A program made the position numbers and the translations under genes. A DNA stretch of 64,000 bases, taken from assembly GCF_017348835.2 (NCBI RefSeq), contig NZ_CP072315.1, one strand, 5' to 3'. This DNA comes from Escherichia coli. GTDB taxonomy: Bacteria; Pseudomonadota; Gammaproteobacteria; Enterobacterales; Enterobacteriaceae. Shown one piece after another: positions 1 to 64,000 of this stretch; the stretch's first letter is position 1; each line of letters begins with the position of its first letter. The notes under the pieces are model-generated. The model had not been told where the DNA came from. It worked only from the letters and a program-made list of their open reading frames with translations, and ran no database searches.

Positions 1-1362
1 GTTGAATCTTCTACAAATGCCTGTGTTGGCATGATCCCATGTTCTGGAGGAACATGCGAAACTGGGCCAAAGGAAGAGAACAACGATTTTGGAAAAGTTG
101 CGGCTTATTCAAACATGGTTCAGTACATGCAGGGCGAAGCCAAATGCGAAGACCCTAACGATGCCAATTCCTGTTCTGTCTTTGAAGGAAAACCTGAATG
201 GTGTGGTCGTTCAGTAGGCTTTGTAAATGGCCTGGCAAAGACGGACTGCTGCGAAGCACCGCAGGGAACCGCAGGAGCACTTGAAGGTATCATGCTTGCC
301 GGATCTATGATCAGAAACACTAACTGGACCAGAGTTAATGCTCAGCTAATAAAATGGACCGGCGGTGATACAGGTACATGGGCTTCTATGTCCAATGCGG
401 TCGGTGAGTGGACTGCATCAGCTGGTAAAACAGTAGGGCAAATGTGGAACAATGTCACGAGCTCCTTAACGAGCGTATATGAAAACGTCGCTGGTAATCT
501 AAGCAGGGCAGTTGGGTCTTCCGCAACTTCTGGAGGGGCAGGAGGTGCTGGCCAGTTGGCACAGGAAACAATGTCCAGCTTCGGTATAGGTCAGCTTAAG
601 CAGATGGCAATGAAGAAAGCCTACGAATTGCTACCAGATACAGTTCGAGACTTTGTCTTTAAGAACGTTGCTACTACCGGAGGAGAGGTTGTCTTCTCGG
701 CTGCGGTTCAAAACTTTATGCTTGCATTAAACGTGATCGGTTGGATTTATACAGCCTATCAGGTCACTAAAATGCTTTTAGAAATGTTGGTAGCATGCGA
801 CCAGAAAGAGATGGAAGCTTCTATTCATAAGAATCAAAAATCCTGTTTTACATTAGATACGGAACGATGCGTCAAATATCTGAATGTTGGTTTCACAAAG
901 AAATGCGTTAAAAAAGCAACAGACATGTGCTGTTATAATTCCATGTTGTCACGCGTTATTATGCAACAAGCTTATCCGCAATTAGGAATAGACCCTGTCG
1001 CCTCTAATTGCGTGGGGCTATCAATAAAGCAAATACAGCAACTGGATTTCGATAAAATTGATCTGACGGAGTGGATTAATGATGCAGTTCAGGTAGGAGA
1101 AGTTCCTGATCAATATTCAAAATTCTCCGAAGAATCAATTGTGGAAAACTTACCATTCCAGAATGAGAACTATCAACTTCCATCAGAACGTACCAAGGAA
1201 GCAATGGGCGGTGAAGAAAATATGATAAAGGCCAGACAAGAAAATGCTCAGGCTATAAAAGAGGAAAATGTAGATTGTAGCTATTTACCTCGACCGGCCA
1301 TATGTGAGGTAGGTTCAACTACGCTGGATCCGGTTACGGGCAAGCAGTTGCCGAAATATTGA
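1..1362 (+). CDS. Cysteine-rich conjugative transfer protein, TraN-like (C-terminal part; frame open to window start)
   Basis: No stop codon between position 1 and the track ORF at 31; many spaced Cys (CETG, TDCCE, CVKYL, KKCVKK, DMCCYN) as in TraN-type outer-membrane mating-pair proteins; family assignment from memory. Confidence 0.4.
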   Translation, partial: VESSTNACVGMIPCSGGTCETGPKEENNDFGKVAAYSNMVQYMQGEAKCEDPNDANSCSVFEGKPEWCGRSVGFVNGLAKTDCCEAPQGTAGALEGIMLAGSMIRNTNWTRVNAQLIKWTGGDTGTWASMSNAVGEWTASAGKTVGQMWNNVTSSLTSVYENVAGNLSRAVGSSATSGGAGGAGQLAQETMSSFGIGQLKQMAMKKAYELLPDTVRDFVFKNVATTGGEVVFSAAVQNFMLALNVIGWIYTAYQVTKMLLEMLVACDQKEMEASIHKNQKSCFTLDTERCVKYLNVGFTKKCVKKATDMCCYNSMLSRVIMQQAYPQLGIDPVASNCVGLSIKQIQQLDFDKIDLTEWINDAVQVGEVPDQYSKFSEESIVENLPFQNENYQLPSERTKEAMGGEENMIKARQENAQAIKEENVDCSYLPRPAICEVGSTTLDPVTGKQLPKY

Positions 1363-1366
1363 AGAA

Positions 1367-1388
1367 GGGGCCGTTAGGCCCCTTTTTT
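1367..1388. terminator. Bidirectional intrinsic terminator between convergent genes
   Basis: GGGGCC-gtta-GGCCCC stem followed by TTTTTT, between the 1362 stop (+) and 1391 stop (-). Confidence 0.6.
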
Positions 1389-1390
1389 AA

Positions 1391-2263
1391 TTACTTGGCT
1401 TTCAATGTTTTTTCTGGGAAGCCTTTTTTACCGTATTCACCGGTAAAGAGGTAATAATCTTTTCCGTTGATGGAGGCTGCAACACCCCCTGGAGTTGTTG
1501 TATTTGGGCTATCAGAACGGAAAATGATACCCGAAAAATCAGCGCTTGTTTCGTTTCCTTTAAATGGGATGAACACATAACGAATTACAGCGTAATCACC
1601 AGCGGGAAGGTTTAGCTGAGGAATTTCGGTTCCTGTTGCGGGGCGAATCGCCTGAAAGCTGTACATTGAATCTGTAGGGAAAACATCAGCATCAGGCTTA
1701 GAGGGCAGATCACAGGTACTCCATTTATTGACGACTGCCATATCAATTTTACATGTGGCCAGAGCTGCTTTCTGTTTTTCAGGGTTGTATCCAAATGAGG
1801 CCTGAGTTGCTTTTGTATGCTCAAAAACATACTTAGCTCCTTCACGTACCAAACTTTCATCATTGTAAGGCAATTTTTTTGGATTGGGGACGAACACTAG
1901 GTATTGATTGACCTGGATGTATTCGGCGTCAGAAGAACTGTACAAAGAGCCGAGGCTCATGATCCCAAAACCTTTTAGACCGCCTGTTACGTAGCCCATC
2001 GAACTATTGATGAGATACTTAGAAAGAAAGTTGTCGGCATCCCCTCCAGGAGTAACCTCTTGCTCCTTAAAATTAACGTCGAAACCAGCAAACGAATAGG
2101 CATTCTTGGCGACAGAATCATTTGCTTTAGCATGCCAGTACTGGCCGTGACTGTACGCATTCAGAGCGGTGCCTGGCGTAGTGCCGGTGTCACCGGCACA
2201 ACCCGATAGGGAAAAACCAATGACGACAGAAGAGACCAGAGATACTAAACGTAAAAGTTTCAT
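1391..2263 (-). CDS. Lipoprotein of unknown function
   Basis: N-terminal signal peptide MKLLRLVSLVSSVVIGFSLSGC with lipobox LSGC; no recognisable catalytic motif. Confidence 0.6.
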   Translation of the reverse strand: MKLLRLVSLVSSVVIGFSLSGCAGDTGTTPGTALNAYSHGQYWHAKANDSVAKNAYSFAGFDVNFKEQEVTPGGDADNFLSKYLINSSMGYVTGGLKGFGIMSLGSLYSSSDAEYIQVNQYLVFVPNPKKLPYNDESLVREGAKYVFEHTKATQASFGYNPEKQKAALATCKIDMAVVNKWSTCDLPSKPDADVFPTDSMYSFQAIRPATGTEIPQLNLPAGDYAVIRYVFIPFKGNETSADFSGIIFRSDSPNTTTPGGVAASINGKDYYLFTGEYGKKGFPEKTLKAK

Positions 2264-2442
2264 TTAAAGCCCTTTTTGTAATGTCTTTTGGAGATGGAAC
2301 CATTATTCCATAGTCACGCGTTTCACAAACAACCTGATTGCATAAAAAAGGAAAAAAAGTGATTTCCAGTAGAACCAGCAGTACACAAGAAAAGCGCTTT
2401 TATAAAAATGTATAATTATTAAAACGAAGTAATGAGGTTGAA

Positions 2443-4227
2443 ATGGGTAAGCCAACAGAAGAGCAAAGACCTGTTATCGAGAATGCTAGCGCAAACAATA
2501 TGGTGATAGCAGCGCCTGGATCAGGCAAATCATTCACCATGATAGAAGCGGTTATATCGATTCTCAAAAAGTATCCATATGCAAGAATCGGGATGGTGAC
2601 CTTTACTCGCGCTGCAACAAACGCACTTGCAGCAAAGTTACAAAAGCGATTGAGCAAGAAGGATCTTGACCGGGTGCTGGTGGATACTTTTCACGGACTC
2701 GTTAAGAAGCAACTGGACATGATTCGCTGGCCGGGAAAGATGTTGATAGGGCCAGCACAGAGATCTGTCATTCACCGGGCTTTGAAAGAATCCGGTGTAA
2801 CGATGAAGTTTGCTGAAGCTGAATTCGTTATTGATGCTATCGGCAGAGAAATGGATACGGATGTGATTTCAGTTCGGCATAACAGACAACAGATCCATTT
2901 ATTTAATACCTATCAGGCGTTATGCCAGAAAGACCATGTGGCGGACCTCAATGCTCTTTCAAAATTTGTTGTCGGTCAAATGCATTCGGGAAAAATGCGC
3001 ACGTTAGATTTGACACATTTGATAGTAGACGAAGTTCAGGATACTGACTCTATACAATTCTCATGGATAGCATTGCATACAAGAGCTGGAGTCTATACGA
3101 GTATAGTTGGAGACGATGATCAGGCCATCTACTCCTTCAGATCCTCAGGAGGAGTCAAAATATTTCAACAGTTTGAAAAACACTTCAGACCTAACATATT
3201 TTACTTAAACACATGCTTTAGGTGTGAACCTGAAATTTTAGAGGTGGCCGGAGCACTGATAGGAAAGAATGTTTACCGTTATGCCAAAGAGTTACGCTCG
3301 GCAAAAAAGGGAGGAGGAAAGGTCACTTTTCGTTCATATGTAGATATGGAGGAACAGATACAGGGTATTTTAAGCCTTATAAATCAGGATCCACATGGAT
3401 GGGCAATTCTAAGCCGCAATAATGCTCACTTGGATGAGCTAGAAAGTTTGATCGAACAGCCAGTAATTCGTTACGGAGGTAAATCATTCTGGGATGAAAA
3501 AGAAACAAGCGATGTGTTAAGCCTTATGGCCTTTTTCCGACAATCAAATGATCCTCGCTTAATGAAGAGAGTATTGGCATTGTTTGGAGAACAGGAATCA
3601 GTTTTGGATGATGTGGCATTGAGTATGAGAGGAAGAAAAGTTACTTTTGGCGACCTTGCCATCCCGGAGGACAGTTCTCTCGAAACAAAAACATTACATT
3701 CAAACTTCGTGCGCTTTACCCAGGAAAGTACTGATAAAGTTGAGATAGCAAAACGTTTCGCCAACCTTACGAAATGGATGGAATCGTCGTCAATCAAGAT
3801 GAGGAGTAATAAAGGTACAGCAACCTTAACAAAAATTGCTTTAGACACTTGTAAACAGTGGGCAGAAAAGACTGGTTGGATGAATATGATCAATCGTGCT
3901 GCTGCAATGTCATTAGGCCCTAGGAAGAAGGACGAGGAATACAGCCCAGAGAAAGTAGTCCTATCAACCTTGCATGGTTCAAAGGGTCTTGAGTGGAATA
4001 AAGTAATAATAATGAGTTGTAATGCGGATCAGATACCAAGTAAAAGATCAGTTGGGGAGGAGGCAATAGAAGAAGAAAGACGTTTGCTTTATGTTGGATT
4101 TACGCGTGCAGAAAAGCAACTTTTTGTAATGTGGTATGGTGACCCTTCTTTCTTTTTAAGAGAATGCAGTGAAGAAAAGATAAAAGAAGCAGCTAATATT
4201 CGAATTTCTCCAGTTTATACAGAATAA
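2443..4227 (+). CDS. UvrD/Rep-type superfamily-1 DNA helicase
   Basis: Walker A AAPGSGKS, DEVQDTD (motif II), VGDDDQAIYSFR, C-terminal LHGSKGLEW and LLYVGFTRA. Confidence 0.85.
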   Translation: MGKPTEEQRPVIENASANNMVIAAPGSGKSFTMIEAVISILKKYPYARIGMVTFTRAATNALAAKLQKRLSKKDLDRVLVDTFHGLVKKQLDMIRWPGKMLIGPAQRSVIHRALKESGVTMKFAEAEFVIDAIGREMDTDVISVRHNRQQIHLFNTYQALCQKDHVADLNALSKFVVGQMHSGKMRTLDLTHLIVDEVQDTDSIQFSWIALHTRAGVYTSIVGDDDQAIYSFRSSGGVKIFQQFEKHFRPNIFYLNTCFRCEPEILEVAGALIGKNVYRYAKELRSAKKGGGKVTFRSYVDMEEQIQGILSLINQDPHGWAILSRNNAHLDELESLIEQPVIRYGGKSFWDEKETSDVLSLMAFFRQSNDPRLMKRVLALFGEQESVLDDVALSMRGRKVTFGDLAIPEDSSLETKTLHSNFVRFTQESTDKVEIAKRFANLTKWMESSSIKMRSNKGTATLTKIALDTCKQWAEKTGWMNMINRAAAMSLGPRKKDEEYSPEKVVLSTLHGSKGLEWNKVIIMSCNADQIPSKRSVGEEAIEEERRLLYVGFTRAEKQLFVMWYGDPSFFLRECSEEKIKEAANIRISPVYTE

Positions 4228-4621
4228 TTCGATATGGGCATTTACTTATGCTTAAAGCTATAGTATAAAAACAATGAGCTTAAATATCAGCTCCCAAATT
4301 TGAGTAACTTTGCTTAAAGTTACTTTCGCGTTAAGCGTTGATTTAGCCGTGAAAAGCGGCCAGCTTAAACAAGCTGTAAGACACCACCGGCAAAATGTCA
4401 CCTTTGTCGCTGGTGCACTTCCCATGCCTGAAAAAGGCAATCTGAATTTACCAAACCGTAACTAATTTAGCTCCTCCTGGAGCTATTTTTGTTGCGTACT
4501 TCTAATGCCAGATAGTATAAATCAGGCGGTTCATAGCTTACGGGAGATGAATGACAGGCTTTGCCTTCGTGTTGAAACAAAAAATTGTTTCTTCCTTCTT
4601 ACTATATATAGGTGACCCCAA

Positions 4622-5494
4622 ATGTCTAAAAATAAAGCTCGCAGTAAAGCCCTTCATCAAACCTTTAGTGAAATTATTCCAGAGATGGATAAGGCGCTAA
4701 ACAAACAGCTCTTAGAAGTTCTGATGAAATATACAGAACGTGATAATGAACTGATTGTTATTTTGAATGAGGACGGCCCAAATATCATTGAACTTAAGTC
4801 TCTTAAGCCTGTGTCTTTGTTGGCCGAAAAGCTTTCTGCTTATTCAAGCTATTATCATGTGGATGTTGTGGAGCTCGTGGTCAAGAAAATTGATTTCGAA
4901 GGAGCTTATAAGCTTCTTAAAGCTTCCCCAGATGTACCACTTTTTAAAAGCTTAACTGAACTGGATAAATATCTTGTTGAGGAGTTTGAAAAATACGGAT
5001 TAAATTCATTTCTTGACGTGGATAATCTGGATTACTCACTTGAAAAAGCCAGTGAACTCAAAAATGAGCAGTTAATAAATTGGGTTTCGGACATCATTTG
5101 CAAACGTGAAAAATTAACTTTACGTAAGCGTTTTGATGTCGCAGTAAAGGCCCACTACGAAAATGTAGAAAAAATGTATGATACCATTCGTCCGTTAATG
5201 AAAAAACTGGGTTTCCCAGAAGATCTCATGACGCACACCTTTAGTGAGTTAAGCGTTTTTGAAACTAAAGGATGGGACCATGCAATAAAATCGAAAATTG
5301 AGACTCTCGCTAAGCGTGAAACTCAATATTTAGATGATGCGGCTAAAGCAGAGAATCGACGTCTTGTAACAGAGAAGTTGGAGAACTCTTTAGCGATTGC
5401 ACCAACTAAACCAACAAGAAATTGGTTACATATTGCCGGAATTGCCTGTTTGGTAGTCTGCACGTTCATGTATGTAACTAATAAATTTATTTAA
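4622..5494 (+). CDS. Hypothetical protein, helical with C-terminal membrane anchor
   Basis: 290-aa ORF; hydrophobic C-terminus IAGIACLVVCTFMYV; upstream RBS-like stretch. Confidence 0.5.
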   Translation: MSKNKARSKALHQTFSEIIPEMDKALNKQLLEVLMKYTERDNELIVILNEDGPNIIELKSLKPVSLLAEKLSAYSSYYHVDVVELVVKKIDFEGAYKLLKASPDVPLFKSLTELDKYLVEEFEKYGLNSFLDVDNLDYSLEKASELKNEQLINWVSDIICKREKLTLRKRFDVAVKAHYENVEKMYDTIRPLMKKLGFPEDLMTHTFSELSVFETKGWDHAIKSKIETLAKRETQYLDDAAKAENRRLVTEKLENSLAIAPTKPTRNWLHIAGIACLVVCTFMYVTNKFI

Positions 5495-5551
5495 TCCTGT
5501 TAAGGGGGAACCCTAACGGGGCTTCTCTTTGAACAAATCGAGGAGCGGAAA

Positions 5552-5929
5552 ATGTCATATCTTGAATATATCAATGAAGTAAAAGTGTCCGGGATAGTTA
5601 TCAGTGCTGTGGAGAAAAAAATGACTGACCAGAGTATAGGTTTGTTAATAAAGCTCAAAAATAGGATGAAGACAGAAGTTGATGGTGAAATCACTGAGAG
5701 AGAATTTTCAGTTCAAATCAAGGTGTCGCCTGAAATGTATTCAACCTGTTTCACTGGTATAAATCAGGGTGATGAGTTGATGGTCTCCGGTTATATTGTT
5801 GTCGATACTATTATGATTGAAGGGAGAGAACATCCTCTTGACTACATGAGAGTGGTAGCAACAAGTAAGTTGGCTCACATACCTAAACCTCTAAAAGGTT
5901 TTGGACAAAGTAGCTTTAATCAGATCTGA
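5552..5929 (+). CDS. Hypothetical protein (125 aa)
   Basis: ORF with GGAG-type RBS upstream; no motif recognised. Confidence 0.45.
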   Translation: MSYLEYINEVKVSGIVISAVEKKMTDQSIGLLIKLKNRMKTEVDGEITEREFSVQIKVSPEMYSTCFTGINQGDELMVSGYIVVDTIMIEGREHPLDYMRVVATSKLAHIPKPLKGFGQSSFNQI

Positions 5930-5949
5930 CATTAAACCCACCCTAAAGG

Positions 5950-5980
5950 GGAGAAATCCCTTCATGGGATTTCTCCTTTT
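5950..5980 (+). terminator. Intergenic hairpin + U-tract (terminator/attenuator-like)
   Basis: GGAGAAATCCC-ttcat-GGGATTTCTCC then TTTT, immediately followed by GGAG and the ATG at 5990. Confidence 0.55.
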
Positions 5981-5989
5981 GGAGTCCCC

Positions 5990-6967
5990 ATGAAACAAAA
6001 ATTTAGGGCTACTGCAATAAGTAGTAATCAACTTAGTTTTTTTTCTATACTCGATATAGATGAAGATGAAATAACGCAAATAGTTGATTCACCCAAAGAG
6101 CATTTAAATGATGCTTACACGTCCGGATTAAACTTTAAATCAGAAGAAAGTAACATTTCTGAGATAAATTATGATTCTGAAAGGCGTGAAAATCACCTTT
6201 ATGAAAAATCCAAATTACTTAAAAATCAGATTTTGCATACAATTAATTTTGCAGCAGAAACAGATTATCTATATACGGTTGAAGAATATAACCCAGATTT
6301 GGGTGGTCTGGTAATAGAATGGACCCCTGAGGATGTGTATGTTGTTTTTCTATCCGCTATGGAAGAGTCTTTGGAAATCATTAAAGAACTAGTGTTGAGG
6401 AGAAAGTTATTCTTCAAAGATGACAATGGTAATATCACAGTGAATCCACTTTTAGAAGCTGAAACACGGTGGTATATGTCAAAATCATTTGAATACACTT
6501 GTTTATGTCATGGACTTGATGCATGTGAATTTAGAGCGGAATTAAAATCATGGCTCTATTATCATTCGCATCGTTCGATTAGTGAAAACACGAAATTAGC
6601 TGAATGCAGGAATGATGATGAAATCATTTTGCATGATTGCAATGACGATATGGGCTGGGACATCTTCTTTGATCAGGATTATTTAATGTCAGAAAAAAAA
6701 CTGGCTGTTAAATGGACTGACAGGGAAATTATGGATGTTTACATAAAAGCTTTTAAATCCACATTAGAGTTGTTTGACGAGCTTGTTTCATGTGATCTGT
6801 TAACTAAACGAAACGCTTTTGGCAAGTTAGAAATCAATCCAATATTCGAAAATCATTTTGAATGGATCATGTCTGAAGCTTTTGAAATAGTGGGAAATCA
6901 TCTTGGTTATAATGTGCCTCAAATCAGGAAACTGATGGCAACTATTTGCCAAATGAATCTCAAATAA
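5990..6967 (+). CDS. Hypothetical protein (325 aa)
   Basis: Long AT-rich ORF with RBS; no motif recognised. Confidence 0.5.
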   Translation: MKQKFRATAISSNQLSFFSILDIDEDEITQIVDSPKEHLNDAYTSGLNFKSEESNISEINYDSERRENHLYEKSKLLKNQILHTINFAAETDYLYTVEEYNPDLGGLVIEWTPEDVYVVFLSAMEESLEIIKELVLRRKLFFKDDNGNITVNPLLEAETRWYMSKSFEYTCLCHGLDACEFRAELKSWLYYHSHRSISENTKLAECRNDDEIILHDCNDDMGWDIFFDQDYLMSEKKLAVKWTDREIMDVYIKAFKSTLELFDELVSCDLLTKRNAFGKLEINPIFENHFEWIMSEAFEIVGNHLGYNVPQIRKLMATICQMNLK

Positions 6968-7024
6968 AATGCCACTGGCAAACATCTGCCAGAGGGCGGT
7001 GTTTGCATTTTACCGGAGTTAAAA

Positions 7025-8083
7025 ATGTCTAATGCCGCTATGAAGTTAAATGAAACATCTTCTGATGCTTATGAAAAATTAGAAGCTCTTCTTTCCCCGG
7101 ATGTTATAAAGTTAAAACATTATGTGGATAAAGGTGAGTATCTTTTAGTTCTAGCAAAGGACCTTTTTGGTATTCCAGAAATGGATCCAAAGATGGCTGT
7201 GCCTGTTTTCAAAACTAAAACCTCGTATCGAGCTCCGCTGAACAAAGACTACATACCAAATCCCCGAATACTTGAACAAGTGGTTAAACTGCTTATCAGT
7301 CCGGATATAGATTTAAGTGTGTGTCTTAAAGGTGAGTCCGGTTCTGGCAAGACTGAAATGGTAATGTACATTAGCCACATGATGAATTGGCCGCTGACAA
7401 TTAAGCAGATCAACAGCAATATTCGAGTTGATGAGCTTGAAGGTGAGCGCAGTCTTAATGGTGGTAATACAGGTTTTGTACACAGCGATTTGGTAACGGG
7501 ATTTCGTAATGGTCACCTCATTCTTCTGGATGAAGTGGACAAAATCGATCCTGATACGGCAGCAAAACTTCACATGCCCATTGAACGTAAGCCCTGGTCA
7601 CTCAGTGCTAATGGTGGTGAGGTTATAACTGCTAATGGCTACACGCGATTTATTGGTACTGCAAACACAAACATGAGTGGAGGCGCTCGCCGGTTCGTTT
7701 CTTCTCAACGTCAAGATGCAGCTTTTATAAAGCGGTTCTTGATAGTTGAAATGGAGAAGCCCGACAAAGTTGCTTTAACCAATGTGCTTACTAAACGATA
7801 TAGCTCTTTGCCTTTTCAGGTCATTGAGAAGTTCGTAAGAGTAGCGATTGCAGTAAATGACTCTGGTACAGAAGACAGTGTGATGGATATTCGTCAATTA
7901 GTAGCTTGGGTTGGCACGTCGATGACGTTAAAAACCTTTAGTCTTCTTGACACTTTCAAAATAGCTTTTGCTTCTGCTTTACCTTTACATGTGGTCGATC
8001 TTGTTCTTCAAGCTATAGATCTTTCTCTTGGCGAAGACAAGGATAAATCGCTGGAGTATTTCACAGCAAAAAAGTCGAGTTAG
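7025..8083 (+). CDS. AAA+ ATPase, MoxR/CobS-like
   Basis: Walker A GESGSGKT, Walker B HLILLDEVDK; size (~350 aa) matches CobS/MoxR-type ATPases. Confidence 0.75.
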   Translation: MSNAAMKLNETSSDAYEKLEALLSPDVIKLKHYVDKGEYLLVLAKDLFGIPEMDPKMAVPVFKTKTSYRAPLNKDYIPNPRILEQVVKLLISPDIDLSVCLKGESGSGKTEMVMYISHMMNWPLTIKQINSNIRVDELEGERSLNGGNTGFVHSDLVTGFRNGHLILLDEVDKIDPDTAAKLHMPIERKPWSLSANGGEVITANGYTRFIGTANTNMSGGARRFVSSQRQDAAFIKRFLIVEMEKPDKVALTNVLTKRYSSLPFQVIEKFVRVAIAVNDSGTEDSVMDIRQLVAWVGTSMTLKTFSLLDTFKIAFASALPLHVVDLVLQAIDLSLGEDKDKSLEYFTAKKSS

Positions 8084-8418
8084 ATGGGATTTGTTATGAA
8101 ACCTCTGATATTTGTATCTCAGAGTTATCCCATCTTGAATTTAGTGCGTTTTTAAGTACGGATGGTGCTGCTACCATTGCTATAGCAAAAAACGGAACTA
8201 ATTTTACTGGACTTATGCAACTGAATAACGACTATTCTTTATTGTTTTATCATGATGGTAAAATAAATATGGAAGGTCTGATTAAACAAATGGAATTAAA
8301 AGGTTATATGTATCAGGGAGCAATGGGCAATGATGATGTTGTTGCTGAGTTTCCCGGTATTCTTTTAATTTCACCAGAGAAGCTTTAATATCAACCCTAT
8401 CGGGAAATCTTTCCCGTT

Positions 8419-8441
8419 GGGGAGGGTTTCCCCTTTTTTTT
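8419..8441 (+). terminator. Intergenic hairpin + U-tract directly upstream of an RBS
   Basis: GGGGA-gggtt-TCCCC followed by an 8-T run, then GGAG and ATG at 8452; an additional CGGGAAA/TTTCCCG hairpin at 8401-8416. Confidence 0.5.
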
Positions 8442-8451
8442 GGAGAAACCC

Positions 8452-9579
8452 ATGACTTTAAATACTTCAATGCTTAACAAAGTATCTGCAAAACAAATCT
8501 CTGAGAATTTTGCAAAATCATATCCAGATTTACTGGAAGGTGCAGTTATAACAAAAATTGAAATAAGTGGCTGTCAAGGATCGCGTCGAACCGATAAAAT
8601 CGATTTGTCTTATGATGGAGATGATATTACGGATCAAAAAAGCGTATCTAAAAGCGAAGTACGCTGGATTGACATAAAAGCCCTTAGCTTCAAAAGTACG
8701 ATTACCAGCAGAATATCAACTCTTTGCTCACGCTTGTGCATCCGCTATAGCAATATGTGGATTTTACCAGTATCCAGTATGGAAGAGTTTCTGGAAGGGG
8801 CCCAAGAGATTGAACGAGAGTTTCAGGCAGGTATTCAAAACGTTGTAGACAATTATGAGATGCATATTGAGGCTGAAAAAAATAGAAGCCCAAGAATGTC
8901 TTCTTTGATTGATCAGTTGAAATTAACTAAAGATGATTTCATAAAATCCTTTAGATTTAATATTGCTCACTTTATTCCTTTTACGCCTATTAGCGTTGAA
9001 GGTGATGAAACCCAGGACTACTATCAGGAACAATTGATAACAGATCTGGCAGAAGAAGCAATGAAGGTTTATGAAAAAATTAGCAAAAATAACAATTTGC
9101 GCTCAAGTACTATTGACCGACTGAAGCAAATGCAAAATAAGATCATTAGCTTCATGTTTATACATAAAGAGGCGGCAGTACTTGCAGAAGCTATAAAACA
9201 CATAATGAATAATTTACCTAAAGGTGCCATTTCTGAACCTCGCGACGTTGCGGTGTTACAGCAGTGGTTTTATTTCATGAGTGATGCTTCAATGTTAAAG
9301 CGTATTATTTCAGGAGAGCAAAAGGTTACTGACTGGTTGGAATCTATTACCAGATCATTTAATCAAAGCTCACAAACAGAACCGAACGCGCTACAGAACA
9401 CAGGTATTGAAGCTATTTTAGATTCAACAAATGTGTTCCAGGTTGAACCTGTCGTAGAGAACGATATAAATAACAGCACGTTTTCAAACACTGATCCTGT
9501 AGCTGAACCTGAGAAATCAGTTTCGCAACAGGAAGACAATGTTGAAAATGGTTTTGATATCGAGCTCAAAGGCTGGTAA
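8452..9579 (+). CDS. Hypothetical protein (375 aa)
   Basis: Track ORF starts at TTG 8440; ATG at 8452 has a GGAG RBS. No motif recognised. Confidence 0.5.
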   Translation: MTLNTSMLNKVSAKQISENFAKSYPDLLEGAVITKIEISGCQGSRRTDKIDLSYDGDDITDQKSVSKSEVRWIDIKALSFKSTITSRISTLCSRLCIRYSNMWILPVSSMEEFLEGAQEIEREFQAGIQNVVDNYEMHIEAEKNRSPRMSSLIDQLKLTKDDFIKSFRFNIAHFIPFTPISVEGDETQDYYQEQLITDLAEEAMKVYEKISKNNNLRSSTIDRLKQMQNKIISFMFIHKEAAVLAEAIKHIMNNLPKGAISEPRDVAVLQQWFYFMSDASMLKRIISGEQKVTDWLESITRSFNQSSQTEPNALQNTGIEAILDSTNVFQVEPVVENDINNSTFSNTDPVAEPEKSVSQQEDNVENGFDIELKGW

Positions 9580-9599
9580 CTGTTTGCTTTATTAAAAAC

Positions 9600-9641
9600 C
9601 CCAGATGGGTACTTCACCATCTGGGTGAGTACCCCTTTTTT
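9600..9641 (+). terminator. Intergenic hairpin + U-tract
   Basis: CCCAGATGG-(8 nt)-CCATCTGGG stem, then ACCCC and TTTTTT, 16 nt before the ATG at 9657. Confidence 0.55.
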
Positions 9642-9656
9642 ATAAAGAGGTATTCT

Positions 9657-11669
9657 ATGAAATTAGATCTTAAATCATCACCGCGCCATATTAAGCGTTT
9701 ACAGAATATAGCAAAAGTCATTAGCGGCTTAGGCGATGTAAGAGTTGTAATAGACGACAATACCAAAGGACCGTATTTTGATCCTGTAAATAAAGTTTGT
9801 GTTTTACCAAACGGCGATTATAGCGATGATGACTTTGTCAGTCTGATTGAAGGTTTTACCTGTCATGAAGCTGGTCATGGTCGCTATACCGACAGCGAGG
9901 TTTACAGTGACGCCTTTAATAGTGTTCTCAAGTCATCTGAAGGGTTTACACGCTTCGATGACGGAATGAATGCAGAGTTTGAGAGCCTCGCTGAGAAACG
10001 TAAAGCTTATAGCAGGGCAAAACGTCTTACCGGGCTTATAAATCTGTTCGATGATGTACAGATGGAAGAGAAGGTTGGTAACGATTATCCGGATGCAAAG
10101 CGGCGGCTTGCAGCCACTTACGCACTGATGGTTAAAGCCGGAAGGATGACTCCTGATATATCTTCTCGTCCGGAAAATCCTGTCCTATTTATTGAGTGGT
10201 ATCTGCTTAACTCATTGCGAGTAAAAGTCCTTCAGCAGGCAGGTCACAAAGAAACACTCGATCCGTTTTTTGACTATGCCCAAAAGATACTTTCTCCAGT
10301 AATTTCTGATGTTGAGGAAATTTTTCATGATGCTCTTGGTTGTGAAAATACTCAGGGCTGTGAATCCCTTGCTCGTAAGACCCTGGCTCTTTTAGAGAGA
10401 CTGCGGGATGAGGCAAGGGAACAACAGCAGCAGACAGAGCAGGAGGAGCAGGAGGCATATGATGAATCCGAGACCGATACCGATACCGATACCGAATCAG
10501 AAGATAAATCGCTTGAGTCGACTGATAGTCGTGAGGATGATTCTGAGGACGATAGTGAAGGTCAGGCAGATACTTCCGATAACTCTGATCTTGCTCAAGA
10601 GGGATGTTCTGAGCCTTCAGAACTTGCTGAAGATAACGAGGGAAATAATGAACCCACCGGTGGCAATCCCACAGGTGATAACATTATTGAAGACGATACT
10701 GATGCGATTAACCCTTCCGAGAGTGAATCAGATGAAGCCAGTTCGACTAACGTTGAAGATGAAAGTAACTTTTCATCGGCTCAATGGGAGATACTGGCAG
10801 ATTTGTTGGATGCCTTTCTTGGCAGTGATGAGGATAGCGAAGATTATCACGATGCTTTGGCTAAAGAGATTGAAGGTATTGCATCAAAAGTATCCGATGA
10901 CGTGAAAGCCGAATTCGGTGCTTCTGAATGGGATATCCCTGATCTCCTTATCGATTTGAATGTTTACAATGAGGCTTTGTCTCTGAGTCATTCAATCGGT
11001 AGCGACTTGTCTGTTTTACAGCAGGTTAAAATGCGTGGCCGAAACAAAACTCATGAGCGTGGAATTACCTTCGATGGAAATCGATTAATTCTGTCACCAA
11101 TGGGAGTTCGTGATGTCTTCAGAGCTCAAAGCGAATCTAAAAATAGAGGGCATGTTGGCCTCGTATTAGTTCGTGATATTTCAGCGTCAATGGCTAATGA
11201 TGAAAGATATATTCATGCCATTAAGTCAGATCTTGCTTTATCGATGGCCGCTGAAAGTTTGTCAAAAATGCATGTCTCCAATATAGTCTTTCCCTTCAAG
11301 GAAAGTGAATTTGAGATTATCAAAACGTTTGATCAAAGCGTTGAGGAATCTCTATCGAAATTCACTCTTGGATGTAAGGGTTATTATACCCCTACGGGAT
11401 CGGCTTTAATGGCAGCTGTTGATCTGTTACTTGACAGCCAATTCGATAGGAAAATAATTTTTCTTATAACTGATGGTTATCCGAATAAATCGGAATTTAC
11501 TATCGGCGAAGTTATGGAAAAGGCTAAATGTAATGGAATAGAAATCGTTGGTGTTGGTATTAAGACTGATGAAATAATTGGTTTTGAAACGGACACTTTC
11601 GTAACAGTTGATGATACTTCTTTATTGTCTATTGAAGTCAGTAAGCTAGTTCATCAAATACTTTCTTAA
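9657..11669 (+). CDS. vWA-domain protein, CobT-like, with acidic linker and N-terminal HExxH motif
   Basis: C-terminal vWA with MIDAS DISAS and ITDG; central highly acidic D/E/S/T-rich segment; HEAGH at residues 70-74. Architecture resembles CobT, the usual partner of CobS-like ATPases. Confidence 0.7.
   Translation: MKLDLKSSPRHIKRLQNIAKVISGLGDVRVVIDDNTKGPYFDPVNKVCVLPNGDYSDDDFVSLIEGFTCHEAGHGRYTDSEVYSDAFNSVLKSSEGFTRFDDGMNAEFESLAEKRKAYSRAKRLTGLINLFDDVQMEEKVGNDYPDAKRRLAATYALMVKAGRMTPDISSRPENPVLFIEWYLLNSLRVKVLQQAGHKETLDPFFDYAQKILSPVISDVEEIFHDALGCENTQGCESLARKTLALLERLRDEAREQQQQTEQEEQEAYDESETDTDTDTESEDKSLESTDSREDDSEDDSEGQADTSDNSDLAQEGCSEPSELAEDNEGNNEPTGGNPTGDNIIEDDTDAINPSESESDEASSTNVEDESNFSSAQWEILADLLDAFLGSDEDSEDYHDALAKEIEGIASKVSDDVKAEFGASEWDIPDLLIDLNVYNEALSLSHSIGSDLSVLQQVKMRGRNKTHERGITFDGNRLILSPMGVRDVFRAQSESKNRGHVGLVLVRDISASMANDERYIHAIKSDLALSMAAESLSKMHVSNIVFPFKESEFEIIKTFDQSVEESLSKFTLGCKGYYTPTGSALMAAVDLLLDSQFDRKIIFLITDGYPNKSEFTIGEVMEKAKCNGIEIVGVGIKTDEIIGFETDTFVTVDDTSLLSIEVSKLVHQILS
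10473..10493 (+). repeat. In-frame hexanucleotide tandem repeat (ACCGAT) x3.5 encoding TDTDTDT
   Basis: accgataccgataccgatacc read directly in the acidic linker of the vWA gene. Confidence 0.6.
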
Positions 11670-11685
11670 TAAACTCTACCCAATC

Positions 11686-11712
11686 GGGGCAAAAGGCCCC
11701 GGTGGGTCTTTT
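11686..11712 (+). terminator. Intergenic hairpin + U-tract
   Basis: GGGGC-aaaag-GCCCC then GGTGGGTCTTTTT, downstream of the 11669 stop. Confidence 0.5.
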
Positions 11713-11740
11713 TGCTCCATGAAGGAATAAGGAGCAAAAT

Positions 11741-11962
11741 ATGACTCAGATAAAAACTTACCGTGTAGAACATGAAAAAGTCGGTGCGATGCATAAAGTC
11801 CGTATTTTCGGACGTGTTGGTGAAGTTATAAGCAATGATAGCCCTCAGGAAAGAATCTTCCGCGAAGTCACTATAGCGGAGGGTAATAGCCAGCAGGCTG
11901 CGTTACTTGTAGATAACTACATACAGTGTCTTGAGAATAATGGCTTCACGACTGAAGCATAA
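11741..11962 (+). CDS. Hypothetical small protein (73 aa)
   Basis: ORF with AAGGAG-like RBS (aataaggagcaaaatATG) and its own downstream terminator. Confidence 0.45.
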   Translation: MTQIKTYRVEHEKVGAMHKVRIFGRVGEVISNDSPQERIFREVTIAEGNSQQAALLVDNYIQCLENNGFTTEA

Positions 11963-11967
11963 ATGTT

Positions 11968-11991
11968 GAGGGCCCCCGGGCCCTCTTTCTT
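11968..11991 (+). terminator. Intrinsic terminator
   Basis: GAGGGCCC-cc-GGGCCCTC perfect stem followed by TTTCTT. Confidence 0.55.
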
Positions 11992-12075
11992 AAATTCTGC
12001 GTTGTGGGTTTCTCCCTGTCTTCTGCACCGCAGAAGGCATTGAGAAACTCACAATGCCAGATAAGAGAGATCATC

Positions 12076-13308
12076 ATGACTTATGCATCCCCGGCTCTTC
12101 GTCGTAATCCACAGGAAGTATCTGAACACTTTATTAAACTCGTTCATGCTCGAATTGCTGAAGTGTCTGGCTGGAAGTATATATTCGAAAGAATACCTGC
12201 TTTCAAAGACGCTTGTGCAAAAGCCCCGAGCCAGGTTCCTTGCCCGTTTACTGGCGCAGGGAAATCGAAGTTTCGTTTCCGACAAAAAGACCTTTATACC
12301 GGATGTGCGATCCATAATGACTTTCCGGTAAATGAGTTTTGCGACGGAATTGATGTTCTGGCGAAATATTATGAATTAAGTAAAACGCAGACTTGCAAAA
12401 AGATTCTCTCAGATTTTTTCGGGATGGATCTGCATGCTCCGTTAACTGACGCCGACATTGAAAATGAACGACGCTATAAATCAGCAGTTCGTGCCACAGA
12501 AACTCTTGACCGAGAGGAAGTGGCAAAGCGAATGCGAAAACTTGATGTGATGTATCACTATACCGGTGAAATCAAGCCTAATACTCCTGTTGCTTTGTAC
12601 CTCCGTAATCGTGGGATCTCCCGCTTACTGAGTCACTTACCAAAGGATTTAGGCTTTAATAACCGGATCTACTATTGGGATAAAGATAAGCAGAAATCGA
12701 TTATCTATCCGGGAATGATTGCGATCTATCGTGACACCCGAGGTCGGCCTCTGACTATTCATAGAACATACGTAGACAAAAATGGTGATAAGGCACCTGT
12801 AGAAAATCCAAAGCTGATGATGAAGCCTCCTGCCGATATGACAGGTGGCTCAATTCAGTTGTTTGACCCTCACTATGATTCAGGTAGTTCGACCTGGACA
12901 CTGGGAGTGGCTGAAGGGATCGAGAACGCGCTTTCTGTTGTAGAAGCGACTTCAACACCATGCTGGGCAGCCAGCTCCGCATGGTGCCTTGAAAACGTTA
13001 CTGTTCCTGATTTTTTACTGCCTCCGCCGGATGTAAAATCTATAAACTTTTATATCTGGGCGGATAAGGATATTGCTAACTCACAAGGCACTCGTGCCGG
13101 TATTGAAGCTGCTCAGCGACTTCAAAGCCGCATGGTTGAGTTTTTGGCTAAACGATATCCCGCATCAAAGCTGACAATTGAAGTCTTCGAACCAGCACAA
13201 GATATTCCTGATGGGAAAAAGGGTATCGACTGGAACGATGTTCTCCAGTTAACAGGGCAGGATGGATTCCCGATTCACTGGGCTCCTGAATGTCTTAATC
13301 AGCTGTAA
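12076..13308 (+). CDS. Toprim-domain DNA primase-like protein
   Basis: Toprim signature (conserved Glu in LGVAEGIENALS, DxD in YIWADKD), N-terminal Cys cluster (VPCPFTG, CAIHNDF) suggesting a zinc-binding region. ATG at 12076 has an AAGAGAGA RBS; track start 12004 is GTG without RBS. Confidence 0.55.
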   Translation: MTYASPALRRNPQEVSEHFIKLVHARIAEVSGWKYIFERIPAFKDACAKAPSQVPCPFTGAGKSKFRFRQKDLYTGCAIHNDFPVNEFCDGIDVLAKYYELSKTQTCKKILSDFFGMDLHAPLTDADIENERRYKSAVRATETLDREEVAKRMRKLDVMYHYTGEIKPNTPVALYLRNRGISRLLSHLPKDLGFNNRIYYWDKDKQKSIIYPGMIAIYRDTRGRPLTIHRTYVDKNGDKAPVENPKLMMKPPADMTGGSIQLFDPHYDSGSSTWTLGVAEGIENALSVVEATSTPCWAASSAWCLENVTVPDFLLPPPDVKSINFYIWADKDIANSQGTRAGIEAAQRLQSRMVEFLAKRYPASKLTIEVFEPAQDIPDGKKGIDWNDVLQLTGQDGFPIHWAPECLNQL

Positions 13309-13339
13309 CAACGATAACTCCCCCGCTTTTTGCGGGGGG

Positions 13340-13387
13340 GGTTATCTTATCAATATTATATTTTAAAATTGTATTGATAAGATAACC
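13340..13387. repeat. Perfect 16-bp inverted repeat with 16-nt AT-only spacer
   Basis: GGTTATCTTATCAATA - ttatattttaaaattg - TATTGATAAGATAACC, directly after a CCCCCGC/GCGGGGG hairpin (13320-13338) downstream of the primase-like gene. Confidence 0.75.
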
Positions 13388-13578
13388 GCTTTCCTTCGTG
13401 ATAATTACCTGCCTTTAAGGTCTTTTCACGGCTGAGATGCTTGCTCAGTTAAATAAATGTGCGGTACTACTGGCTATGGTCGGTTGTATGACATGGTTAT
13501 TCCATAAACTATTAAAACCCATAACGGGAGTATTACCGTTATGGTGATGCTCGTCGTTTTACATCGGAGAGCATTTTA

Positions 13579-14100
13579 ATGAATTTTCAAATTAACGAAG
13601 TTTTTAATAAATTTGCTGCTGTTATAAAATCGCGCATCGTCAATGAACCATCGTCATGCTATTTGCTGCATGATAATGAGATAGATATAACGATTTTGAA
13701 ACATAGCATATTAGAAAATGACAGAAACCTGTTGTACGTAGTTCGTCCTTCAGGAACGTGTTTGTTGCGTTGTGACAAATATTTCTATCCGAAATATTAT
13801 CTTCGTTGCCGTGGAGATTATAAGTCATTCATATATGTCCATCTTGATCTACATAGTGGTGAAGCTAAAGAAATCACATGGGAGCAAGCAGACGATATGC
13901 TGTCTAGTCCAGGAAAACCCCCATTAAAAGGGAATCTTGGACGATTTGAGTATATAAAAGTTGTGGTTGAGGACCTTCGTATTCGAGGTTACGCTGATTA
14001 TCTTCCTGCGTATAATCTTGATGACCTTCGCCGTTTTGCCTTACAGGACGACCGCCCATCCCTTGTCAGATACATTGACAATGTCATGGCAACGGTCTGA
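13579..14100 (+). CDS. Hypothetical protein (173 aa)
   Basis: ORF with RBS (cggagagcattttaATG); no motif recognised. Confidence 0.45.
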   Translation: MNFQINEVFNKFAAVIKSRIVNEPSSCYLLHDNEIDITILKHSILENDRNLLYVVRPSGTCLLRCDKYFYPKYYLRCRGDYKSFIYVHLDLHSGEAKEITWEQADDMLSSPGKPPLKGNLGRFEYIKVVVEDLRIRGYADYLPAYNLDDLRRFALQDDRPSLVRYIDNVMATV

Positions 14101-14178
14101 TTGATTGCTAATTGATTTACATATTTTCCCTGATGGCCAACCTGCATCAGGGAGGCCTCAATAACGAATGGAGGCTGT

Positions 14179-15057
14179 ATGAAGTTAGCTACGGACCTGG
14201 TAAAAGCTATTTTGATTAGAAATGGCGTTGAACCAGTAAATATAAGCGAATCATCTAAGTTATCTTTGAAACAACCACTGACAGAACTTAAATTCAGTTT
14301 ATATTTGCGAACTGAGCATTTATCTCACTTCCTACCCGGTTATGTTTATTCTATAAAAGAATGTCCACTGTCATATGACATCGGGATCGAAATTCAGAAA
14401 ATCTTCGAAAGTTTACATTTGTTAAACGAAGAATTTGAATCCCTCGGTTTTGTTTCTGTATGGATAGAAATGCATCAAAGCATTTTTGAACAAAGTCGGT
14501 TTAAGAAAAGTAACTTTACTTTTCGGGAGGAAGAGGTCGAGCTTGCTAAAGGGCTTGTTTGTTCTCACAATTCACAAATAAGTAATGCGGCTTATTTCTG
14601 GCTTCAGCACTTTGAGGAGTTTATGATTTATGTTCGTAATAAGCTTATCGACCTCTTTCGAGAGGCCTATGACCTGATCCTTGGAATGCAGCAAGTATTT
14701 TTCATTCGGGAAAAGGAAGAGCTGTTGAAAACTATAAGTTATGGCGATGAGCTGTATGAGGTGAAATTCATGGCGGCTGAGCTTTACTCTATCGAACAGA
14801 ACTTAAAGTGTTCTGAATCGATAAGTACAAAATCTCAAGCTTCGGCATATATTAACCGCATCCGTGAGTTTGTGCGTTCGGGGTGGAGGCAGGGCTATAT
14901 AGTCTGCCATCATAAGCGAAGTAATCAAATTTCATCATTGTCATTACCGATGTACTTGAAAGATACGTCAGGCCGAAGTGCTCGAAAGCGAGTAAAACGT
15001 CTTATATCTTCTACAGTTTGTGGTAGAAATAAAGATTTAGGTCTTACAGATTTTTAA
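14179..15057 (+). CDS. Hypothetical protein, member 1 of a tandem array of ~300-aa genes
   Basis: 292 aa; same size class and N-terminal pattern as the next four genes; own RBS (ggaggctgtATG). Confidence 0.5.
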   Translation: MKLATDLVKAILIRNGVEPVNISESSKLSLKQPLTELKFSLYLRTEHLSHFLPGYVYSIKECPLSYDIGIEIQKIFESLHLLNEEFESLGFVSVWIEMHQSIFEQSRFKKSNFTFREEEVELAKGLVCSHNSQISNAAYFWLQHFEEFMIYVRNKLIDLFREAYDLILGMQQVFFIREKEELLKTISYGDELYEVKFMAAELYSIEQNLKCSESISTKSQASAYINRIREFVRSGWRQGYIVCHHKRSNQISSLSLPMYLKDTSGRSARKRVKRLISSTVCGRNKDLGLTDF

Positions 15058-15075
15058 TTAAATTATACCCATGTG

Positions 15076-15111
15076 GGGATCACACCCCATATGGGAGTGA
15101 TCCCTTTTTTT
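15076..15111 (+). terminator. Intrinsic terminator between array genes 1 and 2
   Basis: GGGATCAC-(13 nt)-GTGATCCC stem followed by a 7-T run, then GAGAGG RBS and ATG at 15128. Confidence 0.6.
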
Positions 15112-15127
15112 ATTGAGAGAGGATCAC

Positions 15128-16063
15128 ATGAAAATTATCGAAAAAATCATTAATGCCTTTTTGGTTGTTCAACATAAAAAAATACAGGTTAAAAACATTA
15201 CATTTTTAGACAATGGGCAGGGCATGTTCTCTGGTATGTCTTTTGATGCTGATGTTTCACTGGAGTTTATGTATGAATCAGCAAAAGCATATAGTTCTTG
15301 TTTCTGTGATATTCCCTTTCCAGGTTTTGAAGATGCAAATCTGGAGGAAATTACGAAATTTCAATTAGATGCTTTGAAGCAAAGAAAGAATCATTCTTTC
15401 TTTGTTAACCATTTGAGGTTTCCTATAGTTTTAAGGGAAGGGTGCAAAATCGAAAGAGGAGAAGTCTATTCAATTTCGAATTGCACTTATAATAAAGAAA
15501 GATTGCAGTATCTTTTTTCTCAGGATATTTACGGTAAGTTGTATAATTCCTTAGAGAAAGAATTAAGCTCGTTTTTCTCATTTATCAATGTTGAGGTGCA
15601 CGAGTTGTTAAAAGATGCTGTATGCTTTGCATTAAAAATCCTGAATAAGATATCTTTGGATACACCTGAAAGACTTATTAAAGCTTTTAATTATCGTGAC
15701 TGGTATTGTAGTTACGATGTTGAGCTTTTTAGGAAAGGCTTACCTGGTCATATTCTGGAAGAGCTCATTGCTCCAGATATCTTACTTTCAGACCTTAACG
15801 GTTGTAGAAAAATACTTAGAAATGCAAAACGAGTTCTAAATGGACATACACAAACCAATTGTGTTTATATTAAATATGAATGGTGGTTGGGGCCTGTTGA
15901 TACCTCACACTCAGCTAAGTTGATGTCTGACAAAGAAATTAATAACCGAAGTGACTTGAAGAATTTTTCAAAGGTCTTTTTCAAAGAGTGTTTAAGTTCT
16001 GGTAAGTCGGAATATGAAAACCATCTTAGTGAAAAAGAACATGCGCTTCGCTATAATTATTAA
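15128..16063 (+). CDS. Hypothetical protein, array member 2
   Basis: Track start 15113 is TTG; ATG at 15128 has a GAGAGG RBS. 311 aa. Confidence 0.5.
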   Translation: MKIIEKIINAFLVVQHKKIQVKNITFLDNGQGMFSGMSFDADVSLEFMYESAKAYSSCFCDIPFPGFEDANLEEITKFQLDALKQRKNHSFFVNHLRFPIVLREGCKIERGEVYSISNCTYNKERLQYLFSQDIYGKLYNSLEKELSSFFSFINVEVHELLKDAVCFALKILNKISLDTPERLIKAFNYRDWYCSYDVELFRKGLPGHILEELIAPDILLSDLNGCRKILRNAKRVLNGHTQTNCVYIKYEWWLGPVDTSHSAKLMSDKEINNRSDLKNFSKVFFKECLSSGKSEYENHLSEKEHALRYNY

Positions 16064-16084
16064 TTAAAATTATTTTCTCCCATA

Positions 16085-16111
16085 GGGATTTCTCCCTATG
16101 GGAGAAATCCC
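16085..16111 (+). other. Perfect 12-bp stem hairpin between array genes 2 and 3
   Basis: GGGATTTCTCCC-tat-GGGAGAAATCCC; no clear U-tract after it. Confidence 0.6.
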
Positions 16112-16131
16112 TCTATTAAGAGGGTATTGAA

Positions 16132-17052
16132 ATGAATGCTATACAAAAGTTAGTTGAATCTATTCTTGTTAAAATGGGTTTTGTTGGCGCTGTAGTGGAA
16201 AATATATATTTGGATTCAAAACCATTTCGGCATATTCGATTTGTGGCTGATATTCCAGTAATATCTTTTCTACCTCATTTGGTGAAATATCTTAAGGGTG
16301 CAGACCATCTTTACAGTGGTAACGATGATTTGCATCCTCTTTTCATTTATTTTTCCGAAGCGGCTACATTAAAAGCAGGTCCTGTAAATCTCGCGAACTT
16401 TCGTTTTGAAGTTTCTATAGCTTCAACTCATTTACGACTGGTCTCAGAGCAGCCTGATTTGCTTTTCAAAGGATTTAACCGGGATAATCTAGAATACGTT
16501 TATTACCGCTCAGATTTGGCCTCTAAGGATCTTATACTAGGCCTTGTTGAACACGGTTCTCCTTTCATAAAACATCTACATGGACTTATACAAAAGCGAA
16601 TTTTAAACGAGTTCTCTCTGATTTTTTCTGTTCTTGAAAAGATTTTAGAAAGCGCGAAGCCACAAATTCTTGCTTGCTTCCATAGTGTTGATTATGAAAT
16701 GAACGTAAAAATAATAGCCGAAGCTATACCTGAAACTGTATCTAATCAGATAGTCACATCTGATTATATAGTTAATTCTATATCAGATGCGGACAAGTTT
16801 ATAAATCATGTTCGTCGCTATTTAGCAGGCAGGGTAATGAAGAGGCGGATATACGCTGAATTAGATGTTTGTGAAGAAACATCAAGTATTTCACTAGTGA
16901 ACTTAGGATGCTTTACGTCTCCTCTGCTCGTTACGGAATATCAAATGTTTAAGCCACACTCTTCAGGGTTATATCGAAAAGCTATAAACAACTCCTTAAA
17001 ACAGTTCAAACCAGAAATGCATGTACCTTCTGAAGAACTCTTTTATAATTAA
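16132..17052 (+). CDS. Hypothetical protein, array member 3
   Basis: 306 aa ORF; RBS agagggtattgaaATG. Confidence 0.5.
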   Translation: MNAIQKLVESILVKMGFVGAVVENIYLDSKPFRHIRFVADIPVISFLPHLVKYLKGADHLYSGNDDLHPLFIYFSEAATLKAGPVNLANFRFEVSIASTHLRLVSEQPDLLFKGFNRDNLEYVYYRSDLASKDLILGLVEHGSPFIKHLHGLIQKRILNEFSLIFSVLEKILESAKPQILACFHSVDYEMNVKIIAEAIPETVSNQIVTSDYIVNSISDADKFINHVRRYLAGRVMKRRIYAELDVCEETSSISLVNLGCFTSPLLVTEYQMFKPHSSGLYRKAINNSLKQFKPEMHVPSEELFYN

Positions 17053-17062
17053 TCTAACCCAT

Positions 17063-17100
17063 CCGGGAACCTGCTTCCCGGTGGGAAGCACTTCCTTTTT
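17063..17100 (+). terminator. Double hairpin + U-tract between array genes 3 and 4
   Basis: CCGGGAA-cctgc-TTCCCGG followed by GGAAG-ca-CTTCC and TTTTT; then GAGGTAGTGTA RBS region and ATG at 17119. Confidence 0.55.
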
Positions 17101-17118
17101 AGTCATGAGGTAGTGTAA

Positions 17119-18057
17119 ATGTTTAAAGAATCTGACCACGTGGAATTTGTTAGTGCCTTTCTTTATCAAAATTTAGGCCTTAATGTTTCCGCTGACGATA
17201 TAACCGTTCAATTATCTGATACTTCGTTCGACAAAGTAACCTTTGATTACGATGTAGATATCGATAATTTAAATTGTATGTTGGATCTCTACATATCTGA
17301 GCTAATAAAGCACAACGCATCTTACTCCGATTCTATTCTTTTGAAACAAAAAATAATTTATTTTCTTGGAGTATTTAAGAATTTCGGATTTTTTACGTTT
17401 GATATTCGCGGATATAGTAATACTTTAAGCCCAGTTAAAGTTATTGATATTGTTTCAATGATTATTAATGACTGTGAAGAGTTATCTAAAGCTAATTCTT
17501 CTACTGATGCTATAAGAAATCTTTATCTCGATAAAATGAAGGTGGATGGGAAAGTGTTAGTTGCGAAATTTGCACTTAAACAGTTTTTTCATTCCGACTT
17601 TGGTGACTTTATCTCATTTGTCGAGAAAAGAATTACAGATTGTCTTAATGAAACTTTAAGGATTATCAAAGCTGTTGAACATGGCTTTGTACGTGTAGGG
17701 CAGCATAAGATTAATCGCCGTATTAATGATGACTTAAAGTTATGCATTGATTTCAATACTGATGATTATCCGGCAAATATGCCAGATATATATATTAAGT
17801 TTAACGATACATTTGATGGGAACGGGGCGTTATATTGTGACAATGATGCCCTCATATCCCTCTATACCGATGTTGCTTCAATTATCAATGTGCCGGTGAT
17901 GATGGAAGTAAGATTGATCAATAAAAGAGGGCGTGTTGTCTGTGATTCTTCGCATTCAACTTACGTATCTCTCGAAAGTAATGACCGATACAGAGTAACT
18001 GATCGCACATTACTAATAACTGAAGCTTTTGACGATTTTCGTAACGCGTCTCAATGA
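17119..18057 (+). CDS. Hypothetical protein, array member 4 (clear paralogue of member 5)
   Basis: Blocks shared with the next gene: KMKVDGKVLVAKFALKQFFHSDFGDFISFVEKRIT vs LMQVDGQVMIARFALQQFWDTHFIGLITFVSESIT, and HSTYVSLESNDRYRVTDR vs HTVYVSELTGGRIKIHDR. Confidence 0.6.
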   Translation: MFKESDHVEFVSAFLYQNLGLNVSADDITVQLSDTSFDKVTFDYDVDIDNLNCMLDLYISELIKHNASYSDSILLKQKIIYFLGVFKNFGFFTFDIRGYSNTLSPVKVIDIVSMIINDCEELSKANSSTDAIRNLYLDKMKVDGKVLVAKFALKQFFHSDFGDFISFVEKRITDCLNETLRIIKAVEHGFVRVGQHKINRRINDDLKLCIDFNTDDYPANMPDIYIKFNDTFDGNGALYCDNDALISLYTDVASIINVPVMMEVRLINKRGRVVCDSSHSTYVSLESNDRYRVTDRTLLITEAFDDFRNASQ

Positions 18058-18176
18058 TCCTTTTGCTTCAGTCCAAAAAAGTAACTTTGGTTGGCTGAAG
18101 ACACTTGTCTATGACAATGTAAAATCTGTCGCTGGCATCTTCTTTTAGCTTAACCAAATTTTTATCTAACCCAGTG

Positions 18177-18191
18177 GGGAAGTCGCTTCCC
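18177..18191 (+). other. Hairpin in 5' region of array gene 5 (copy of the gene-4 upstream element)
   Basis: GGGAAG-tcg-CTTCCC; followed by the same GAGGTAGTGTA-N-ATG leader seen upstream of gene 4. Confidence 0.5.
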
Positions 18192-18228
18192 TTCTGGGGC
18201 ACTTCCTCTCAAATTCGAGGTAGTGTAT

Positions 18229-19185
18229 ATGACACATTCATCTGATGATAAAAACTATGTCCGAGCAGTTCTGAGTTATCTTGGCATAGATTTTGATGAG
18301 GCGGATATAGTATTAAGTGTTTGCCATTGTCAAAGTGACGAGCTTTCTTTTACCTGTAATATCAAAGCTATTGAACTCAAGAATGTTGTTGATTTATATG
18401 TCGATAGTATCTCTGAGAATGAAATAGAAGCTTTAAACAGAGAATCTTTAAAATCGCGACTCTGTTACTTTCTTGAGGTGTTTGACGCAGTCTCTGGTCA
18501 GTACCTTGAAATTTCAGGAAAACACTTTGCAACTAGTCGTTTTGAATATGATGATGTTTGTAGTGAAGTTCTTAGCATGTCTAATGATGTTTCTCAGTCG
18601 AAAGGTTATGACCGGGATGAATATAACAGACTGATGCAGGTTGATGGTCAGGTTATGATTGCCCGTTTTGCTTTGCAACAGTTCTGGGATACTCATTTTA
18701 TTGGACTAATAACATTTGTATCTGAGTCTATAACATCGAGCCTCTATAAAGCTTATGAAACTTTTAGTGATATTAGTTTGGCTTGCTATAAACTGAGTGA
18801 ATATTCTTATTCACGCTCTATCAACAGTGAATTGACCCTTAATATTTCACTTAAAGAAAATGACTTCTGTGAGGACCTATCTGATTGCTATATGGAAGAT
18901 GAGGCTTTACCTTCTGGTAGGGTAATTTCTCGACGCAACAATGACTCCATAATAAGTATTTATGAGAGCTATGCTGCGGCTTCTTATATTCCGATGATTG
19001 CATCTTTGGAAGTCGTTGATGAATACGGCGAAGTGGTTACTGACCTCTGCCATACCGTTTATGTTTCAGAGTTAACCGGTGGGCGGATTAAAATCCACGA
19101 CCGTAATGACTTAGTATCTGAAGTTTTCGATAACCTAAGAAATTTAAATCTTGCAGTTGGAGATTCAGTTTCACAAGCTGCTTGA
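18229..19185 (+). CDS. Hypothetical protein, array member 5
   Basis: Track start 18223 is GTG; ATG at 18229 has a GAGGT RBS. Paralogue of 17119-18057. Confidence 0.6.
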   Translation: MTHSSDDKNYVRAVLSYLGIDFDEADIVLSVCHCQSDELSFTCNIKAIELKNVVDLYVDSISENEIEALNRESLKSRLCYFLEVFDAVSGQYLEISGKHFATSRFEYDDVCSEVLSMSNDVSQSKGYDRDEYNRLMQVDGQVMIARFALQQFWDTHFIGLITFVSESITSSLYKAYETFSDISLACYKLSEYSYSRSINSELTLNISLKENDFCEDLSDCYMEDEALPSGRVISRRNNDSIISIYESYAAASYIPMIASLEVVDEYGEVVTDLCHTVYVSELTGGRIKIHDRNDLVSEVFDNLRNLNLAVGDSVSQAA

Positions 19186-19224
19186 TTCTTTCCCTGATTT
19201 TGATTTTTTCTCACATACTCTTAT

Positions 19225-19249
19225 GGCACGGTTTCCGTGCCTTTTTTTT
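19225..19249 (+). terminator. Intrinsic terminator closing the paralogue array
   Basis: GGCACGG-ttt-CCGTGCC followed by an 8-T run. Confidence 0.7.
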
Positions 19250-19448
19250 GCCTCGCTTACAAGCGTCTACTCCTCTTCTACCTATCCCACCTTACATCAC
19301 CACTTAAAATCTATCTTTCTAATTCCATTATCCTTTTCGTAGCCTCTAATGCTCTGGTATGAACATACTCTTTAAACTCAAAAAAGTGCTATTAACGAAA
19401 AAAAATCCCTAAAGAGATTTGTATACTGTTCTCAACCAAGGAGAGCTC

Positions 19449-19724
19449 ATGAATGAACTAAAATCCAAAAACGAGAACAGTACCAAAAGCAACTTTCCCC
19501 CGGTTGATAATCAGTTTTGCTTTTACCATGTTGATTTCAGCATAGAACGACTACTTTCTACGGCCGAGGATCTCCAGCTTGAGTACATCTTCCAGAAACC
19601 TGGAAGTGAAGTAAGAAAGGATTTGGTTGAGCGATTCGAACGTGGAGAGCGCTTTGTTACAGCTTCACACTGTGACAATTTCTGTGAAATCCTTGGTTGT
19701 CAAGGCCATCAGGAAAATGCATAA
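19449..19724 (+). CDS. Hypothetical protein (first gene of an eight-gene operon)
   Basis: Track start 19419 is TTG; ATG at 19449 is preceded by AAGGAGAG. Confidence 0.45.
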   Translation: MNELKSKNENSTKSNFPPVDNQFCFYHVDFSIERLLSTAEDLQLEYIFQKPGSEVRKDLVERFERGERFVTASHCDNFCEILGCQGHQENA

Positions 19725-19768
19725 ACCCATAAACCTACATTTCCACTTTTAAGGATGTTCACTAAAGA

Positions 19769-20359
19769 ATGATTGGAGAAAGTATTTTTGACTGGGTAAT
19801 TTACGGAATATCCATTTTGATATTTGCCTCAGCACTAATTGAAGGAAAGACAACTCGCTACCCAGCACTTTTTTTCTATGGGAGTTTAATTTTAATGTTA
19901 ATCCTGATAGTTGCTGGAGGCCTTAACTGGTGGTTCTACAGGTCAAAATATGGCGCAGTAATCGTTATCTTCACAGTGGTTTCTTTACTGATGACTCGAT
20001 TCCGCCTGGTCATATATAAATTAAGATTAAGAAAGTTAGTTTCAGAGATCAGATTTCGTATAAAAACGGGTTTTCGTATAATTCTTGTTTTGTCGGATAA
20101 TGAGGATGAGCGTAATGTTCTGCTGTCTATGCTTAGCAACGTATTGCCAGAGCAAACGCTTATTCACACGCGTGATGCTCTCGGACCTCATTCAGGGCCT
20201 ATCCTAAAAGCTCTTGAGCTACATCATCAACAGGGAACAGGTTACATACTCGTCTGTGAACAACAAATCTCAGCGCGTACGTGGTTGAGTATCGTAGAAA
20301 ATGGGAAACCTGATACATCTATAGCTGTTAATTTTCATTCGATCCCAGAAATGGAGTGA
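19769..20359 (+). CDS. Membrane protein (three N-terminal TM helices + cytoplasmic domain)
   Basis: Hydrophobic segments WVIYGISILIFASALI, LFFYGSLILMLILIVAGGL, AVIVIFTVVSLLM; tightly spaced after the previous gene. Confidence 0.5.
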   Translation: MIGESIFDWVIYGISILIFASALIEGKTTRYPALFFYGSLILMLILIVAGGLNWWFYRSKYGAVIVIFTVVSLLMTRFRLVIYKLRLRKLVSEIRFRIKTGFRIILVLSDNEDERNVLLSMLSNVLPEQTLIHTRDALGPHSGPILKALELHHQQGTGYILVCEQQISARTWLSIVENGKPDTSIAVNFHSIPEME

Positions 20360-20366
20360 TTTTTCA

Positions 20367-20624
20367 ATGAGTAGAACCGTTTCACAAAGTGTCACAGAAG
20401 ATTGTCTTTTTGATACCCGCACACAAGTCAGATTACAACTAAGTCGAAGCGTTCATAAAACGCTGGCATCTGCTAAAGAAATTTTACAGGGAAGGGGGGT
20501 TGATTCGGTCTCTATTGAAGATCTTGTGCGAGCCTGTCTTGAAGAGAACCAGCCAATTGATCTCGCCTCACTTTACCTTGAAAATCTCTTAAAACAGAAA
20601 GGTACCAGCATTTGCGATTTTTAG
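20367..20624 (+). CDS. Hypothetical small protein (85 aa), possibly DNA-binding
   Basis: 8-nt gap from upstream gene; weak ribbon-helix-helix-like impression only. Confidence 0.4.
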   Translation: MSRTVSQSVTEDCLFDTRTQVRLQLSRSVHKTLASAKEILQGRGVDSVSIEDLVRACLEENQPIDLASLYLENLLKQKGTSICDF

Positions 20625-20697
20625 TGTTTTCAAACCTATTAGATAAAATGCCGGTTGTGTTTATATAACATCAATAATTTCATGCAACAGGTAAAAC

Positions 20698-21234
20698 ATG
20701 AGTACTCAAAAGCAACTTTCCAGAACAACCGGCACTGAACGTATGTTTAAGGAAGAGCTGGCGTTATCCTTAATTTGTTGGGTTTTCACCAGTCCATTTA
20801 CCAACTGGACCGATAAAGTCTTCAGTGGTATTGAAGTTCCGTCTGAAGGACCGTCAACATTACTGGGTGAGGCTGAAAAATTCTTTCGTTTTGTCGTTAA
20901 TGAAGAAGGCTACGACGCAGGAAGGGCTGCTCTTGGTCTTGACCTATGTTGTTTTTCACTTCCGTCGTGTTTGTTCCCGGACGCTGCCCTGTCTGAGGAA
21001 GAGGTTATGAGTAAGTTAACCGGAGAAGTTATCCATGGGATTCTTCTTTCCTTACCTGAATTTATTGATATGCCAGAAGTGCTCGCTTACCAGGTCAGGG
21101 ATGAAATTCTTGCTTTTAACACTCGCTGTGGAGACGGGATCTTTCATGGTTGGAACACGGCTTCAGAATTGTGGAAGTTTGAAATCTTTCCCCGCACCAC
21201 CATCATGATGCAGCATACTTCGGCAATACATTAA
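20698..21234 (+). CDS. Hypothetical protein (178 aa)
   Basis: ORF in the same operon; no motif recognised. Confidence 0.45.
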   Translation: MSTQKQLSRTTGTERMFKEELALSLICWVFTSPFTNWTDKVFSGIEVPSEGPSTLLGEAEKFFRFVVNEEGYDAGRAALGLDLCCFSLPSCLFPDAALSEEEVMSKLTGEVIHGILLSLPEFIDMPEVLAYQVRDEILAFNTRCGDGIFHGWNTASELWKFEIFPRTTIMMQHTSAIH

Positions 21235-21250
21235 AATTAGGCGGGGCAGA

Positions 21251-21697
21251 ATGCATAAAAAACTTTTTCTTCTCGAATGGAAACCCTGTCAGAGCCGCGT
21301 ATGGGCCGGTTGGATGGCCCTGTGGTTGACTATCAGTTTTCTGATGTTATCTGCCTTGCTTATGACAGATCATCTCCTGAACAAAGTCATCCTGCCGCCA
21401 ACATGGTTGTTGATCTGGTTTTCGCCAATGCTGGGGTTTTTGATAAAAGTTCGCGTCGTCGAAACTCAACATTTCCTGGAGCATGACCTCTGTGTTGCAG
21501 GTTTCTCTTTTTACCGCTGGAAGAGGTTAGTTTCTCCCGGGCTTTGGTCAGTTGACTGTATAAATGGTCGTTTTCGCCTCAATCGGATCACCCAGGTGGG
21601 TAAGACTATCCACTATCCATGGCGTCTCCATTATCATCCTTTGTTCATGAGCCCTATCGAACATAAATCGCATGCTGTGAAAGCTGTTTCAAAATGA
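21251..21697 (+). CDS. Hypothetical membrane protein (148 aa)
   Basis: Hydrophobic segments (WMALWLTISFLMLSALLM; LPPTWLLIWFSPMLGFLI). Confidence 0.45.
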   Translation: MHKKLFLLEWKPCQSRVWAGWMALWLTISFLMLSALLMTDHLLNKVILPPTWLLIWFSPMLGFLIKVRVVETQHFLEHDLCVAGFSFYRWKRLVSPGLWSVDCINGRFRLNRITQVGKTIHYPWRLHYHPLFMSPIEHKSHAVKAVSK

Positions 21698-21769
21698 CTT
21701 CTTTAGAGGTTTACATGACATTTATGTTCTGCAAGGTCAGCCAGGGCAGCAAAATTGATTTGAAATAAC

Positions 21770-22750
21770 ATGAGCCTGGAGAAACGTATGAGTTATGACG
21801 ATTTGCCCTATTTTCGTGACCAGATTCTGGAACGTATCGACTCGCTTAAGTGTTTTCTTTCGAACACCCCCCCGCTGATGGCAAACCTGATGACTGTCTC
21901 CACCGTATCTCGAACAGAAGAGCGACTGAAGCAGGTTAAACCCATCAGGGTTAGTGTTAAAGACGATGCTTCGGTTGAGGAAATTATTCAGGCACTTACT
22001 GACATCTGTGTGGATGACATAGAGTCATTAAGTCATGATTCCACCAAAGTGACCACTAAATACCCGGGTCTTATCATTGTCCCAGAAAGAGCAGATCTTC
22101 TCGAAAGCTTGATCACATCTATAAATGAAGCAAAAAATGATTTTGCTGCGGCAATGAGGCGTATCGATAATAAAAAGAATGTCCGTTTTGATAAAGTGCA
22201 CAAGAAGCTCCCGGGCCTTGTCGCTATGCACTCAACAAGAAATGTCCTTTTCATCAAGTCCCAGCTTAAAAAAGTTACTTTTTCATGGCGGCTAAACCGA
22301 AACCAGGAAGTTAAAACAGCAGAGCAACTTGTGAGTTTGTTGGAGCGCAGGAGAGCCTCAGAAGTAAAAAATGTAGCAACTACCAATTTGAATGTCGTGT
22401 CTAATATCGATAAGGCTTTACACCGTCTTGAATTTCACCCACTGAAGCAGGGCGAATCTTATCGCCTTTGTCGAACTAACTCTTTCCCTGTTCCGATTGC
22501 TCACATTTTTGCATTTAGGCCTGAAGGGCAGGAACGAAACGGGAATAAATATGCTGAGACTGATTATTCAGTAGTAAAAGCATCCTTGCCCATTTTCGCA
22601 GCAGGCAACATACCTCAATTAAAAACGCTCTCTGACTGGGCTCCTGAAAACAGCCAGGGCCCGTCCAACCAACGGAAGCTGAGCCTGAAATATACAGAAC
22701 TCGTGCCGGGGGCTGAGCTGGGCATTTTCATTGTCAGCCCCGAAAATTAA
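21770..22750 (+). CDS. Tus-like protein (replication terminus-binding family), tentative
   Basis: VHKKLPGLVAMHSTRNVLF...VTFSWRLNRNQEVKTAEQLVSLLERR resembles my recollection of E. coli Tus [52 protein letters not shown]; similar length. Not verified by alignment. Confidence 0.45.
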   Translation: MSLEKRMSYDDLPYFRDQILERIDSLKCFLSNTPPLMANLMTVSTVSRTEERLKQVKPIRVSVKDDASVEEIIQALTDICVDDIESLSHDSTKVTTKYPGLIIVPERADLLESLITSINEAKNDFAAAMRRIDNKKNVRFDKVHKKLPGLVAMHSTRNVLFIKSQLKKVTFSWRLNRNQEVKTAEQLVSLLERRRASEVKNVATTNLNVVSNIDKALHRLEFHPLKQGESYRLCRTNSFPVPIAHIFAFRPEGQERNGNKYAETDYSVVKASLPIFAAGNIPQLKTLSDWAPENSQGPSNQRKLSLKYTELVPGAELGIFIVSPEN

Positions 22751-22759
22751 GGAACAACA

Positions 22760-23665
22760 ATGCAATGGATTTCCACAGCCAGCCAGAAAATCGATGAGCG
22801 TCTCTATCGTGTCTGCGTCTGGGTAAAAAAATATCACGCTGATGCGATTAACCGCGTTGTGCTTACCGTTGATCTAAGTAAAGCCCGACATGACCCTGAC
22901 GAGGACCAGGTAAGAGCAGAGCTGCTGTGCGGCCATTATTTTTTGCTTCGTAAGGAAAACGCTTCGAACTCTGCGCCTGACGATCAAAAGTTTGCTTTCC
23001 TGCCTGACGGGCGCAATCTGTGTTGGCAGACCGCAACCCCGGTGCTTCAGCATCTCCTGCTCAATAAAAACGTTCCTGAGTCGCTGAGGTTGCTTACGGA
23101 CTACATACATATGCGTCTGGCCAGGCTGACAATGGTACCAATGTCCGGAACCATCATGAACGAGGCTCTGCTGGACAGCATCAGCTGGGTTAAGGTGGAT
23201 TTGACCTACTTCTGGCAGTACGAACAGCTCAGCTCTCATCTGGGACCCATCCAGATAACCCACAAGGCACTAGTACGCTTCGGGCATCTGGCAAAGAATG
23301 ATGAAAACTCCAGTGCCATAAGAATCCTGCGTCAGCGTCTGTCTTCAGAATTCTTACAAGAATTTCAGATGGCTGAGGATGAGCTAAAGCGCAAACAGTC
23401 GTTGATGGGCACCATGGACGTGAAAATGCTGTTTCATGCTCATTACCCCAGCCAGAAGATGCTGGTGGCTCGATATAAAAATGGTTGGGTAATGGTGGAT
23501 TGTTTTCTGTTTCATCATACCAAACCTAAGAAAAAAGCAAAAAACAAAACTACTGTGGCTAAGCCTCAACTTAAAGAGACTAAAAGAGAAGGGAGTGAAA
23601 ATGGAACTGGGCATTATGGTGTGCATCGTGTTGTTACTCTCCGTGGCGGCGGCGTGGATCAGTAA
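22760..23665 (+). CDS. Hypothetical protein (301 aa)
   Basis: ORF 10 nt after the previous stop; no motif recognised. Confidence 0.45.
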   Translation: MQWISTASQKIDERLYRVCVWVKKYHADAINRVVLTVDLSKARHDPDEDQVRAELLCGHYFLLRKENASNSAPDDQKFAFLPDGRNLCWQTATPVLQHLLLNKNVPESLRLLTDYIHMRLARLTMVPMSGTIMNEALLDSISWVKVDLTYFWQYEQLSSHLGPIQITHKALVRFGHLAKNDENSSAIRILRQRLSSEFLQEFQMAEDELKRKQSLMGTMDVKMLFHAHYPSQKMLVARYKNGWVMVDCFLFHHTKPKKKAKNKTTVAKPQLKETKREGSENGTGHYGVHRVVTLRGGGVDQ

Positions 23666-23945
23666 TAAGACAGTTGATTTGCTCGAAAGATTCTATTTCA
23701 AGCGTCCGCTGAGCATGGAGTACGCGGCATGGCTACGTGTAATGTGTGCAGGCTTGTTATTGGTTTTTATTCAGGTTGCTCCACAATTTACACTTCTGTA
23801 TACCCTTAAACTTGTCACGCTTATTAATCTTGGAATCCAGACAATGAAATTAAATGGCGTGTACAAATATAAAAGAACGGGAATTTTGCCTCCGGGAGGG
23901 GCACTCTCTAATCTCACCAGACTTAACCCGTTCAAGAAAAAATAA
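23601..23945 (+). CDS. Small membrane protein (114 aa)
   Basis: ATG at 23601 with AAGGGAG RBS; overlaps the previous gene by 65 nt in another frame; two hydrophobic helices. Confidence 0.45.
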   Translation: MELGIMVCIVLLLSVAAAWISNKTVDLLERFYFKRPLSMEYAAWLRVMCAGLLLVFIQVAPQFTLLYTLKLVTLINLGIQTMKLNGVYKYKRTGILPPGGALSNLTRLNPFKKK

Positions 23946-23951
23946 AGTTAT

Positions 23952-23967
23952 GCGCCCGTGAGGGCGC
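23952..23967. terminator. Bidirectional hairpin between convergent genes
   Basis: GCGCCC-gtga-GGGCGC between the 23945 stop (+) and the 23967 stop (-). Confidence 0.5.
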
Positions 23968-25151
23968 TATTCATCAAAGGCATTTCGCATAAGCTTGATC
24001 ATTGCTTTTTTACCAGCTTCAATATTACGAATGTAGCGCATAACCATTTCTTCATTCGACCAGTTCCCCATTTCCATAATCTGTGGTAGCGAGTAACCTT
24101 CAATATTTAGCTGTATCGCTCCGCCTACACGAACGCTGTGCCCTGTCCAGTAACGAGTTTTAGTCTCATTTGGATAAAGCTCATTCCACATCTCTTTAAA
24201 TGCTCGTAAAAGGGAATTTTTGCTGAGCATACCGGCATCGTCCACAGTGTCTTCTTCATCTTCATCGTTCAGAAGACTTTGCTTAGCACGATAGGGTAGG
24301 TTATGCCTTTTAAGAAGTTCAGATAGCTCATTCCCCTTACTCCGAAGCTTCCAGCCGGGTGGCATATAGCCTGTATCATGGAAATTTACGGCCTGGAAAA
24401 GGAATTCATCCGGATGACTGTGCTGATCCATTTTCACGAGGTTCATCAATCTCAAGAGGCAGTTAGTTAACTGACGTGTCAGCCGGTAGGTAAGAAGTGT
24501 ACTAATGTTCGTTTTTGTACGGTATACCGTCAGGTTAAATTCACCGGTCATACTATCCAGAGACAGATCTTTCAGACGTATACGTCGAATTTCGGATGAA
24601 CGGAGCAGTGTTTCAAAGCCTGTCCAGATCAGGCACAGGTCACGAAGTTTACGAACTGAGTTTGTAGTACTGCGTAACTTTATCAGAGCCTTGAGATCGC
24701 CAATAAGAAAGGGAGTTGCCTGTTTAGTCGTCTTTCGCTTCCGGGCTTCCGATTGTTTTAAGGCTTCCAGCATGTACCATGCTTCAGACGTAATAATCCC
24801 GGGCAGGTTAAGCCCTTTTTTATGGATACTATTTAAGGCCTGAAGACAGCTGTTTATGCTGCTTCGTGACAATTTGCCTTCAAGATGCCCCATAAACGCA
24901 AGCAGAGCGTCCTCAGACACGGGGAGCGAACTTACTGGCCAGTCTGTATGCAACCGGGCATTCGCCAGATACCATTCGTTCCATACTCGTAGCCAGTGCA
25001 GATAGGTTTTAGCAGTGTTGTATCTCAGATGGGAAAAGTAACGGATCAAGCGTGAAAGCTGTTTATCATGGTTGCCGAACGTTTCCAGCTGCTGATGCAA
25101 TTCGCTTTCCGAAAACTGTCTGATCACTGATTGATTCTTCATCCTGCTCAC
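23967..25151 (-). CDS. Tyrosine site-specific recombinase (phage-integrase family)
   Basis: C-terminal catalytic signature HSVRVGGA (H-x-x-R) and the Tyr in MVMRYIRN; upstream Arg in LRSSEIRRIRLKDL. Confidence 0.8.
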   Translation of the reverse strand: MSRMKNQSVIRQFSESELHQQLETFGNHDKQLSRLIRYFSHLRYNTAKTYLHWLRVWNEWYLANARLHTDWPVSSLPVSEDALLAFMGHLEGKLSRSSINSCLQALNSIHKKGLNLPGIITSEAWYMLEALKQSEARKRKTTKQATPFLIGDLKALIKLRSTTNSVRKLRDLCLIWTGFETLLRSSEIRRIRLKDLSLDSMTGEFNLTVYRTKTNISTLLTYRLTRQLTNCLLRLMNLVKMDQHSHPDEFLFQAVNFHDTGYMPPGWKLRSKGNELSELLKRHNLPYRAKQSLLNDEDEEDTVDDAGMLSKNSLLRAFKEMWNELYPNETKTRYWTGHSVRVGGAIQLNIEGYSLPQIMEMGNWSNEEMVMRYIRNIEAGKKAMIKLMRNAFDE

Positions 25152-25312
25152 CGGGATACACTGGTTTTAATTACAGGTCATTTTAGCACTCATGTACCTG
25201 GTTATGAACAGGGTGGAAACAACGAAAAAGGTTGTGAAATCGTTAGGCTTAAGTGAAAAATGATATTAAGATTATCCCTGGCCAGTTGAGGCCTGTCTAA
25301 AGAAGGTTGATT

Positions 25313-25525
25313 ATGTCTGACACAAAGCAGTCTTATTTAATGAAATTCCGTAAGTGTAGTTCGTTCGAAACGCTCGAAAAAGTATTTGAAAGGTTATGTG
25401 AAAAAAACTCGGGTGTCGCCTCTCTTGAAATTTCTGGTGCTTATGATCATCGTAAAGCCGAACTGACAATGAAAAAGTTATATGACAAAGTTCCTGCGAG
25501 TGTGTGGACCTTTGTTCGCGAGTAA
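25313..25525 (+). CDS. hha: Hha/YmoA-family modulator (H-NS co-regulator)
   Basis: YLMKFRKCSSFETLEKVFE...YDHRKAELTMKKLYDKVPASVWTFVRE aligns by eye with E. coli Hha (YLMRLRRCQTIDTLERVIE...[26 protein letters not shown]). ATG at 25313 with GAAGG RBS. Confidence 0.8.
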   Translation: MSDTKQSYLMKFRKCSSFETLEKVFERLCEKNSGVASLEISGAYDHRKAELTMKKLYDKVPASVWTFVRE

Positions 25526-25885
25526 TTATTAATATTGGCACAACAAAAAGACTGTGCCTAGATTTGAAAATAGTTTATGCCCCTTTCGGGGCTAAAGGCA
25601 TTGTAATAGCCTGTCTTTTAAAGTTGTTTATTAAGTTCGGAGAAAAACTTTAATCATAAGCCAAGCCCACTGCTAAATACATCCGATATTCTCCTTCATT
25701 TTATTAGAAGTGATAAAAGTTACTTTACCTAAACTTCTCTCTCAATATTTGTAAGGCTCTCATTTGATTTTTGTCAAACATTAATCTGGAAGACGGAAAA
25801 ATCATTTCTTTTAATACGTTTTACAGAAATCCTCCTCCGTTATTTCGGATATAGTTTGAATCATTATCAAAAACGGGGTGCAGCC

Positions 25886-26968
25886 ATGCGTAAGAGTTAT
25901 ACATTTGGTATTCCATTTGGACTCCAGCGAGAATCAGGACTCTTTTTAGATATTACAGAGGTCAGCCGGGGTATTGACTGTAACTGCATCTGCCCCGCTT
26001 GCAAAACTGATCTGTTAGCAAAGCAGGGGGAGGTCAAGCTTTGGCATTTCTCACACAGTACAGCTGTAGCCGGTGACTGTGATGGTCTGATGGAAGCCAT
26101 CCGGGGAAAGATTATTGAAGTCATCAACGAGCACCAGGTTCTTGGTTTCCCAAATCTTCTCGCTGGCGACGATGGTGGGCCGGTTTCACTGAATGAGGTT
26201 AGTGGAAGCGGCAGTATGTTCGGAGGCACAGCTGATCTGTTCGTAAAGGTTAATGATTTATGTGTGGCCGTCTTTCTGGACAGGGATCGCAGCATTTCAG
26301 AGAAGTTAACCTTTGACCATCTTCATCCTTCCGAAAGAGTTGCCGCATTGCGTATCGATCTTCCTGATATTGAATATGAAATCAGTCAGGTGCAGCTCGG
26401 GCGACGTAAAACAACATACAGTGAGTGCATTGAAAGCCTGATCATTGATGAGACCAGTTCCCGGGAATGGCTATATCATCCATTAATGCATGAACTTGAA
26501 TCTGAACCTCTTCAGGAGTATCGGGGACGGGAGCCTTCAGAGGAAGGGCCTCTTCTTCAGCGCCTTGCTGACTGTAAGATGAAATTGCCTGATATCCTTC
26601 CGGGCAGTCATAACGCGCTAGTCAGGTTACAGCAGGATACGATTGTATGTCTGTGTCGGTTAACGGTTCGGGCTTATGACATCGCTCAGACCGATGAATT
26701 TCCTTTGTTCCTTCGCTATTTCAGGTTGCACTGCCTGGAAAACAGCGAACATGTCAGTTACGAAAGACTGATCTGCTGGCAGGAAATGATTTCAAAAACC
26801 CAGGAAGGCCAGTCCTTGACACAAAACGAACTTGAATATCTTCATGAGATTGTCCGCATCGCCTTTTACAATCACCGGCTTAACAATGTCAGTATTTCAG
26901 ATGTTAAAAACCATGACACTGGAAAGAAGAGCGGCAGGGTAGAGTCACAAAATTATTCACTTTTATAA
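25886..26968 (+). CDS. Zinc-finger protein, possibly CoiA-like nuclease family
   Basis: N-terminal CNCICPACKTDL...KLWHFSH (Cys cluster + HF[AS]H) recalls competence protein CoiA; otherwise unassigned. Track start 25856 is TTG; ATG at 25886. Confidence 0.4.
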   Translation: MRKSYTFGIPFGLQRESGLFLDITEVSRGIDCNCICPACKTDLLAKQGEVKLWHFSHSTAVAGDCDGLMEAIRGKIIEVINEHQVLGFPNLLAGDDGGPVSLNEVSGSGSMFGGTADLFVKVNDLCVAVFLDRDRSISEKLTFDHLHPSERVAALRIDLPDIEYEISQVQLGRRKTTYSECIESLIIDETSSREWLYHPLMHELESEPLQEYRGREPSEEGPLLQRLADCKMKLPDILPGSHNALVRLQQDTIVCLCRLTVRAYDIAQTDEFPLFLRYFRLHCLENSEHVSYERLICWQEMISKTQEGQSLTQNELEYLHEIVRIAFYNHRLNNVSISDVKNHDTGKKSGRVESQNYSLL

Positions 26969-27134
26969 ATAACTTGGGCTTTGCGCATTAAACCCTTGCC
27001 GCAGGCGGTGTACCGCATATCCGGCACAGACAGTCAGTTTTTTCTGGCAGCTTAAATTTGACACTGCTTAATATAGTGATTCATTAAACAGGTTCAGTAT
27101 GCTGCCAGAACGTTTTAGTCGTAATGGGCGTCCG

Positions 27135-28688
27135 TTAGTTTTCAACTAACTGAACGACGACCAGCCTGCCGCCTTCCTCCTTTGACAGAACAAACTGAGC
27201 GTTATTCGTCAGTTCAATTTTTTCCCCAATGGCAATCTGTCGTTTATCCGGTAATGACATAAGCCCATTTATGCCTTCATTTACTAACCACCACTGATCG
27301 TTATGGAAAACAAAATACCCAACTCGTTTCCTTTGTGCATCGGTTGTGCGCTCATTTGGCGCAATGAGGCGATTCACATGCCACGCATAGATTGACTGCC
27401 CGCTCCACACCATCAACCGGTGGTCGTCAGGACGATAACTGCCTTCCTTTCGGGATGAATATAAATTTAGAACCGGTAATTTACCCTTGTATGGCGTACC
27501 GCAGTAGGGACAAACCGGCTTTGTCTTACCTGAGAAAACGTACCATTTCTGTTCACACGCCTTGTTCTGGCAGGGCTGTATCAGATCGACTGTTTTAACC
27601 AGGGCACTTTCCCACTCATCGGCGGTCGGGCGTTTATTGGCATCGTGTAAGCCATCAATAAAGGCGCGTTCAAACAAAGGCGTCAAATAAGGGCCCATGA
27701 TGGTGTAAGGAATTTTCTCCGGGTCAGCCCAGGGCAGTGAAAAGGAGGATAGCTGACTGACTTTGACTGCATTGCTTTTGTCTGTCGGATGTTCAATGAA
27801 GAGTGCCTTCTCACCCATAGATAAGGTCTCATCACGTACTTCATCCGACATGTCATGTATTTTTCCGCCACGTAGCGGATGACGGAAGAACAGATACATG
27901 TAGATAAGCACCGACAGCGCATGACGGTCAGTAGAAATGCTTGGCAATACGCGGTTCGGATCCTCTTTGGAAAGATGGCTGGTTTTCACCACTTCCGGAG
28001 CGATAAAATCCGGGGTGCCCACGACGTCGGGAGGATACTTTCCAGGGACAACCAGGCCGTCTACGTCAATGATGCAGGCATGTCCCATTTCTGGATCGAT
28101 AAGCACGTTTTTATAGCTTAGATCGCTGTGACAGAGACCTGCCGCATGCATCCTTCTGACGGCTCTTGTTAGCAGCAGACAGACCTTGAGATAGGTAAGC
28201 GTATTGCCTCGTTCACGTGGGTCGAGAAATTTATTCTGGTTGCTGGCGCTGGCAAACCATTTGCCTTCCTTTTCACGGCCTTTTATGCCAAGAAAATCAT
28301 CGTTTTTAGAGCCGTATTTAAAGAAAAAGTAGCTTTTGTAGGTTGGAACCACGATGCCGATTTTATCCCCATGCTCAACAACGTGGGTCGGCCAGCAAAA
28401 CAGGTCCTTCCAGTATTCACCTCCGGACTGGCCAAAAATGTTTTGCCTGTAGCGTCCGGTGATCATATCAATCCGATCCCGGGCCTGCTCGTTCTGCGGT
28501 TTATGATAAAAAGCGACGACGTATGATTTATCAGGCGAGAAGTAAACATCCTTCATCGAGCCCGAACCAATTACCTCGTCAACATACTGGACTGTTTCGC
28601 CGTCCTTTGTTTTGCACGTAACAATATTTGCCATATTGATCACCGAAGAAGCGTATCCCTTACCACAACACCGCAATAGTGCGGTCAT
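27135..28688 (-). CDS. Ser/Thr protein kinase of the TerY-associated triad, with C-terminal zinc ribbon
   Basis: Catalytic loop CHSDLSYKNVLID, DFG-equivalent IIDVDG, later CQNKACEQ...CPYCGT; last gene of the TerY operon. Confidence 0.8.
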   Translation of the reverse strand: MTALLRCCGKGYASSVINMANIVTCKTKDGETVQYVDEVIGSGSMKDVYFSPDKSYVVAFYHKPQNEQARDRIDMITGRYRQNIFGQSGGEYWKDLFCWPTHVVEHGDKIGIVVPTYKSYFFFKYGSKNDDFLGIKGREKEGKWFASASNQNKFLDPRERGNTLTYLKVCLLLTRAVRRMHAAGLCHSDLSYKNVLIDPEMGHACIIDVDGLVVPGKYPPDVVGTPDFIAPEVVKTSHLSKEDPNRVLPSISTDRHALSVLIYMYLFFRHPLRGGKIHDMSDEVRDETLSMGEKALFIEHPTDKSNAVKVSQLSSFSLPWADPEKIPYTIMGPYLTPLFERAFIDGLHDANKRPTADEWESALVKTVDLIQPCQNKACEQKWYVFSGKTKPVCPYCGTPYKGKLPVLNLYSSRKEGSYRPDDHRLMVWSGQSIYAWHVNRLIAPNERTTDAQRKRVGYFVFHNDQWWLVNEGINGLMSLPDKRQIAIGEKIELTNNAQFVLSKEEGGRLVVVQLVEN

Positions 28689-30300
28689 CGTGGTTCCCTG
28701 TGGAGAAAAAGTTAAGCCAGTCGCCTAACCTCTCAGGCGCAATACTGGCGTCTGTAAGGACAGGGATGAGCTCATCAAGGAGACGGGTCCATTTTTCGTC
28801 ACTGCGAAGCCCGTTATCTGTCTCAAACAGAGGGTCTGATACGCCATCTGTCATGAGGATCAAGTGAGATACATCATTCCATTTACCCACGCTGATGCGG
28901 CCGCTAAACGAGGGGTCTGCGATAATGCTCTGGTCAAGAAAGCGGGTTTGTCCTGCGTATTCTCCGCTATCGGGATTTCCCAGTATCCTGACTTTACCGG
29001 AAGGGCTGTATGCACCTATCGCACCATCACCAAGCCAGAATGCAGCCGCAAACAGCTCGTTATCAGTTCGTAGCGCTACAGTTGCCAGTAGGGTTGTTGA
29101 ATAGGATTTCACAGGTTGTTCTGCACAAATGGCTTCGTTCTGGATACTGTTGACCGCGAGCGTAGCTGCCTGTTTAAAATGATGAAGCATGGCGTTTATG
29201 GTTGCCTGCTGATCGCTCCCTTCCCACGCCGTGATGTGCTGCTTTAGATGGACGCCTTTCAAACCACTGAGCTGATTGAAAAGGTAATCGCCAGCCGTTT
29301 GGACTGCAATCCGGGAGCCTTCCCGGGAATTTACCGCACTACCGGCCCCGTCTGCGACCAGCATGACAGACCATCCTGTTTCCTGGCAGTGGTTGATATA
29401 GAAGTCGTCATCTCTGAAGCTCCCGGCATGCTCATGAGATCGTCCCCGGCGACTGGCGGCAGCAATACGTATGTCACCCCTGACCAGGCCAGCAGCGTCC
29501 AGATGGGACTTAGGGTAGGAAGCGTCTGCTGGTGGCTCTACCACCTTCCACAGGCTTCTCGGATCGGGATTGACTATAAAAAGCTGTTTTGTTTCGCATT
29601 CGTCGTGCGAAGCGCATGACCAGAGTACTGAAAGCTCTATATCGCCGCTTTCGGTGGGTGTACCTGTCAGCAACTTATGCTCTTTGTCAAAGGTCAGGCC
29701 AATGTTCCTGGGAAAGACAACGTCCCTGACAGTAGCCTGCTGGCCCTCATCCAGAACTATAGCAACCGGCGAAGAGAAACGTTCGCCTGCGCGGGCGTTG
29801 GGAATAACTATTTTAGCTCTCGGGGGAACGGCAGGTGGCACAGCTAATCCGGCCCGCTGCTGGCCTGTCGGTATCTGCCCGGGTTTTAATACCAGGGAAG
29901 ACAGGTTTTCGTCTTCCCTCTGTGCTGGTTTATCAAATTCGTAATAAGGCATCAGCTTCCAGAACGGAGGATGAGGTTCATTTTCTGGCAGGGGTTGCAG
30001 TAATGGTGTATCGGTAGCGTCAATGCCCGGGTTATCAGCATCACTTACGACCGTTTGTTGCTGATCGGAAAGGCTGGATGCTGACGAGGGGGCGATCTCT
30101 GCGTCGTTATAACCTTCGCTAACCCGCGCAGATAAACCCTGTGCAAGGCTCTCAATCCGCTCTTTAAGCCGCATAATCTCTTCAGTAAGGGAAGGGTCGT
30201 GCGATAGAAGAAAAAGCCGCTCACCTTCTACAGGGTGGCCCAGCTCAGACAGCACTAAGCGGATAATCTTCTCTTCAAGTAAAACATTTTGCGACATCAA
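28660..30300 (-). CDS. PP2C-family Ser/Thr phosphatase of the TerY-associated triad
   Basis: Metal-binding motifs LVADGAGS and LILMTDGVSD; start ATG overlaps the upstream stop (ATGA). Confidence 0.8.
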   Translation of the reverse strand: MMSQNVLLEEKIIRLVLSELGHPVEGERLFLLSHDPSLTEEIMRLKERIESLAQGLSARVSEGYNDAEIAPSSASSLSDQQQTVVSDADNPGIDATDTPLLQPLPENEPHPPFWKLMPYYEFDKPAQREDENLSSLVLKPGQIPTGQQRAGLAVPPAVPPRAKIVIPNARAGERFSSPVAIVLDEGQQATVRDVVFPRNIGLTFDKEHKLLTGTPTESGDIELSVLWSCASHDECETKQLFIVNPDPRSLWKVVEPPADASYPKSHLDAAGLVRGDIRIAAASRRGRSHEHAGSFRDDDFYINHCQETGWSVMLVADGAGSAVNSREGSRIAVQTAGDYLFNQLSGLKGVHLKQHITAWEGSDQQATINAMLHHFKQAATLAVNSIQNEAICAEQPVKSYSTTLLATVALRTDNELFAAAFWLGDGAIGAYSPSGKVRILGNPDSGEYAGQTRFLDQSIIADPSFSGRISVGKWNDVSHLILMTDGVSDPLFETDNGLRSDEKWTRLLDELIPVLTDASIAPERLGDWLNFFSTGNHDDRTIAVLW

Positions 30301-31337
30301 CCTCTCCCTCTGTTTACGTCGAAGTTAGTGTTTCCGCCATCATTGCTGAATGACAGACCTGTTTCACACCACGGGCAGATCACGTCATCCGGGCCGTCAA
30401 TGCACAGCAATTTTCCGCATGAGCACAGGGCAAACGCACTGGCATTACCGCAGTGAGGGCAACCCGGTACGCCATGCAGTTCGCTGGTGTTTACCTGCAA
30501 ACCGGTAGCGGTGGCATCTGACCATGCAAAATAGTCTTCATCGATGGGATAGCATCCGGCAATATTAAAGCTGTTCAGGTTCAGGCTGAAATCGAGCCCG
30601 GAAATCCTTGCTGGTGGCCGTTCATACTTCATCAGATACGGACGACGGGTCTTGCTGCAACGGCCGGTAAGCGTAACGCAGTTTTCGTCGTACGCTTTTA
30701 CTGGCTCGTCCTTGGCCAGCCGGACTATGTATTCAGTCTGGCTGAGCTCAGGTTGTTTGTCGTCTCCGACGCTGCGGCTGTGCGCCGTAACCGAGGCTGT
30801 GATCCATTTGATGAAGCGGGTAAAGTCCCCTTCCTGAGACTCGGTGAACAGCATGACATTCTCTGTCAGTTGCCGCAGGGTATTCAGGTCCGCTGACGGC
30901 CCCAGGCCAACGGCAATGAGATTCACTTTACTCGCGTAGTGATCCTTCCAGCGCTTCACTTCTGCGGTTGTGTCGTCAGTCGGACGTCCGTCGGTAAGGA
31001 GATACACGACGGGTTTCCAGTCGCCTTTAGCCTCATGAGTGGTTTTTCTGACCTGGGTATCAATTTGTACGGTCAGCTCACGCAATGCGGCCCCAAGGCT
31101 CGTACCGCCGCCAACGGGAAGGCGGGGAGGGTAGAACGAGGCAATTTCGTGAAGAGGTACAATCGTACGGGCTACACCGGCAAATGCGATTACCGAAACC
31201 CAGGCTGTTTCAAGTGCGTGTGGATCCTTTCTTAAATCTCCGATGATCATTTGCAGACCATCAGTCATTTTTTTCAGGTTTTCACCAATCATGGACTCTG
31301 AACAGTCCAGGACAAAAAACACGGGAAGGCGTCTCAT
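30297..31337 (-). CDS. TerY-like vWA protein with C-terminal Cys-rich zinc-ribbon region
   Basis: MRRLPVFFVLDCSESM (MIDAS DxSxS), YLLTDGRPTDD; C-terminal CPHCG...CSCGKLLC...CPWCE. ATG at 31337 with GAGGAAAA RBS; the track's upstream extension lacks an RBS. Confidence 0.75.
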   Translation of the reverse strand: MRRLPVFFVLDCSESMIGENLKKMTDGLQMIIGDLRKDPHALETAWVSVIAFAGVARTIVPLHEIASFYPPRLPVGGGTSLGAALRELTVQIDTQVRKTTHEAKGDWKPVVYLLTDGRPTDDTTAEVKRWKDHYASKVNLIAVGLGPSADLNTLRQLTENVMLFTESQEGDFTRFIKWITASVTAHSRSVGDDKQPELSQTEYIVRLAKDEPVKAYDENCVTLTGRCSKTRRPYLMKYERPPARISGLDFSLNLNSFNIAGCYPIDEDYFAWSDATATGLQVNTSELHGVPGCPHCGNASAFALCSCGKLLCIDGPDDVICPWCETGLSFSNDGGNTNFDVNRGRG

Positions 31338-31422
31338 AATTTTCCTCGTACGGCTGGTACGGCCAGCAGAAAACGTTGCTGTACAGAAAGGTGCTGCCCG
31401 GAAAGCAGCACCTTTCTGTCTG

Positions 31423-32064
31423 TCAGAGCACCAGCTGGATTTCTGGTGGAGGAGGGGGAAGGGTATCAGTTCCGTTATTGATCCCCGCGCTTGTGCTGCC
31501 GGAAGACACGCTGGCCGATACCCATTTAAAGAAACCTGCAAACGCGGTTGAATCTAGCGTCTCCAAAGACACAACCTTATCGGTGAGCTGTTTTAAGTGC
31601 TCATGGCCTGCTTTAGGACCAACGGCGCAGGCAATGATGGATCCGAATCCCCGGCCGCGAATCGCTTTTACCGCTTCACCGTACGCCAGGGCATCAGAAG
31701 GGGTTCCATCAGTCATCAGGAATACCAGAGGACGCCAGTCTCCTTTTGTATCACCATCTGAGCGACGTACATCCCGTTCAACACACTGCATCAGACATTC
31801 AAGGGCAGCACCGGTGAACGTCCCGCCTGCGCTTGGCACAACGATGTCAGAAAAGTGGAAGTCTTCCAGCGGCGTGAGAGGAATGAACTCACGCGCCTCA
31901 TTGTCATAGGTGATAATGGAGATATGAACGCTTTCGAGGGCGTAGGGATCCTGGCGAAGAGCGCTAAGCATCGCCTGAATTCCAACGTTAACGGAATGGA
32001 TGGACTCACCGCGCATCGAGCCGGATGTGTCGATAACAAGGTAAACAGGCAGGCGGCGCATCAC
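31423..32064 (-). CDS. TerY-like vWA protein
   Basis: MMRRLPVYLVIDTSGSM and FLMTDGTPSD MIDAS motifs; ATGA overlap with terX stop. Confidence 0.8.
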   Translation of the reverse strand: MMRRLPVYLVIDTSGSMRGESIHSVNVGIQAMLSALRQDPYALESVHISIITYDNEAREFIPLTPLEDFHFSDIVVPSAGGTFTGAALECLMQCVERDVRRSDGDTKGDWRPLVFLMTDGTPSDALAYGEAVKAIRGRGFGSIIACAVGPKAGHEHLKQLTDKVVSLETLDSTAFAGFFKWVSASVSSGSTSAGINNGTDTLPPPPPEIQLVL

Positions 32065-32702
32065 ATGTAATTCCTCAGGTGCGAGACAAACGAATCTGAT
32101 TCTGAAGGCTCACCAATTGCCCTGAGTTTCCAGCCTGTAGCCTCGCGTATCAGCTCGGCAAAAACCATGGAGCGCTGGCTGGCGAAGGCGGGTCCGCCAG
32201 AAAGATCGAATCGTGCCATTTCAATATTACGGGCATCTACTGCCCGGATGAAGGCATTCTGAACTTTACCAAAGTGCTGCTGGAGCTTTTCACCATTGTA
32301 GATCTGAACGATGAACACAATTTTCTCGTACTGAGCGTCAAGGGAATTCAGGCGCACAATAATTTGCTCATCGTCACCATCACCGGCTCCGGTTCGGTTA
32401 TCGCCCGTCAGCCAGATATTTCCTGACTTATGGCGAAGGCTGTTGAAAAAGATGATATCGCCATTCACAAGCGTTGGTTTACCATTTTCCACATTGCCGA
32501 GATCGGTCACCTTTCCGGCTGAATTACACAGGAAAGCGATCACATCAAGGTCGTATTCTTCTTCTTTTTTACCAAAGATCCCGCCGAGGAAACCTTTCTT
32601 TTCCTCATTAATATCCCAACCCAGGCCGATAGTAACGGACGAGAGATCGTATTCATTTTTTTTCAGGCTTACGCCCTGGCCTTTGCTCAGACTGACAGAC
32701 AT
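32061..32702 (-). CDS. terX: TerD-family protein TerX
   Basis: TerD-domain hallmarks: N-terminal SLSKGQGVSL, GLGWD, GDNRTGAGDGDDEQI; sits between TerY paralogues as in known ter loci. Confidence 0.75.
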   Translation of the reverse strand: MSVSLSKGQGVSLKKNEYDLSSVTIGLGWDINEEKKGFLGGIFGKKEEEYDLDVIAFLCNSAGKVTDLGNVENGKPTLVNGDIIFFNSLRHKSGNIWLTGDNRTGAGDGDDEQIIVRLNSLDAQYEKIVFIVQIYNGEKLQQHFGKVQNAFIRAVDARNIEMARFDLSGGPAFASQRSMVFAELIREATGWKLRAIGEPSESDSFVSHLRNYM

Positions 32703-32724
32703 GACATCCCCTTAATTAATAAAA

Positions 32725-33363
32725 TTATAAGACCACGTTTACTTCTGGCGGCGGCGGTGGCAGGTCTTCAAGACCGATCACTTCTTTTTTGCTGGACTCC
32801 ACTTTCTGACTGCCTACCGAAATGCTCGCACTGACCCATTTAAAGAAAGCTTTAATCGTCGAACTGTCAGCTGTATCGAGCTGAACCACGATTTCAGTGA
32901 TTTCTTTGAGGACGCTGGTATCGGCATCATGCCCGGCTGCACATGCCACAACAACGCCGGTTCTGGCCGCTTTAAAGTCATTCAGGCCTTTACGCCAGTC
33001 ATCATTCGGACTTCCATCCGTCATCAGGAATACAAGGGGACGCCAGTCACCTTTAGTGTCAGCCGTCGTTTTCTGTACTTCTTTGGCAATGGAGCTGGCC
33101 GTCAGGGTAAGCGCTTCGCCAAGAGAGGTGGTGCCGCTGGCTGTTAGTGCTGGCATCTGGAAACTCAGGAGGTCTGTCAGGGGGACTGCCTGTCGGGCTG
33201 AAGAATCAAAGGTGATCACTGACACGTAAGCCGTTTCGAGTGCATACGGATCCTGTTTCAGCGTGGTAAGCAGCGTCTGAACGCCATTCTTAACCGCTTC
33301 GATAGGCTCTCCGTGCATAGAGCCGGACGTGTCGAGTAGCAGATATACGGGTAAGCGTCTCAA
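32725..33363 (-). CDS. terY: TerY vWA protein (first gene of the TerY operon), TTG start
   Basis: RRLPVYLLLDTSGSM, FLMTDGSPNDD. Homology begins at a TTG (revcomp of caa 33361-33363) preceded by AAGAAGGAA RBS; the track's longer N-terminal extension is not supported. Confidence 0.75.
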   Translation of the reverse strand: MRRLPVYLLLDTSGSMHGEPIEAVKNGVQTLLTTLKQDPYALETAYVSVITFDSSARQAVPLTDLLSFQMPALTASGTTSLGEALTLTASSIAKEVQKTTADTKGDWRPLVFLMTDGSPNDDWRKGLNDFKAARTGVVVACAAGHDADTSVLKEITEIVVQLDTADSSTIKAFFKWVSASISVGSQKVESSKKEVIGLEDLPPPPPEVNVVL

Positions 33364-33825
33364 ATGTAATTCCTTCTTAAGAGATCGGAAGAGGAGAGTA
33401 GTTTCAGGAAGAGGCCAGAGTTTGTAGATTTGATAAAACGGCACGACATCTGTCGGGTGGAGATTAAATACTCAGAAGCGGCATTAAAGAAATAAGTTAA
33501 CCACCATTGAATTACCGACATGTGAATGGCCTCTTATCAGAGAAAAAAATTCAGACCGTACTGGAATATAAATTTCTGAAAAAAACTCCGGCAAAAATAA
33601 ACTTTCTTATGTATGAAAATCATCATACATCACAGATCTGCATGAATGGAGTGTAAATCGCCCAAAGATTGATGTGTAGCACAAGAGGATGTCAAGACAC
33701 CAGGTTTTGTAGGCAGAAAGGCGCTGCTGACATTGCGGGAGGAGAATAGATCAAAACTCCGTCACGCAGATACAGAGGTGAAATATGACAAAACCGGGGT
33801 TTTCACCCCGGTCTGAGATTTAGCG

Positions 33826-34293
33826 TCAGGACTTTTTAGCGCTGTATTCTTTTATCAGTTCATCAACGGAGTGCAGAGCCAGCTTCTCTACCGCTTCACT
33901 TCGGGTCGAGCCACTCAGCGCAGCCAGACGGTCAATTTTTCTTAAAATCCGCATGCGTAGCGATAATGACACGGCTGTTTTTTTATCCTTATCGAGTACG
34001 ACCTTCCCTGTGGACTCACCGGTTTTCAGTTCAGCATTCTGTGCGAGCGCTTCATTCATCCGGCGAAGGGTCTTTTTATCCAGCTGGCCCGGATTAACGA
34101 GATGGTAGGAATGACCTGCCTTGCTGTATTTGATCTCCGCAGAATATGACTCGCGTAGCTCTTTGAGTGCCCGGGTTAATGTCGGCTCTGAGCATTCCAG
34201 ACTGGTTATAATGTCGGCAGCGGAAACGGGCTTGCCGGTGCCCAGTAAGTTGGCAAGCTTAAAAATCCGGGCCTGTCTGGTATTTAATTGCAT
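33826..34293 (-). CDS. terW: TerW, winged-helix DNA-binding protein of ter loci
   Basis: 155 aa, HTH-like N-terminus (ARIFKLANLLGTGKPVSAADIITSLECSEPTLTRALKELRE); position upstream of terY matches the known terW location. Confidence 0.65.
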   Translation of the reverse strand: MQLNTRQARIFKLANLLGTGKPVSAADIITSLECSEPTLTRALKELRESYSAEIKYSKAGHSYHLVNPGQLDKKTLRRMNEALAQNAELKTGESTGKVVLDKDKKTAVSLSLRMRILRKIDRLAALSGSTRSEAVEKLALHSVDELIKEYSAKKS

Positions 34294-34310
34294 CGTAAGA
34301 TTTAGCCTGC

Positions 34311-35519
34311 TTAAAGGGTTAGTGGTTCAATAGGCTGAAAAATGAAGGTACTGCTCATCTTTCGAATAACCGGGTGATCGCCTAACGCTTCAACCGGATC
34401 AATGTGTTCTAAGCCTGCAAAATTTACTGACGACATCTGGCTGCGACTGCATTTGCAGGACAGGATATACTCATCCTCCAGATAGCCGGTCCGCTTACTG
34501 ACCCGTTGCGTAAAGCCTGACACAATCACGTTGTCGAACGGTAGCGTATGTAAAACGATACCGACCAGGCGGAACAAGCAGCCATGGACGTGGCGGGCAT
34601 AGTTTTCGCGTACGGCTTTTTGCGTCATGGCTTTTTCCGTCAGCTCCGTGCCCCGGGCATTAACGCCGTAAATCTTATCAGGGAAATCTTCAATCTCAGC
34701 TAAATCAACATCCAGCAGGACTGCTGATAGCTCCGGCTTTACTTCAAATGCAACAAGCGTTTCACGCGGCCATTCAGTTTCTGCCAGCACACCCGCCAGG
34801 TATGATTCGAAAAACGCGGCGTCTGTCCGGAACTGCTGCCGGGCATCTGCCTGAGCCGTGGCGAGCCGTTTTTCATGTTCTTCAGCCTCAAACTTCCAGT
34901 TTGCATACTGTTCGGCCCAGGCCGTCCGTTGTTGCTGGTACCGGTGCTGTCGAAGGGTATTCTCACGCTCCACATCAATCAGCTCCTGCTGCCACCGGCG
35001 AAGATTTTCGGCGTGGCGCTCAGCTTTAGCTGATTCCGATTCAAACCATTTACCCAGAAAACTAATGCCTTCGCTCTCGGCAGGCTTTTCCGGCAATGCA
35101 AGATAGTCTGGCTTTTCTGGACGCACCGGTGCCGGAACCTGAAAAGGCGACGTTCTGTTATGCAGGTATACTGCTTCCAGCTCTGCCCAGCTGATGCCTG
35201 TTTTAGGATCCGGCGTCAGCTCGTGAATATTACGGATTGCGGTCACCGCTGACATGAGATCAGCGGCTTCCTCCTCAAGCGCCTGTCTGAGCCCCGGGTC
35301 GGTAGCCGTCCGGTTCCCACCTCCGGAACGCGCGGCCCGATCAAGCCGGGTACGGTAACTCAGCCCGGTACCGGGCAAGCCCAGATTGGCATAGGTCCCC
35401 CGGCTTCCAAAAGAAACGGAAGCACCTCTCGGCCCGACACTCAGGCTCGGTGCACCGTTACTCAGGTTGAGGCGAACACCAGGAATAATGTTGATCGACT
35501 TTCTGAATCTGAACCCCAT
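34311..35519 (-). CDS. Hypothetical protein with DUF4236-like N-terminus
   Basis: N-terminal MGFRFRKSINIIPGVRLNLS typical of that uncharacterised family (recalled); coiled-coil middle; last gene of the biosynthetic operon. Confidence 0.5.
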   Translation of the reverse strand: MGFRFRKSINIIPGVRLNLSNGAPSLSVGPRGASVSFGSRGTYANLGLPGTGLSYRTRLDRAARSGGGNRTATDPGLRQALEEEAADLMSAVTAIRNIHELTPDPKTGISWAELEAVYLHNRTSPFQVPAPVRPEKPDYLALPEKPAESEGISFLGKWFESESAKAERHAENLRRWQQELIDVERENTLRQHRYQQQRTAWAEQYANWKFEAEEHEKRLATAQADARQQFRTDAAFFESYLAGVLAETEWPRETLVAFEVKPELSAVLLDVDLAEIEDFPDKIYGVNARGTELTEKAMTQKAVRENYARHVHGCLFRLVGIVLHTLPFDNVIVSGFTQRVSKRTGYLEDEYILSCKCSRSQMSSVNFAGLEHIDPVEALGDHPVIRKMSSTFIFQPIEPLTL

Positions 35520-35529
35520 TATGATTTCC

Positions 35530-36489
35530 TTAATGATGCTGGGTCACGGTAAGTAATCTGATTCCATCAGCGCTTTGCTCGTTCTGTAACCCATAAAAAC
35601 GAGCTCTGTCCAGAATGCCAGCCGCCCAGCGGCGATGTGTGGCGGGTTCACACATTGCTCCCTGCGACTTAAACACGGCCTGGGTAGAGTTCAGGATCCG
35701 CAGAGCGTCAGAATGCTCACCCTGAGTGACCATCAGCGCGTTTTGAATGACCTCTATCTGACCCGGGTGAATGGCCGTTTTCCCAACAAGCCCATGTGCC
35801 ATATCAAGAGCCAGCTCTCTGGCCATTACGGCATGATCGTCAATATGCTCACATACGGGCGCGGTCAGGGCAAAATCACGCGGGCCGAAGACCGAAACGA
35901 GCATTTTGATGACGTAGCCCATCGGGCTGTCATACAGCGTCAGGTCCCGGGGACGGCGAAGCGACACAACGTTCATAAGATCGTTGCCGCCGATTCGAAG
36001 CGCAATAATGCGGTCGTGGCAGGGATGTTCCACCAGACGGGTGGCCAGCTCCCGCATCTGAACCACGTCAAAGACGTCTTCTGTTTCCAGCGTTGGCATC
36101 ATGCACAGGTGAGTCCCGCCCATGATATCCCACCATTCAGCTAACGAACTGAGGGTAAATTTCGGCAACACAAACCCGTCGACAGCGGAAAGATCATAAT
36201 GCGCTTTTAACCATCTGCCCATTTCGGCATGCCGGGGGCGAATGAACACCAGAGGCCAGTCATTTTTACCCAGGCTATGCATGCTGTTACTGAGCTCGTG
36301 CAGCAGGTGCTCCAGATTTTTGAGGGCGACGGGGATGTCTGCTTCACTGACAGCATCCTCCAGGCAAATCACCAGAGAGCGCAAACCCGGGATTTTCCCG
36401 TGCAGGACGGCATCAGCAATATCTTCCCGTGTTGCAGGCATGTATAGCGTGGCTCCCAGATTCCAGGGAGAAAGACGATTTTTCATCAA
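35530..36489 (-). CDS. HpcH/HpaI aldolase / citrate-lyase beta (CitE)-like enzyme
   Basis: TIM-barrel lyase-like motifs (LRIGGNDL, GKTAIHPGQIEV); stop/start overlap with upstream gene. Confidence 0.7.
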   Translation of the reverse strand: MMKNRLSPWNLGATLYMPATREDIADAVLHGKIPGLRSLVICLEDAVSEADIPVALKNLEHLLHELSNSMHSLGKNDWPLVFIRPRHAEMGRWLKAHYDLSAVDGFVLPKFTLSSLAEWWDIMGGTHLCMMPTLETEDVFDVVQMRELATRLVEHPCHDRIIALRIGGNDLMNVVSLRRPRDLTLYDSPMGYVIKMLVSVFGPRDFALTAPVCEHIDDHAVMARELALDMAHGLVGKTAIHPGQIEVIQNALMVTQGEHSDALRILNSTQAVFKSQGAMCEPATHRRWAAGILDRARFYGLQNEQSADGIRLLTVTQHH

Positions 36490-37565
36490 AGTACCTTCTT
36501 GATAATGGTTACAGCCCGATACTGGCCGAGGGTTCCCCCCATTTCTGTAACAACTATTCCCTTTTCACGAGCAAGCCCTACAAGCAAGGCAACGTCCGAG
36601 TCGTCAATAGAACGCACAAATACATGGTCCGGTACCCGACGTAATACAGCCCGGGTTGCTTCAGCAATACCGGGTTTTATACGATTGACGCTGTCCACTT
36701 TAAATTCATCGGCCAGGAACGCGATAACGTCGCGACTTGTCTGCCATAAGACCCGGGCTGACTCCGTATTCCAGCTCAGGGGAGCGAGGGATGACGGGGT
36801 TAACTTCTTACGGAAATGAGCGACGGTATCGACAAGCATCCGGCTGCATTCGAATTCACTGAGATGCTCGCAAACCATGCACCCGTGTAATCCTTCAGAG
36901 GACCACACTGACCGGGAGATCAGGCCTGACACCGGCGCACCCATGATGCCAAAAGGAATGAGCCAGTCATCATCACTGGCTGCAAGCCAGGAGCAGCCAC
37001 AGGGATCGGCCAGGACAACCAGTCGCGGCTGCTCAGGATAGCCCGGGCGATCTTTCAGTGCGCGTACAAGCTCTCCGGTAATTGCGCCTTTACCTGTCCA
37101 TCCGTCAACAAAGACAATACCGCTGGTACCATGCCGCTCTTCAATGACGTCGAGGGCTGCACCGTCAATTCCACGATCCCGGATAATGCTGATACCGTAA
37201 TGCCATGAGGTTTTCCCCATGTCACGCAGGGCCTGGTGCAGCATAACGCCGAGCGGCACGCCAGCCCTGACAAGACTGGCCAGTACAATGGGCTCATCAC
37301 CAAAGCGTTTGGCCAGAGCAATAGCGAGCTGTGTGACTTCTTTTGCAAGTCTCTCTGCGCCCCGATCCAGCGCCCGGTGAAACAAATCAAGATGCCATTG
37401 TGTTGGCGCTGGCTCCTGACTGAGCATGTCCGAATAATGTTTCTTCCCTGACTGAATCAGCTCTTCTTTTTGCTCAACCGGCGTCATCTCAATGACAACC
37501 GGCTTTAGCAGAAATTCCACGTCACCGGGCTGGTATGAGCCGGTAAATGTGTCATGTGGCTGCAT
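36486..37565 (-). CDS. Ter-associated protein, phosphoribosyltransferase-like (annotated in databases, as I recall, as cysteine protease StiP family)
   Basis: VFVDGWTGKGAITG and DPCGCSWLAASDD; ATG at 37565 follows GGAG RBS and abuts the upstream stop. Family name from memory. Confidence 0.5.
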   Translation of the reverse strand: MQPHDTFTGSYQPGDVEFLLKPVVIEMTPVEQKEELIQSGKKHYSDMLSQEPAPTQWHLDLFHRALDRGAERLAKEVTQLAIALAKRFGDEPIVLASLVRAGVPLGVMLHQALRDMGKTSWHYGISIIRDRGIDGAALDVIEERHGTSGIVFVDGWTGKGAITGELVRALKDRPGYPEQPRLVVLADPCGCSWLAASDDDWLIPFGIMGAPVSGLISRSVWSSEGLHGCMVCEHLSEFECSRMLVDTVAHFRKKLTPSSLAPLSWNTESARVLWQTSRDVIAFLADEFKVDSVNRIKPGIAEATRAVLRRVPDHVFVRSIDDSDVALLVGLAREKGIVVTEMGGTLGQYRAVTIIKKVL

Positions 37566-37566
37566 T

Positions 37567-38340
37567 TTAATTTTCTCCAAAAATTCGCTGTGAAATGGCA
37601 TCTGCAAACTGACTCTGACGCGGGATGCCAAACCAGCTGCACAGTTTCATAAAACGATGATCGCTCAGGCTGTCGCCCAGGCCAATTACGGGGAAGACTC
37701 CGCGTTCAGCCCGAAGTTTTTCAAGCAGCCATCTGACTGCCAGCCCTTTCTCAACCGGGGTGGGAAGCCAGGCCACGTTATTACTGTTGCGGTGGATGTA
37801 GAAGCCCTCGGTCGGAAACACCGTTTCTATCTCATCTGCAATGGCATTAAGCTCGTCAAGGCGGGTGCTGTCGCGGTGCTTCATCACCATATAAACCGCC
37901 GTTTCACCGTATTCGAAGTTCAGCCTTGCCCAGGCATTGATCCCTTTTGCGTCCATCATTTCAGTGATCAGACGCTGCATCGATGTCAGCTTTTCCTGGT
38001 AGGGAGCCAGCTGGCCAAGCATATGGGCCTTCCACTCCTCGTCGGGTTTGCCTTCAGGCGTGAGAATGACGGCCCCGTGCGTGGTGATTGCCCAGGAGTG
38101 GAAAGGGATCCGGACGCGGCTGATTTCTTCAGTTCCCCGGGCGGTAACAGGTATGAGTTCAGCCTGCTCCAGGAGCCAGTCCACCAACATGGACTGTTCT
38201 TCCGTCATAAAGCTTCGTGGATTCAGGGTGCGATCAACGGCACCGGTACGGAATGGCTCCAGGGCCAGCTCGTCCACCATTTTACGACGGGTCTGAAAGA
38301 GCGTGTCGTCAAGGTCGCTCAGAACAACGGGTTTATTCAT
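37567..38340 (-). CDS. HAD-superfamily hydrolase
   Basis: Motif I VVLSDLDDTLF (DxD), C-terminal VIGLGDSLSD. ATG at 38340 overlaps upstream stop in the sequence ATGAATAAA. Confidence 0.7.
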   Translation of the reverse strand: MNKPVVLSDLDDTLFQTRRKMVDELALEPFRTGAVDRTLNPRSFMTEEQSMLVDWLLEQAELIPVTARGTEEISRVRIPFHSWAITTHGAVILTPEGKPDEEWKAHMLGQLAPYQEKLTSMQRLITEMMDAKGINAWARLNFEYGETAVYMVMKHRDSTRLDELNAIADEIETVFPTEGFYIHRNSNNVAWLPTPVEKGLAVRWLLEKLRAERGVFPVIGLGDSLSDHRFMKLCSWFGIPRQSQFADAISQRIFGEN

Positions 38341-39481
38341 AGGTAACAATCTCCACGACGGGCGCAACCTCAGCCAGGGCTTTAAGAAGCTGCGTGTCAA
38401 TACTTTCTGCGGGTGTCTCAGTACACACAAGAATACGGTCAAACTGCTGGTGGGCGACGTTATAGACAAAATTGGGGATGCCCAGCCCGTAGTTATCCGT
38501 AAAGGAAATGGCGGACTCAATGGCATAACCAACGGCGATAGGGGAGCGGGTGGTCGAACCATAAAGTGCCTGTGCTCCGGCAGCTTCGAGCCGTTCAGCA
38601 AGCAGGAACGGCTCCCAGACGAATTCCCCGGTCCCGAGAACCAGAATACGTTCCCCCTTGCGGACGGAGACCTCATGGCCGAGATCGGCCGCAGGTGCGA
38701 GCATCCCCAGTCGACCCCAGGACTGTTTTCCCAGGATGTCCCATTCTCCGCGTGAAGTTACGTTGACTTTCGGCATGTCCGGGACAGGTGCATCAGGTAA
38801 TGGGGTCCATCCCCACTGACCGCTTACAAGCGAAACCGAAGTGACGGGCAAGGATGTGCGCTCCGACAGGGCGTTGCTACTCCAGTCGGTAAGCGTAACG
38901 GCGATAACCTGTTCAATATGTTGAAGCTTGCCGGTATTACGCAGGGCAGAAAGCAGGTTAATAAAGGTATTACCGGTGGTTGCCTCGTCATCAATCAAAA
39001 CCAGCGTTCGTGCGTTGGTAACACGACGTCTTTTCTCTTCATCATCTGGCAGATAGATCAGATGATCGGTGGCGTGGCTGTGTTCTTCCTTGAACTCGCA
39101 AAGTAACGTGCCATCAACCGGGTGACGGGTAGAGGTCAGATAGACAGATTCACGATGCTGGTGGCGCACTTCATCAAACACACCGGCCCCTAGCCCAACG
39201 GCGGTTTCAGCCATACCGATAAAAAGTACGGGCCCTGTCAGCGTTGCGGGGAACTGGCTGGCAAGCTGTCTGTAGGCCTGCCGCATGACTGAGGGTGGCA
39301 CGGGAATGTGCCTGCCGAGTACTTTGCTGACAAACAGAAAGGCGCGTTTCGGGTTACGTCTTTCAGCGATATCAAACAGGTCATCGAGCGAAACATCACC
39401 CTGGTCGCGGGTTACCTGTATCGTACCGCATGAGAGGGTACGGCGATAAATCATATCTTCGAGGGTATCAGACATAAACAC
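38333..39481 (-). CDS. Phosphoribosyltransferase (PRTase)
   Basis: PRPP-binding loop TLVLIDDEATTGNTF. Confidence 0.75.
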   Translation of the reverse strand: MFMSDTLEDMIYRRTLSCGTIQVTRDQGDVSLDDLFDIAERRNPKRAFLFVSKVLGRHIPVPPSVMRQAYRQLASQFPATLTGPVLFIGMAETAVGLGAGVFDEVRHQHRESVYLTSTRHPVDGTLLCEFKEEHSHATDHLIYLPDDEEKRRRVTNARTLVLIDDEATTGNTFINLLSALRNTGKLQHIEQVIAVTLTDWSSNALSERTSLPVTSVSLVSGQWGWTPLPDAPVPDMPKVNVTSRGEWDILGKQSWGRLGMLAPAADLGHEVSVRKGERILVLGTGEFVWEPFLLAERLEAAGAQALYGSTTRSPIAVGYAIESAISFTDNYGLGIPNFVYNVAHQQFDRILVCTETPAESIDTQLLKALAEVAPVVEIVTYE

Positions 39482-39484
39482 GCC

Positions 39485-40543
39485 TTAATTCAGATGGTTA
39501 GAGAGTGATTCCGGGTAAACGATGACATCTGTGATGGATCTCACTGCAACCGGAGAAAAGGTATTTCTGGCGCTCTGGATCACCGCATCTTCAGACATCA
39601 GACCGAGCTTAAAGGCAGCAAACAACCCGGGAAGGTTCACCCCGCTGTGAAGGGTATAACCCACCCCGCCTGACGGACGCATGTTGGTTTCAAGCAGCAC
39701 CGGGTTGCCATTCACATCGTTTCGCGTCTGAACATTCACCAGCCCGTCGGCCTTCATAACCCGGGCGCAGTCACAAGCCAGTTCCCAGGCGCTTCCTTCG
39801 TTTACCAGATACTGGATAGCCCCTTCCTTACGGCGTCCCACGGCTGCGAGTATTTCGCCCTTATCCGCGAGGATATCGACGGAAAATTCCGGGCCTGGCA
39901 GGTACGGCATCAAAACAAGGGGTTTAAACGACTCAGAAGCCGATGCTGCTGCAATATACTGTTGCGGACTGACCAGACGATGTTCGGGATGATTAAAGAC
40001 GGCCATGGGCGAAGCACTGTCATCAAAGCGCCAGAATCCCATGCCATAGATACCCGTCACCGGCTTCACGCATACCGGGCTGTCCGAGAACGGCGGGGCC
40101 GCGAGGTGCGTCTTTAATTCTGCCAGCGTATTCACCCGCCAGGACGGTACGACCGGGAGCCCGTTTTGCTCCATAAACTGAGCAAAAGTAACTTTTTCGT
40201 CAGCCAGAGTTAACCAGTCGACGCCTGTTGCACCGGTAGTAAGGGTGGCTCCGGTCGATTCAATGGCTGAACGGTGTTCTTCAAACCACTGGCTGTTACG
40301 GCCAGTATGAATATGGTGGATGCCGTAGGTCTGAATGGTTTCCTGAATAAACTGAAGACGTTTTTGAGGATCTTCAGGTTCAGTCAAAGAATAATCGGCA
40401 ACGGAAAGAATTTCATGTCTTTCGTTACGGTGGGAGGCAAATACGGTAATAGCAAAATTATTTTTTTGTGCAAATGATTTTACCCCCTGAATAATATCTC
40501 GCTGGGAGGACAAACCTTCCATAAACCAAATTTTCTTGTTCAT
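39485..40543 (-). CDS. ATP-grasp enzyme
   Basis: ATP-grasp-like C-terminal motifs (VLLETNMRPSGG); first gene of the operon divergent from terZ. Confidence 0.7.
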   Translation of the reverse strand: MNKKIWFMEGLSSQRDIIQGVKSFAQKNNFAITVFASHRNERHEILSVADYSLTEPEDPQKRLQFIQETIQTYGIHHIHTGRNSQWFEEHRSAIESTGATLTTGATGVDWLTLADEKVTFAQFMEQNGLPVVPSWRVNTLAELKTHLAAPPFSDSPVCVKPVTGIYGMGFWRFDDSASPMAVFNHPEHRLVSPQQYIAAASASESFKPLVLMPYLPGPEFSVDILADKGEILAAVGRRKEGAIQYLVNEGSAWELACDCARVMKADGLVNVQTRNDVNGNPVLLETNMRPSGGVGYTLHSGVNLPGLFAAFKLGLMSEDAVIQSARNTFSPVAVRSITDVIVYPESLSNHLN

Positions 40544-40865
40544 TTTTTTTAATTATCCGGAACGCCATGCAAATTTATGATTGAGAAGTGAGTCTATGAG
40601 TGTCTACGCTACATGTCAATCATAATATGATTAATAACTTCAGTGGTTATGGAGTGCGTCAGTGTTTTTTTAGTGCCTTATAACGTATTGATATTTAAAT
40701 TAAAAATAGAAAAATGAACACCATGAAAAGGATTTATTTTTGTGTTTTTGAAGAAAACTACCAAAATTTCCCTTGTCAGAGAACTTCATCATGATATGAT
40801 TTTCTTCGTCAGTTACTAAATATACCTTTGATTGTCTCGGTCATTACCATTTTAAGGAATAAAAC

Positions 40866-41447
40866 ATGGTTTCATTAAGTAAGAACCAGACGGTATCACT
40901 CAGCAAAGAATCTTCAGCATTAAGCCAGCTTCAATTCGGTCTCGGTTGGGATCCGGTTAAGAAAAAAGGTCTTCTTGGAGGATTGTTTGGAGGCAACGAC
41001 TCAATCGATCTCGATGCTGGCTGCGTATTAATGGACAGCACCGGTAAAACAATTGACACCATCTGGTTCCGCAAACTGGAATCCACCTGCGGCGCTGTTG
41101 TGCACAGTGGCGATAACCTGACCGGTGAGGGTGACGGTGACGATGAGGTGATTAAGGTCAACCTCTCCCGACTGCCTGCAAACGTTGAATACCTGGCGTT
41201 TACGGTAAACAGCTTCCGTGGTCAGTCGTTCAATGACGTCGAAAACGCGTTCTGCCGCGTTGTCGATCAAACCGGCAAAGAGCTGGCTCGCTACAAGCTG
41301 ACTGAGCAGGGCTCACATACCGGGATCGTTATTTCTTCGCTGCGCCGTAATAACGGCAACTGGGACTTTACCGCCCTTGGCCATGCCTGTCGCGGCCGCA
41401 CAATTGACGATATGCACTCCGATATCGTTTCAGCGGTTATTCGCTAA
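40866..41447 (+). CDS. terZ: Tellurite resistance protein TerZ (TerD family)
   Basis: MVSLSKNQTVSLSK..., [20 protein letters not shown]; first gene of terZABCDEF. Confidence 0.85.
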   Translation: MVSLSKNQTVSLSKESSALSQLQFGLGWDPVKKKGLLGGLFGGNDSIDLDAGCVLMDSTGKTIDTIWFRKLESTCGAVVHSGDNLTGEGDGDDEVIKVNLSRLPANVEYLAFTVNSFRGQSFNDVENAFCRVVDQTGKELARYKLTEQGSHTGIVISSLRRNNGNWDFTALGHACRGRTIDDMHSDIVSAVIR

Positions 41448-42604
41448 TGAACCTGACGCCGGGGGGCAATGCCCCCGTTCCAGCCCAGGAGTTGCGGGTC
41501 CGGATCACCTCGGGCGGCCAGGTGGATGCTTCGGCGTTTCGCCTGTATGCCGACGGGAAGGTGCAGGGTGATGCGGACATGGTGTTTTATGGTCAGCCAC
41601 GTAACGATGATGGTACCGTCAGCCTGGTCAGTGAAGGCCAGTACTCAACCTTTACTGTCGCGCTCAACCGGCTGAAACCTGATGTCCAGAAAATTGCGTT
41701 CACCGTGACCTGTGACGGTGGGCAGACGGTGTCCGGTCTTCGTAATCTTTCCATCGACGTGGAGCAAGGGGCTACCGGCCTGGTTAGCGGCAGTGTCGAA
41801 CTGAGCGGCCGTCAGGAAGCAGCCTTAATTCTGGGTGAATTTTACCGTCGTAATAATGACTGGAAATTCCGCTTCGTTGCGCAGGGGTTCAACGGTGGAC
41901 TTAAACCGCTGGCAGAGCATTTCGGCGTAAATATTGCCGACGAACCGGCTCCCGCAGCCCCGACTCCTCCGGTTGTAACCCCTCCGCCAGTTGAGACAAA
42001 AATCAGCCTGAGCAAGGTATCGCTGACAAAAGAGAAGCCTGCAATCAGCCTGACCAAACGGGATAACTTCGGTGAAATCCGGATCAACCTGAACTGGCAC
42101 CGGGGCAGCGGCAAATCAGGCTTTGCAGGCATGTTCGGCTCCAAAGGAATCGACCTGGATCTGGGGGCCTTTGTTGAGCTTCAGGACGGGTATAAATCGG
42201 TCATTCAGGCGCTCGGTAATGCATTCGGTAATTATCGCGATGAACCGTATGTTCAGCTCAAGGGCGATGACCGGACGGGTGATGTATCAGACGGCGAGTG
42301 GCTGCATATCAATGGACGTGAATGGAAGCATATCCGCGAAGTGCTGATTTACGCCTTTATTTATGAAGGTGTTCCCAGCTGGGACAAGACTGATGGTGTG
42401 GTCACCATTCATGTGCCGGATCAACCGCCCATTGAGACCCGCCTGACCGAAGGTGAAAACCGTCGCACATTGTGCGCCATTGCCAGACTCGTAAACGAAA
42501 ACGGCGCAATTAAAGTCGAGCGAATTAACCAGTACTTCAAAGGCCAGGACGAAATGGACCGGGCATTTGGCTGGGGATTTCGCTGGAGCGCCGGTTCTAA
42601 ATAA
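41447..42604 (+). CDS. terA: Tellurite resistance protein TerA (TerD-domain containing)
   Basis: 385 aa, start overlapping terZ stop (TAATG); proline-rich linker PAAPTPPVVTPPPVE between TerD-like halves. Confidence 0.85.
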   Translation: MNLTPGGNAPVPAQELRVRITSGGQVDASAFRLYADGKVQGDADMVFYGQPRNDDGTVSLVSEGQYSTFTVALNRLKPDVQKIAFTVTCDGGQTVSGLRNLSIDVEQGATGLVSGSVELSGRQEAALILGEFYRRNNDWKFRFVAQGFNGGLKPLAEHFGVNIADEPAPAAPTPPVVTPPPVETKISLSKVSLTKEKPAISLTKRDNFGEIRINLNWHRGSGKSGFAGMFGSKGIDLDLGAFVELQDGYKSVIQALGNAFGNYRDEPYVQLKGDDRTGDVSDGEWLHINGREWKHIREVLIYAFIYEGVPSWDKTDGVVTIHVPDQPPIETRLTEGENRRTLCAIARLVNENGAIKVERINQYFKGQDEMDRAFGWGFRWSAGSK

Positions 42605-42626
42605 CACAGCAACAAAGGAAACAGGT

Positions 42627-43082
42627 ATGAGCTTTTTCGACAAGGTAAAAGGTGCCATTAACTCTGGCCGGGACGAACTGACCCGCCAGGTTGGTCGTTT
42701 CAAAAACAAAAAATTTATGCACGGCACCGTTGCTGTATGTGCCCGTATTGCCGTATCGAGTGACGGCGTGAGTTCGGAAGAAAAGCAGAAAATGATGGGC
42801 TTTCTTCGCTCTTCAGAAGAGCTGAAGGTCTTCGATACCAATGAGGTGATCGAGTTCTTCAATAAACTGGTTTCAAGCTTCGATTTCGATGTTGAAATCG
42901 GCAAGGGCGAAACCATGAAATACATCCTGGCGCTGAAAGATCAGCCTGAGGCCGCTCAGCTGGCCTTACGTGTTGGTATTGCCGTTGCGAAAAGTGACGG
43001 TAACTTCGATCAGGACGAGAAACTGGCCTCCCGCGAGATCGCTATCGCGTTGGGCTTCGACCCGGCTGAATTTGGCCTCTGA
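42627..43082 (+). CDS. terB: Tellurite resistance protein TerB
   Basis: 151 aa from ATG 42627 (RBS AAAGGAAACAGG); MSFFDKVKGAINSG N-terminus; track start is an RBS-less upstream extension. Confidence 0.85.
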   Translation: MSFFDKVKGAINSGRDELTRQVGRFKNKKFMHGTVAVCARIAVSSDGVSSEEKQKMMGFLRSSEELKVFDTNEVIEFFNKLVSSFDFDVEIGKGETMKYILALKDQPEAAQLALRVGIAVAKSDGNFDQDEKLASREIAIALGFDPAEFGL

Positions 43083-43104
43083 TCCACATCCCTAAGGGTA
43101 AAAT

Positions 43105-44145
43105 ATGGTTTCCACACACATCGGCTTCCCGACTGAAACGGTCATTGTTTTCATTGCGCTTTCAGTCGGTGCCATCTTTATTGACCTGTTTATGCACCGT
43201 GATGACAAGCCCATTTCCCTGAAGAGTGCGGCGCTCTGGTCCGTATTCTGGGTTGTGGTTGCGATGGCATTTGCCGGTTTCCTCTACATCCACCACGGTG
43301 CTGAGGTTGCCAGCCTGTTTGTAACGGGTTATGCGCTGGAGAAAGTGCTGTCGGTCGACAACCTGTTTGTCATGATGGCCATCTTCTCCTGGTTCGCCGT
43401 TCCTGATCGTTACCGCCACCGTGTTCTCTACTGGGGGATCATTGGTGCCATCGTCTTCAGGGGCATCTTTGTCGCCATCGGTACGAGCCTGCTGAGTCTG
43501 GGGCCGTATGTTGAAGTTGTCTTCGCTATCATCGTCGCCTGGACGGCGGTCATGATGCTTAAAAGCGGTGATGACGATGATGAAATTGAGGATTATTCCC
43601 AGCATCTGGCTTACCGCATGGTTAAACGCTTCTTCCCTATCTGGCCGAAGCTCAGAGGTCATGCTTTCCTGCTTAACCAGAAGGAAGTGGATGCCGAACT
43701 GGCGAAACCAGAAAACAGCGATGTCACCATTGGCCGTGGTAAAAAGGCGGCGCTGTATGCGACCCCTCTGTTCCTGTGTGTGGCCGTGGTTGAACTCTCG
43801 GATGTTATGTTTGCGTTTGACTCGGTACCGGCAATCATTGCCGTCAGTCGTGAACCGCTTATCGTCTATAGTGCCATGATGTTTGCTATCCTGGGCCTGC
43901 GTACTCTGTACTTTGTCCTTGAAGCACTGAAACAGTACCTGGTTCATCTGGAGAAGGCCGTTATCGTGCTGCTGTTCTTCATCGCGGCAAAACTGGGCCT
44001 GAATGCGACCGATCACATTTGGCATCATGGTTACAGCATCGCGGCGACAACCAGCCTGTATGTTGTACTGGGTGTTTTGGCGCTGGGCATTCTCGCAAGC
44101 GTCATATTCCCGGGCAAACCTGAATCTGAGGAAAAGGGGAGCTGA
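43105..44145 (+). CDS. terC: Integral membrane protein TerC
   Basis: Multi-pass membrane protein (~9 hydrophobic helices) in the canonical position. Confidence 0.9.
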   Translation: MVSTHIGFPTETVIVFIALSVGAIFIDLFMHRDDKPISLKSAALWSVFWVVVAMAFAGFLYIHHGAEVASLFVTGYALEKVLSVDNLFVMMAIFSWFAVPDRYRHRVLYWGIIGAIVFRGIFVAIGTSLLSLGPYVEVVFAIIVAWTAVMMLKSGDDDDEIEDYSQHLAYRMVKRFFPIWPKLRGHAFLLNQKEVDAELAKPENSDVTIGRGKKAALYATPLFLCVAVVELSDVMFAFDSVPAIIAVSREPLIVYSAMMFAILGLRTLYFVLEALKQYLVHLEKAVIVLLFFIAAKLGLNATDHIWHHGYSIAATTSLYVVLGVLALGILASVIFPGKPESEEKGS

Positions 44146-44193
44146 TCCCCTGAAGTGTTAACCTGAACAATTACTAATCGAAGAGGTTATTTT

Positions 44194-44772
44194 ATGAGTG
44201 TTTCTCTTTCCAAAGGCGGGAACGTCTCCCTGAGTAAAGCAGCTCCGTCAATGAAAAACGTCCTGGTGGGCCTTGGCTGGGATGCGCGTTCAACAGACGG
44301 TCAGGACTTTGACCTGGATGCTTCAGCATTCCTGCTGGCCGCAAATGGCAAAGTGCGCGGCGATTCAGATTTCATCTTCTATAACAACCTGACGTCATCT
44401 GACGGTTCCGTAACCCATACCGGTGATAACCGTACCGGTGAAGGTGATGGTGATGATGAATCGCTGAAAATTAAACTGGACGCCGTCCCGTCTGATGTTG
44501 ACAAGATCATCTTCGTTGTCACTATCCATGATGCTCAGGCTCGTCGCCAGAGCTTTGGTCAGGTATCCGGTGCGTTTATTCGCCTGGTCAATGACGATAA
44601 CCAGACTGAAGTCGCTCGCTACGATCTGACCGAAGATGCGTCCACTGAGACTGCCATGCTGTTCGGCGAGCTGTATCGCCACAATGGTGAGTGGAAATTC
44701 CGCGCAGTGGGCCAGGGTTATGCTGGTGGTCTGGCATCTGTATGTGCTCAGTACGGCATTAACGCGTCCTGA
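44194..44772 (+). CDS. terD: Tellurite resistance protein TerD
   Basis: 192 aa, [35 protein letters not shown]. Confidence 0.9.
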
Positions 44773-44839
44773 TCGAAAAGTAACTTTTCACCCGGGGCTG
44801 TTAATGCAGCCCTCATTCAACTGTTTGCAGGAGCTAAAA

Positions 44840-45415
44840 ATGGCAGTTTCTCTCGTAAAAGGCGGCAACGTATCTCTGACCAAAGAAGCACCAACCATGA
44901 ATATCGCTATGGTTGGCCTCGGCTGGGATGCCCGTGTAACTGACGGTCAGGCTTTTGACCTGGACGCTTCCGTGTTCGCAGTAGGCGAAGACGGTAAAGT
45001 GCTGTCAGATGCGCATTTCATTTTCTTCAATAACAAAACCAGCCCTGATGGCGCGGTAGAGCACCAGGGCGACAACCGTACCGGTGAAGGCGACGGTGAC
45101 GATGAGCAGGTCAAAATCGATCTGACCAAAGTCTCAGCAGATATCAAAAAACTGGTGTTTGCCGTTACCATCTATGATGCAGAAGCGCGTAAACAAAACT
45201 TCGGCATGGTGAGCAACAGCTTCATGCGCGTTTACAACAACGACAACGGCACGGAAATTGCCCGTTTCGATCTGTCTGAAGATGCCTCAACCGAAACCGC
45301 TATGGTCTTCGGTGAACTGTATCGTCATGGCGCTGAGTGGAAGTTTAAAGCTGTCGGTCAGGGCTTTGCCGGTGGCCTGGCGGCTCTTGCCTCCCAGCAC
45401 GGCGTTAACATCTAA
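44840..45415 (+). CDS. terE: Tellurite resistance protein TerE (TerD paralogue)
   Basis: 191 aa from ATG 44840 (RBS GCAGGAGC); [30 protein letters not shown]. Confidence 0.9.
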
Positions 45416-45432
45416 AACAACGCTGAATCATA

Positions 45433-45457
45433 CCCCGGCAATGCCGGGGTTTTTTTT
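45433..45457 (+). terminator. Intrinsic terminator after terE
   Basis: CCCCGGC-aat-GCCGGGG followed by an 8-T run. Confidence 0.75.
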
Positions 45458-45843
45458 GGTTGCGATCCGCTTTCAGGAGGGAGTAGTAGAAAGGGGACTG
45501 GAAATTTCAGAAAGCAGGTCATGTTAATTCAGACCTGAGCCTTTTAAAGGCAGGAAACGGATTTATCTCTGGTTGCTGGTTAAAGCCGGTATTCCGTGCC
45601 TTTTATCAACAGAATGCCCCTCTGATATATGTTACTTTTGCGGTTTATGAAGGAACGGGATCTGGAACATAAGATACCCGGTCAATCAAAATTCCAGTTC
45701 AACAGGTATAGAAACTTCAGCGTGATGAAATATGGTGTCACACCATATATACGCCTCACCAGAAATCCAGCGTCCTGAACTAAGCCTGGGGAACATATAT
45801 AAGCGCTGCGCTTTAAAAATAATCAAAAATCAGGAGAGTTAAT

Positions 45844-47085
45844 GTGAATCTACAATCCGGACAAAACATACCGCTTCAGCAATCTGCGATCAGGCTGAAT
45901 CTTCAGTACCCTGCCAAATCCGGCTTTAAAGGCGAACCCGATACCTGCCTCTTCCTGCTTAATGCTCAGGGAAAGGTAACCGGCGATTCTGACTTTATCT
46001 TTTATAATAATCTGTCTTCTCCTGAAGGGGCAGTAAAGCTCGTTACCGGTTCTCAGCAGTCCAGCATTGAGATAGCACTGGATCGTGTTCCGGCGAACGT
46101 CAGTAAGATTGCGATCACCGTTGTCATTGATGGTGAAGATACTATCAGTGGGCTCAGTTTATTGAGCATTCAGGCTCCTGGTATCGCTGATTTTCAGGCT
46201 GAGACTCAGGGCCGCAGTGAGAAAGCAATCATCCTGGGTGAAGTATATCGGCACAATGGCGCCTGGAAGCTTCGTGCGCTCGGGCAGGGTTTCAACGGTG
46301 GTCTTGAGCCTCTGGCCATTAGCTTTGGCGTTGATGTCGCACAGCCAGCTCCGCAGCCAGCAAAGCCTGCTCGTATCAGTCTGGAAAAGAAACTTGAAAC
46401 CAGATCTCCGCGCCTCGTAAGCCTCGCTAAAAAAGCCTCGGTCAGTCTCACTAAAAATAAACTGGACACCCTTGAGGCAGCGGTTGCATTTGTACTTGAC
46501 GCATCCGGCTCAATGAGTGGCCAGTTCAGTAAGGGCAACGTTCAGTCTGTGCTGGACCGCATCGCCGTTCTTGCCGCCCAGTTCGACGACGACGGTGAAA
46601 TGGATGTCTGGGGATTTGGAGAGAAGCACAAGAAGTATCCAAACGTCACACTGGACAACCTGGACACATATATTCAGTCCATTCGCGGGTCTGGAAAGCG
46701 TTCAGCCTGGGAGAACCTGCCGGGACTTGGTGGGACAAACAATGAGCCCCCTGTGATGGAAGAAATTGTCGACTACTTTAAGGACTCGAAAATCCCGGTA
46801 TATGTTGTATTTATTACCGATGGCGGGATCAGCAAGACCCGGGCGATTAAAGATGCAATCCGGCGTTCTGCCAACTACCCCATCTTCTGGAAGTTTGTCG
46901 GCCTGGGTGGTTCAAGCTACGGTATCCTCAAAAATCTGGATGACTTTACTGACCGCCGGGTTGATAACACCCACTTCTTTGCCATGGATGATTTCGGTTC
47001 GATCAGCGATGAAAAGTTATATGATAATTTACTGGAAGAATTCAGACCGTGGATCGATGAAACAAAAAGGTTAGGCATCCTGTAA
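45844..47085 (+). CDS. terF: TerF: TerD-domain + C-terminal vWA-like domain, GTG start
   Basis: N-terminal TerD-like region, C-terminal VLDASGSM and FITDGG; GTG at 45844 preceded by AGGAGA RBS; own promoter region after the terE terminator. Confidence 0.8.
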
Positions 47086-47113
47086 TACGCACAGTTTTCG
47101 CATGGTTAAAGGA

Positions 47114-47147
47114 GCTCTACAGCAGCTTAATACTGTAGAGCCTTTGT
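47114..47147 (+). terminator. Hairpin downstream of terF
   Basis: GCTCTACAG-(10 nt)-CTGTAGAGC then CTTTGTT; U-tract weak. Confidence 0.4.
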
Positions 47148-47175
47148 TCACTGGAAATCGTACAGGGAGGAGCAT

Positions 47176-47307
47176 ATGGACCGCATCAAGTACCTGAAAT
47201 GGATAGCTGAAGAATCACCAACTGATGATGAAATCGACAACTACGATAGTATCATTAGTCGGGGCGCAGAAAGGGCCGAGAAGGTTCAGTTGTCTTTAAG
47301 ACGTTAA
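47176..47307 (+). CDS. Possible small protein (43 aa)
   Basis: ATG preceded by GGGAGGAG at ideal spacing; below the 60-aa track cut-off; no homology recognised. Confidence 0.3.
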   Translation: MDRIKYLKWIAEESPTDDEIDNYDSIISRGAERAEKVQLSLRR

Positions 47308-47647
47308 TATACGGGAGTTTAAATGTTCGCAGAAATCAAAGATAATTATTCGTTAGGTGGATAAAGAAAGGTTGCCATTACCAGCTTTCGACGAGTCGAA
47401 AATAAAAACCTTATTTATAGTGACAGGGAGTATGAGCTGACGCTTGCCAATGGAACAATAATTAAAAATGTACTTAGAAAAGAAGAGTGGGAACTGTTAG
47501 AAAGCAATTCAATTAAGGTTATATTATAACGAAAATATATTTACAGTTTTGGATAGGTTTCAAACGAGTCCGGACATTTGTACCTGAAGTATCTGACATT
47601 ACAGTTAAGTGACGATTATGCCAGCACGTCTGTTGCTGGCAGCTTAG

Positions 47648-47929
47648 CTATCGGTCTAAAAGCTGATCCATTAATAATTCTTCGTAAAGCCCAGAGGTAT
47701 CGGGCTTTATTACAATATCCGTTATTTCGAAGCGTTCAAGTACAAATTGCAGATATTCCGGAGTAACGTAGTAGGGATCAGGTTCAGCCAGATTAGTATA
47801 GAGTGGGTCTTCTGCTGCATTAATGTCATAATCAATGCACATATGAAACCACTGCAAAGGTGGATCCCAGCCTAACATCACCTGAACAATTCCCTGATTG
47901 CTTTTCACCTCATACCAGTGCTGGCTCAT
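47648..47929 (-). CDS. Hypothetical protein (93 aa)
   Basis: ORF only; no motif recognised. Confidence 0.4.
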   Translation of the reverse strand: MSQHWYEVKSNQGIVQVMLGWDPPLQWFHMCIDYDINAAEDPLYTNLAEPDPYYVTPEYLQFVLERFEITDIVIKPDTSGLYEELLMDQLLDR

Positions 47930-47978
47930 ACTTAGTCCTTAAGAAAATTTGTCATCGGAAAATAACACGAAGCCTGCA

Positions 47979-48170
47979 TCATCGAGGCGCATAACCTTCT
48001 TCCCTTAACGCCTGTTGTAATTTATCAACTGCGCTTTTCATTACCCAGGCTTCTTCGTCACTCACAGCACAACCACGTAGATCGCTCCAGCTCAGACGTT
48101 TAACAAATTGAGCAAGGGCCATAGTTTCGTTCTCATCAAGCCGCAAACTCAGTGTCTCAATACCTTCCAC
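47979..48170 (-). CDS. Hypothetical small protein (63 aa)
   Basis: ORF with RBS (aaggaggttagattgtgg on the minus strand); no motif recognised. Confidence 0.35.
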   Translation of the reverse strand: MEGIETLSLRLDENETMALAQFVKRLSWSDLRGCAVSDEEAWVMKSAVDKLQQALREEGYAPR

Positions 48171-48261
48171 AATCTAACCTCCCTTATAATGAAAAATGGC
48201 GCTTTACTTCTGACCAGATGCCGAAGCCTTGAATGCAGCCGGAACTGTCGTTGTTTCTACT

Positions 48262-48633
48262 TTACAGAAATGGAATTAAAAAGTGGTGATGCTGGGCACG
48301 TTTCTTTTCCAGCCGGGGTTTAAGCCAGAGCTGAAACTCATTCAACTTCTCAGCAGCCAAAACCGCTTCAACGGGGAAAACTTTATATTTACCCTGTTGC
48401 TGAGGTTCACCCAGCCATCGCCTGATGGCTCCGTCAGTCCATAAACGAGTCTCTTTTAGCCTAGTTACAGTGACCCATTTTCTGGACCATTCATCAAATT
48501 GTCGCTGGCGATCCCGATAACGTTGTTCTTCCTGCTGCCGAAGCCACTCGCGATCAACAGCAAATTTTCGGTATCCAACAAAGAGCCCTTGTACTTTGGC
48601 CATGTCATATTCCGGTTGCTTAGAGTTACTCAT
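48262..48633 (-). CDS. Hypothetical protein (123 aa), basic/Arg-rich
   Basis: ORF only; Arg/Gln-rich helical central region. Confidence 0.4.
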   Translation of the reverse strand: MSNSKQPEYDMAKVQGLFVGYRKFAVDREWLRQQEEQRYRDRQRQFDEWSRKWVTVTRLKETRLWTDGAIRRWLGEPQQQGKYKVFPVEAVLAAEKLNEFQLWLKPRLEKKRAQHHHFLIPFL

Positions 48634-48975
48634 TCAACCAAAACCTAAACGTCGATACAAACTCTGTTTCATAACCAGGGTTTTATCCTTACCGCGACAG
48701 TAAGTAACAGGGGCTGCATAAACCGGTCATTTAGTCCGTTATGCAAAAATTATTGAGGATCCGGGCTGTTAAACTGTTCTTCCTCTTTCGCTTCCGGTGA
48801 AAAGGGGAGGTGTCACCCTGCGAGCCCGTGTAGTGAAAGGGATTCGTCGTAATACAGGCCAAAGGCTAACATGACCGCAAAGGACGCCCGGGCGACCGGA
48901 TACCTGCCGGGTTGTGCGATGTAAAATCCGGAAGCAGTGATAACACAAACAGGCCCCTACAGCGTAAGGATTGTG

Positions 48976-49368
48976 ATGGACGATAAAGAGCAGTTTACGA
49001 ATCTTGTGGCAAAGCATGCCTCCGGACTCACCGAAGAGCAGCTGGCCGGGTACGATGCCTGTTCCCTGGATGGTGAATGCGTCACGCCTTCATACGAGGT
49101 TTTCCGGGGGTATCGTACCCGCCACACACTGGATGAATTTCTGGAGATGGCCATATCGCTGAATGCCATCCACCCGGATGAATATTTAACGGATATGCTG
49201 CTGAAGCCTCATGAGGTGATCGGCGCTCTGGCCGATGAAGGCGACCAGCTGAACAACGCCACCCCGGTTTATTTCTTTCCGGATACCGGCGTCTATGCAG
49301 CGGCCGTTAGTGAAACCCGGGTGCTCGATGCCTGGCTTTGCTGGCCATGCTACCCGGCGAACTGGTAA
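48976..49368 (+). CDS. Hypothetical protein (130 aa)
   Basis: ATG at 48976 with AAGGA RBS; track start 48937 is GTG. Confidence 0.45.
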   Translation: MDDKEQFTNLVAKHASGLTEEQLAGYDACSLDGECVTPSYEVFRGYRTRHTLDEFLEMAISLNAIHPDEYLTDMLLKPHEVIGALADEGDQLNNATPVYFFPDTGVYAAAVSETRVLDAWLCWPCYPANW

Positions 49369-49436
49369 CGCGGCCGTTGGAATTGCACCGGCCGGATACG
49401 AATTTAACCGATCCCGTGGCGGGAAGGCTATCAGAG

Positions 49437-49689
49437 TTGCATGTCCTCATCCCTCAAGCCCCCTGCCAGGCCCCAACGTGCTGTCAGGCTTCGCCTGATT
49501 CCCGATCTGCGCCGATACTTCAGCCGATAACTTTTTGTTTTCTTTTTATTTTCTTCCCATTTCCTCAAAAATCGCGGGCGGCGTGGACAGGGCACCATTG
49601 CCGCATGTGGGGTCTTAATAAGGGCAGGGTGGTCAGTTTTGCTCGATGCCATGGGTAGGCCCTCCCCTTCATGGGATGAGGACATGCAA
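49437..49689. repeat. Element bounded by perfect 17-bp terminal inverted repeats (MITE-like or large stem-loop)
   Basis: TTGCATGTCCTCATCCC at 49437-49453 and its exact reverse complement at 49673-49689, ~220 bp apart, with no convincing ORF inside. Confidence 0.5.
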
Positions 49690-49842
49690 GTAAGCTAACT
49701 ATCTGAAATGACGAAGGTTCATTTGGTGAATGTCGCTTCATATTAATGTTGTGTCACTTATGATCGTATGTAGCTGGTTGCAAAGAGGAGCGATGAGACA
49801 ATAAAGTTGTATCGCTAACAAGATTTATGCTGCCACATAGTA

Positions 49843-49941
49843 ACAGCCTAAAAGTTGTACGCCCTATTTAACAGCTTTTAGGCTGTTAATTTGATATTAC
49901 AGCTTTTAGGGTGTATGTTTAGGAAACAGCCTGCAAGGTGT
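49843..49941 (+). promoter_or_regulatory. Four evenly spaced operator-like repeats upstream of hipB
   Basis: ACAGC-N6-GTTGT (49843), ACAGC-ttttag-GCTGT (49871, perfect palindrome), ACAGC-ttttag-GGTGT (49899), ACAGC-ctgcaa-GGTGT (49926); spacing 27-28 bp, ending 28 nt before the hipB ATG. Confidence 0.6.
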
Positions 49942-49968
49942 ATCAGAGGAAACTACTGAGGCCAGCTT

Positions 49969-50265
49969 ATGATCAATAATGATTACCCGTTAAACACGCT
50001 CAACCAGCTGCGTCCCTTGCTCATTGGTTTTCGCAAGGCGAATGGCCTGACGCAAAAAGACCTGTCCGAAAGGTTAGGCGTCACTCAACAGACATACTCA
50101 CGTCTGGAAGCCAACCCTGCCAGTGCGAGCATTGAACGGCTATTCAAGGTGTTTTCCATCCTGGGCGTAAAAATCAGCTTCTCCTCGGCAACCACCTCTT
50201 CAGAGAGGAAGCAGACGGAAGAAATGCTTAAATCAAACTCACCTGCACGACAGGAGGATTGGTAA
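49969..50265 (+). CDS. hipB: HipB antitoxin (XRE-family HTH repressor)
   Basis: 98 aa; LIGFRKANGLTQKDLSERLGVTQQTYSRLEANP matches HipB helix-turn-helix; 4 nt upstream of hipA. Confidence 0.85.
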   Translation: MINNDYPLNTLNQLRPLLIGFRKANGLTQKDLSERLGVTQQTYSRLEANPASASIERLFKVFSILGVKISFSSATTSSERKQTEEMLKSNSPARQEDW

Positions 50266-50269
50266 CGAT

Positions 50270-51595
50270 ATGAGCCGGAAACAGCAACGTCTGGTAATTT
50301 GGATGAACGGCATCAAAGTCGGGTACTGGGAAAAAAGCAAAGGGGTAGACAGCTTAGAATACCTTCCTGAATGGGTTGCTGACGAACAGGGAAGGCCGCT
50401 GTCATTGTCCCTTCCTTTTACTCCCGGGAACCAGGTCTGGCGTGGAAATGTGGTACGTGACTATTTTGATAATTTACTGCCGGACAGCGAAGGCATACGC
50501 AGACGTCTGGCAATGCGTTACAAGGCCGATAGCCTGGAGCCTTTTGATCTGCTGACGGAGCTGGGAAAAGACTGCGTGGGCGCGATACAGCTGCTTCATG
50601 ACGGAGATGAACCCACTGATTTATATTCCGTGAAGTATCACCCGCTTACTGAATCAGAAATTGCGGCAACTTTGCGTAATACCACGGAGACATTGCTACC
50701 GGGCAGGCCAGAAGATAACGACGACTTACGTTTATCTATTGCCGGTGCTCAGGAGAAAACAGCCCTACTGTGGCATGAAGATCGGTGGTGTATGCCGGAG
50801 GGTAATACACCAACGACGCATATATTCAAGCTACCGCTCGGACTTGTGGGGAACATGAAAGCCGACATGAGCTCGTCGGTTGAAAATGAATGGCTCTGCT
50901 CGGTACTTCTCGGCCAGTACGGGCTCCCCGTGGCAAGAACGCAGATTGCTCACTTTGAAGATCAGAAAGCGCTGGTGGTAGAACGTTTTGACCGAAAATG
51001 GTCAGGAGACGGACAATGGATCATTCGTTTACCCCAGGAGGATATGTGTCAGGCCCTGGGCGTTTCGCCATTACGAAAATATCAGGCGGACGGCGGGCCA
51101 GGTATATCGGAAATTATGGAGGTTCTGAGTAATTCAGACCGTGCTGAGCGTGACAAAGCGCAGTTTTTTATGACGCAGATAATTTTCTGGATGATGGCCG
51201 CAACAGATGGCCACGCTAAAAATTTCAGTATTTCTATTGGGCCACAGGGACGTTATCACCTTACACCAAACTATGATGTGTTGTCGGCATGGCCGGTGAT
51301 CGGTCATGGGAACAATCAGATATCCTGGCAGAAGTGCAAACTGGCGATGGCCGTACGTGGCAGTAGCAACTATTACCAGATATATCGAATACAACGACGC
51401 CACTGGATCAGGCATGGTGAGATAACCGGCCTGAGTAAACAGCAGACAGAGGCGATGATAGAGGAAATCATCGCCAGAACCCCGGGTGTCATTGAACGTG
51501 TTAGCGGGCTTCTTCCGGACCAGTTCCCCCAGCAGCTTGCGGAAAGTATTTTTGATGGAATGAGGCAGCAATGCAGGCGCCTGGCTGAGAAATGA
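50270..51595 (+). CDS. hipA: HipA-family Ser/Thr kinase toxin
   Basis: 441 aa; blocks shared with E. coli HipA (PLSLSLP, FDNLLPDS, SIAGAQEKTALL, ATDGHAKNFS, RLPQEDMCQ). Confidence 0.9.
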   Translation: MSRKQQRLVIWMNGIKVGYWEKSKGVDSLEYLPEWVADEQGRPLSLSLPFTPGNQVWRGNVVRDYFDNLLPDSEGIRRRLAMRYKADSLEPFDLLTELGKDCVGAIQLLHDGDEPTDLYSVKYHPLTESEIAATLRNTTETLLPGRPEDNDDLRLSIAGAQEKTALLWHEDRWCMPEGNTPTTHIFKLPLGLVGNMKADMSSSVENEWLCSVLLGQYGLPVARTQIAHFEDQKALVVERFDRKWSGDGQWIIRLPQEDMCQALGVSPLRKYQADGGPGISEIMEVLSNSDRAERDKAQFFMTQIIFWMMAATDGHAKNFSISIGPQGRYHLTPNYDVLSAWPVIGHGNNQISWQKCKLAMAVRGSSNYYQIYRIQRRHWIRHGEITGLSKQQTEAMIEEIIARTPGVIERVSGLLPDQFPQQLAESIFDGMRQQCRRLAEK

Positions 51596-51655
51596 CAGCC
51601 GCAATTTATAGTGTGCATGTTTTCAGAATAGCTGATGTAAGCGTGAGGATTCAGT

Positions 51656-51862
51656 ATGACTGAAGAACAAAAAAGAATAGAGCGGGCTATTGAGTTGGCT
51701 TGTCGTTACGGCGGAACCGATGAAATGCATCATCTGCAATGGGTCGTGGATCAGATGGTAAGAGAACTTGCTGGAGAACGTTATGCACAGATTGTAGCTG
51801 ATGCCACCAGCGGAGAAGATGGGCCTGATACTTACAAATGGAGTGTTGGGATCGCGCCTTAA
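51656..51862 (+). CDS. Hypothetical small protein (68 aa)
   Basis: ORF only. Confidence 0.35.
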   Translation: MTEEQKRIERAIELACRYGGTDEMHHLQWVVDQMVRELAGERYAQIVADATSGEDGPDTYKWSVGIAP

Positions 51863-51963
51863 CAGCTGTCGGTCTGGGGGTGAAAACGTATTCTTCATTC
51901 AGCGAATTCCCAGGCTTCACATTAAGACTAAAGCGGCGGCCGCAGTAACGTAAGAGAAAATAA

Positions 51964-52374
51964 ATGGCTATTTTAGCAATCATTGCAGTTATCGCCCTGG
52001 GTGGGTACGCCTACGGATTTATTAAAACCCGTGAGCTGAGCGCTTTGCGTAAAGAAATGAAACTATACGTGGATCGCATGGAAGCGGCGGAGCTGGACTT
52101 ACACGCAATCAGAAGTGTAGCGGAGCACCGGTTGCACGGTGCAGGTAAACAGTTTGCCGACCTTTACAGCCGTATCGACGGTGCAACTGTGACGCTGACA
52201 CCCGAAGATCAGCTGTTACTGGCAACGATGCCATTTAATATTCAGGATGTAGAAGACATCGTAAACGAGCGCGGTCCAAAGACAATTAGCGGCCGTCCAT
52301 TCTGGGAAGTTGAGCCAGGCCCGCATGATTATGAATATGGCCCGCAATATCCGTATTTCCCAGACCAGCGCTAG
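51964..52374 (+). CDS. Hypothetical protein with N-terminal TM anchor
   Basis: MAILAIIAVIALGGYAYGFI hydrophobic N-terminus; 12 nt upstream of the HNH gene. Confidence 0.45.
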   Translation: MAILAIIAVIALGGYAYGFIKTRELSALRKEMKLYVDRMEAAELDLHAIRSVAEHRLHGAGKQFADLYSRIDGATVTLTPEDQLLLATMPFNIQDVEDIVNERGPKTISGRPFWEVEPGPHDYEYGPQYPYFPDQR

Positions 52375-52386
52375 GAAGAGATCAAG

Positions 52387-53202
52387 ATGAGAGAGCCAAG
52401 ACCACGCCATACCTTGCAGGTCATTCGTGTACCTTCTCTGGAGGTTCAGGACCTGGGGCTGACCAGCTTTGATAGCTGGCTTGACGAGCACGGGTATGAC
52501 AAAACGAATGCCAGAAATAACCGTACCATCTGGGCGAGAGAAGGCGGATGGCATCTGAAACGTTGCAGAAATCTTGAAACTGGCACGGACGATTTCTGGT
52601 TTATCGCTTTCGATGGTAAAGGCGGGAAGATTTACCCGCTGAAAACCCAAAGAGACTACCGGGCTGCATATCGTAAGCTGGAAGCAGAAGGTTATGCGCC
52701 TGCGGTCATCGAGCAAATGACCACAGGCGCAGCATATAACCTGGCCTATCCACGTTCCATCCTAAAACAAGCTGAGACGGCCACCAGCGAGCCAATTCGG
52801 AAACCTGACGTAGATATCCAGGGTGAGCACTGCGAGCGCGTAGTGACGCAACGTAGTGGCGTGGCACAGGGTAAATTCAAAGCTCTGCTCATCGAGAATT
52901 TCGCAGGCCGTTGTGCGGTAACCGGTTGGGTTAATGGAGGTGTCCTGGATGCGGCACACATTGAACATGGAACCCGGTACAATCCGTCTAATGGCATCCT
53001 GATGACTCCAACAATGCATGCGCTGTTTGATGCCGATCTTATGGGCATAGATCCGGCCACCCTGACCGTTCATTTTAAGCCAGGCATTGAGGTGGGCGAG
53101 CTGTTTGAAGGCCGTAAAATCACACCGCTGGTGTACGATCTGGACTTAGAGCGGCTGGCCGTACGCTGGGCAGAATACCAGGGCCTTGCTCAGGACCAAT
53201 GA
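52387..53202 (+). CDS. HNH-nuclease-domain protein
   Basis: C-terminal HNH-like signature GRCAVTGWVNGGVLDAAHIEHGTRYNPSNGILMTPTMHALFD; N-terminal ~150 aa unassigned. Confidence 0.6.
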   Translation: MREPRPRHTLQVIRVPSLEVQDLGLTSFDSWLDEHGYDKTNARNNRTIWAREGGWHLKRCRNLETGTDDFWFIAFDGKGGKIYPLKTQRDYRAAYRKLEAEGYAPAVIEQMTTGAAYNLAYPRSILKQAETATSEPIRKPDVDIQGEHCERVVTQRSGVAQGKFKALLIENFAGRCAVTGWVNGGVLDAAHIEHGTRYNPSNGILMTPTMHALFDADLMGIDPATLTVHFKPGIEVGELFEGRKITPLVYDLDLERLAVRWAEYQGLAQDQ

Positions 53203-53485
53203 AGGGTGACAGCCAGGTTGTGCCTAAACCTGGCAGTAAAACCTGCATGCCACAAACCTTTAAATTCTGACTCAAGAGCCTGGCACAAGATAAAAGCGAA
53301 ATGAAAAGGTTAAAACCGGTGCACCAGACCTCTTAGGTTTAATACCTGAGCCAGTATACTGGCAGTCTCAGGTAAGTGGGTATCATACACTTCAGAAATA
53401 TCCACACCGAGATAACCGCAACAGTTAAAGGGTGATGCTGCCAACTTACTGATTTAGTGTATGATGGTGTTTTTGAGGTGCTCCA

Positions 53486-53761
53486 GTGGCTTCTGTTTCT
53501 ATCAGCTGTCCCTCCTGTTCAGCTACTGACGGGGTGGTGCGTAACGGCAAAAGCACCGCCGGACATCAGCGCTATCTCTGCTCTCACTGCCGTAAAACAT
53601 GGCAACTGCAGTTCACTTACACCGCTTCTCAACCCGGTACGCACCAGAAAATCATTGATATGGCCATGAATGGCGTTGGATGCCGGGCAACCGCCCGCAT
53701 TATGGGCGTTGGCCTCAACACGATTTTCCGCCATTTAAAAAACTCAGGCCGCAGTCGGTAA
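53486..53761 (+). CDS. insA: IS1 InsA
   Basis: [42 protein letters not shown]..., canonical InsA. Confidence 0.9.
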
Positions 53762-54183
53762 CCTCGCGCATACAGCCGGGCAGTGACGTCATCGTCTGCG
53801 CGGAAATGGACGAACAGTGGGGATACGTCGGGGCTAAATCGCGCCAGCGCTGGCTGTTTTACGCGTATGACAGGCTCCGGAAGACGGTTGTTGCGCACGT
53901 ATTCGGTGAACGCACTATGGCGACGCTGGGGCGTCTTATGAGCCTGCTGTCACCCTTTGACGTGGTGATATGGATGACGGATGGCTGGCCGCTGTATGAA
54001 TCCCGCCTGAAGGGAAAGCTGCACGTAATCAGCAAGCGATATACGCAGCGAATTGAGCGGCATAACCTGAATCTGAGGCAGCACCTGGCACGGCTGGGAC
54101 GGAAGTCGCTGTCGTTCTCAAAATCGGTGGAGCTGCATGACAAAGTCATCGGGCATTATCTGAACATAAAACACTATCAATAA
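53680..54183 (+). CDS. insB: IS1 InsB reading frame (expressed as InsAB' transposase by -1 frameshift)
   Basis: Canonical InsB sequence (...[36 protein letters not shown]...). Confidence 0.9.
53737..53743 (+). other. IS1 programmed -1 ribosomal frameshift motif A6C
   Basis: AAAAAAC inside the insA/insB overlap. Confidence 0.7.
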
Positions 54184-54226
54184 GTTGGAGTCATTACCGG
54201 AGAATTGTATCATTAACAGTCTAGTT

Positions 54227-54892
54227 CTAACGACTACCACTTTTAAGTATGTATTGAGCCAGTTTTATATTCAGGCACACCATATTGCACTCTAGCTCTT
54301 TCATCATTCTTGAAGAACTCTTAATTAAGTATTCTTCAAGTGGGCCAGCATATGCCCCTGATGTCACGATCGTTAGTTGCGTAAGAGGATGAGTCAAACT
54401 CTCAATGCCCTTCAGGATGTCATTCTGGACAGCAGCAATATAAACAGGCGAAGCCGCAATCAAATATTCATCATTCGGGCTGGACTGCATTAACTGGCTT
54501 ATAGTTGCGCAACGGTTATGCTTACCTAGTGATTTTGTGATGGCTTTCCACCAGAGATCATGCCTGAATGGTACTTGATGAAATGTCGCCTCGTAAGAGG
54601 GCACCCGATCTCGACTATTTAAAAACCCCATCCCGGCAGAGATTATCCACAACTCCAGATTTCTGGTTGAGTTTAAAATTTCCTTTGCCGTAGACCAGTG
54701 ATTACCTGAATACAAGGACAATGCCGGTACCGCCTGATTACTTCTGGCGTCGTCTACAATGTTACTCCAGGCATATGCTGCGTCGTCCGGGGTTTGTTTT
54801 GGATCTATGTCCAATGTCGGCCAGACGTGGCCCTGATGATTCTTGCCCTTTGTACAGGAAGTGATTAAGTGTACTGAGCGTTCAGAGAACAT
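54227..54892 (-). CDS. Hypothetical protein (221 aa)
   Basis: ORF only; no motif recognised. Confidence 0.45.
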   Translation of the reverse strand: MFSERSVHLITSCTKGKNHQGHVWPTLDIDPKQTPDDAAYAWSNIVDDARSNQAVPALSLYSGNHWSTAKEILNSTRNLELWIISAGMGFLNSRDRVPSYEATFHQVPFRHDLWWKAITKSLGKHNRCATISQLMQSSPNDEYLIAASPVYIAAVQNDILKGIESLTHPLTQLTIVTSGAYAGPLEEYLIKSSSRMMKELECNMVCLNIKLAQYILKSGSR

Positions 54893-54949
54893 TATCTTCC
54901 TTACATACCCATAGAACAGCTTTCTAAGAACGGTGGGCTCGCCTGAAAA

Positions 54950-55330
54950 TTACAAATCAGCCCCTTTCACGGCATCATTTTGATTCTTCGCGTCTGCCCC
55001 CAGTAAGATGACCGGTTTTCTGCATGACAGTGTTATTCCTAACAAACGCAACACAAAACCACGCCAGCCAGAGCAAATTTTTTCATTTGCTGCGTAAAGC
55101 CTATTGTTTTCTCTTTTAAGCTTCGCCCACTCGTTACAGAGGGTAACATCATCAAGCGCTGTTATATGCTTCGCCTCACCTTCGACGATAACGGTATGGA
55201 TACCGTATGCTGTAAATCTCATACTATTTTCCAGAACCCAGTTGCGGTATTCGTCGAGTCCACCTTCGGAACCGGTAGCTCTGCGCCACATTTCAATTTG
55301 CTTGTGTGATGGGTCAAGTGTACTTGTCAT
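54950..55330 (-). CDS. Hypothetical protein (126 aa)
   Basis: ORF only. Confidence 0.4.
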   Translation of the reverse strand: MTSTLDPSHKQIEMWRRATGSEGGLDEYRNWVLENSMRFTAYGIHTVIVEGEAKHITALDDVTLCNEWAKLKRENNRLYAANEKICSGWRGFVLRLLGITLSCRKPVILLGADAKNQNDAVKGADL

Positions 55331-55960
55331 TGAAGCCTCGTCTCAGCGATAACGCTTGAAATAGCCCGCTTTGGTCATCATGAAATTAGCCATCTGACTG
55401 GCGATTTGATTGTATCTTACTCATAGTGCCCTACCTATAGGTTAAAAAGGGGCATTTTCGCTTTATAGCGTGTTCAGCAGCATCAATCCTCCCAAGAAAG
55501 GCTGGCTTATTAAGCCGGTCCATCATTTTCTGTATATCTCTCATCAATTTTTATATCCGCCCTGGAGTGCACCGTTCAAGCACACCGATTAGGCAGATAG
55601 TCACTAGTTAACTCTTTACTAGTGACTAAATTCCATTGATATACGTGACAACGTCACGTCATGAAAGCTTATAAATGCCTATTTTTCATACAATGGGATT
55701 TAATTAGGAGTAAATCCCATAGGCTTACATAAGGATGACAATTAAAAGCGTTAAATATCAACCAGATAGAATGATTACCCCCAATTAATGGGCTCATCAC
55801 ATTATTTCACTGGCTGGGGTTATTGCTGGCATATCTGAAAGTGCTAATATGTTAGTCATTAGTAATTAGTAAAGCCTTTACTAAACGCGTTTCTACGTAA
55901 ATTCTATAGGTTTTATAGTGTCCTACCTTTGCTCAAATCAAAATGTTCTGACATACCAAA

Positions 55961-56791
55961 ATGGAGTGTAAAATGACTCAAAACCAGGGTTCTGAGCCAG
56001 TACCGGCGAGCCGGACAGGGCAGCTCATCAGCGCCCGGGATATGGCCATGCAGAAATTCGAAGAAGGGATGCGGTTAATCTCGGAAGCGTCGGAACTGTG
56101 CGGTCTCTCTCTCTTCACCAGCAGAATTATGCAGCCCAACGCATTTGGTCTTCCGTCGTCACTGGATCGCACCATCGAGGAGGGGCGTAAGGAAATTGAC
56201 CGTAAAACGTGGAAAAGGCTCTTTGAAGAAACAGGTATGGACCGGTACTGGAACCATAAGCAAAAAGAAGCCTTTAACGAATCCCTTCGTACGGATCCGC
56301 CCGTCGCTTCCCTGGAGATTGTTAAGGGAACATTACAGCATGCACTGGCTAACAGACGAGACACCCTTGCAGAAGGTTTCGTTGATGTTCTCAACAAGCT
56401 TGACCGAAGTTTCAAAAGCAATGCCAGGCAATATACAATGCCAAAAAAGCTTGTTCTTCGGGGGATTTTTCCTGGTGTGAACGTGCTGAGGTACAACGGT
56501 TTCTCGCAGGACAATCACTTTTGTTTACGCGACTTTGAGAATATTGTATGCATCTGTTCTGATACTCCAACACCTGCAACCGGCGGTGGGCTGAGTATGG
56601 TCGACAGGCTGACGGCCATGAGAAATACAGAATTCACAGGCGAGGTCAGTGATGAGAATGGCTGGCGGTGTCGCCTGTTTGAGAATGGAAACGTTCATAT
56701 TTGCATCGACAGTATCTCGCTTCTGAATGCTCTGAACGATCTTATCAGCATATATTTTGCAAACCAGCTTCCGGCCGCAGGAAAAAAATGA
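55961..56791 (+). CDS. Hypothetical protein (276 aa)
   Basis: ORF whose stop overlaps the start of the next gene (ATGA); no motif recognised. Confidence 0.5.
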   Translation: MECKMTQNQGSEPVPASRTGQLISARDMAMQKFEEGMRLISEASELCGLSLFTSRIMQPNAFGLPSSLDRTIEEGRKEIDRKTWKRLFEETGMDRYWNHKQKEAFNESLRTDPPVASLEIVKGTLQHALANRRDTLAEGFVDVLNKLDRSFKSNARQYTMPKKLVLRGIFPGVNVLRYNGFSQDNHFCLRDFENIVCICSDTPTPATGGGLSMVDRLTAMRNTEFTGEVSDENGWRCRLFENGNVHICIDSISLLNALNDLISIYFANQLPAAGKK

Positions 56792-57993
56792 TGATTGAAA
56801 ATGATAAAGAAAAAAGCCTGAACGATGCTACCCCGCCAGAGGTGCAGAATGACATCCGCAGCGAATCCACTGAAAAATCAAAGGAAATGGGTCGTTCAAG
56901 GTACTCATCTATCGCGATGATCGATTACTTCAATGCAATCGAACGTCTGTGCAAAGAGAAAGAAATTAACCCGGAAAATATCGATCTGAGCTTCAAAGTT
57001 CACTGGCTCAGAAACGCTGTTGGCGGCTCGTTTGCAAGGTCACAGGAGATGTTCGCGGAGTACCAGAAGTATGTTAAAGAGGTTCCTGAAGAGGCCCGTT
57101 ACCTGGATATACCCGATGAGGTAAAGGTTGCACTCGGCGATATTATCTCGTACATCACCTGGCACTACCGTAGAAGCTATACCGCAATACAGAATGATAG
57201 TGTTAAAAAAGCTGAAGCACGTAGCATGCAGCTGGAGGAGGAGGTAACGCAGCTGTTACAGCGGCTTGAGCAAAGCGCTACCGATATGGATGAGCTGAAA
57301 CTTGAGAATCAGGCACTACAGGGTCGATTAGAGATCCGGGACAGTACCGTCAAGGAGTTAGAAACAAGGCTGAATGTTGCCGAAGCAGAACTCGAAACCT
57401 GCCATCACCAGTTAGATAGCACACGGCATGAATTGAGCCTCGCACAGCAGTCAAATGACTCACTCTCCCAGCAACTGGCTGAACGTAAAACAGAGATCGC
57501 TGGTCACCTTGAATATCAAAAAAAGCTGAACGAAGAGATCAACACGCAGCGTTCTGATAACGCCGGTCTTTCCAGACAATGCGACCAGTTAAGTCAGACT
57601 GTGTCAGATACAAAGGCAGAGAGGGACAGGTTTGAACAGGAATTGATTGCTGCACAGAACCTTTGTACTGAGCTGAAAAGTGCACTGTCCGGGAAAGAGG
57701 GTGACCTGGTGGCGGTGAATGCCGAGCTTACTGAACTCCATAAACTAAACGAGTCGCTGAGCGCCGACCTGAATAAAGTAACTTTGGTCAGCCAGGGCTA
57801 TGAAGCGGAAGTGGCTGAACAAAGCAATGAACTCAAAACGCTCCAGGCCAAAGTAATGAAGCTGGAAGCTACCCTGGAGGCGGAGAAAACAATCTCAGAA
57901 TCCCTAAAAGGCACCATTGATACATTAACTGGTGCAATGGCAGGGGGAGGTACTGGAAAGTCAAAACAGCCGCGTAGCAGAAAAACATCATGA
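56788..57993 (+). CDS. Coiled-coil protein, KfrA-like (tentative)
   Basis: N-terminal globular region followed by ~250 aa of heptad-like Q/E/L-rich sequence and a basic tail (GKSKQPRSRKTS); resemblance to KfrA is architectural only. Confidence 0.4.
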   Translation: MMIENDKEKSLNDATPPEVQNDIRSESTEKSKEMGRSRYSSIAMIDYFNAIERLCKEKEINPENIDLSFKVHWLRNAVGGSFARSQEMFAEYQKYVKEVPEEARYLDIPDEVKVALGDIISYITWHYRRSYTAIQNDSVKKAEARSMQLEEEVTQLLQRLEQSATDMDELKLENQALQGRLEIRDSTVKELETRLNVAEAELETCHHQLDSTRHELSLAQQSNDSLSQQLAERKTEIAGHLEYQKKLNEEINTQRSDNAGLSRQCDQLSQTVSDTKAERDRFEQELIAAQNLCTELKSALSGKEGDLVAVNAELTELHKLNESLSADLNKVTLVSQGYEAEVAEQSNELKTLQAKVMKLEATLEAEKTISESLKGTIDTLTGAMAGGGTGKSKQPRSRKTS

Positions 57994-58056
57994 TAAATGA
58001 AGCCAGGTTGATACACTTCTCTGCATCCCCTGGCACATAAGAACTTCTGCGGACAT

Positions 58057-58260
58057 TCAGCCCGTCCGCAGGAGTTTTCGTCCTTCAGTCAACAAATGCA
58101 CTACCTTTTTTGAGTCTCCACTTTCCAGAGCAGAAAACACGTTACCGATTCTACCAACAGCTTGTATCTGAGTGATAACCCCAGTCTTGTAATCATCTAG
58201 GATCCCTGACAGGAAAGCGTTCAGTTTTGTCTGTTCGCTTAGCGAAAGCATGTAGGACAT
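58057..58260 (-). CDS. Hypothetical small protein (67 aa)
   Basis: ORF only. Confidence 0.3.
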   Translation of the reverse strand: MSYMLSLSEQTKLNAFLSGILDDYKTGVITQIQAVGRIGNVFSALESGDSKKVVHLLTEGRKLLRTG

Positions 58261-58272
58261 TTTTTCTCCATT

Positions 58273-59592
58273 TTAAGCAGGTGTGTCAGTTGAAAGAGGT
58301 TTGCGTGATTCTGGAAAATGAGGCAGCACCATAGTTTCAGATGCTGTGGTCGCATCCCAGTGCCACCATCCATAAGGCCCATATTCACGGTTGTAATAAT
58401 CTTTTTTGAGTTGCTTTCGGGCCAGATAAGCAGGAGTGGCCATACCAAATACTTCCATCGGGAACGGCTTATCGCTTTTTGTGTCGAGCAGGTAGAAGTC
58501 AGGGAACACCTCACTAATACTCGCATCATAACGCATGGGCTTAACGTACTGCCGGTGCTCTGCATCCAGCTTTTCTGCAACAACCGCCTCATAGGAGGAG
58601 TCCAGAGGTATCCAGTTCTCGCTAACGTGCATCAGCACAATTTGATGAGCTCTTACAGAAGGGCCTCTGCCGGTTACCACAGCTGGTGACGTCAACGCAA
58701 AGACAACTATTTTCGCCCCGGATTTCCATGCTGCGTACTCCGATGAAAATCGTTTCTTTACGCTATCCCAATGGACTTCTGAATTGAAAAAAATCAGCGG
58801 TAGCCCCCCAAAATTCCGCAGGGGTAAAAATTTAAGTGGCTTCTCATGCTTTTCAGCATCGTAGCGAGGTAAAACTGACAGGAGCATGAGACGTTTATCA
58901 CTCATCGCCTGTGATGAAAGACGCTGAATTTGCGACTGAGCGACAGGTTGTTTCGGGTCAGGTACACCAATGAATAAATGGTCACCTATGCAGGCTCTGC
59001 CGGTACGAATTTGTTTAGCGGTTTCAAGCAGACGATACCGTACCAGTGAATCGTTACGTTTCCCTGCCATTTTCGGGTACCAGACATTCAGACCAGACTC
59101 TGTCCACAAAAGACTAAGCAAGCCCAGGAGGGTCATTGAGGCCTGACCTCCTTCTGGTCGCTGAACATGGGGCAGGGGAGGCACTTCTGATTTTTCAGGA
59201 GGATCTTTCTCTGTCATACCGATACCGAGCCTTACAGCCATATCACCTTCGGTTGTAATCCGGACCACACCACTCGCATATCCTTTCAGGCCGGTATGCC
59301 GGGCATCAAGGGAGAAGAATACACAGGAAGGATCATGCTCAATGCCCGTGTTAGCGGCTTTGACGAGAATAAAGGCATCACCGTTCGGTAAAGCACGAAC
59401 ATAAAGTCGCTTTTCTCCTTTTCCACGACATCCGCAGGTGATGACTGATTTTTGACCTGAGGTGTGGTGTGCCTTTTTAAGAGCCGACTGCCACCCTTTA
59501 GCAAACTCATCCTGCGTTTGAAAGTCAGGTGAATACCTTTTGACGTTTGGATCGTCGTCGTAAGCAATCATCACTGCGAATTTTTGGCTCAT
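58273..59592 (-). CDS. Hypothetical protein (439 aa), downstream of dcm on the same strand
   Basis: Large ORF with good start context; no catalytic motif recognised. Confidence 0.5.
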   Translation of the reverse strand: MSQKFAVMIAYDDDPNVKRYSPDFQTQDEFAKGWQSALKKAHHTSGQKSVITCGCRGKGEKRLYVRALPNGDAFILVKAANTGIEHDPSCVFFSLDARHTGLKGYASGVVRITTEGDMAVRLGIGMTEKDPPEKSEVPPLPHVQRPEGGQASMTLLGLLSLLWTESGLNVWYPKMAGKRNDSLVRYRLLETAKQIRTGRACIGDHLFIGVPDPKQPVAQSQIQRLSSQAMSDKRLMLLSVLPRYDAEKHEKPLKFLPLRNFGGLPLIFFNSEVHWDSVKKRFSSEYAAWKSGAKIVVFALTSPAVVTGRGPSVRAHQIVLMHVSENWIPLDSSYEAVVAEKLDAEHRQYVKPMRYDASISEVFPDFYLLDTKSDKPFPMEVFGMATPAYLARKQLKKDYYNREYGPYGWWHWDATTASETMVLPHFPESRKPLSTDTPA

Positions 59593-59614
59593 AGTAGTCT
59601 CCTAAACAGGAAGT

Positions 59615-59782
59615 TTAATATCCCAACCAGAGCAACACTTCCTGAGCGTCATACTGTTCCTTTACGCCCATGTCGCTAAAGAATTCTTCGAAATCTGTTT
59701 CGGGAACGCAATGCCTGGACAGTTCTTGTAATGCTCGTTCTTTAGATACCGTCTCACCTTCAGCTGATTCGAAATACGTCAT
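59615..59782 (-). CDS. Possible small acidic protein (55 aa) between dcm and the 439-aa gene
   Basis: Translation MTYFESAEGETVSKERALQELSRHCVPETDFEEFFSDMGVKEQYDAQEVLLWLGY; acidic; not in the track (<60 aa). Confidence 0.3.
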   Translation of the reverse strand: MTYFESAEGETVSKERALQELSRHCVPETDFEEFFSDMGVKEQYDAQEVLLWLGY

Positions 59783-59842
59783 GGTTGACCTCTGACATTA
59801 TTACAACAATCTTAAGCATTTAAATTGATGAAGGAGCTCAGG

Positions 59843-61312
59843 TCAGCTGACTTCGTCGTAAAACTGCCGCAAGCGCTGGGAGGCTGCAAATTCAATTCGT
59901 GACTTCAGCAGTTTGGCGACGGCCGCAAAGACATCAACGACCACGGAGTTCCCAAACTGTCTGTAAGCCTGTGTATTGGACACAGGGATACGGAAAACAC
60001 TTTCCCCGGGTTTATCGAAGCCCATTAGCCTGCTGCATTCACGTGGCGTTAGCATGCGTGGCCGACGGTCCATGTTGTATGTGTTATGGAAATCAGTTTC
60101 TCCCAGTTCATGAGACCAGCCCCGATCAATAAGAATTTCAGATCCGTCTTTCATATAGCGGCTTGAGAGGGTTCTGGTGACACTATTAACATTGGAAGGA
60201 TCTACTAGTCCAAAACCAAAACCATTGCCTTTTGCCGCATGTTTCTTTGCATAGTTGTATAAGTACTCCCAGAGTTTAGGGGAGAGGATGTATTTACTAT
60301 CTACGCTCGGATCCAGTAAATCTGAGAGAGAAGGGCGCTTGTCCGGATAAAAGTCTTTAATGTCTCTCAGAGTAAAACCGTCTTTCAGACGTAGGTCGCG
60401 GCGAAAACCAATAAGGACGATACGTTCACGGTGCTGGGGTCGGAAATGACGGCCATCGATGACTTTAGGATCATCCGCGCCCGTGCTTTCGCTGTTTGCG
60501 ACGTCGTAGCCAAGCTCATCGAGCGTTTTCATGATGATGTTAAAGGTATTACCCTTATCGTGACTCTTCAGATTTTTTACGTTTTCCAGAACAAAAATTG
60601 CAGGTTGTTTTGCCCGGATGATCCTGGCCACATCAAAGAAGAGCGTACCCTGAGTGTCGCACTCGAAACCGTGTTTGCGACCCATAGAGTTCTTTTTACT
60701 GACACCGGCGATGCTGAATGGCTGGCATGGAAATCCCGCAAGAAGAACATCATGATCCGGGATAGAGGCATCGATAAATTTGTATGCCTCGTCATCAGTA
60801 ACCTCGGGCCGGTTGCTAAGAGTGATGTCACGGATGTCTGAATTGAAGCGGTGCTCGTTCTCATCGCAATACCAGTTCGCCCGGTAAGTACGGCTGGAAT
60901 AAGTATTCCATTCGCTCGTGAAAAGACATTTACCACCGATGGCATCAAATCCGCTTCGCAGTCCACCTATCCCTGCAAACAGATCGATAAAGCTAAAGTG
61001 CCTGTCCTCATAATCAGCAGGTCGTGAAGGTATTAAAGTCTGTAGATAGCGTCCATCTGCGATACTCAGCTCACAATGCTCAGGTATGCATGTAACCTGA
61101 CGTTTAAGGGATGCACGGGACCAATTACTGCCATTTTCATCATTTAATACCTGAGCCAGATATTTCAGGTCATAAATGGTCGAAGCTGTTAACAAAGTTT
61201 TGTGGATCAGAGATGGTGTTTTATCCACATCATTCAGGTCTGTCTCAAGATCATGAGTGTAACGTTTCATCCAAACTCTCTCAGGAATAATATCTTTGAG
61301 ATAGATTAACAC
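59843..61312 (-). CDS. dcm: DNA cytosine-5 methyltransferase, Dcm orthologue
   Basis: Motif [11 protein letters not shown], motif [10 protein letters not shown], motif VI ENVKNL; long stretches near-identical to E. coli Dcm (recalled) including C-terminal RLMGF...QFGNSVVV. Confidence 0.9.
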
Positions 61313-61481
61313 GCTTAATTTGGATTATTTTTTGGTTCAGGTTCTAAATTTATTGTGATTATTCTGCCTTTAAGTTGCAAAAAGATTGGTTTTAAGCCCG
61401 CCCATGAAATAATGACTTGTTAAAATACTGCCTGTAAATAGGCTTGTGGATACATGTCTGTACTCAACAAATCAAGGTGAA

Positions 61482-62000
61482 ATGATGTTTTTTTTAACAA
61501 AGTTACTTTTGCCCATCATGATTGTTGTATTCCCAGTGGCGTCCTGGGGGAACTCAACAACTTTTGAGGCAAAGGTGGTTAAGATTGTTGACGGTGACAC
61601 CATAACTGCGTTGGATGCTCAAAACACAACCATCAAAATACGGATGTATGGTATAGACGCTCCTGAATCTAAACAGGCTTTTGGCCAAAAAGCAAAACAG
61701 GCCTTAACCACAGCTATAGCAACTAAAATCGTTACCGTGATAGACCATGGTACGGATATCTATGGCCGTATGTTAGGTACCATCTGGTTAGATGGATATG
61801 ATATCAATGCCTCTATGGTGGACAGTGGATATGCGTGGGTTTATCGGTTCGAAGATAACGCCATTGTCCCTGGCTATATCAAATATGAATCCGCAGCACA
61901 AAAGGAGGCAAAAGGGTTATGGGCAGACACCAACCCTGTCCCACCATGGCAGTGGAGACAGGCAAACGAAAAGCCCAGAAAGGTGAAAGAGAAGAAATAA
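61482..62000 (+). CDS. Secreted thermonuclease (SNase-like) homologue
   Basis: Signal peptide MMFFLTKLLLPIMIVVFPVASWG; SNase core VDGDTI...RMYGIDAPE. ATG at 61482 with AAGGTGA RBS; track start 61446 is GTG. Confidence 0.75.
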   Translation: MMFFLTKLLLPIMIVVFPVASWGNSTTFEAKVVKIVDGDTITALDAQNTTIKIRMYGIDAPESKQAFGQKAKQALTTAIATKIVTVIDHGTDIYGRMLGTIWLDGYDINASMVDSGYAWVYRFEDNAIVPGYIKYESAAQKEAKGLWADTNPVPPWQWRQANEKPRKVKEKK

Positions 62001-62002
62001 CC

Positions 62003-62899
62003 ATGATGAAAGAGCCTCATCCGTTACTTCAGTTGGTACTAAACGATTCCGGTCGTCTAACCATGCCTGTTTATTATAGAGATCAACAGTATTGCCCGAC
62101 TTGCCTTACAAAGGTGTTGAAGAGTGAGGATGGAAGTTTGGCGCACCTCGGGGAAATAAATCAAAATACATGTAGACCTTCTATTTCAGTAGTTGTGACA
62201 AAAGCAATTATTGAAATGTTATGTGACGGGGAAAAAATATATGTAAATCCAATACGACACCGAGGCCGGGTGCTGGCACCCTCAGTAATTTTTTCTCCCG
62301 ACACTCACACTTTCAAACCGTTTATAAATACAGACTATCAGCCTGTGGGAGCAAACTGGAAAAGTGAAAAGGGATATAAACTCGGTCTGTTTTATCTCAA
62401 AGATCGAGCCAACTCTATCAATAAAGAGGAATTTGATTTCATTGCCGTTATAGACCCTGAGGCAATGCAGAAAGAATTTATTTCGGCCTGGTCTGAGGTT
62501 GATGAAAAAAATCCATTGGAAACGCTGAAGCAGATCTTACGATCTAAAAACAACTCTTCTTTATGGGTAAAATGGCCTGGCAAAATTGAGCATGCGCAAA
62601 AAGGAAATTACAACGAAAATTACTGGTTCGATTATCAATCTGATAATCAGGAAGTGAACTGTACGGTCTCTGTTGTAGGTATCGAAGGTAACAGTTCCGG
62701 TGAGACAATTTATAGATTGCAAACTTTGCTAAAGCGTAAGCTCAATGAATATCAACTGGTTCGGTCTTTAGGGACTATTATGCTTCTTGATAATACCGGG
62801 AATATGATTCCATCAAACCATCCTTATTTTGAAGTCATCTCAAAAGCATGTATAAATGGAGTGCGTGACTTTGTTCGTCAAAACCCGTGGGTAGTCTGA
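62003..62899 (+). CDS. Hypothetical protein (298 aa)
   Basis: ATG 62003 immediately after the nuclease stop; no motif recognised. Confidence 0.5.
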   Translation: MMKEPHPLLQLVLNDSGRLTMPVYYRDQQYCPTCLTKVLKSEDGSLAHLGEINQNTCRPSISVVVTKAIIEMLCDGEKIYVNPIRHRGRVLAPSVIFSPDTHTFKPFINTDYQPVGANWKSEKGYKLGLFYLKDRANSINKEEFDFIAVIDPEAMQKEFISAWSEVDEKNPLETLKQILRSKNNSSLWVKWPGKIEHAQKGNYNENYWFDYQSDNQEVNCTVSVVGIEGNSSGETIYRLQTLLKRKLNEYQLVRSLGTIMLLDNTGNMIPSNHPYFEVISKACINGVRDFVRQNPWVV

Positions 62900-62946
62900 C
62901 GGTCAACTATAAAGCATAATATAATTAGTAATAACAAGGAACAGAC

Positions 62947-63354
62947 ATGAATGAAAACTCAGTAATCTTAATAAGTTTATTTTGGTTTTTTTTGGGATCG
63001 AGTGTTGTAGCTGGTTTTATGGATGCATCATTATATTGCTGGATTTTTGCAGCCATAAGCGCATTGTTTCTTCTTTCGGTGATACAAACACCAAAGGAGT
63101 TAACGGTATCTATTAGTCATATGACAAGCAAAACGCTGATCTCAAAGACAGATGATGGATACACATTTAGCATTTCACCTTACGGAGACGGGTACCGCTT
63201 ATCAGTCTCGCCTGAAAATCGTCACAATGGTACCCAAAGCTTTGACGGCTGGTTCCCACGTTTTTTTTCCGAACCACAGTATGCCAAATCATCTTTAACT
63301 AAATTTCTCGGTGAGTCCTTAGTATGGGAAGAAGATTCAAGTAATGCTCTATGA
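62947..63354 (+). CDS. Hypothetical membrane protein (135 aa)
   Basis: Two N-terminal hydrophobic helices. Confidence 0.45.
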   Translation: MNENSVILISLFWFFLGSSVVAGFMDASLYCWIFAAISALFLLSVIQTPKELTVSISHMTSKTLISKTDDGYTFSISPYGDGYRLSVSPENRHNGTQSFDGWFPRFFSEPQYAKSSLTKFLGESLVWEEDSSNAL

Positions 63355-63399
63355 GATTACTTATTATAAATTTTTCTATTAATCTCCATGGAGTGATAT

Positions 63400-63654
63400 A
63401 TGAATTTGGCCTATTTTTTATTTTTGTCTATAACTGTTATGCTTACGAGCTTTATTATTAAATCACTTGTCGTATTGGTAAAGTTCAAATTACTTCGTGA
63501 TGAACGTCTCGAATATACCAGCAATAAAAATATTGATGAGATGTACGATTTAATGAATGCGAAGGAAGAAATCCTCATAAGGCATCATAAGCAGATGTTG
63601 GCATTGCATCTTTCACTATTAATATTCGTTCTATTTATTGCTTACATTTACTAA
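63400..63654 (+). CDS. Small membrane protein (84 aa)
   Basis: Hydrophobic N- and C-terminal helices. Confidence 0.4.
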   Translation: MNLAYFLFLSITVMLTSFIIKSLVVLVKFKLLRDERLEYTSNKNIDEMYDLMNAKEEILIRHHKQMLALHLSLLIFVLFIAYIY

Positions 63655-63691
63655 AAATAATTTTATTCAACATTTCAACAAAGGGTTTTCA

Positions 63692-63979
63692 ATGGAAAGC
63701 TTCGAAACTGAACAAATGATTCAATATGCTTTCTACATAAATATCGTAATAACGACTGGTTTGGCATGGTTTTGCTTGCGGTCAGGATTGCATTACAATT
63801 TTTTCAGAAAAGCAGAGAGTGCCAGAACAAAAGGGCTGAGTAGTACCTCTACTGAACACGGTCCAGCAATAGTGAGACTAAAGAAGCTACAAGCATTAGT
63901 AGATTTTATTAGTAACTGTGCTTTTCTAATCCTTTCAATTGGCACAGCTTATATTTTGTATGTTTGGAGCCACAGTTAA
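63692..63979 (+). CDS. Small membrane protein (95 aa)
   Basis: ATG 63692 with AAGGG RBS; the track's upstream extension overlaps the previous gene. Confidence 0.4.
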   Translation: MESFETEQMIQYAFYINIVITTGLAWFCLRSGLHYNFFRKAESARTKGLSSTSTEHGPAIVRLKKLQALVDFISNCAFLILSIGTAYILYVWSHS

Positions 63980-64000
63980 CTCATACGAGGTAACTTCGGC

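Follow-up and report, generated by a model that had tools for sequence, protein, structure and literature searches.

Six adjacent genes in a 64,000-nucleotide stretch of Escherichia coli DNA (hereafter, the window) encode three vWA proteins, a TerD-family protein, a PP2C phosphatase and a Ser/Thr kinase, and lie beside the ter genes. What locus is this, and does the set serve as a regulatory switch, as an antiphage system, as protection from toxic Ter components, or not at all? Comparative genomics combined with analysis of domain architecture shows that it is the known terY1-terX-terY2-terY3-PP2C-kinase operon found in the ter locus of IncHI2 (R478-type) plasmids, a founding example of the TerY-P module, for which we infer a switch mechanism as the probable role.

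Identification and gene structure of the operon

The naming of these genes as a TerY operon in the preliminary description was right: DNA at least 99% identical is found in 732 sequenced plasmids, most of which are conjugative and of type IncHI2, and the literature gives the gene order as terY3Y2XY1W or terY-CYXYW. A 6.6 kb query matched 1304 plasmid records, with 80% or more of its length covered in 1202; the best matches are 100% identical, the top one over the 6.6 kb in a plasmid typed IncHI2A. In a 100%-identical plasmid the annotation gives terW, terY1, terX, terY2 and terY3, with adjoining ter biosynthetic genes and divergent terZABCDEF. The R478/IncHI2 ter region ('TerZF/TerWY operon', 'terY-CYXYW-ZABCDEF') is the identical locus, and nothing substantial differs between them. 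The operon has already been described, with gene names dating from the 1990s and the module analyzed in 2012. Published R478/IncHI2 ter gene lists mostly end at terY3, leaving the phosphatase and the kinase without names. The RefSeq naming of the kinase is inconsistent.

The six minus-strand genes (Table 1) are present with the limits originally proposed, in agreement with the PGAP calls of a 100%-identical plasmid, and a profile HMM check returned the domains that had been assigned to them, namely vWA, TerD, vWA, vWA plus TerY_C, PP2C and protein kinase in Pfam. The TTG start assigned to terY1 is supported by an AAGGA Shine-Dalgarno sequence 7 nt upstream and by the MRRLPV N-terminus common to the three vWA paralogues and their orthologues. 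The starts of the longest ORFs, giving a 414-aa TerY3, a 517-aa kinase and a 239-aa TerY1, are over-extensions and were rejected. The description of the genes as overlapping or abutting holds for two junctions, terX/terY2 and terY3/PP2C, which share one base in TGATG, but not for the others, at which the spacers are 22 nt (terY1-terX), 25 nt (PP2C-kinase) and 85 nt (terY2-terY3). This layout suggests co-transcription of the six genes.

Table 1. Genes, protein domains and DNA elements of the TerY operon (positions in the window)
Feature	Position	Strand	Details
terY1 (vWA)	32725..33363	-	212 aa, stand-alone, TTG start; Pfam VWA 3e-14; PGAP
terX (TerD family)	32061..32702	-	213 aa; Pfam TerD PF02342, 1.3e-52
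terY2 (vWA)	31423..32061	-	212 aa; Pfam VWA 4e-12
terY3 (vWA+TerY_C)	30297..31337	-	Pfam VWA 1.5e-13, TerY_C 4e-53
terY3 vWA domain	30768..31337	-	MIDAS motif DCSES..T..D
terY3 TerY_C, Cys-rich metal-binding domain	30300..30689	-	PF15616 4e-53, model positions 1-129 of 129
PP2C phosphatase gene	28660..30297	-	Pfam PP2C_2 (PF13672) 1.3e-46
Phosphatase N-terminal three-helix segment	30118..30279	-	aa 7-60; AlphaFold2 model
Phosphatase Ig-like/cadherin-like (He_PIG-type) beta-sandwich	29563..29820	-	aa 160-245; pLDDT about 93
PP2C catalytic domain	28663..29445	-	Asp motifs RDDD, ADGAGS, LGDG, TDGVSD, HDD intact
Ser/Thr kinase gene	27135..28634	-	Pfam Pkinase 6e-10
Ser/Thr kinase domain	27585..28634	-	Motifs HSDLSYKN, IDVDG, GTPDFIAPE
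Kinase zinc ribbon, C-x4-C ... C-x2-C	27501..27572	-	Four invariant Cys
Kinase C-terminal FHA-fold domain	27138..27482	-	Cryptic in sequence
Intrinsic-terminator-like hairpin	33791..33814	-	Just after terW; 10-pair stem, 6 GC pairs, T-rich tail
22-bp palindrome, ATGTATGA-N6-TCATACAT	33609..33630	.	Just upstream of promoter-like site
Sigma-70-like promoter candidate, TTGCCG-18-TATATT	33565..33594	-	About 200 nt upstream of terY1; consensus match only
Perfect 15-bp stem-loop	31383..31419	-	Arms 31383-31397/31405-31419; in 85-nt terY2-terY3 spacer
Weak terminator-like hairpin	26976..26995	-	Downstream of kinase gene; consensus match only

DNA elements of the operon

On its upstream side, the TerY transcription unit is bounded by the terminator-like hairpin after terW. 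The palindrome is a candidate operator, kept with one mismatch in the chromosomal copy of O104:H4; in Pectobacterium, a TerW site was predicted 'in front of terY1' (PMC7843439). Promoter-like sites are no more frequent in the region upstream of terY1 than in shuffled sequence. The terY2-terY3 spacer as a whole has a predicted RNA fold of -41.2 kcal/mol (z = -4.4), and in Pectobacterium a hairpin of other sequence, with a U-tail, occupies the equivalent position. The stem-loop lies at the border between the Y1-X-Y2 half and the Y3-PP2C-kinase triad, where it could end part of the transcripts.

Domain architecture of the encoded proteins

The MIDAS residues D11, S13, S15, T79 and D116 (DxSxS..T..D) are invariant in 18 sequences, comprising the three paralogues and 15 orthologues. 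TerY1 and TerY2 are 48% identical, both have the complete MIDAS motif, and their C-terminal tails (LPPPPPEVNVVL in TerY1, LPPPPPEIQLVL in TerY2) share an invariant LPPPPPE at the ends of the proteins. The Cys pattern of the TerY_C domain of TerY3 is kept across 6 genera. TerX retains the TerD calcium-site motif GDN..GDGDDE, which is conserved in its alignment to the solved TerD structure 3ibz (E 1.5e-37).

In the phosphatase, the metal-binding residues of the Asp motifs are invariant in 30 homologues, and all catalytic aspartates are retained. The AlphaFold2 model places a variable disordered linker (aa 60-135) after the N-terminal three-helix segment. The Ig-like domain bears the He_PIG motif G-L-x-F-D...L-x-G-T-P and was matched to the cadherin-like modules of SraP by Foldseek (E 1.4e-5) and to 4m03 by phmmer (E 3.9e-5); the region has no Pfam match of its own in the window protein, and PF05345 is present on a phosphatase homologue.

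The kinase scores 39.4 bits against Pkinase (Pfam cut-off, 31.7 bits). Its HxD..N, DxDG and APE motifs are present, and on alignment both the catalytic loop and the activation segment are retained, as are the four cysteines of the zinc ribbon that had been recognized earlier. The beta3 lysine is missing; the glycine loop carries an invariant, WNK-like lysine, K28. In hhalign, IGSGSMKDVY..VAFY of the kinase was paired with IGRGSFKTVY..VAWC of an approximate WNK1 sequence at a probability of 95.8%. The C-terminus has the eleven-strand beta-sandwich of the FHA fold, with no match to Pfam FHA at E up to 10 and an hhalign probability of 3% against the FHA domain of GarA. The canonical phosphothreonine contacts (GR, SxxH, NG) are not evidently kept, and an invariant GQS is found where GR is expected; phosphopeptide binding by the kinase is therefore an assumption. 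Kinase and FHA domains share one chain in Rad53/Chk2-type kinases as well, and the kinase-family profile finds its best PDB sequence match in Rad53, whereas the FHA fold of the operon kinase is C-terminal and devoid of canonical contact residues. We regard the likeness to Rad53/Chk2 and to WNK as a resemblance of design and claim no common descent.

Conservation of the cassette and its relation to the ter core

Both the order of the six genes and the sizes of their proteins recur in Pectobacterium, Yersinia, Thiorhodococcus and Nitrosomonas. The gene-for-gene conservation of the cassette extends beyond Enterobacterales to Chromatiales and Nitrosomonadales. Synonymous sites are saturated against the orthologues in these four genera (pS about 0.8), whereas pN is 0.09-0.15 against the enterobacterial orthologues and 0.21-0.33 against Thiorhodococcus and Nitrosomonas, with higher values (0.37-0.45) for the PP2C gene. 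By this substitution pattern, the six genes are real rather than chance ORFs and are intact under strong purifying selection. The triple vWA, the fusion with a metal-binding domain and the embedded TerX, singled out as notable in the preliminary description, are instead the family norm, being identical in hundreds of plasmids and conserved in distant proteobacteria. The core triad occurs beside ter genes without the accessory genes in one further locus, and with a helicase in another. We regard terY3-PP2C-kinase as the core triad and terY1-terX-terY2 as an ancient accessory half.

Of 5426 E. coli genomes, 1009 carry the ter core and 345 carry the operon, which is present at 294 of 342 plasmid ter places versus 64 of 697 chromosomal ones. 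A comparison with O157, proposed at the outset, showed that the ter island of O157:H7 keeps terW and terZ–E and lacks the operon entirely, so that the ter core persists independently. The operon is accordingly an accessory to the ter core and not required by it, and can occur or be missing irrespective of terZABCDE. In transposon mapping cited in PMC12054061, the Te, Phi and PacB phenotypes led to terZ, terC and terD, and fuller clusters including terXY1W protect better from tellurite and from oxidative damage (PMC11003894). Inactivation of phoP in Pectobacterium drew no response from the terY operon, unlike the other ter genes (PMC7843439). The Thiorhodococcus cassette has a single TerD gene nearby and neither TerC nor terZAB within 10 kb, which weakens the case that the cassette is necessarily coupled to the Ter membrane complex.

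Proposed mechanism

In the proposed switch, the vWA and TerD proteins would form a scaffold or sensor dependent on divalent metals. The kinase would phosphorylate Ser/Thr residues on a partner, for which the TerY proteins or the kinase itself are the most plausible candidates; the FHA-fold domain of the kinase would dock on the phosphorylated state, and the PP2C phosphatase, directed by its own Ig-like domain, would reset that state. Such a reversible switch could tune or license the Ter membrane stress and phage-response machinery, and by itself would confer no tellurite resistance. The hairpin between the two halves may set the expression of terY1-terX-terY2 relative to the triad.

A reversible switch of comparable make-up licenses a larger machine in type VI secretion, where the PpkA / PppA / Fha1 pathway combines a Ser/Thr kinase and a PP2C phosphatase with FHA and vWA domains. 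That pathway operates by threonine phosphorylation; its vWA domain is periplasmic and belongs to the kinase, and its FHA domain is a substrate protein in its own right. In the operon, the kinase itself bears the FHA fold, and the vWA domains are on cytoplasmic proteins of their own; the likeness lies in the domain set only. A similar domain set, suggestive by analogy, is encoded by the operon DRA0331-DRA0334 of Deinococcus radiodurans (vWA, STPK, FHA protein and KI-FHA-PP2C), for which push-pull control of kinase phosphorylation via FHA docking was measured (bioRxiv 10.64898/2026.01.23.701218). The Deinococcus operon differs in that FHA is found both on the phosphatase and as a protein by itself, and in lacking TerD, TerY_C and the zinc ribbon.

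Comparison with antiphage TerY-P systems and alternative roles

As defined in PMC11090510, the TerY-P triad comprises a TerY-like vWA protein, a PP2C phosphatase and a Ser/Thr kinase that ends in a zinc ribbon. The match to this triad noted in the preliminary description is borne out by the MIDAS-intact vWA, the adjoining PP2C and the zinc ribbon of the kinase, with the three genes side by side and linked to ter genes. The operon departs from the triad described by Anantharaman, Iyer and Aravind 2012 in the TerD gene and the two additional stand-alone vWA genes that precede it, in the FHA fold after the zinc ribbon of the kinase, and in the Ig-like domain of the phosphatase. We found no mention of the latter two domains in the consulted literature on TerY-P, in which the 2012 definition is given second-hand.

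The antiphage label attached to TerY-P comes from demonstrated protection by other lineages only. TerY-P(-like) triads act against T7-like phages (PMC7699616), and a P. aeruginosa variant, missed by both PADLOC and DefenseFinder, protects against Autographiviridae without culture collapse (PMC10889362). An alternative is that the six genes are a self-contained antiphage system in the sense of Gao 2020, which would detect infection and stop phages, likely T7-like ones, would have no need of terZABCDE and would only be a travelling companion of the ter genes. It could draw further on the Thiorhodococcus cassette standing without the rest of the ter locus, on the helicases and McrBC-type systems adjoining related triads, on the PP2C gene, which evolves much faster than the other five, as conflict genes often do, and on the phage-inhibition phenotype carried by IncHI2 ter clusters. 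However, in the cited accounts of R478, phage inhibition was mapped to terZ, terC, terD and terA and not to the TerY operon, every cassette locus read adjoins at least one further TerD-family gene, and the operon encodes no effector (nuclease, pore or NADase). The validated systems (Gao et al. 2020; Costa et al. 2024) share with the operon the three enzyme/domain classes in one operon, but have a single vWA and no TerD; the kinases of Gao 2020 carry an OB fold (PMC11090510), in place of which the operon kinase ends in a zinc ribbon and an FHA fold. Even with E values as high as 10 allowed, PADLOC models matched neither the vWA proteins nor the PP2C, and the kinase matched only the generic kinase loops of mad6, PD-T4-6 and MkoA, and not the STK_OB model present in the library. 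With activity confined to other lineages and no PADLOC defense model matching here, an antiphage role is a hypothesis rather than a consequence of membership, and we consider a self-contained system of this kind unlikely.

The R478 'protective region' reportedly includes terW, terX and terY, and the operon might mainly be a safety device restraining the toxicity of TerZABC to the host. The title of Whelan et al. 1997 names an R478 region that shields E. coli from toxic ter components, and retention of the operon at 294 of the 342 plasmid ter places fits such a role. Nevertheless, terZABCDE stands without the operon in about 90% of the chromosomal ter loci of E. coli, that of O157:H7 among them, so that protection cannot be a general requirement; terW, kept in those loci, is a regulator that could explain the protective effect, and the Thiorhodococcus cassette is found where terZAB is missing. 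This role is thus very improbable. That the genes are decaying passengers without current function, as their frequent loss from chromosomal ter islands via IS elements might suggest, is refuted by the six reading frames intact in 1202 plasmids, pN far below saturated pS, invariant catalytic and metal-binding residues, and synteny kept across proteobacterial classes.

Implications

The accessory phosphorylation switch of the R478-type locus thus remains the preferred reading. A bolder version of it, put forward tentatively, is that the cassette is an ancient, self-sufficient, metal-gated phospho-switch serving IncHI2 plasmids as a phage or stress sensor, in which the atypical kinase would dock on phosphorylated TerY, and the LPPPPPE tails and the Ig-like domain would provide the wiring of the complex. 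The domain details offer targets for mutagenesis in the kinase (FHA fold and glycine-loop lysine), in the phosphatase (Ig-like domain) and in TerY1 and TerY2 (polyproline tails). Multidrug resistance is carried in large part by plasmids such as IncHI2. If this bolder version is true, many large conjugative multidrug-resistance plasmids of Enterobacterales bear a second phage-defense or stress module besides terZABCDE, and the presence of such a module on the IncHI2 backbone would have consequences for the fitness of the plasmids and for phage therapy.

Gene organization and candidate regulatory signals

The terY1-terX-terY2-terY3-PP2C-kinase operon comprises six minus-strand ORFs within 27135-33363, the limits of which agree with the PGAP gene calls of plasmid NZ_CP090540.1, a 100% match across the 6.6-kb query. 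All six domain assignments made in the preliminary description were upheld by Pfam: VWA in TerY1 and in TerY2, TerD in TerX (E-value 1e-52), TerY_C (4e-53) together with VWA in TerY3, PP2C_2 in the phosphatase (1e-46), and Pkinase in the kinase (6e-10, a match that exceeds the curated cut-off). The TTG start proposed for terY1 is credible, with a Shine-Dalgarno sequence, AAGGA, 7 nt upstream, and is supported by the N-terminus MRRLPV, which is common to the three TerY paralogues and all their orthologues. The overlapping or abutting junctions described earlier hold for terX/terY2 and terY3/PP2C, each a one-base TGATG overlap, whereas the other three junctions are spacers of 22 nt (terY1 to terX), 25 nt (PP2C to kinase), and 85 nt (terY2 to terY3), the last being the operon's one long intergenic gap. 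Within this gap, whose RNA fold has a predicted energy of -41 kcal/mol (z = -4.4), lies a perfect inverted repeat of 15 bp. A different, terminator-like hairpin occupies the equivalent position in Pectobacterium (locus L006, 7204-7322). In Thiorhodococcus and Nitrosomonas, the terY2-terY3 gap contains no significant hairpin.

Since a strong terminator-like hairpin is located 3' of terW and a promoter-like site upstream of terY1, the six genes look like a transcription unit of their own and would be co-transcribed. Just upstream of the promoter-like site is a 22-bp palindrome, ATGTATGA-N6-TCATACAT, a possible operator to which TerW, for instance, could bind. The palindrome is not conserved in distant loci, and no convincing motif was common to the palindromes upstream of terY1 and terZ. 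A transcriptome study of Pectobacterium (PMC7843439) uses the name "the terY operon" and places a predicted TerW site ahead of terY1. An Rfam search of 26.5-34.5 kb gave no real match.

Coordinates of the TerY operon, its sequence features and neighboring genes in the window
Feature	Position	Strand	Basis
Kinase	27135-28634	-	ORF and PGAP call, Pfam
Kinase K28 codon	28551-28553	-	
PP2C phosphatase	28660-30297	-	ORF and PGAP call, Pfam
terY3 (vWA and TerY_C)	30297-31337	-	ORF and PGAP call, Pfam
Inverted repeat (hairpin)	31383-31419		
terY2 (vWA)	31423-32061	-	ORF and PGAP call, Pfam
TerY2 C-terminal tail	31426-31461	-	
terX (TerD family)	32061-32702	-	ORF and PGAP call, Pfam
terY1 (vWA)	32725-33363	-	ORF and PGAP call, Pfam
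TerY1 C-terminal tail	32728-32763	-	
Promoter-like site	33565-33594		
Palindrome	33609-33630		
Terminator-like hairpin	33791-33814		
terF	45844-47085	+	
CoiA_N-type ORF	25886-26968	+	Pfam
Hha-family gene	25313-25525		
Tyrosine recombinase	23967-25142		
Separate vWA-containing module	7025-13308	+	Annotation of identical plasmid

Plasmid context

The window is backbone DNA of an IncHI2 plasmid. A 6.6-kb query matched 1304 plasmid records; 1202 of the matches span at least 80% of the query, and 732 reach an identity of 99% or more. These plasmids are mostly conjugative, with hosts in Escherichia, Enterobacter, Salmonella, and Klebsiella. The same-strand genes upstream of the operon are terW, a DUF4236 gene, and the ter-linked biosynthetic genes (C-C lyase, StiP, HAD-like, PRTase, and ATP-grasp), from which terZABCDEF diverges in the annotation of an identical plasmid. 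The locus is already known: its gene order has been printed as terY3Y2XY1W-terZABCDEF (PMC11003894) and as terY-CYXYW-ZABCDEF (PMC12054061), and a "TerZF/TerWY operon" was attributed to the core already present in the common ancestor of IncHI2 plasmids (bioRxiv 10.1101/334409).

TerF, a TerD domain fused to a "vWA-TerF-like" domain, brings the vWA proteins of the ter locus to four; its truncated form in O157:H7 consists of the TerD part (locus L013, 20975-21361). Convergent with the kinase gene is a 360-aa ORF, annotated as hypothetical, with a CoiA_N-type zinc-finger domain (Pfam 6e-8), and beyond it lie the Hha-family and recombinase genes. Elsewhere on the same backbone, an AAA ATPase, a DUF3150 protein, a 670-aa vWA protein, and a toprim protein form a separate vWA-containing module.

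Conservation of the cassette and its core triad

The six-gene order recurs in five other loci with near-equal protein lengths, gene by gene 212, 213-214, 212-213, 346-351, 519-577, and 499-504 aa. These loci belong to Pectobacterium polaris, a second enterobacterial lineage, Yersinia intermedia, Thiorhodococcus mannitoliphagus, where a single TerD gene lies ahead and no other ter genes occur within 10 kb, and Nitrosomonas communis, where TerC and TerD lie ahead. Three vWA genes, one of them fused to TerY_C, and an embedded TerX, which the preliminary description had singled out as notable, are thus ancestral and the norm of the family rather than a peculiarity of this plasmid. The triplication itself is old, because the three vWA paralogues are only 41-48% identical to each other.

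More distant loci divide the cassette into two halves. In a metagenomic locus, vWA with TerY_C, PP2C, and kinase are the only members of the cassette, and genes for TerF-like, TerD, and ter biosynthetic proteins come next; in another distant relative, the triad is preceded by several vWA genes and a PIF1-type helicase. Thus, terY3-PP2C-kinase is the core and terY1-terX-terY2 the accessory half; the hairpin-bearing spacer falls exactly at this boundary. The module is not phage-borne; the kinase gave one weak partial match among 50,697 phage records.

The six genes were also compared with their positional orthologues in Pectobacterium, Yersinia, Thiorhodococcus, and Nitrosomonas. These comparisons show saturation at synonymous sites (pS about 0.8), and pN is 0.09-0.15 in enterobacterial and 0.21-0.33 in distant comparisons, with the exception of the PP2C gene, an outlier with pN of 0.37-0.45 and amino-acid identity of 36-48%; orthologues of the other five are 54-86% identical. 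The phosphatase evolves much faster than its five neighbors, mostly in its disordered acidic linker (aa 60-135).

TerY proteins, TerX, and phosphatase

The complete MIDAS motif (DxSxS, T, D) is present in the three vWA proteins and invariant across 18 sequences, and TerX has retained the calcium-site motif of TerD. Orthologues of TerY1 and TerY2 in six genera share the C-terminus LPPPPPE(V/I)(N/Q)(V/L)V(L/V/I). The LPPPPPE tail, kept in all five cassette loci without variation between Enterobacterales and Nitrosomonas, resembles a docking peptide; TerY3 has the Cys-rich TerY_C domain in its place. The 545-aa phosphatase begins with three helices (aa 7-60) followed by the variable linker, and its PP2C metal-binding aspartate motifs, checked in 30 homologues, are invariant. 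Its aa 160-245 are predicted to form an Ig-like beta-sandwich (pLDDT about 93), for which the best structural matches are the cadherin-like modules of SraP (Foldseek E 1.4e-5; phmmer E 3.9e-5).

Kinase

The 499-aa kinase contains the HSD..N catalytic loop, IDVDG instead of DFG, and GTPDFIAPE, and the zinc ribbon described earlier is indeed present as a four-Cys element C-terminal to the kinase domain. The beta3 "VAIK" lysine is absent in the family, the window kinase reading VVAFY, and an invariant lysine, K28, takes the place of the third glycine in the glycine loop (IGSGSMKDVY). The same arrangement, a lysine in the glycine loop and none at beta3, is found in WNK kinases. In hhalign, the N-lobe matched WNK1 with a probability of 95.8% (E 7e-9), IGRGSFKTVY lying opposite the glycine loop and VAWC opposite VAFY. 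A PKA profile aligned only to the C-lobe. A phmmer search of PDB with the N-lobe gave no match.

The C-terminal domain (aa 385-499) lacks the canonical FHA sequence signature and had no significant hhalign match to a canonical FHA domain (GarA), so it is assigned as FHA on the basis of its predicted fold; phosphothreonine binding by it is plausible. The FHA-fold tail is a family trait, because 340 cluster representatives (E <= 1e-30), mostly of about 480-510 aa, align end to end. In a metagenomic relative (locus L012, 147-1706), a 380-aa zinc-ribbon kinase is followed by the FHA-fold part as an ORF of its own (131 aa), which could be a genuine split or an assembly frameshift.

RefSeq gives the kinase four names: "lipopolysaccharide kinase InaA family protein", "helix-hairpin-helix domain-containing protein", "protein kinase", and "kinase". 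Those with "InaA" and "helix-hairpin-helix" are misleading. The latter name (RefSeq, COG) was rejected since Pfam has no such match there; the stretch concerned, around RPTADEW, looks in sequence like the end of the kinase C-lobe. NCBIfam returned only generic, sub-threshold matches.

Ter loci with and without the operon in E. coli

Among 5426 E. coli genomes, the terZ-terC core was found in 1009 (342 plasmid and 697 chromosomal places) and the TerY operon in 345 (294 plasmid and 64 chromosomal places). The operon is intact in O104:H4 (98.7% identity). Comparison with O157, suggested in the preliminary description, revealed its absence from O157:H7 strain MB9-1, where IS66 elements directly follow terW, and another chromosomal island has IS1 at the point where the operon would follow. 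The ter core thus persists without the operon in most chromosomal islands. The insertion sequences abut terW in islands lacking the operon (IS1 or IS66; chromosomal island L002, 2039-5506, and L013, 3879-8700). In one of these cases, a type II Zorya system is located within a few kb, which gives such islands a defence-island character.

O157:H7 is tellurite resistant. A ter core without the operon in such a strain agrees with transposon mapping, which, as cited in PMC12054061, traced resistance to tellurite and colicin, as well as phage inhibition, to terZ, terC, and terD. Compared with minimal clones, a cluster including terXY1W gave better protection from tellurite and oxidative damage (PMC11003894).

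Relation to TerY-P systems and proposed mechanism

According to PMC11090510, which quotes Anantharaman et al. 2012, TerY-P is a triad of a TerY-like vWA protein, a PP2C, and a Ser/Thr kinase bearing a C-terminal zinc ribbon; it is described as taking part in tellurite resistance, and a role as a phosphorylation switch that senses metal was predicted for it. Every part of this definition is present here. Validated "TerY-P-like" modules, active on T7-like phages, have a kinase with an OB fold (Gao et al. 2020, as summarized in PMC11090510 and PMC7699616), whereas the window kinase combines a zinc ribbon with the predicted FHA fold; a Pseudomonas aeruginosa variant was validated as active on Autographiviridae without culture collapse (Costa et al. 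2024, PMC10889362). PADLOC, at both strict and very loose thresholds, found no TerY-P-type match among the window proteins: the vWA and PP2C proteins had none even at E up to 10, and the kinase matched generic kinase models only. An STK_OB model is present in the library, as seen in scans of distant kinase relatives. The interpretation in the preliminary description is correct, the operon being a TerY-P triad in the 2012 sense; it is not classed with the validated defence family, as the antiphage evidence comes from other lineages and no PADLOC model matches. The operon may nevertheless work like that family.

The module has intact metal sites and catalytic motifs and a conserved stoichiometric layout, and is separable from terZABCDE; structure predictions add the FHA fold on the kinase and the Ig-like domain on the phosphatase. 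In the proposed mechanism, the vWA and TerD proteins would form a metal-dependent assembly, and the kinase would phosphorylate a partner, the first candidates being the TerY proteins, in their Ser-rich KW(V/I)(S/T)AS.S.GS segment, or the kinase itself. The FHA fold would read the phosphorylated state and PP2C would reset it, and the output would be modulation of the Ter stress and phage-response machinery, or independent defence. The PpkA/PppA/Fha1 pathway of T6SS provides an analogy. As a working analogy for the mechanism, a vWA-STPK-FHA-PP2C operon is known in Deinococcus (bioRxiv 10.64898/2026.01.23.701218). The rival readings of the operon are an autonomous antiphage system and an antidote to Ter toxicity; decay of its genes is ruled out by the conservation data. 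The additions to the biology of this module are modest: a cryptic FHA fold predicted on the kinase, a WNK-like lysine, a predicted Ig-like domain, invariant polyproline tails, an internal hairpin where core and accessory halves meet, and a plasmid-versus-chromosome asymmetry in E. coli.

Follow-up and report, generated by a model that had tools for sequence, protein, structure and literature searches.

What is made by a block of biosynthetic enzymes encoded beside the ter genes of an Escherichia coli plasmid? The operon considered here lies in a window (the whole stretch of DNA analysed, 64 kb) that matches IncHI2 ter plasmids at 100%. In the original prediction it was a six-gene unit, divergent from terZ, whose enzyme set had been predicted by comparative genomics to make a nucleoside-like metabolite, with the product not established. 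The literature agrees on both of the last points. Several papers name Anantharaman, Iyer & Aravind (2012) as the source of the metabolite prediction, and these papers, of 2021–2025, still describe the cluster as 'putative biosynthetic' and of unknown function (PMC8115787, PMC7824862, PMC11994780, PMC12054061); our literature search found no paper that establishes the product of the module.

Gene arrangement and limits of the transcription unit

Six intact minus-strand open reading frames, without internal stops, occupy positions 34311–40543 (Table 1), and all six are RefSeq gene calls on plasmids 100% identical to the window. The junctions between genes 1 to 6 measure, in order, +9, −8, +1, −1 and +10 nt: gene 2 starts 9 nt past the ATP-grasp stop, gene 3 overlaps gene 2 by 8 nt, and the lyase start and the StiP stop have 1 nt in common. 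This spacing is kept, far above chance, in a Klebsiella plasmid copy whose proteins are only 62–83% identical and for which dS is saturated. The dN/dS ratio, computed for the four genes with enough substitutions, was 0.06–0.13, demonstrating purifying selection on the operon genes. From the sequence we infer that the genes are translationally coupled and co-transcribed.

Table 1. Features of the enzyme operon and its surroundings (positions in the 64-kb window)
Feature	Position	Strand	Basis or remark
Gene 1, ATP-grasp ligase, Ter-specific family ATPgrasp_Ter, 352 aa	39485..40543	-	Pfam PF15632
Gene 2, phosphoribosyltransferase PRTase_2 with C-terminal TRSP domain, 380 aa	38333..39475	-	Pfam PF15609 + PF12500
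Gene 3, HAD-IIB phosphatase, 257 aa	37567..38340	-	NCBIfam HAD-SF-IIB, match to PDB 6D3V
Gene 4, second PRTase-fold protein with PELOTA/L7Ae-like domain, 359 aa	36486..37565	-	Pfam StiP (formerly PRTase_1), PELOTA_1
Gene 5, CitE/HpcH-superfamily TIM-barrel C-C lyase, 318 aa	35530..36486	-	Pfam PF15617
Gene 6, DUF4236 protein, 402 aa	34311..35519	-	Pfam DUF4236
Gene 7, terW, outside the range of the original prediction	33826..34293	-	RefSeq 'tellurium resistance protein TerW'
Intrinsic-terminator-like hairpin	33791..33814	-	10-bp stem, 6 G-C pairs, T-rich tail
terZABCDEF operon (TerD-family, TerB, TerC, vWA-TerF), divergent	40866..47085	+	RefSeq annotation of identical plasmid
Predicted sigma-70 promoter, enzyme operon, TTGACA-17-TAGACT	40591..40619	-	Consensus match only, 10/12
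Palindrome ATCATAATATGAT, core of AATCATAATATGATT	40619..40631	.	Abuts -35 of enzyme-operon promoter
Second palindrome ATCATGATATGAT	40788..40800	.	Overlaps -10 (TATGAT) of terZ promoter

The six genes are thus real and tightly packed, and the unit probably holds a seventh, terW, as its last member. This gene starts 17 nt past the DUF4236 stop (2 nt in Klebsiella), the gap between the two holds no terminator comparable to the hairpin past terW, and that hairpin, 12 nt past the terW stop, was the sole strong one found for the unit. In all 14 loci that carry it, terW lies on the same strand behind the lyase or DUF4236 gene. It may nevertheless have a promoter of its own, since it is regulated opposite to the enzyme genes in Pectobacterium (PMC7843439) and is set 142–340 nt behind the preceding gene in seven of these 14 loci.

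The 322-bp region between the operon and terZ (40544–40865) contains two facing sigma-70-like promoters, in keeping with the divergent arrangement originally proposed; the ATP-grasp ATG lies 47 nt downstream of the one predicted for the enzyme operon. The palindrome next to each promoter has just these two exact matches within the window and is kept in the corresponding Klebsiella and Marinomonas intergenic regions. TerW is an HTH and ribbon-helix-helix-type regulator by HTH and repressor-like matches that are weak, and TerW sites have been placed in the enzyme-operon/terZ intergenic region (PMC7843439). Both palindromes are probable TerW operators, through which the last-encoded protein would repress both divergent promoters. 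In Pectobacterium, PhoP represses the five-gene operon together with terZABCDE, as RNA-seq showed (PMC7843439).

A widespread module linked to Ter genes

With the StiP gene as anchor, 80 species-level loci were surveyed and their Ter genes scored within 10 kb; they came from Gamma-, Alpha-, Beta- and Deltaproteobacteria, Planctomycetes, Cyanobacteria-like and Nitrospirae genomes. The order PRTase_2-HAD-StiP-lyase was kept in nearly all of them, usually with ATP-grasp first (HAD in 76 loci, PRTase_2 in 74, lyase in 71 and ATP-grasp in 51). TerD, TerA, TerB, TerC or TerF genes lay within 10 kb of StiP in 67/80 loci, and TerD/TerA genes adjoined the enzyme module in 62–66. In two compact loci a TerA-like gene stands directly before the enzymes, in one of them with a 4-nt overlap with the next gene. 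The predicted linkage to Ter genes is therefore real and general. The enzymes are also tied to one another by gene fusions: the 150 best StiP representatives include 19 PRTase_2+StiP and eight HAD+StiP fusions, and one each of ATP-grasp+PRTase_2+StiP and StiP+lyase. Of the 80 modules, 31 contain inserted genes for trypsin-like peptidases. Behind one compact module lie genes for a TIR-Sel1 protein and a trypsin-like protease, a defence-island-like context, and jumbo phage ME3 encodes a StiP homolog.

The window operon is a member of an already-described Ter module, and its gene set is known. As far as the available account of the 2012 module goes (Anantharaman, Iyer & Aravind, Mol Biosyst 2012), it comprises an ATP-grasp, two PRTases, a HAD and a TIM-barrel C-C lyase predicted to yield a nucleoside-like metabolite. 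On the same account, five families are common to it and the window (ATPgrasp_Ter, PRTase_2/TRSP, PRTase_1=StiP/PELOTA_1, C-C_Bond_Lyase and HAD), as are the Ter linkage and the enterobacterial layout divergent from terZ, and the Pfam families of the window enzymes are named after that module. The window copy adds DUF4236 and terW to the unit; nothing essential in the account sets it apart.

Family assignment of the encoded proteins

Every assignment of the original prediction, from ATP-grasp, PRTase, HAD and second PRTase-like protein to HpcH/CitE-like lyase and DUF4236, was borne out by Pfam, NCBIfam and PDB matches and by motifs. The ATP-grasp protein matched ATPgrasp_Ter (E=2.7e-37) and the NCBIfam CPS-like PRK12767 (1e-12); profile searches of the PDB returned CPS-like 2pn1 (2e-17), CPSase, the L-amino-acid ligase BL00235 (1e-5) and, weakly, PurD. 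Its residues K117, K160, E219, E285, N287 and R289 are invariant. The gene 2 product matched PRTase_2 (1.5e-63) and TRSP (5e-23), and its PRPP loop (D162-D163-E164..T167-G168..T170) and ExHSHA motif are invariant among 26 sequences; its likeness to solved PyrR, OPRT and PRPP synthetase structures is confined to the PRPP loop (E about 1e-3). The lyase matched C-C_Bond_Lyase (9.3e-114) and, in profile searches of the PDB, RipC/CitE 3qll (4.8e-17), acyl-CoA lyase beta and malyl-CoA lyases, with E43-D44, N168-D169 and H240-P241-x-Q243 invariant.

Five of the six proteins are thus enzymes. The sixth had been counted in the enzyme set, but DUF4236 is a non-enzymatic, lineage-specific accessory present in 4/80 loci. 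Its Pfam match (2.4e-21) covers only residues 3–56 of 402, in a layout of an N-terminal beta-meander, long helices and a C-terminal alpha/beta domain, and where DUF4236 genes occur apart from the enzymes, their neighbours are TerD/TerC or TerY-P genes.

Pfam matches to the HAD protein were weak only, and NCBIfam HAD-SF-IIB families were matched. The DxD / T / K / GDxxxD motifs are invariant (D9, D11, T66, K198, G222-D223, D227). Over its full length the protein is 37% identical to PDB 6D3V (E=2.7e-43), and it belongs to the same HAD-IIB family as the Pseudomonas aeruginosa 'trehalose-6-phosphate phosphatase' (6D3V, 6D3W, 6CJ0; Cross et al., FASEB J 2018), a membership that is a new point of this analysis. 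The module enzymes are hence not wholly uncharacterised: the Pseudomonas ortholog was crystallised and, as later papers cite the work, assayed as a Mg-dependent phosphatase acting on a glycoside 6-phosphate (Cross 2018, cited in PMC6838324, PMC7549927). A P. aeruginosa megaplasmid carries a Ter module in which PRTase_2 and StiP flank a HAD gene, and the crystallised enzyme is 93% identical to the product of that gene. In the literature these phosphatases are trehalose-pathway enzymes and drug targets; our view differs, in that the genomic context argues for a phosphorylated Ter-module intermediate as the physiological substrate.

The gene 4 product matched StiP/PRTase_1 (4.9e-89) and PELOTA_1 (1.4e-24) and is named 'cysteine protease StiP' in RefSeq. 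Its structure model, with a pLDDT of 96, finds its counterparts among PRTases and L7Ae-like domains, and its invariant residues form a PRPP-loop-like motif. The modelled fold is that of a type I phosphoribosyltransferase and does not support the protease name, the rejection of which is also new here. The PRPP loop of StiP, VDGWTGKG, is shorter than usual, and the protein may therefore serve in binding or regulation and not as a second transferase. Its partner may be RNA or a ribose-phosphate polymer, as the PELOTA domain hints.

Proposed pathway and alternative readings

We think it probable that the module performs a PRPP-dependent build-up of a phosphoribosylated small molecule, which is dephosphorylated to a riboside acting with the Ter proteins; we infer the substrates, the order of the steps and the identity and role of the product. 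The seven-gene, Ter-associated unit of this IncHI2-type plasmid would be transcribed from the promoter facing terZ. One or both PRTase-fold proteins (PRTase_2-TRSP, StiP-PELOTA) would transfer 5-phosphoribosyl from PRPP to a small acceptor, and the CPS/PurD/L-amino-acid-ligase-like ATP-grasp would form an amide bond on the phosphoribosylated scaffold. The CitE-like lyase may make or break a C-C bond, supplying or trimming a carboxylic or acyl-CoA-derived piece. Removal of the 5'-phosphate by the HAD-IIB phosphatase would then release the riboside, the 'nucleoside-like' molecule, as a putative ligand or signal for the adjoining TerD-family, TerA and TerB proteins in tellurite, phage and colicin protection. 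The structural neighbours of the StiP model speak for this scheme, since they include PRPP-dependent ribofuranosyltransferases partnered with a HAD phosphatase (7shg, 8a0c), in agreement with the HAD+StiP fusions. Against it stand the sole biochemical result for a family member, which is trehalose-6-phosphate hydrolysis and no nucleotide reaction, and the dispensability of the module for tellurite resistance. Bacterial modules that ribofuranosylate glycans from PRPP (PDB 7SHG; CriT/CrpP in Bcs3, PDB 8A0C) are related systems, but sequence identity to them is ~10%, glycan-assembly genes are absent from the Ter modules, and these carry PRTase_2, ATP-grasp, CitE-like and PELOTA components in addition. 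The scheme also recalls de novo purine and pyrimidine synthesis (PurF+PurD; CPSase ... OPRT, then 5'-nucleotidase), which also combines the PRTase fold, an ATP-grasp amide ligase and a phosphatase; the ATP-grasp profile points to CPSase and weakly PurD, and the PRTase_2 loop to PyrR/OPRT. This likeness is at superfamily level only, and, unlike those pathways, the Ter module is accessory and Ter-linked and has no amidotransferase, cyclase or decarboxylase.

The acceptor could instead be a macromolecule or other non-base molecule (glycan, lipid, protein or RNA), with StiP adding ribose-5-phosphate from PRPP, HAD removing the phosphate and PELOTA holding an RNA or ribose-phosphate substrate. We regard this reading as unlikely.

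Rather improbable, in our estimate, is a product that is itself an effector and not a signal, such as a nucleoside analogue with toxic or antiviral action, or a metabolite that binds chalcogens or metals; the Ter proteins would handle, export or buffer it. The phenotypes of ter loci, which concern phage, colicin, tellurite and Zn/Mn (PMC12054061; PMC7824862), are consistent with it, as are the TIR-Sel1 and protease genes behind one module and the ME3 homolog. Comparison of the six proteins with PADLOC defence models gave just one weak PRPP-loop match, however, and the module is dispensable for tellurite resistance, since terZ-F alone confers it in E. coli K-12 (PMC8115787).

A proteolytic stress system built on StiP as a cysteine protease is very improbable. 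The name goes back to Acinetobacter baylyi StiP, for which protease activity, effects on cell morphology and tellurite sensitivity are attributed to Reichert et al. (2013) (cited in PMC11994780); that gene is an ortholog within an equivalent module, and the inserted peptidase genes would also fit. No cysteine is conserved at ≥90% across 46 diverse StiP members, though, the model matches no protease fold, and the PRPP-loop-like residues and the fusions to PRTase_2, HAD, ATP-grasp and lyase tell against proteolysis.

Ordinary primary metabolism merely beside ter (trehalose synthesis, or pyrimidine or purine salvage), as the trehalose-6-phosphate phosphatase annotation and assay and the PyrR/OPRT-like loop might suggest, is scarcely credible, because the block is accessory in E. 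coli (956 of 5426 complete genomes, 18%, on plasmids and islands), and also in view of the Ter linkage, the Ter-specific Pfam families, the absence of an OtsA-like partner from the module loci examined and the synthesis of trehalose in P. aeruginosa via TreYZ/TreS (PMC7549927).

Extent and regulation of the operon

All six open reading frames of the original prediction were intact, and their layout divergent from terZ was confirmed, with a 322-bp intergenic region between. Successive junctions of the six genes measured +9, -8, +1, -1 and +10 nt. A copy on a Klebsiella IncHI1B plasmid, whose proteins are 62-83% identical to those of the window, has nearly identical junctions (11, -8, 1, -1 and 10); protein lengths are identical in the two copies for the five enzymes and 3–5 residues apart for DUF4236 and TerW. 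Because synonymous divergence from the Klebsiella copy was saturated and dS unusable, dN/dS was taken from a 96.6%-identical Citrobacter copy, where the four genes that had sufficient substitutions gave 0.06-0.13. The intact reading frames, the conserved junctions and lengths and the low dN/dS therefore indicate that the genes are real, selected and tightly packed.

Synonymous divergence from a Citrobacter plasmid (L004) was a mosaic along the operon: dS was 0.51 in the HAD gene, 0.11-0.17 in the ATP-grasp, PRTase_2 and StiP genes, and ~0.01 in the lyase, DUF4236 and terW genes. This indicates recombination between ter-locus variants within the operon.

The packing supports the single unit that had been predicted, and its extent was probably understated. 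terW starts 17 nt past the DUF4236 stop in the window (2 nt in Klebsiella), and no terminator-like site was found in the window sequence between them. A hairpin lies 12 nt beyond the terW stop. Judged by sequence, the transcription unit would comprise seven genes, with terW last. Membership of terW in the TerY operon was considered and rejected, since the strong terminator and a 381-nt gap before terY1 set it apart. In the 14 related loci with terW, the gene always followed on the same strand; the gap before it was 2-30 nt in seven of them and 142-340 nt in the rest. In one RNA-seq comparison in Pectobacterium, terW was up, and the five enzyme genes were down together with terZABCDE (PMC7843439). 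The variable terW gap and this opposite regulation make an additional promoter for terW possible.

Both divergent operons have a promoter-like site, each accompanied by a palindrome. The two palindromes, ATCATAATATGAT and ATCATGATATGAT, are nearly identical and are the sole exact matches to ATCATnnnATGAT within the 64-kb window; the first is kept in Klebsiella and as far as Marinomonas. Their positions agree with the TerW-protected palindromes that Valkovicova 2011, as relayed in PMC7843439, placed between the two operons. The palindromes are probably TerW operators, to which, we infer, TerW binds. Upstream of terY1, no third palindrome of this type was found as a ATCATnnnATGAT match at ≤1 mismatch. 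An 8-bp inverted repeat, ATGTATGA-n6-TCATACAT, lies there just upstream of the TerY-operon promoter-like site; it is unlike the two intergenic palindromes in sequence, and could correspond to a third TerW-type site that was proposed for Pectobacterium.

Coordinates of the features discussed (window positions unless another record is named)
Feature	Position	Strand	Remark
Six genes of the original prediction	34311-40543	-	
Gene 3, HAD phosphatase	37567-38340	-	
Gene 4, StiP	36486-37565	-	
terW	33826-34293	-	
Hairpin after terW	33814-33791		10-bp, G+C-rich, T tail
Inverted repeat	33609-33630		8-bp arms
Promoter-like site, TerY operon	33594-33565		
TerY(vWA)-TerX(TerD)-TerY-TerY-C-PP2C-kinase operon	27135-33363	-	TerY-P-type; downstream of terW
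terZABCDEF		+	RefSeq, identical plasmid
Promoter-like site, enzyme operon	40619-40591		TTGACA-17-TAGACT
Promoter-like site, terZ	40773-40800		TTGTCA-16-TATGAT
Palindrome ATCATAATATGAT	40619-40631		abuts -35 of enzyme-operon promoter
Palindrome ATCATGATATGAT	40788-40800		overlaps -10 of terZ promoter
ATPase-DUF3150-vWA trio	~7025-11669		
'DNA replication terminus site-binding protein' (Tus-like)	21788-22750		RefSeq, identical plasmid
HTH/HipA toxin-antitoxin pair	49972-51595		RefSeq, identical plasmid
Cytosine methyltransferase	~59843-61270		
Module HAD, P. aeruginosa megaplasmid	L003:11189-11947		
Trypsin-like peptidase gene, same locus	L003:13135-14274		
Compact metagenomic locus	L010:527-9795		
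StiP homolog, Acinetobacter phage vB_AbaM_ME3 (H67/H68)	209145-210206		adjoins HAD gene

Many IncHI2-type plasmids from E. coli, Salmonella and related bacteria, such as pAMSH1 (NZ_CP030940), carry the region 33500-41500 at 100% identity. Megablast matched 1376 plasmid records, and a more sensitive search matched 2504, now including Klebsiella copies of ~68% identity. The E. coli O157:H7 chromosome is ~97.8% identical to the region, and the block was found in 956 of 5426 complete E. coli genomes. On an identical plasmid, RefSeq names on the (-) strand an ATP-grasp protein, a phosphoribosyltransferase-domain protein, a hypothetical protein and, further on, an HpcH/HpaI/citrate-lyase family protein, DUF4236 and TerW; the TerY/TerX/TerY/TerY-C/PP2C/kinase genes follow beyond the gap after TerW. 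The ter locus occurs on IncHI2/IncHI1B resistance plasmids in the hundreds, in the chromosome of E. coli O157:H7 and on plasmids of hypervirulent Klebsiella. It influences gut fitness as well as phage, colicin and metal resistance by a mechanism obscure since the 1990s, to which the enzyme operon offers the clearest way in. Elsewhere the window also carries a toxin-antitoxin pair, a Tus-like protein gene, an ATPase-DUF3150-vWA trio and a cytosine methyltransferase gene.

Assignment of the five enzymes

Gene 1 matched the Pfam family ATPgrasp_Ter (PF15632, E=2.7e-37). The closest PDB matches of its profile were the CPS-like structural-genomics protein 2pn1 (2e-17), CPSase, the L-amino-acid ligase BL00235 (1e-5) and, weakly, PurD, which points to a carboxylate-amine ligase. 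Gene 2 matched PRTase_2 (1.5e-63) and TRSP (5e-23), and its likeness to solved proteins was limited to the PRPP loop (PyrR, OPRT, PRPP synthetase; E ~1e-3). Searched against the PDB as single sequences, none of ATP-grasp, PRTase_2 and StiP matched a relative. Gene 5 matched C-C_Bond_Lyase (9.3e-114), and its profile matched RipC/CitE (3qll, 5e-17), acyl-CoA lyase beta and malyl-CoA lyases, over a range of 5e-17 to 1e-8. It has the metal-binding E-D and GxxD motifs and the CitE-type IHPxQ motif, and E43-D44, N168-D169 and H240-P241-Q243 are invariant; its product is a CitE-like member of the CitE/HpcH TIM-barrel lyase superfamily.

Gene 3 had weak Pfam matches and matched NCBIfam HAD-SF-IIB. 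HAD motifs I (DxDxT), II (T/S), III (K) and IV (GDxxxD) are present, and D9, D11, T66, K198, G222-D223 and D227 are invariant. The profile of the module HAD matched PDB 6D3V/6D3W/6CJ0, a P. aeruginosa 'trehalose phosphatase', at E=5e-95, and the window protein alone matched 6D3V over its full length (E=2.7e-43, 37% identity). By these NCBIfam matches, motifs and homology, gene 3 is assigned to the HAD subfamily IIB phosphatases. A HAD on megaplasmid p12939-PER, named 'Trehalose-6-phosphatase' by RefSeq, shares 93% identity with the crystallised sequence; its gene is flanked by PRTase_2 and StiP genes and overlaps its neighbours by 11 and 8 nt.

Papers that cite Cross et al. 2018 (PMC6838324 and PMC7549927) take the 6D3V/6D3W/6CJ0 enzymes to be P. 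aeruginosa TPPs, one chromosomal and the other extrachromosomal, with trehalose-6-phosphate as the assayed substrate; trehalose in this species is made via TreYZ/TreS (PMC7549927). The family is common to these TPPs and gene 3; here the gene context is the Ter module, lacking a synthase. Neither a trehalose-6-phosphate synthase partner nor a trehalose-pathway context was found in the window or in any of the 76 related loci that bear a HAD gene; PRTase_2 and StiP were the neighbours of the HAD in the window and in 76/76 of those loci. Trehalose-6-phosphate, a glycoside phosphorylated on a primary alcohol, resembles a 5'-phosphoribosyl compound in topology. Taken together, the Ter-module context, the TreYZ/TreS route, the missing synthase partner and this topology suggest that the physiological HAD substrate is probably the phosphorylated product of the module and not trehalose-6-phosphate. 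The pathway phosphatase already has a crystal structure and an assay, under another name.

Gene 4 matched StiP, formerly PRTase_1 (Pfam 4.9e-89), and PELOTA_1 (1.4e-24). Its cysteine-protease name in RefSeq and current Pfam follows work on StiP of A. baylyi (Reichert 2013, as cited in PMC11994780), whose gene is an ortholog within the same module (L052). Among 46 diverse StiP sequences, no Cys was invariant or ≥90% conserved, and no known protease fold was found for StiP. The predicted model (pLDDT 96) matched PRTases and an L7Ae/Pelota-like domain, and the Rossmann-like core fold of type I PRTases was present. The canonical PRPP-binding loop consists of four hydrophobic and two acidic residues followed by xxxTGxT; the invariant StiP motif IVFVDGWTGKG (D154, G155, W156, K159) resembles it, with a single acidic residue and a shorter length. 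The lack of a conserved Cys and the PRTase/L7Ae-like model conflict with a 'cysteine protease StiP', and the RefSeq-propagated annotation is very probably wrong. StiP would be better tested as a PRPP-dependent transferase.

The five enzyme assignments of the predicted biosynthetic set were upheld by Pfam, NCBIfam, motifs and structural homology; DUF4236 falls outside it. Gene 6 matched DUF4236 (2.4e-21) in residues 3-56 of 402 only.

Linkage of the enzymes to one another and to Ter proteins

A scan anchored on the StiP family, with one genome per species, yielded 80 loci, which were annotated with profiles made from the window proteins. They span Gamma-, Alpha-, Beta- and Deltaproteobacteria, Kuenenia, Cyanobacteria/Obscuribacterales and Magnetobacterium. 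The HAD was present in 76/80 loci, PRTase_2 in 74/80, the lyase in 71/80 and ATP-grasp in 51/80, and the order PRTase_2-HAD-StiP-lyase was almost invariant. At least one Ter protein was encoded in 67/80 (TerA-like in 62/80, TerB in 43/80, TerC in 39/80).

Fusions were counted among the best 150 StiP representatives at 50% identity. There were 19 of PRTase_2/TRSP+StiP, eight of HAD+StiP, one of ATP-grasp+PRTase_2+StiP (1055 aa) and one of StiP+lyase, and none to DUF4236 or TerW. The fusion genes again sit among Ter genes; in one compact locus a TerA-like gene with a 4-nt overlap to its neighbour is followed by StiP+lyase, TerB and TerD. These fusions and their contexts argue strongly that the five enzymes work jointly, and also with Ter proteins. 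Natural fusions show which proteins cooperate, and compact forms such as the triple fusion suit reconstitution.

A second compact locus, the metagenomic L010, encodes a TerA-like protein, a lyase, the 1055-aa ATP-grasp+PRTase_2+TRSP+StiP+PELOTA protein and a HAD; beyond the HAD gene, a TIR-Sel1 protein and a trypsin-like protease are encoded, which looks like a defence-island context. A trypsin-like peptidase gene (~380-aa product) absent from the window is inserted between ATP-grasp and PRTase_2 in 31/80 loci from Pseudomonas, Sphingomonas, Psychrobacter and others (for example in L003 and L029-L045), and a homolog on contig L006 combines TerD and trypsin Pfam domains. The TerY-P-type set seen in the window is also found in A. 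baylyi, co-directional with the enzyme module and directly upstream.

Full-length DUF4236 homologs were found in only 4/80 loci, along with two fragments, and TerW in 13/80, nearly all Enterobacterales. Most Enterobacterales have ATP-grasp-PRTase-HAD-StiP-lyase-TerW and lack DUF4236. The DUF4236 gene follows terE and adjoins terF on Pseudomonas megaplasmids, follows TerD/TerC and a TerD+trypsin gene on a metagenomic contig, and in Aeromonas follows a vWA-PP2C-kinase-Sel1-ZorA-like set with the enzymes absent nearby. DUF4236 and TerW are add-ons to the five-enzyme module.

Between lyase and terW, Yersinia nurmii (L027) has only a 74-aa DUF4236-like ORF, 2 nt before terW; in several further Enterobacterales this interval is a gap of 142-340 nt. 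The remnant and the gaps suggest that the DUF4236 gene was lost or truncated repeatedly.

A predicted riboside product and its alternatives

Anantharaman et al. in 2012 reportedly predicted a Ter-associated biosynthetic module that makes a nucleoside-like metabolite. Set against that module, the window has ATPgrasp_Ter, PRTase_2+TRSP and PRTase_1/StiP+PELOTA_1, with a HAD and a TIM-barrel C-C lyase in the same operon and linkage to terZABCDEF. The gene set, the Ter linkage and the metabolite hypothesis are already published, and the operon, its sequence deposited hundreds of times, is not new in itself. The mechanism proposed here is essentially that of the 2012 prediction, which gains precision from the gene fusions, from the fold data and from the link to the 'TPP' structure. 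A literature search agreed that the product is not established, no paper among those searched, up to mid-2026, reporting a product or role.

We propose, tentatively, that the five enzymes make a riboside or ribosyl-amide undescribed in any organism, and that this is the missing ligand of TerD/TerA/TerB; the ATP-grasp and CitE-like enzymes would extend a PRPP-derived scaffold, and the 'TPP' would release the product. In the mechanism considered probable, one or both PRTases would transfer phosphoribosyl from PRPP onto a small acceptor, the ATP-grasp enzyme would then form an amide bond, the CitE-like enzyme would perform C-C chemistry, and the HAD would carry out a final 5'-dephosphorylation to the riboside. 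The riboside would work with the TerD-family, TerA and TerB proteins, with TerW feedback on both promoters. If the product is the Ter ligand, a small-molecule signal would be tied to Ter protection against phages, colicins, tellurite and metals on IncHI plasmids and on the islands of E. coli O157 and hypervirulent Klebsiella.

Ribofuranosylation of a macromolecule is unlikely. That the product is itself antiviral or chelating would fit the protective effects of the ter locus, and is also unlikely. A protease-based system, suggested by the name of StiP and in conflict with its conserved residues and model, is highly improbable, as is a role in primary metabolism for enzymes so often found beside Ter genes.

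Tellurite resistance was obtained in K-12 from terZ-F alone (PMC8115787), which counts against strong functional claims for the module. In PADLOC-DB v2, the enzymes and DUF4236 had no match save that of the PRTase_2 PRPP loop to a retron PRTase model (weak, E ~1e-3), and the TerY-P and Ter proteins had none at E≤1e-5. Together with the sufficiency of terZ-F, the lack of a defence-system model match speaks against strong claims on function. DefensePredictor (Science 2026) names a PRTase and a HAD, but not this system.

Searches of PHROG with the seven proteins matched only the DUF4236 N-terminal part, to unannotated phage families. Of 50,697 phage records, only 3 carried StiP homologs (~35% identity), among them a gut phage contig (H66, MT836648) and the jumbo phage vB_AbaM_ME3. 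The position of the ME3 homolog beside a HAD gene suggests that phages occasionally carry the module.

Follow-up and report, generated by a model that had tools for sequence, protein, structure and literature searches.

The terZABCDEF genes of IncHI2 plasmids have long been associated with tellurite resistance, and a stretch of 64,000 nucleotides of Escherichia coli DNA (hereafter the window) contains an intact set of them, in which the last gene, terF, lies beyond a terminator. A preliminary description of the window had credited the cluster of the IncHI2 plasmid R478 with tellurite resistance, phage inhibition (Phi) and colicin resistance (PacB), in agreement with Whelan 1995 as cited in PMC12054061 and PMC8193136. 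The joint explanation favored here, with a probability of roughly 0.9, is that the window holds a canonical "ter-type 2" IncHI2 cluster, in which terZABCDE would constitute a metal-handling core and TerF a separable accessory.

Identity and Integrity of the Cluster

All seven genes (7/7 ORFs) are uninterrupted and follow each other in the order Z-A-B-C-D-E-F on the plus strand between 40866 and 47085 (Table 1), and all seven products have the lengths of their R478 prototypes, with amino acid identities of 97.8–99.7%. The alignment to the R478 and O157 genes that had been proposed as a check was thus carried out, and for terZ to terE it gave 97–99.7% with O157/O104. According to Pfam, the domains in gene order are TerD, TerD, TerB, TerC, TerD, TerD and TerD plus vWA, with E-values of 1e-33 to 3e-88 for the TerD matches in TerZ, TerA, TerD, TerE and TerF. 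A segment of 6.8 kb including the cluster has 100% nucleotide identity with many plasmids typed as IncHI2A, which places it on an IncHI2 backbone, and 701 records are at least 99% identical. Both the completeness of the cluster and its assignment to the R478 type, as given in the preliminary description, are therefore upheld.

The complete ter island spans about 27135–47085 of the window, with the cluster inside it. Its opposite strand carries terW, a terY-terX-terY group, a triad of TerY-C, PP2C phosphatase and kinase genes, and a biosynthetic operon of ATP-grasp, PRTase, HAD-like, StiP, HpcH and DUF4236 genes; these divergent upstream neighbors (terW, terXY and the biosynthetic operon), for which Pfam matches were obtained, also occur in R478. 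The cluster is the long-known terZABCDEF locus of IncHI2 plasmids, an ordinary finding, for which gene identity, integrity, domain content and the terminator behind terE are established in the present analysis.

Table 1. Genes and sequence elements of the ter cluster (positions in the window).
Feature	Position	Strand	Description
Candidate sigma-70 promoter for terZABCDE	40773..40800	+	TTGTCA-16-TATGAT with TG extension; 10/12 consensus matches, consensus scan only
terZ, 193 aa	40866..41447	+	Single TerD domain, Pfam 1.2e-46; 98.4% aa identity to R478
terA, 385 aa	41447..42604	+	TerD at residues 24–159, Pfam 3.8e-33; 99.7% to R478
terB, 151 aa	42627..43082	+	Pfam TerB 1.6e-20; 99.3% to R478
terC, 346 aa	43105..44145	+	Pfam TerC 2.2e-42; 99.7% to R478
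terD, 192 aa	44194..44772	+	TerD domain with acidic calcium-binding loop, Pfam 3.4e-88; 99.0% to R478
terE, 191 aa, terD paralogue	44840..45415	+	Pfam TerD 1.2e-85; 99.0% to R478
Intrinsic terminator 3' of terE	45432..45458	+	ACCCCGGCaatGCCGGGGT then T8
terE-terF spacer	45459..45831		Non-coding, weakly constrained
Palindrome, perfect 9+1+9	45730..45748		ATATGGTGTcACACCATAT; putative operator
Shine-Dalgarno AGGAG	45832..45836	+	7 nt 5' of terF GTG; invariant in R478, O157, O104
terF, 413 aa, GTG start	45844..47085	+	TerD at 1–161, Pro-rich linker, vWA-TerF-like PF10138 at 212–412 (Pfam E 2.6e-69); 97.8% to R478

The terZABCDE Genes and a Proposed Ter Complex

The candidate promoter for terZABCDE falls within the 322 bp that separate terZ from the divergently oriented ATP-grasp gene. 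Coupled starts had been claimed throughout the cluster, which holds for terZ and terA, where stop and start overlap as TAATG (gap of -1), but not for the subsequent gaps up to terE, which measure 22, 22, 48 and 67 nt. The acidic calcium loop of the TerD family (PF02342) is present in TerZ, as seen in the alignment, as well as in TerD and TerE. TerF and the N-terminal TerD domain of TerA lack it, whereas a degenerate form is seen in the second half of TerA, which is itself TerD-like but degenerate. TerC, an integral membrane protein, belongs to the TerC/Alx family, with a score of 359.5 bits against NCBIfam TIGR03718 (cut-off 246.4). In passing this cut-off it resembles the TerC/Alx/MeeF-MeeY manganese exporters, but differs from them in that its operon also encodes TerB and proteins of the TerD family. 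The yybP-ykoY manganese riboswitch, as found at alx, ykoY and yceF, had no Rfam match between 36000 and 50000 at E-values up to 1, nor did any other Rfam element 5' of terC.

On the basis of the literature and of family membership, terZABCDE would be a single operon of closely spaced genes, transcribed from the divergent region 5' of terZ as far as the conserved intrinsic terminator. The minimal set for tellurite resistance has been reported to be terC with terD or terC with terE, with terA or terZ relieving toxicity (PMC8779313). The functional core may accordingly be pictured as TerC, a membrane metal transporter of the TerC/Alx family, together with one calcium-binding TerD-type protein (TerD or TerE), whereas TerZ and TerA would modulate this core and relieve its toxicity, and TerB would be a membrane-proximal partner. 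Jointly, the Ter proteins are proposed to make up a membrane-associated complex for sensing and handling metals, whose side effects would include resistance to tellurite and to colicins and a lower formation of phage plaques.

The Junction Between terE and terF

The terminator that the preliminary description had called strong and placed at 45433–45457 was recovered by a sequence scan as an 8-bp stem with seven G-C pairs (45432–45450) followed by eight T residues ending at 45458, and it is likewise borne out by folding, with an energy of -15.9 kcal/mol (z = -3.2 against shuffled sequences), and by conservation. Indeed, the terE terminator is conserved across four diverged ter lineages: it is invariant in R478, O157 and O104, and a CCCCGG/CCGGGG stem with a T-run is also found 3' of terE in the Enterobacter IncHI1B, Raoultella and Klebsiella loci.

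The terE stop and the terF start are 428 nt apart, with approximately 385 nt between the end of the T-run and the GTG, which fits the spacer of ~390 bp described previously. At the nucleotide level this spacer is 91.6% identical to R478 and about 85% to O157/O104, compared with 94–99% for the genes, and its divergence is close to the synonymous-site rate. A scan of the plus strand of the spacer revealed no sigma-70 promoter with at least 9/12 consensus matches; the best candidates have 8/12, and a weak candidate, TAGAAA-16-TATGGT, is located at 45709–45736. No conserved ORF was found in the spacer, since a 49-aa ORF at 45629–45778 is stop-interrupted in O157/O104, and there was no Rfam match to the spacer at gathering score. 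A sub-threshold match to anti-hemB at 45385–45457 (24.8 bits; gathering score, 49.5) extends over the terE 3' end and its terminator, but not over the spacer. The perfect palindrome within the spacer is unique to this site in the window (chance expectation 0.02) and overlaps the weak -10 candidate TATGGT at 45731–45736. It is the same in R478 and has two mismatches in O157/O104, and, judging from its sequence, may serve as an operator.

In Klebsiella and Raoultella the gap between terE and terF amounts to 88 bp only. Among ter loci, this junction represents a variable slot.

Expression of terF

In the preliminary description terF was assigned to its own transcript. The terminator 3' of terE speaks for this part of the description, but the spacer provides no convincing promoter and is less conserved than the genes, and the 88-bp gap in Klebsiella and Raoultella makes read-through of the terminator at least as likely. 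The chances are about even that terZABCDEF is one operon with terF at its end, in which the terE terminator would act as a partial attenuator that lowers the stoichiometry of TerF. Consistent with this, the short gap of Klebsiella and Raoultella has the same terminator, and polarity is assumed in Klebsiella, where a mutation of terC was considered polar on terDEF (PMC8115787). Klebsiella qRT-PCR data point both ways: Zn induces all of the terZABCDEF genes jointly, but Te induces terZBCDE and Mn terBCDE, and neither induces terF, whose response here departs from that of terBCDE. Furthermore, efficient termination would be expected from a stem with seven G-C pairs in eight and a T8 tract.

Somewhat less probable, and tentative, is independent transcription of terF from a promoter of its own within the 428-bp spacer, possibly controlled via the palindrome. 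The strong and conserved terminator, the room of ~385 bp for a promoter, the overlap of a candidate -10 with a window-unique palindrome and the partial uncoupling of Klebsiella terF induction from terBCDE argue for this arrangement, as does Pseudomonas citronellolis pRBL16, in which terF is physically separate from terZABCDE and on the opposite strand. Against it stand the promoter candidates of at most 8/12, the degraded palindrome of O157 and O104, the near-synonymous divergence of the spacer, the distance of only ~45 nt from terminator to start codon in Klebsiella and Raoultella, and the presumed polarity of the terC mutation. For the cluster as a canonical core with a separable TerF, terF could be expressed through read-through of the terminator, through a promoter that is weak or depends on an activator, or through both; with terF located past the terminator, TerF production would probably be lower than that of the core and partly uncoupled from it.

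Domain Architecture and Conservation of TerF

The view of TerF as a fusion of a TerD domain with a vWA domain agrees with Pfam, and the GTG start that had been assigned to the gene is supported by the Shine-Dalgarno sequence and by the GTG of R478, while chromosomal copies start with ATG. The N-terminal domain is TerA-like (41% identity to TerA residues 1–205, E = 4e-40), is devoid of the acidic calcium loop seen in TerZ, TerD and TerE, and matches PDB 2kxt (Klebsiella TerD, of the calcium-binding type) and 3ibz by sequence and, suggestively, by fold. In the vWA domain the DxSxS motif of the metal-ion-dependent adhesion site, or MIDAS (D219-A-S221-G-S223), and D326, the acidic residue further along on the beta4 strand, are invariant in seven homologues, down to 43% identity, whereas the canonical MIDAS threonine, T297, is not kept in the Pseudomonas homologue; a metal site is predicted from this motif.

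Residues 234–397 of the vWA domain also match Pfam Copine (36.3 bits, cut-off 27), and Foldseek matched the TerF model to the vWA domains of the plant copine BON1 and of RGLG, although, with a mean pLDDT of 63.5, confidence in the AF2 model is low and these fold matches are suggestive only. With copines (Arabidopsis BON1, PDB 6kxu/6kxk) TerF shares the succession of a beta-sandwich and a MIDAS vWA domain, but its beta-sandwich is a TerD domain devoid of the calcium loop, and full-length superposition of the low-confidence model leaves an rmsd of 14–18 Å. TerF was rejected as a copine, since the vWA domain alone matches and no C2 domain was found where two N-terminal ones would be expected.

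The terF gene is under purifying selection, with a dN/dS against O104 of 0.073 overall and 0.027 for the vWA domain. According to PMC12054061, transposon insertions in terE and terF left all three R478 phenotypes unaffected, indicating that the phenotypes credited to the cluster do not involve TerF. It is very improbable that terF is a decaying passenger gene without function, because, despite its dispensability for the three classic phenotypes, its truncation in O157:H7 (after about codon 102, with loss of the vWA domain) and the lowest identity to Klebsiella of the Ter proteins (68% compared with 80–97%), it is full length in R478, O104, Enterobacter, Raoultella, Klebsiella and Pseudomonas, has a dN/dS of 0.07, and keeps the MIDAS motif and many vWA residues invariant. 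Purifying selection on a gene dispensable for the classic phenotypes rather suggests that the corresponding assays miss the function of TerF.

As an accessory module that combines a TerA-like TerD domain lacking the calcium loop with a copine-like vWA domain with intact MIDAS, TerF would, from its domain content, most likely serve the Ter complex as a metal-dependent protein-protein adaptor, outside the resistance core. A more detailed scheme is speculative and improbable, namely that terF is regulated independently in the IncHI2 lineage, its weak promoter being gated by a dimeric DNA-binding protein at the palindrome, and that TerF, as a bacterial counterpart of copines, works as a metal-dependent vWA adaptor and brings a partner to the membrane complex of Ter proteins in some condition outside the Te, Phi and PacB assays.

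Phage Defense

That anti-phage defense is the primary role of the cluster, with tellurite resistance as a by-product, appears unlikely. According to Whelan 1995, cited in PMC12054061, the Phi phenotype of R478 maps to terZ, terC and terD and in part to terA. The cluster is carried by plasmids and prophage-like elements near other conflict genes. In Klebsiella, deletion of terC led to larger phage plaques as well as to decreased Te, Zn and Mn resistance (PMC12054061), but the effect on phage chiefly concerns plaque size. Moreover, the cluster also confers Zn/Mn resistance and gut fitness (PMC12054061; PMC8115787), the TerC family consists of metal transporters, and none of the seven Ter proteins matched a defense model of PADLOC-DB 2.0.0 at E-values up to 0.01.

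Relation to Known ter Loci

The closest relative is the locus of R478 (IncHI2, Serratia marcescens, NC_005211), which has the same gene order, protein lengths, terF GTG, terminator, 428-bp spacer, palindrome and island context. It differs by a nucleotide divergence of 0.1–3.3% per gene and 8.4% in the spacer, and 3' of terF, where window positions 47222–47877 are replaced and a 151-aa ORF of R478 is reduced to 43 aa here. The chromosomal ter-type 1 loci of O157:H7 (SpLE1 / OI-43/48) and O104:H4 encode TerZ to TerE with 97–99.7% amino acid identity and share the terminator and spacer architecture, but reside on a prophage-like element, start terF with ATG and have a degraded palindrome and a poly-G tract after the terminator; in O157:H7 TerF is only 128 aa long. 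The virulence-plasmid locus of Klebsiella pneumoniae (pK2044 type) has the same seven genes, the divergent biosynthetic operon and the terminator 3' of terE, but protein identities of 68–97%, the shorter terE-terF gap and a convergent HAD hydrolase gene 3' of terF.

Implications

Clusters of the ter type occur widely: 943/5426 complete E. coli genomes and about 2,500 plasmid records have the terE-terF junction. The cluster is the basis of diagnostic tellurite-containing selective media and has been linked to gut fitness and virulence. The present copy is a standard intact example and gives no fresh handle on the mechanism of Ter. Its added value is modest and lies in the terE terminator shared across lineages, the variable slot between terE and terF, the combination of a TerA-type N-domain with a copine-like vWA domain in TerF, and the purifying selection on terF despite its dispensability for the classic phenotypes.

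Identity and integrity of the ter cluster

The terZABCDEF cluster at 40866-47085 belongs to a well-known locus, intact and sequence-identical to hundreds of database entries. Many plasmids match the segment 40500-47300 from end to end at 100% identity, and 701 plasmid records match it at 99% identity or more; the best match, whose record was inspected, is a conjugative plasmid of E. coli that types as IncHI2A, and the remaining top matches are large E. coli and Salmonella plasmids. Aligned to R478, the IncHI2 prototype plasmid, all seven Ter proteins are equal in length and 97.8-99.7% identical, terF likewise starts with GTG, and the neighboring genes correspond one for one. The cluster corresponds to the "ter-type 2" operon, of which IncHI2 plasmids are the carriers (Nguyen et al., PMC8193136). 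R478 differs downstream of terF, where window 47222-47877 (~650 bp) is replaced and a hypothetical ORF has 151 aa, as against 43 aa in the window (47176-47307). Of 5426 complete E. coli genomes, 943 carry the terE-terF junction.

As the preliminary description held, all seven genes are intact, each forming an uninterrupted ORF. Pfam assigns a TerD domain to TerZ, TerA, TerD, TerE and TerF, a TerB domain to TerB and a TerC domain to TerC, which also scores above the cut-off of the curated TerC/Alx "metal homeostasis membrane protein" model; no Mn riboswitch upstream of terC emerged when 36000-50000 was searched against Rfam. The genes from terZ to terE are tightly packed. Their starts had been described as coupled, which is true of terZ/terA, where stop and start overlap in TAATG, but not of the other pairs, which are separated by 22, 22, 48, 67 and 428 nt. 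The GTG start of terF, 7 nt 3' of AGGAG, and the vWA-like tail of its product were likewise borne out.

Features of the ter cluster, its surroundings and its counterparts (window coordinates unless a comparison locus, L005-L007, is named)
Feature	Coordinates	Strand	Description
terZ	40866-41447	+	193 aa
terA	41447-42604	+	385 aa
terB	42627-43082	+	151 aa
terC	43105-44145	+	346 aa
terD	44194-44772	+	192 aa
terE	44840-45415	+	191 aa
terF	45844-47085	+	413 aa, GTG start
Intrinsic terminator-like hairpin	45432-45450	+	8 bp stem, 7 G-C pairs, then eight T's
Perfect 9+1+9 palindrome	45730-45748		ATATGGTGTcACACCATAT, 96 nt upstream of terF
TerY-C, PP2C, kinase triad	27135-31337	-	far end of ter island
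terW	33829-34293	-	
HipB-like/HipA-family pair	49972-51595		~3 kb downstream of terF
Divergent operon			ATP-grasp, PRTase, HAD-like, StiP, HpcH, DUF4236; common to R478
Other island neighbors			terW; terY-terX-terY; TerY-C, PP2C phosphatase, kinase; common to R478
terE-terF, window, R478, O157, O104			428 nt (422-431) non-coding DNA
terE-terF, Klebsiella, Raoultella			88 nt
terE-terF, Enterobacter IncHI1B plasmid			inserted 216-aa membrane-protein gene
terE-terF, P. citronellolis pRBL16			terF on opposite strand, several kb from terZABCDE
HAD-family hydrolase gene, Klebsiella	L006 7270-7920		convergent, 3' of terF
HAD-family hydrolase gene, Raoultella	L007 7580-8227		convergent, 3' of terF
HAD-family hydrolase gene, Enterobacter	L005 7390-8070		convergent, 3' of terF

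The terE-terF junction

A terminator had been proposed to separate terE from terF, and a hairpin followed by a T-run is indeed present, with a fold energy of -15.9 kcal/mol (z = -3.2 against shuffled sequences). It is invariant in R478 and in the chromosomal clusters of E. coli O157:H7 and O104:H4, and the CCCCGG/CCGGGG stem with its T-run also lies 3' of terE in Enterobacter IncHI1B, Raoultella IncF and Klebsiella IncFIB plasmids, whose ter genes are 68-97% identical to those of the window. The terminator thus exists in the sequence and is conserved across lineages. We conclude that terF is a separable module, divided from terE by a conserved terminator.

The spacer, the DNA between terE and terF, is 91.6% identical to R478 and ~85% to O157/O104, compared with 94-99% for the genes. 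Between the window and O104 it differs by 15.5% over its 428 nt, about as much as terE and terF do at synonymous sites (dS 0.15-0.25); outside the terminator and the ribosome-binding region, the spacer is therefore under little constraint. Its most variable part lies just 3' of the terminator, where a poly-G tract, varying from 9 to ~18 G, is present in R478, O157 and O104 but missing from the window at 45478-45510 (columns ~80-113 of the spacer alignment). Across lineages the junction (window 45416-45843) is a variable slot; in Enterobacter asburiae NZ_OQ821061 the gene for the predicted membrane protein (L005 5335-5985) occupies the interval from the terminator of terE to terF.

Two other accounts of the spacer were rejected. 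A structured RNA in the region had only two sub-threshold Rfam matches (36000-50000, E <= 1), one of them over the terminator, and no family reached its gathering score in the spacer. For a hidden or remnant gene, the only sizeable ORF (49 aa, 45629-45778) is interrupted by a stop in O157 and O104, and the Enterobacter 216-aa gene shows no similarity to the window spacer by tblastn or blastn.

Transcription of terF

The preliminary description also placed terF on its own transcript, the sole part of that interpretation which exceeds the evidence. The conserved terminator dividing the two genes speaks for it, but no + strand sigma-70 site was found in the window spacer at the scan threshold, a relaxed scan giving 8-of-12 candidates at best, and in Klebsiella and Raoultella the gap is just 88 nt. 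Because of these short junctions, read-through is somewhat favored over an own promoter. In Klebsiella, Te(IV) induces terZBCDE and Mn(II) induces terBCDE, neither inducing terF, while Zn(II) induces all ter genes (PMC12054061); these expression data show a partial uncoupling of terF.

The palindrome upstream of terF occurs once in the window (0.02 copies expected by chance), is identical in R478 and has two mismatches in O157/O104. A possible operator, it shares bases with the -10 hexamer of one weak promoter candidate. An operator common to the spacer and the region upstream of terZ was rejected, as no second copy with three or fewer mismatches occurs in the window. A 21-nt direct repeat shared by these regions (40722-40742 and 45551-45571, 81% identical) is likely due to chance.

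The TerF protein

TerF joins a TerD domain (residues 1-161) to the Pfam domain "vWA found in TerF C terminus" (residues 212-412, E = 2.6e-69). Over residues 1-197 it shares 41% identity with TerA 1-205 (E = 4e-40), and TerF matches the structures 2kxt and 3ibz by sequence. When all TerD-type domains of the cluster are aligned, TerZ, TerD and TerE contain an acidic loop, which forms the calcium sites of the Klebsiella TerD structure 2kxt, whereas the N-domains of TerA and TerF are devoid of it. The acidic loops recur at the DNA level as repeat families D1 and D2. In the vWA half, the DxSxS motif (D219, S221, S223) of the metal-ion-dependent adhesion site (MIDAS) and D326 are invariant in seven homologues, down to 43% identity. 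This half also matches Pfam Copine (36.3 bits, cut-off 27). In a fold search with an AF2 model, the best PDB matches after TerD structures came from the plant copine BON1 and from the vWA domains of RGLG, which are copine-like. These matches are taken as supporting evidence only, since the model was built from a shallow alignment of seven sequences and its confidence is low (pLDDT 63.5).

Among the Ter proteins, TerF evolves fastest (68% identity to Klebsiella), yet terF is under purifying selection, with a dN/dS against O104 of 0.073, and of 0.027 for the vWA domain. In O157:H7, however, homology extends only to nt 306, leaving a stub of 128 aa without the vWA domain (L003 7537-7923), whereas O104:H4 has kept the full 413-aa gene. 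The truncated O157:H7 gene adjoins a transposase fragment and iha. On the P. citronellolis megaplasmid pRBL16, the gene for a TerF homologue of 43% identity (L008 7001-9561) and a DUF4236 gene converge, and terZABCDE lies ~3 kb away from the former on the other strand; TerF is therefore not always in the ter operon.

Surroundings of the cluster

The vWA+TerY-C protein, PP2C phosphatase and protein kinase triad resembles the "TerY-P" defense system; in PADLOC 2.0.0, however, these genes matched no TerY-P model and gave weak generic kinase matches only. TerW weakly matches HTH/WYL-type regulators (Pfam HTH_11, 6e-4; PADLOC WYL, 4e-5), as would fit a regulator of the island that binds DNA. The HAD-family hydrolase gene following terF in the Klebsiella, Raoultella and Enterobacter IncHI1B loci is not in the IncHI2 window. 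By the annotation of an identical plasmid, a HipB-like HTH regulator and a HipA-family toxin form a pair downstream, and an HNH endonuclease gene comes next.

Implications for ter function

None of the seven Ter proteins matched a PADLOC defense model, and therefore the phage-inhibition phenotype is unexplained by any catalogued system. In E. coli K-12, terZ-F suffices for tellurite resistance (PMC8115787); the minimal set is terC with terD or terE, the toxicity of which is relieved by terA or terZ (PMC8779313). When terC is deleted in Klebsiella, phage plaques become larger and resistance to Te, Zn and Mn falls (PMC12054061). According to Whelan (1995), as cited in PMC12054061, tellurite resistance, phage inhibition and colicin resistance were all unaffected by transposon insertions in terE and terF, but were lost or weakened by insertions in terZ, terC and terD. 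The cluster may encode a membrane complex centered on the TerC transporter, with calcium-binding TerD-type proteins and TerB on its cytoplasmic face, to which TerF would be an accessory adaptor that depends on its MIDAS and is produced at a lower, partly independent level.
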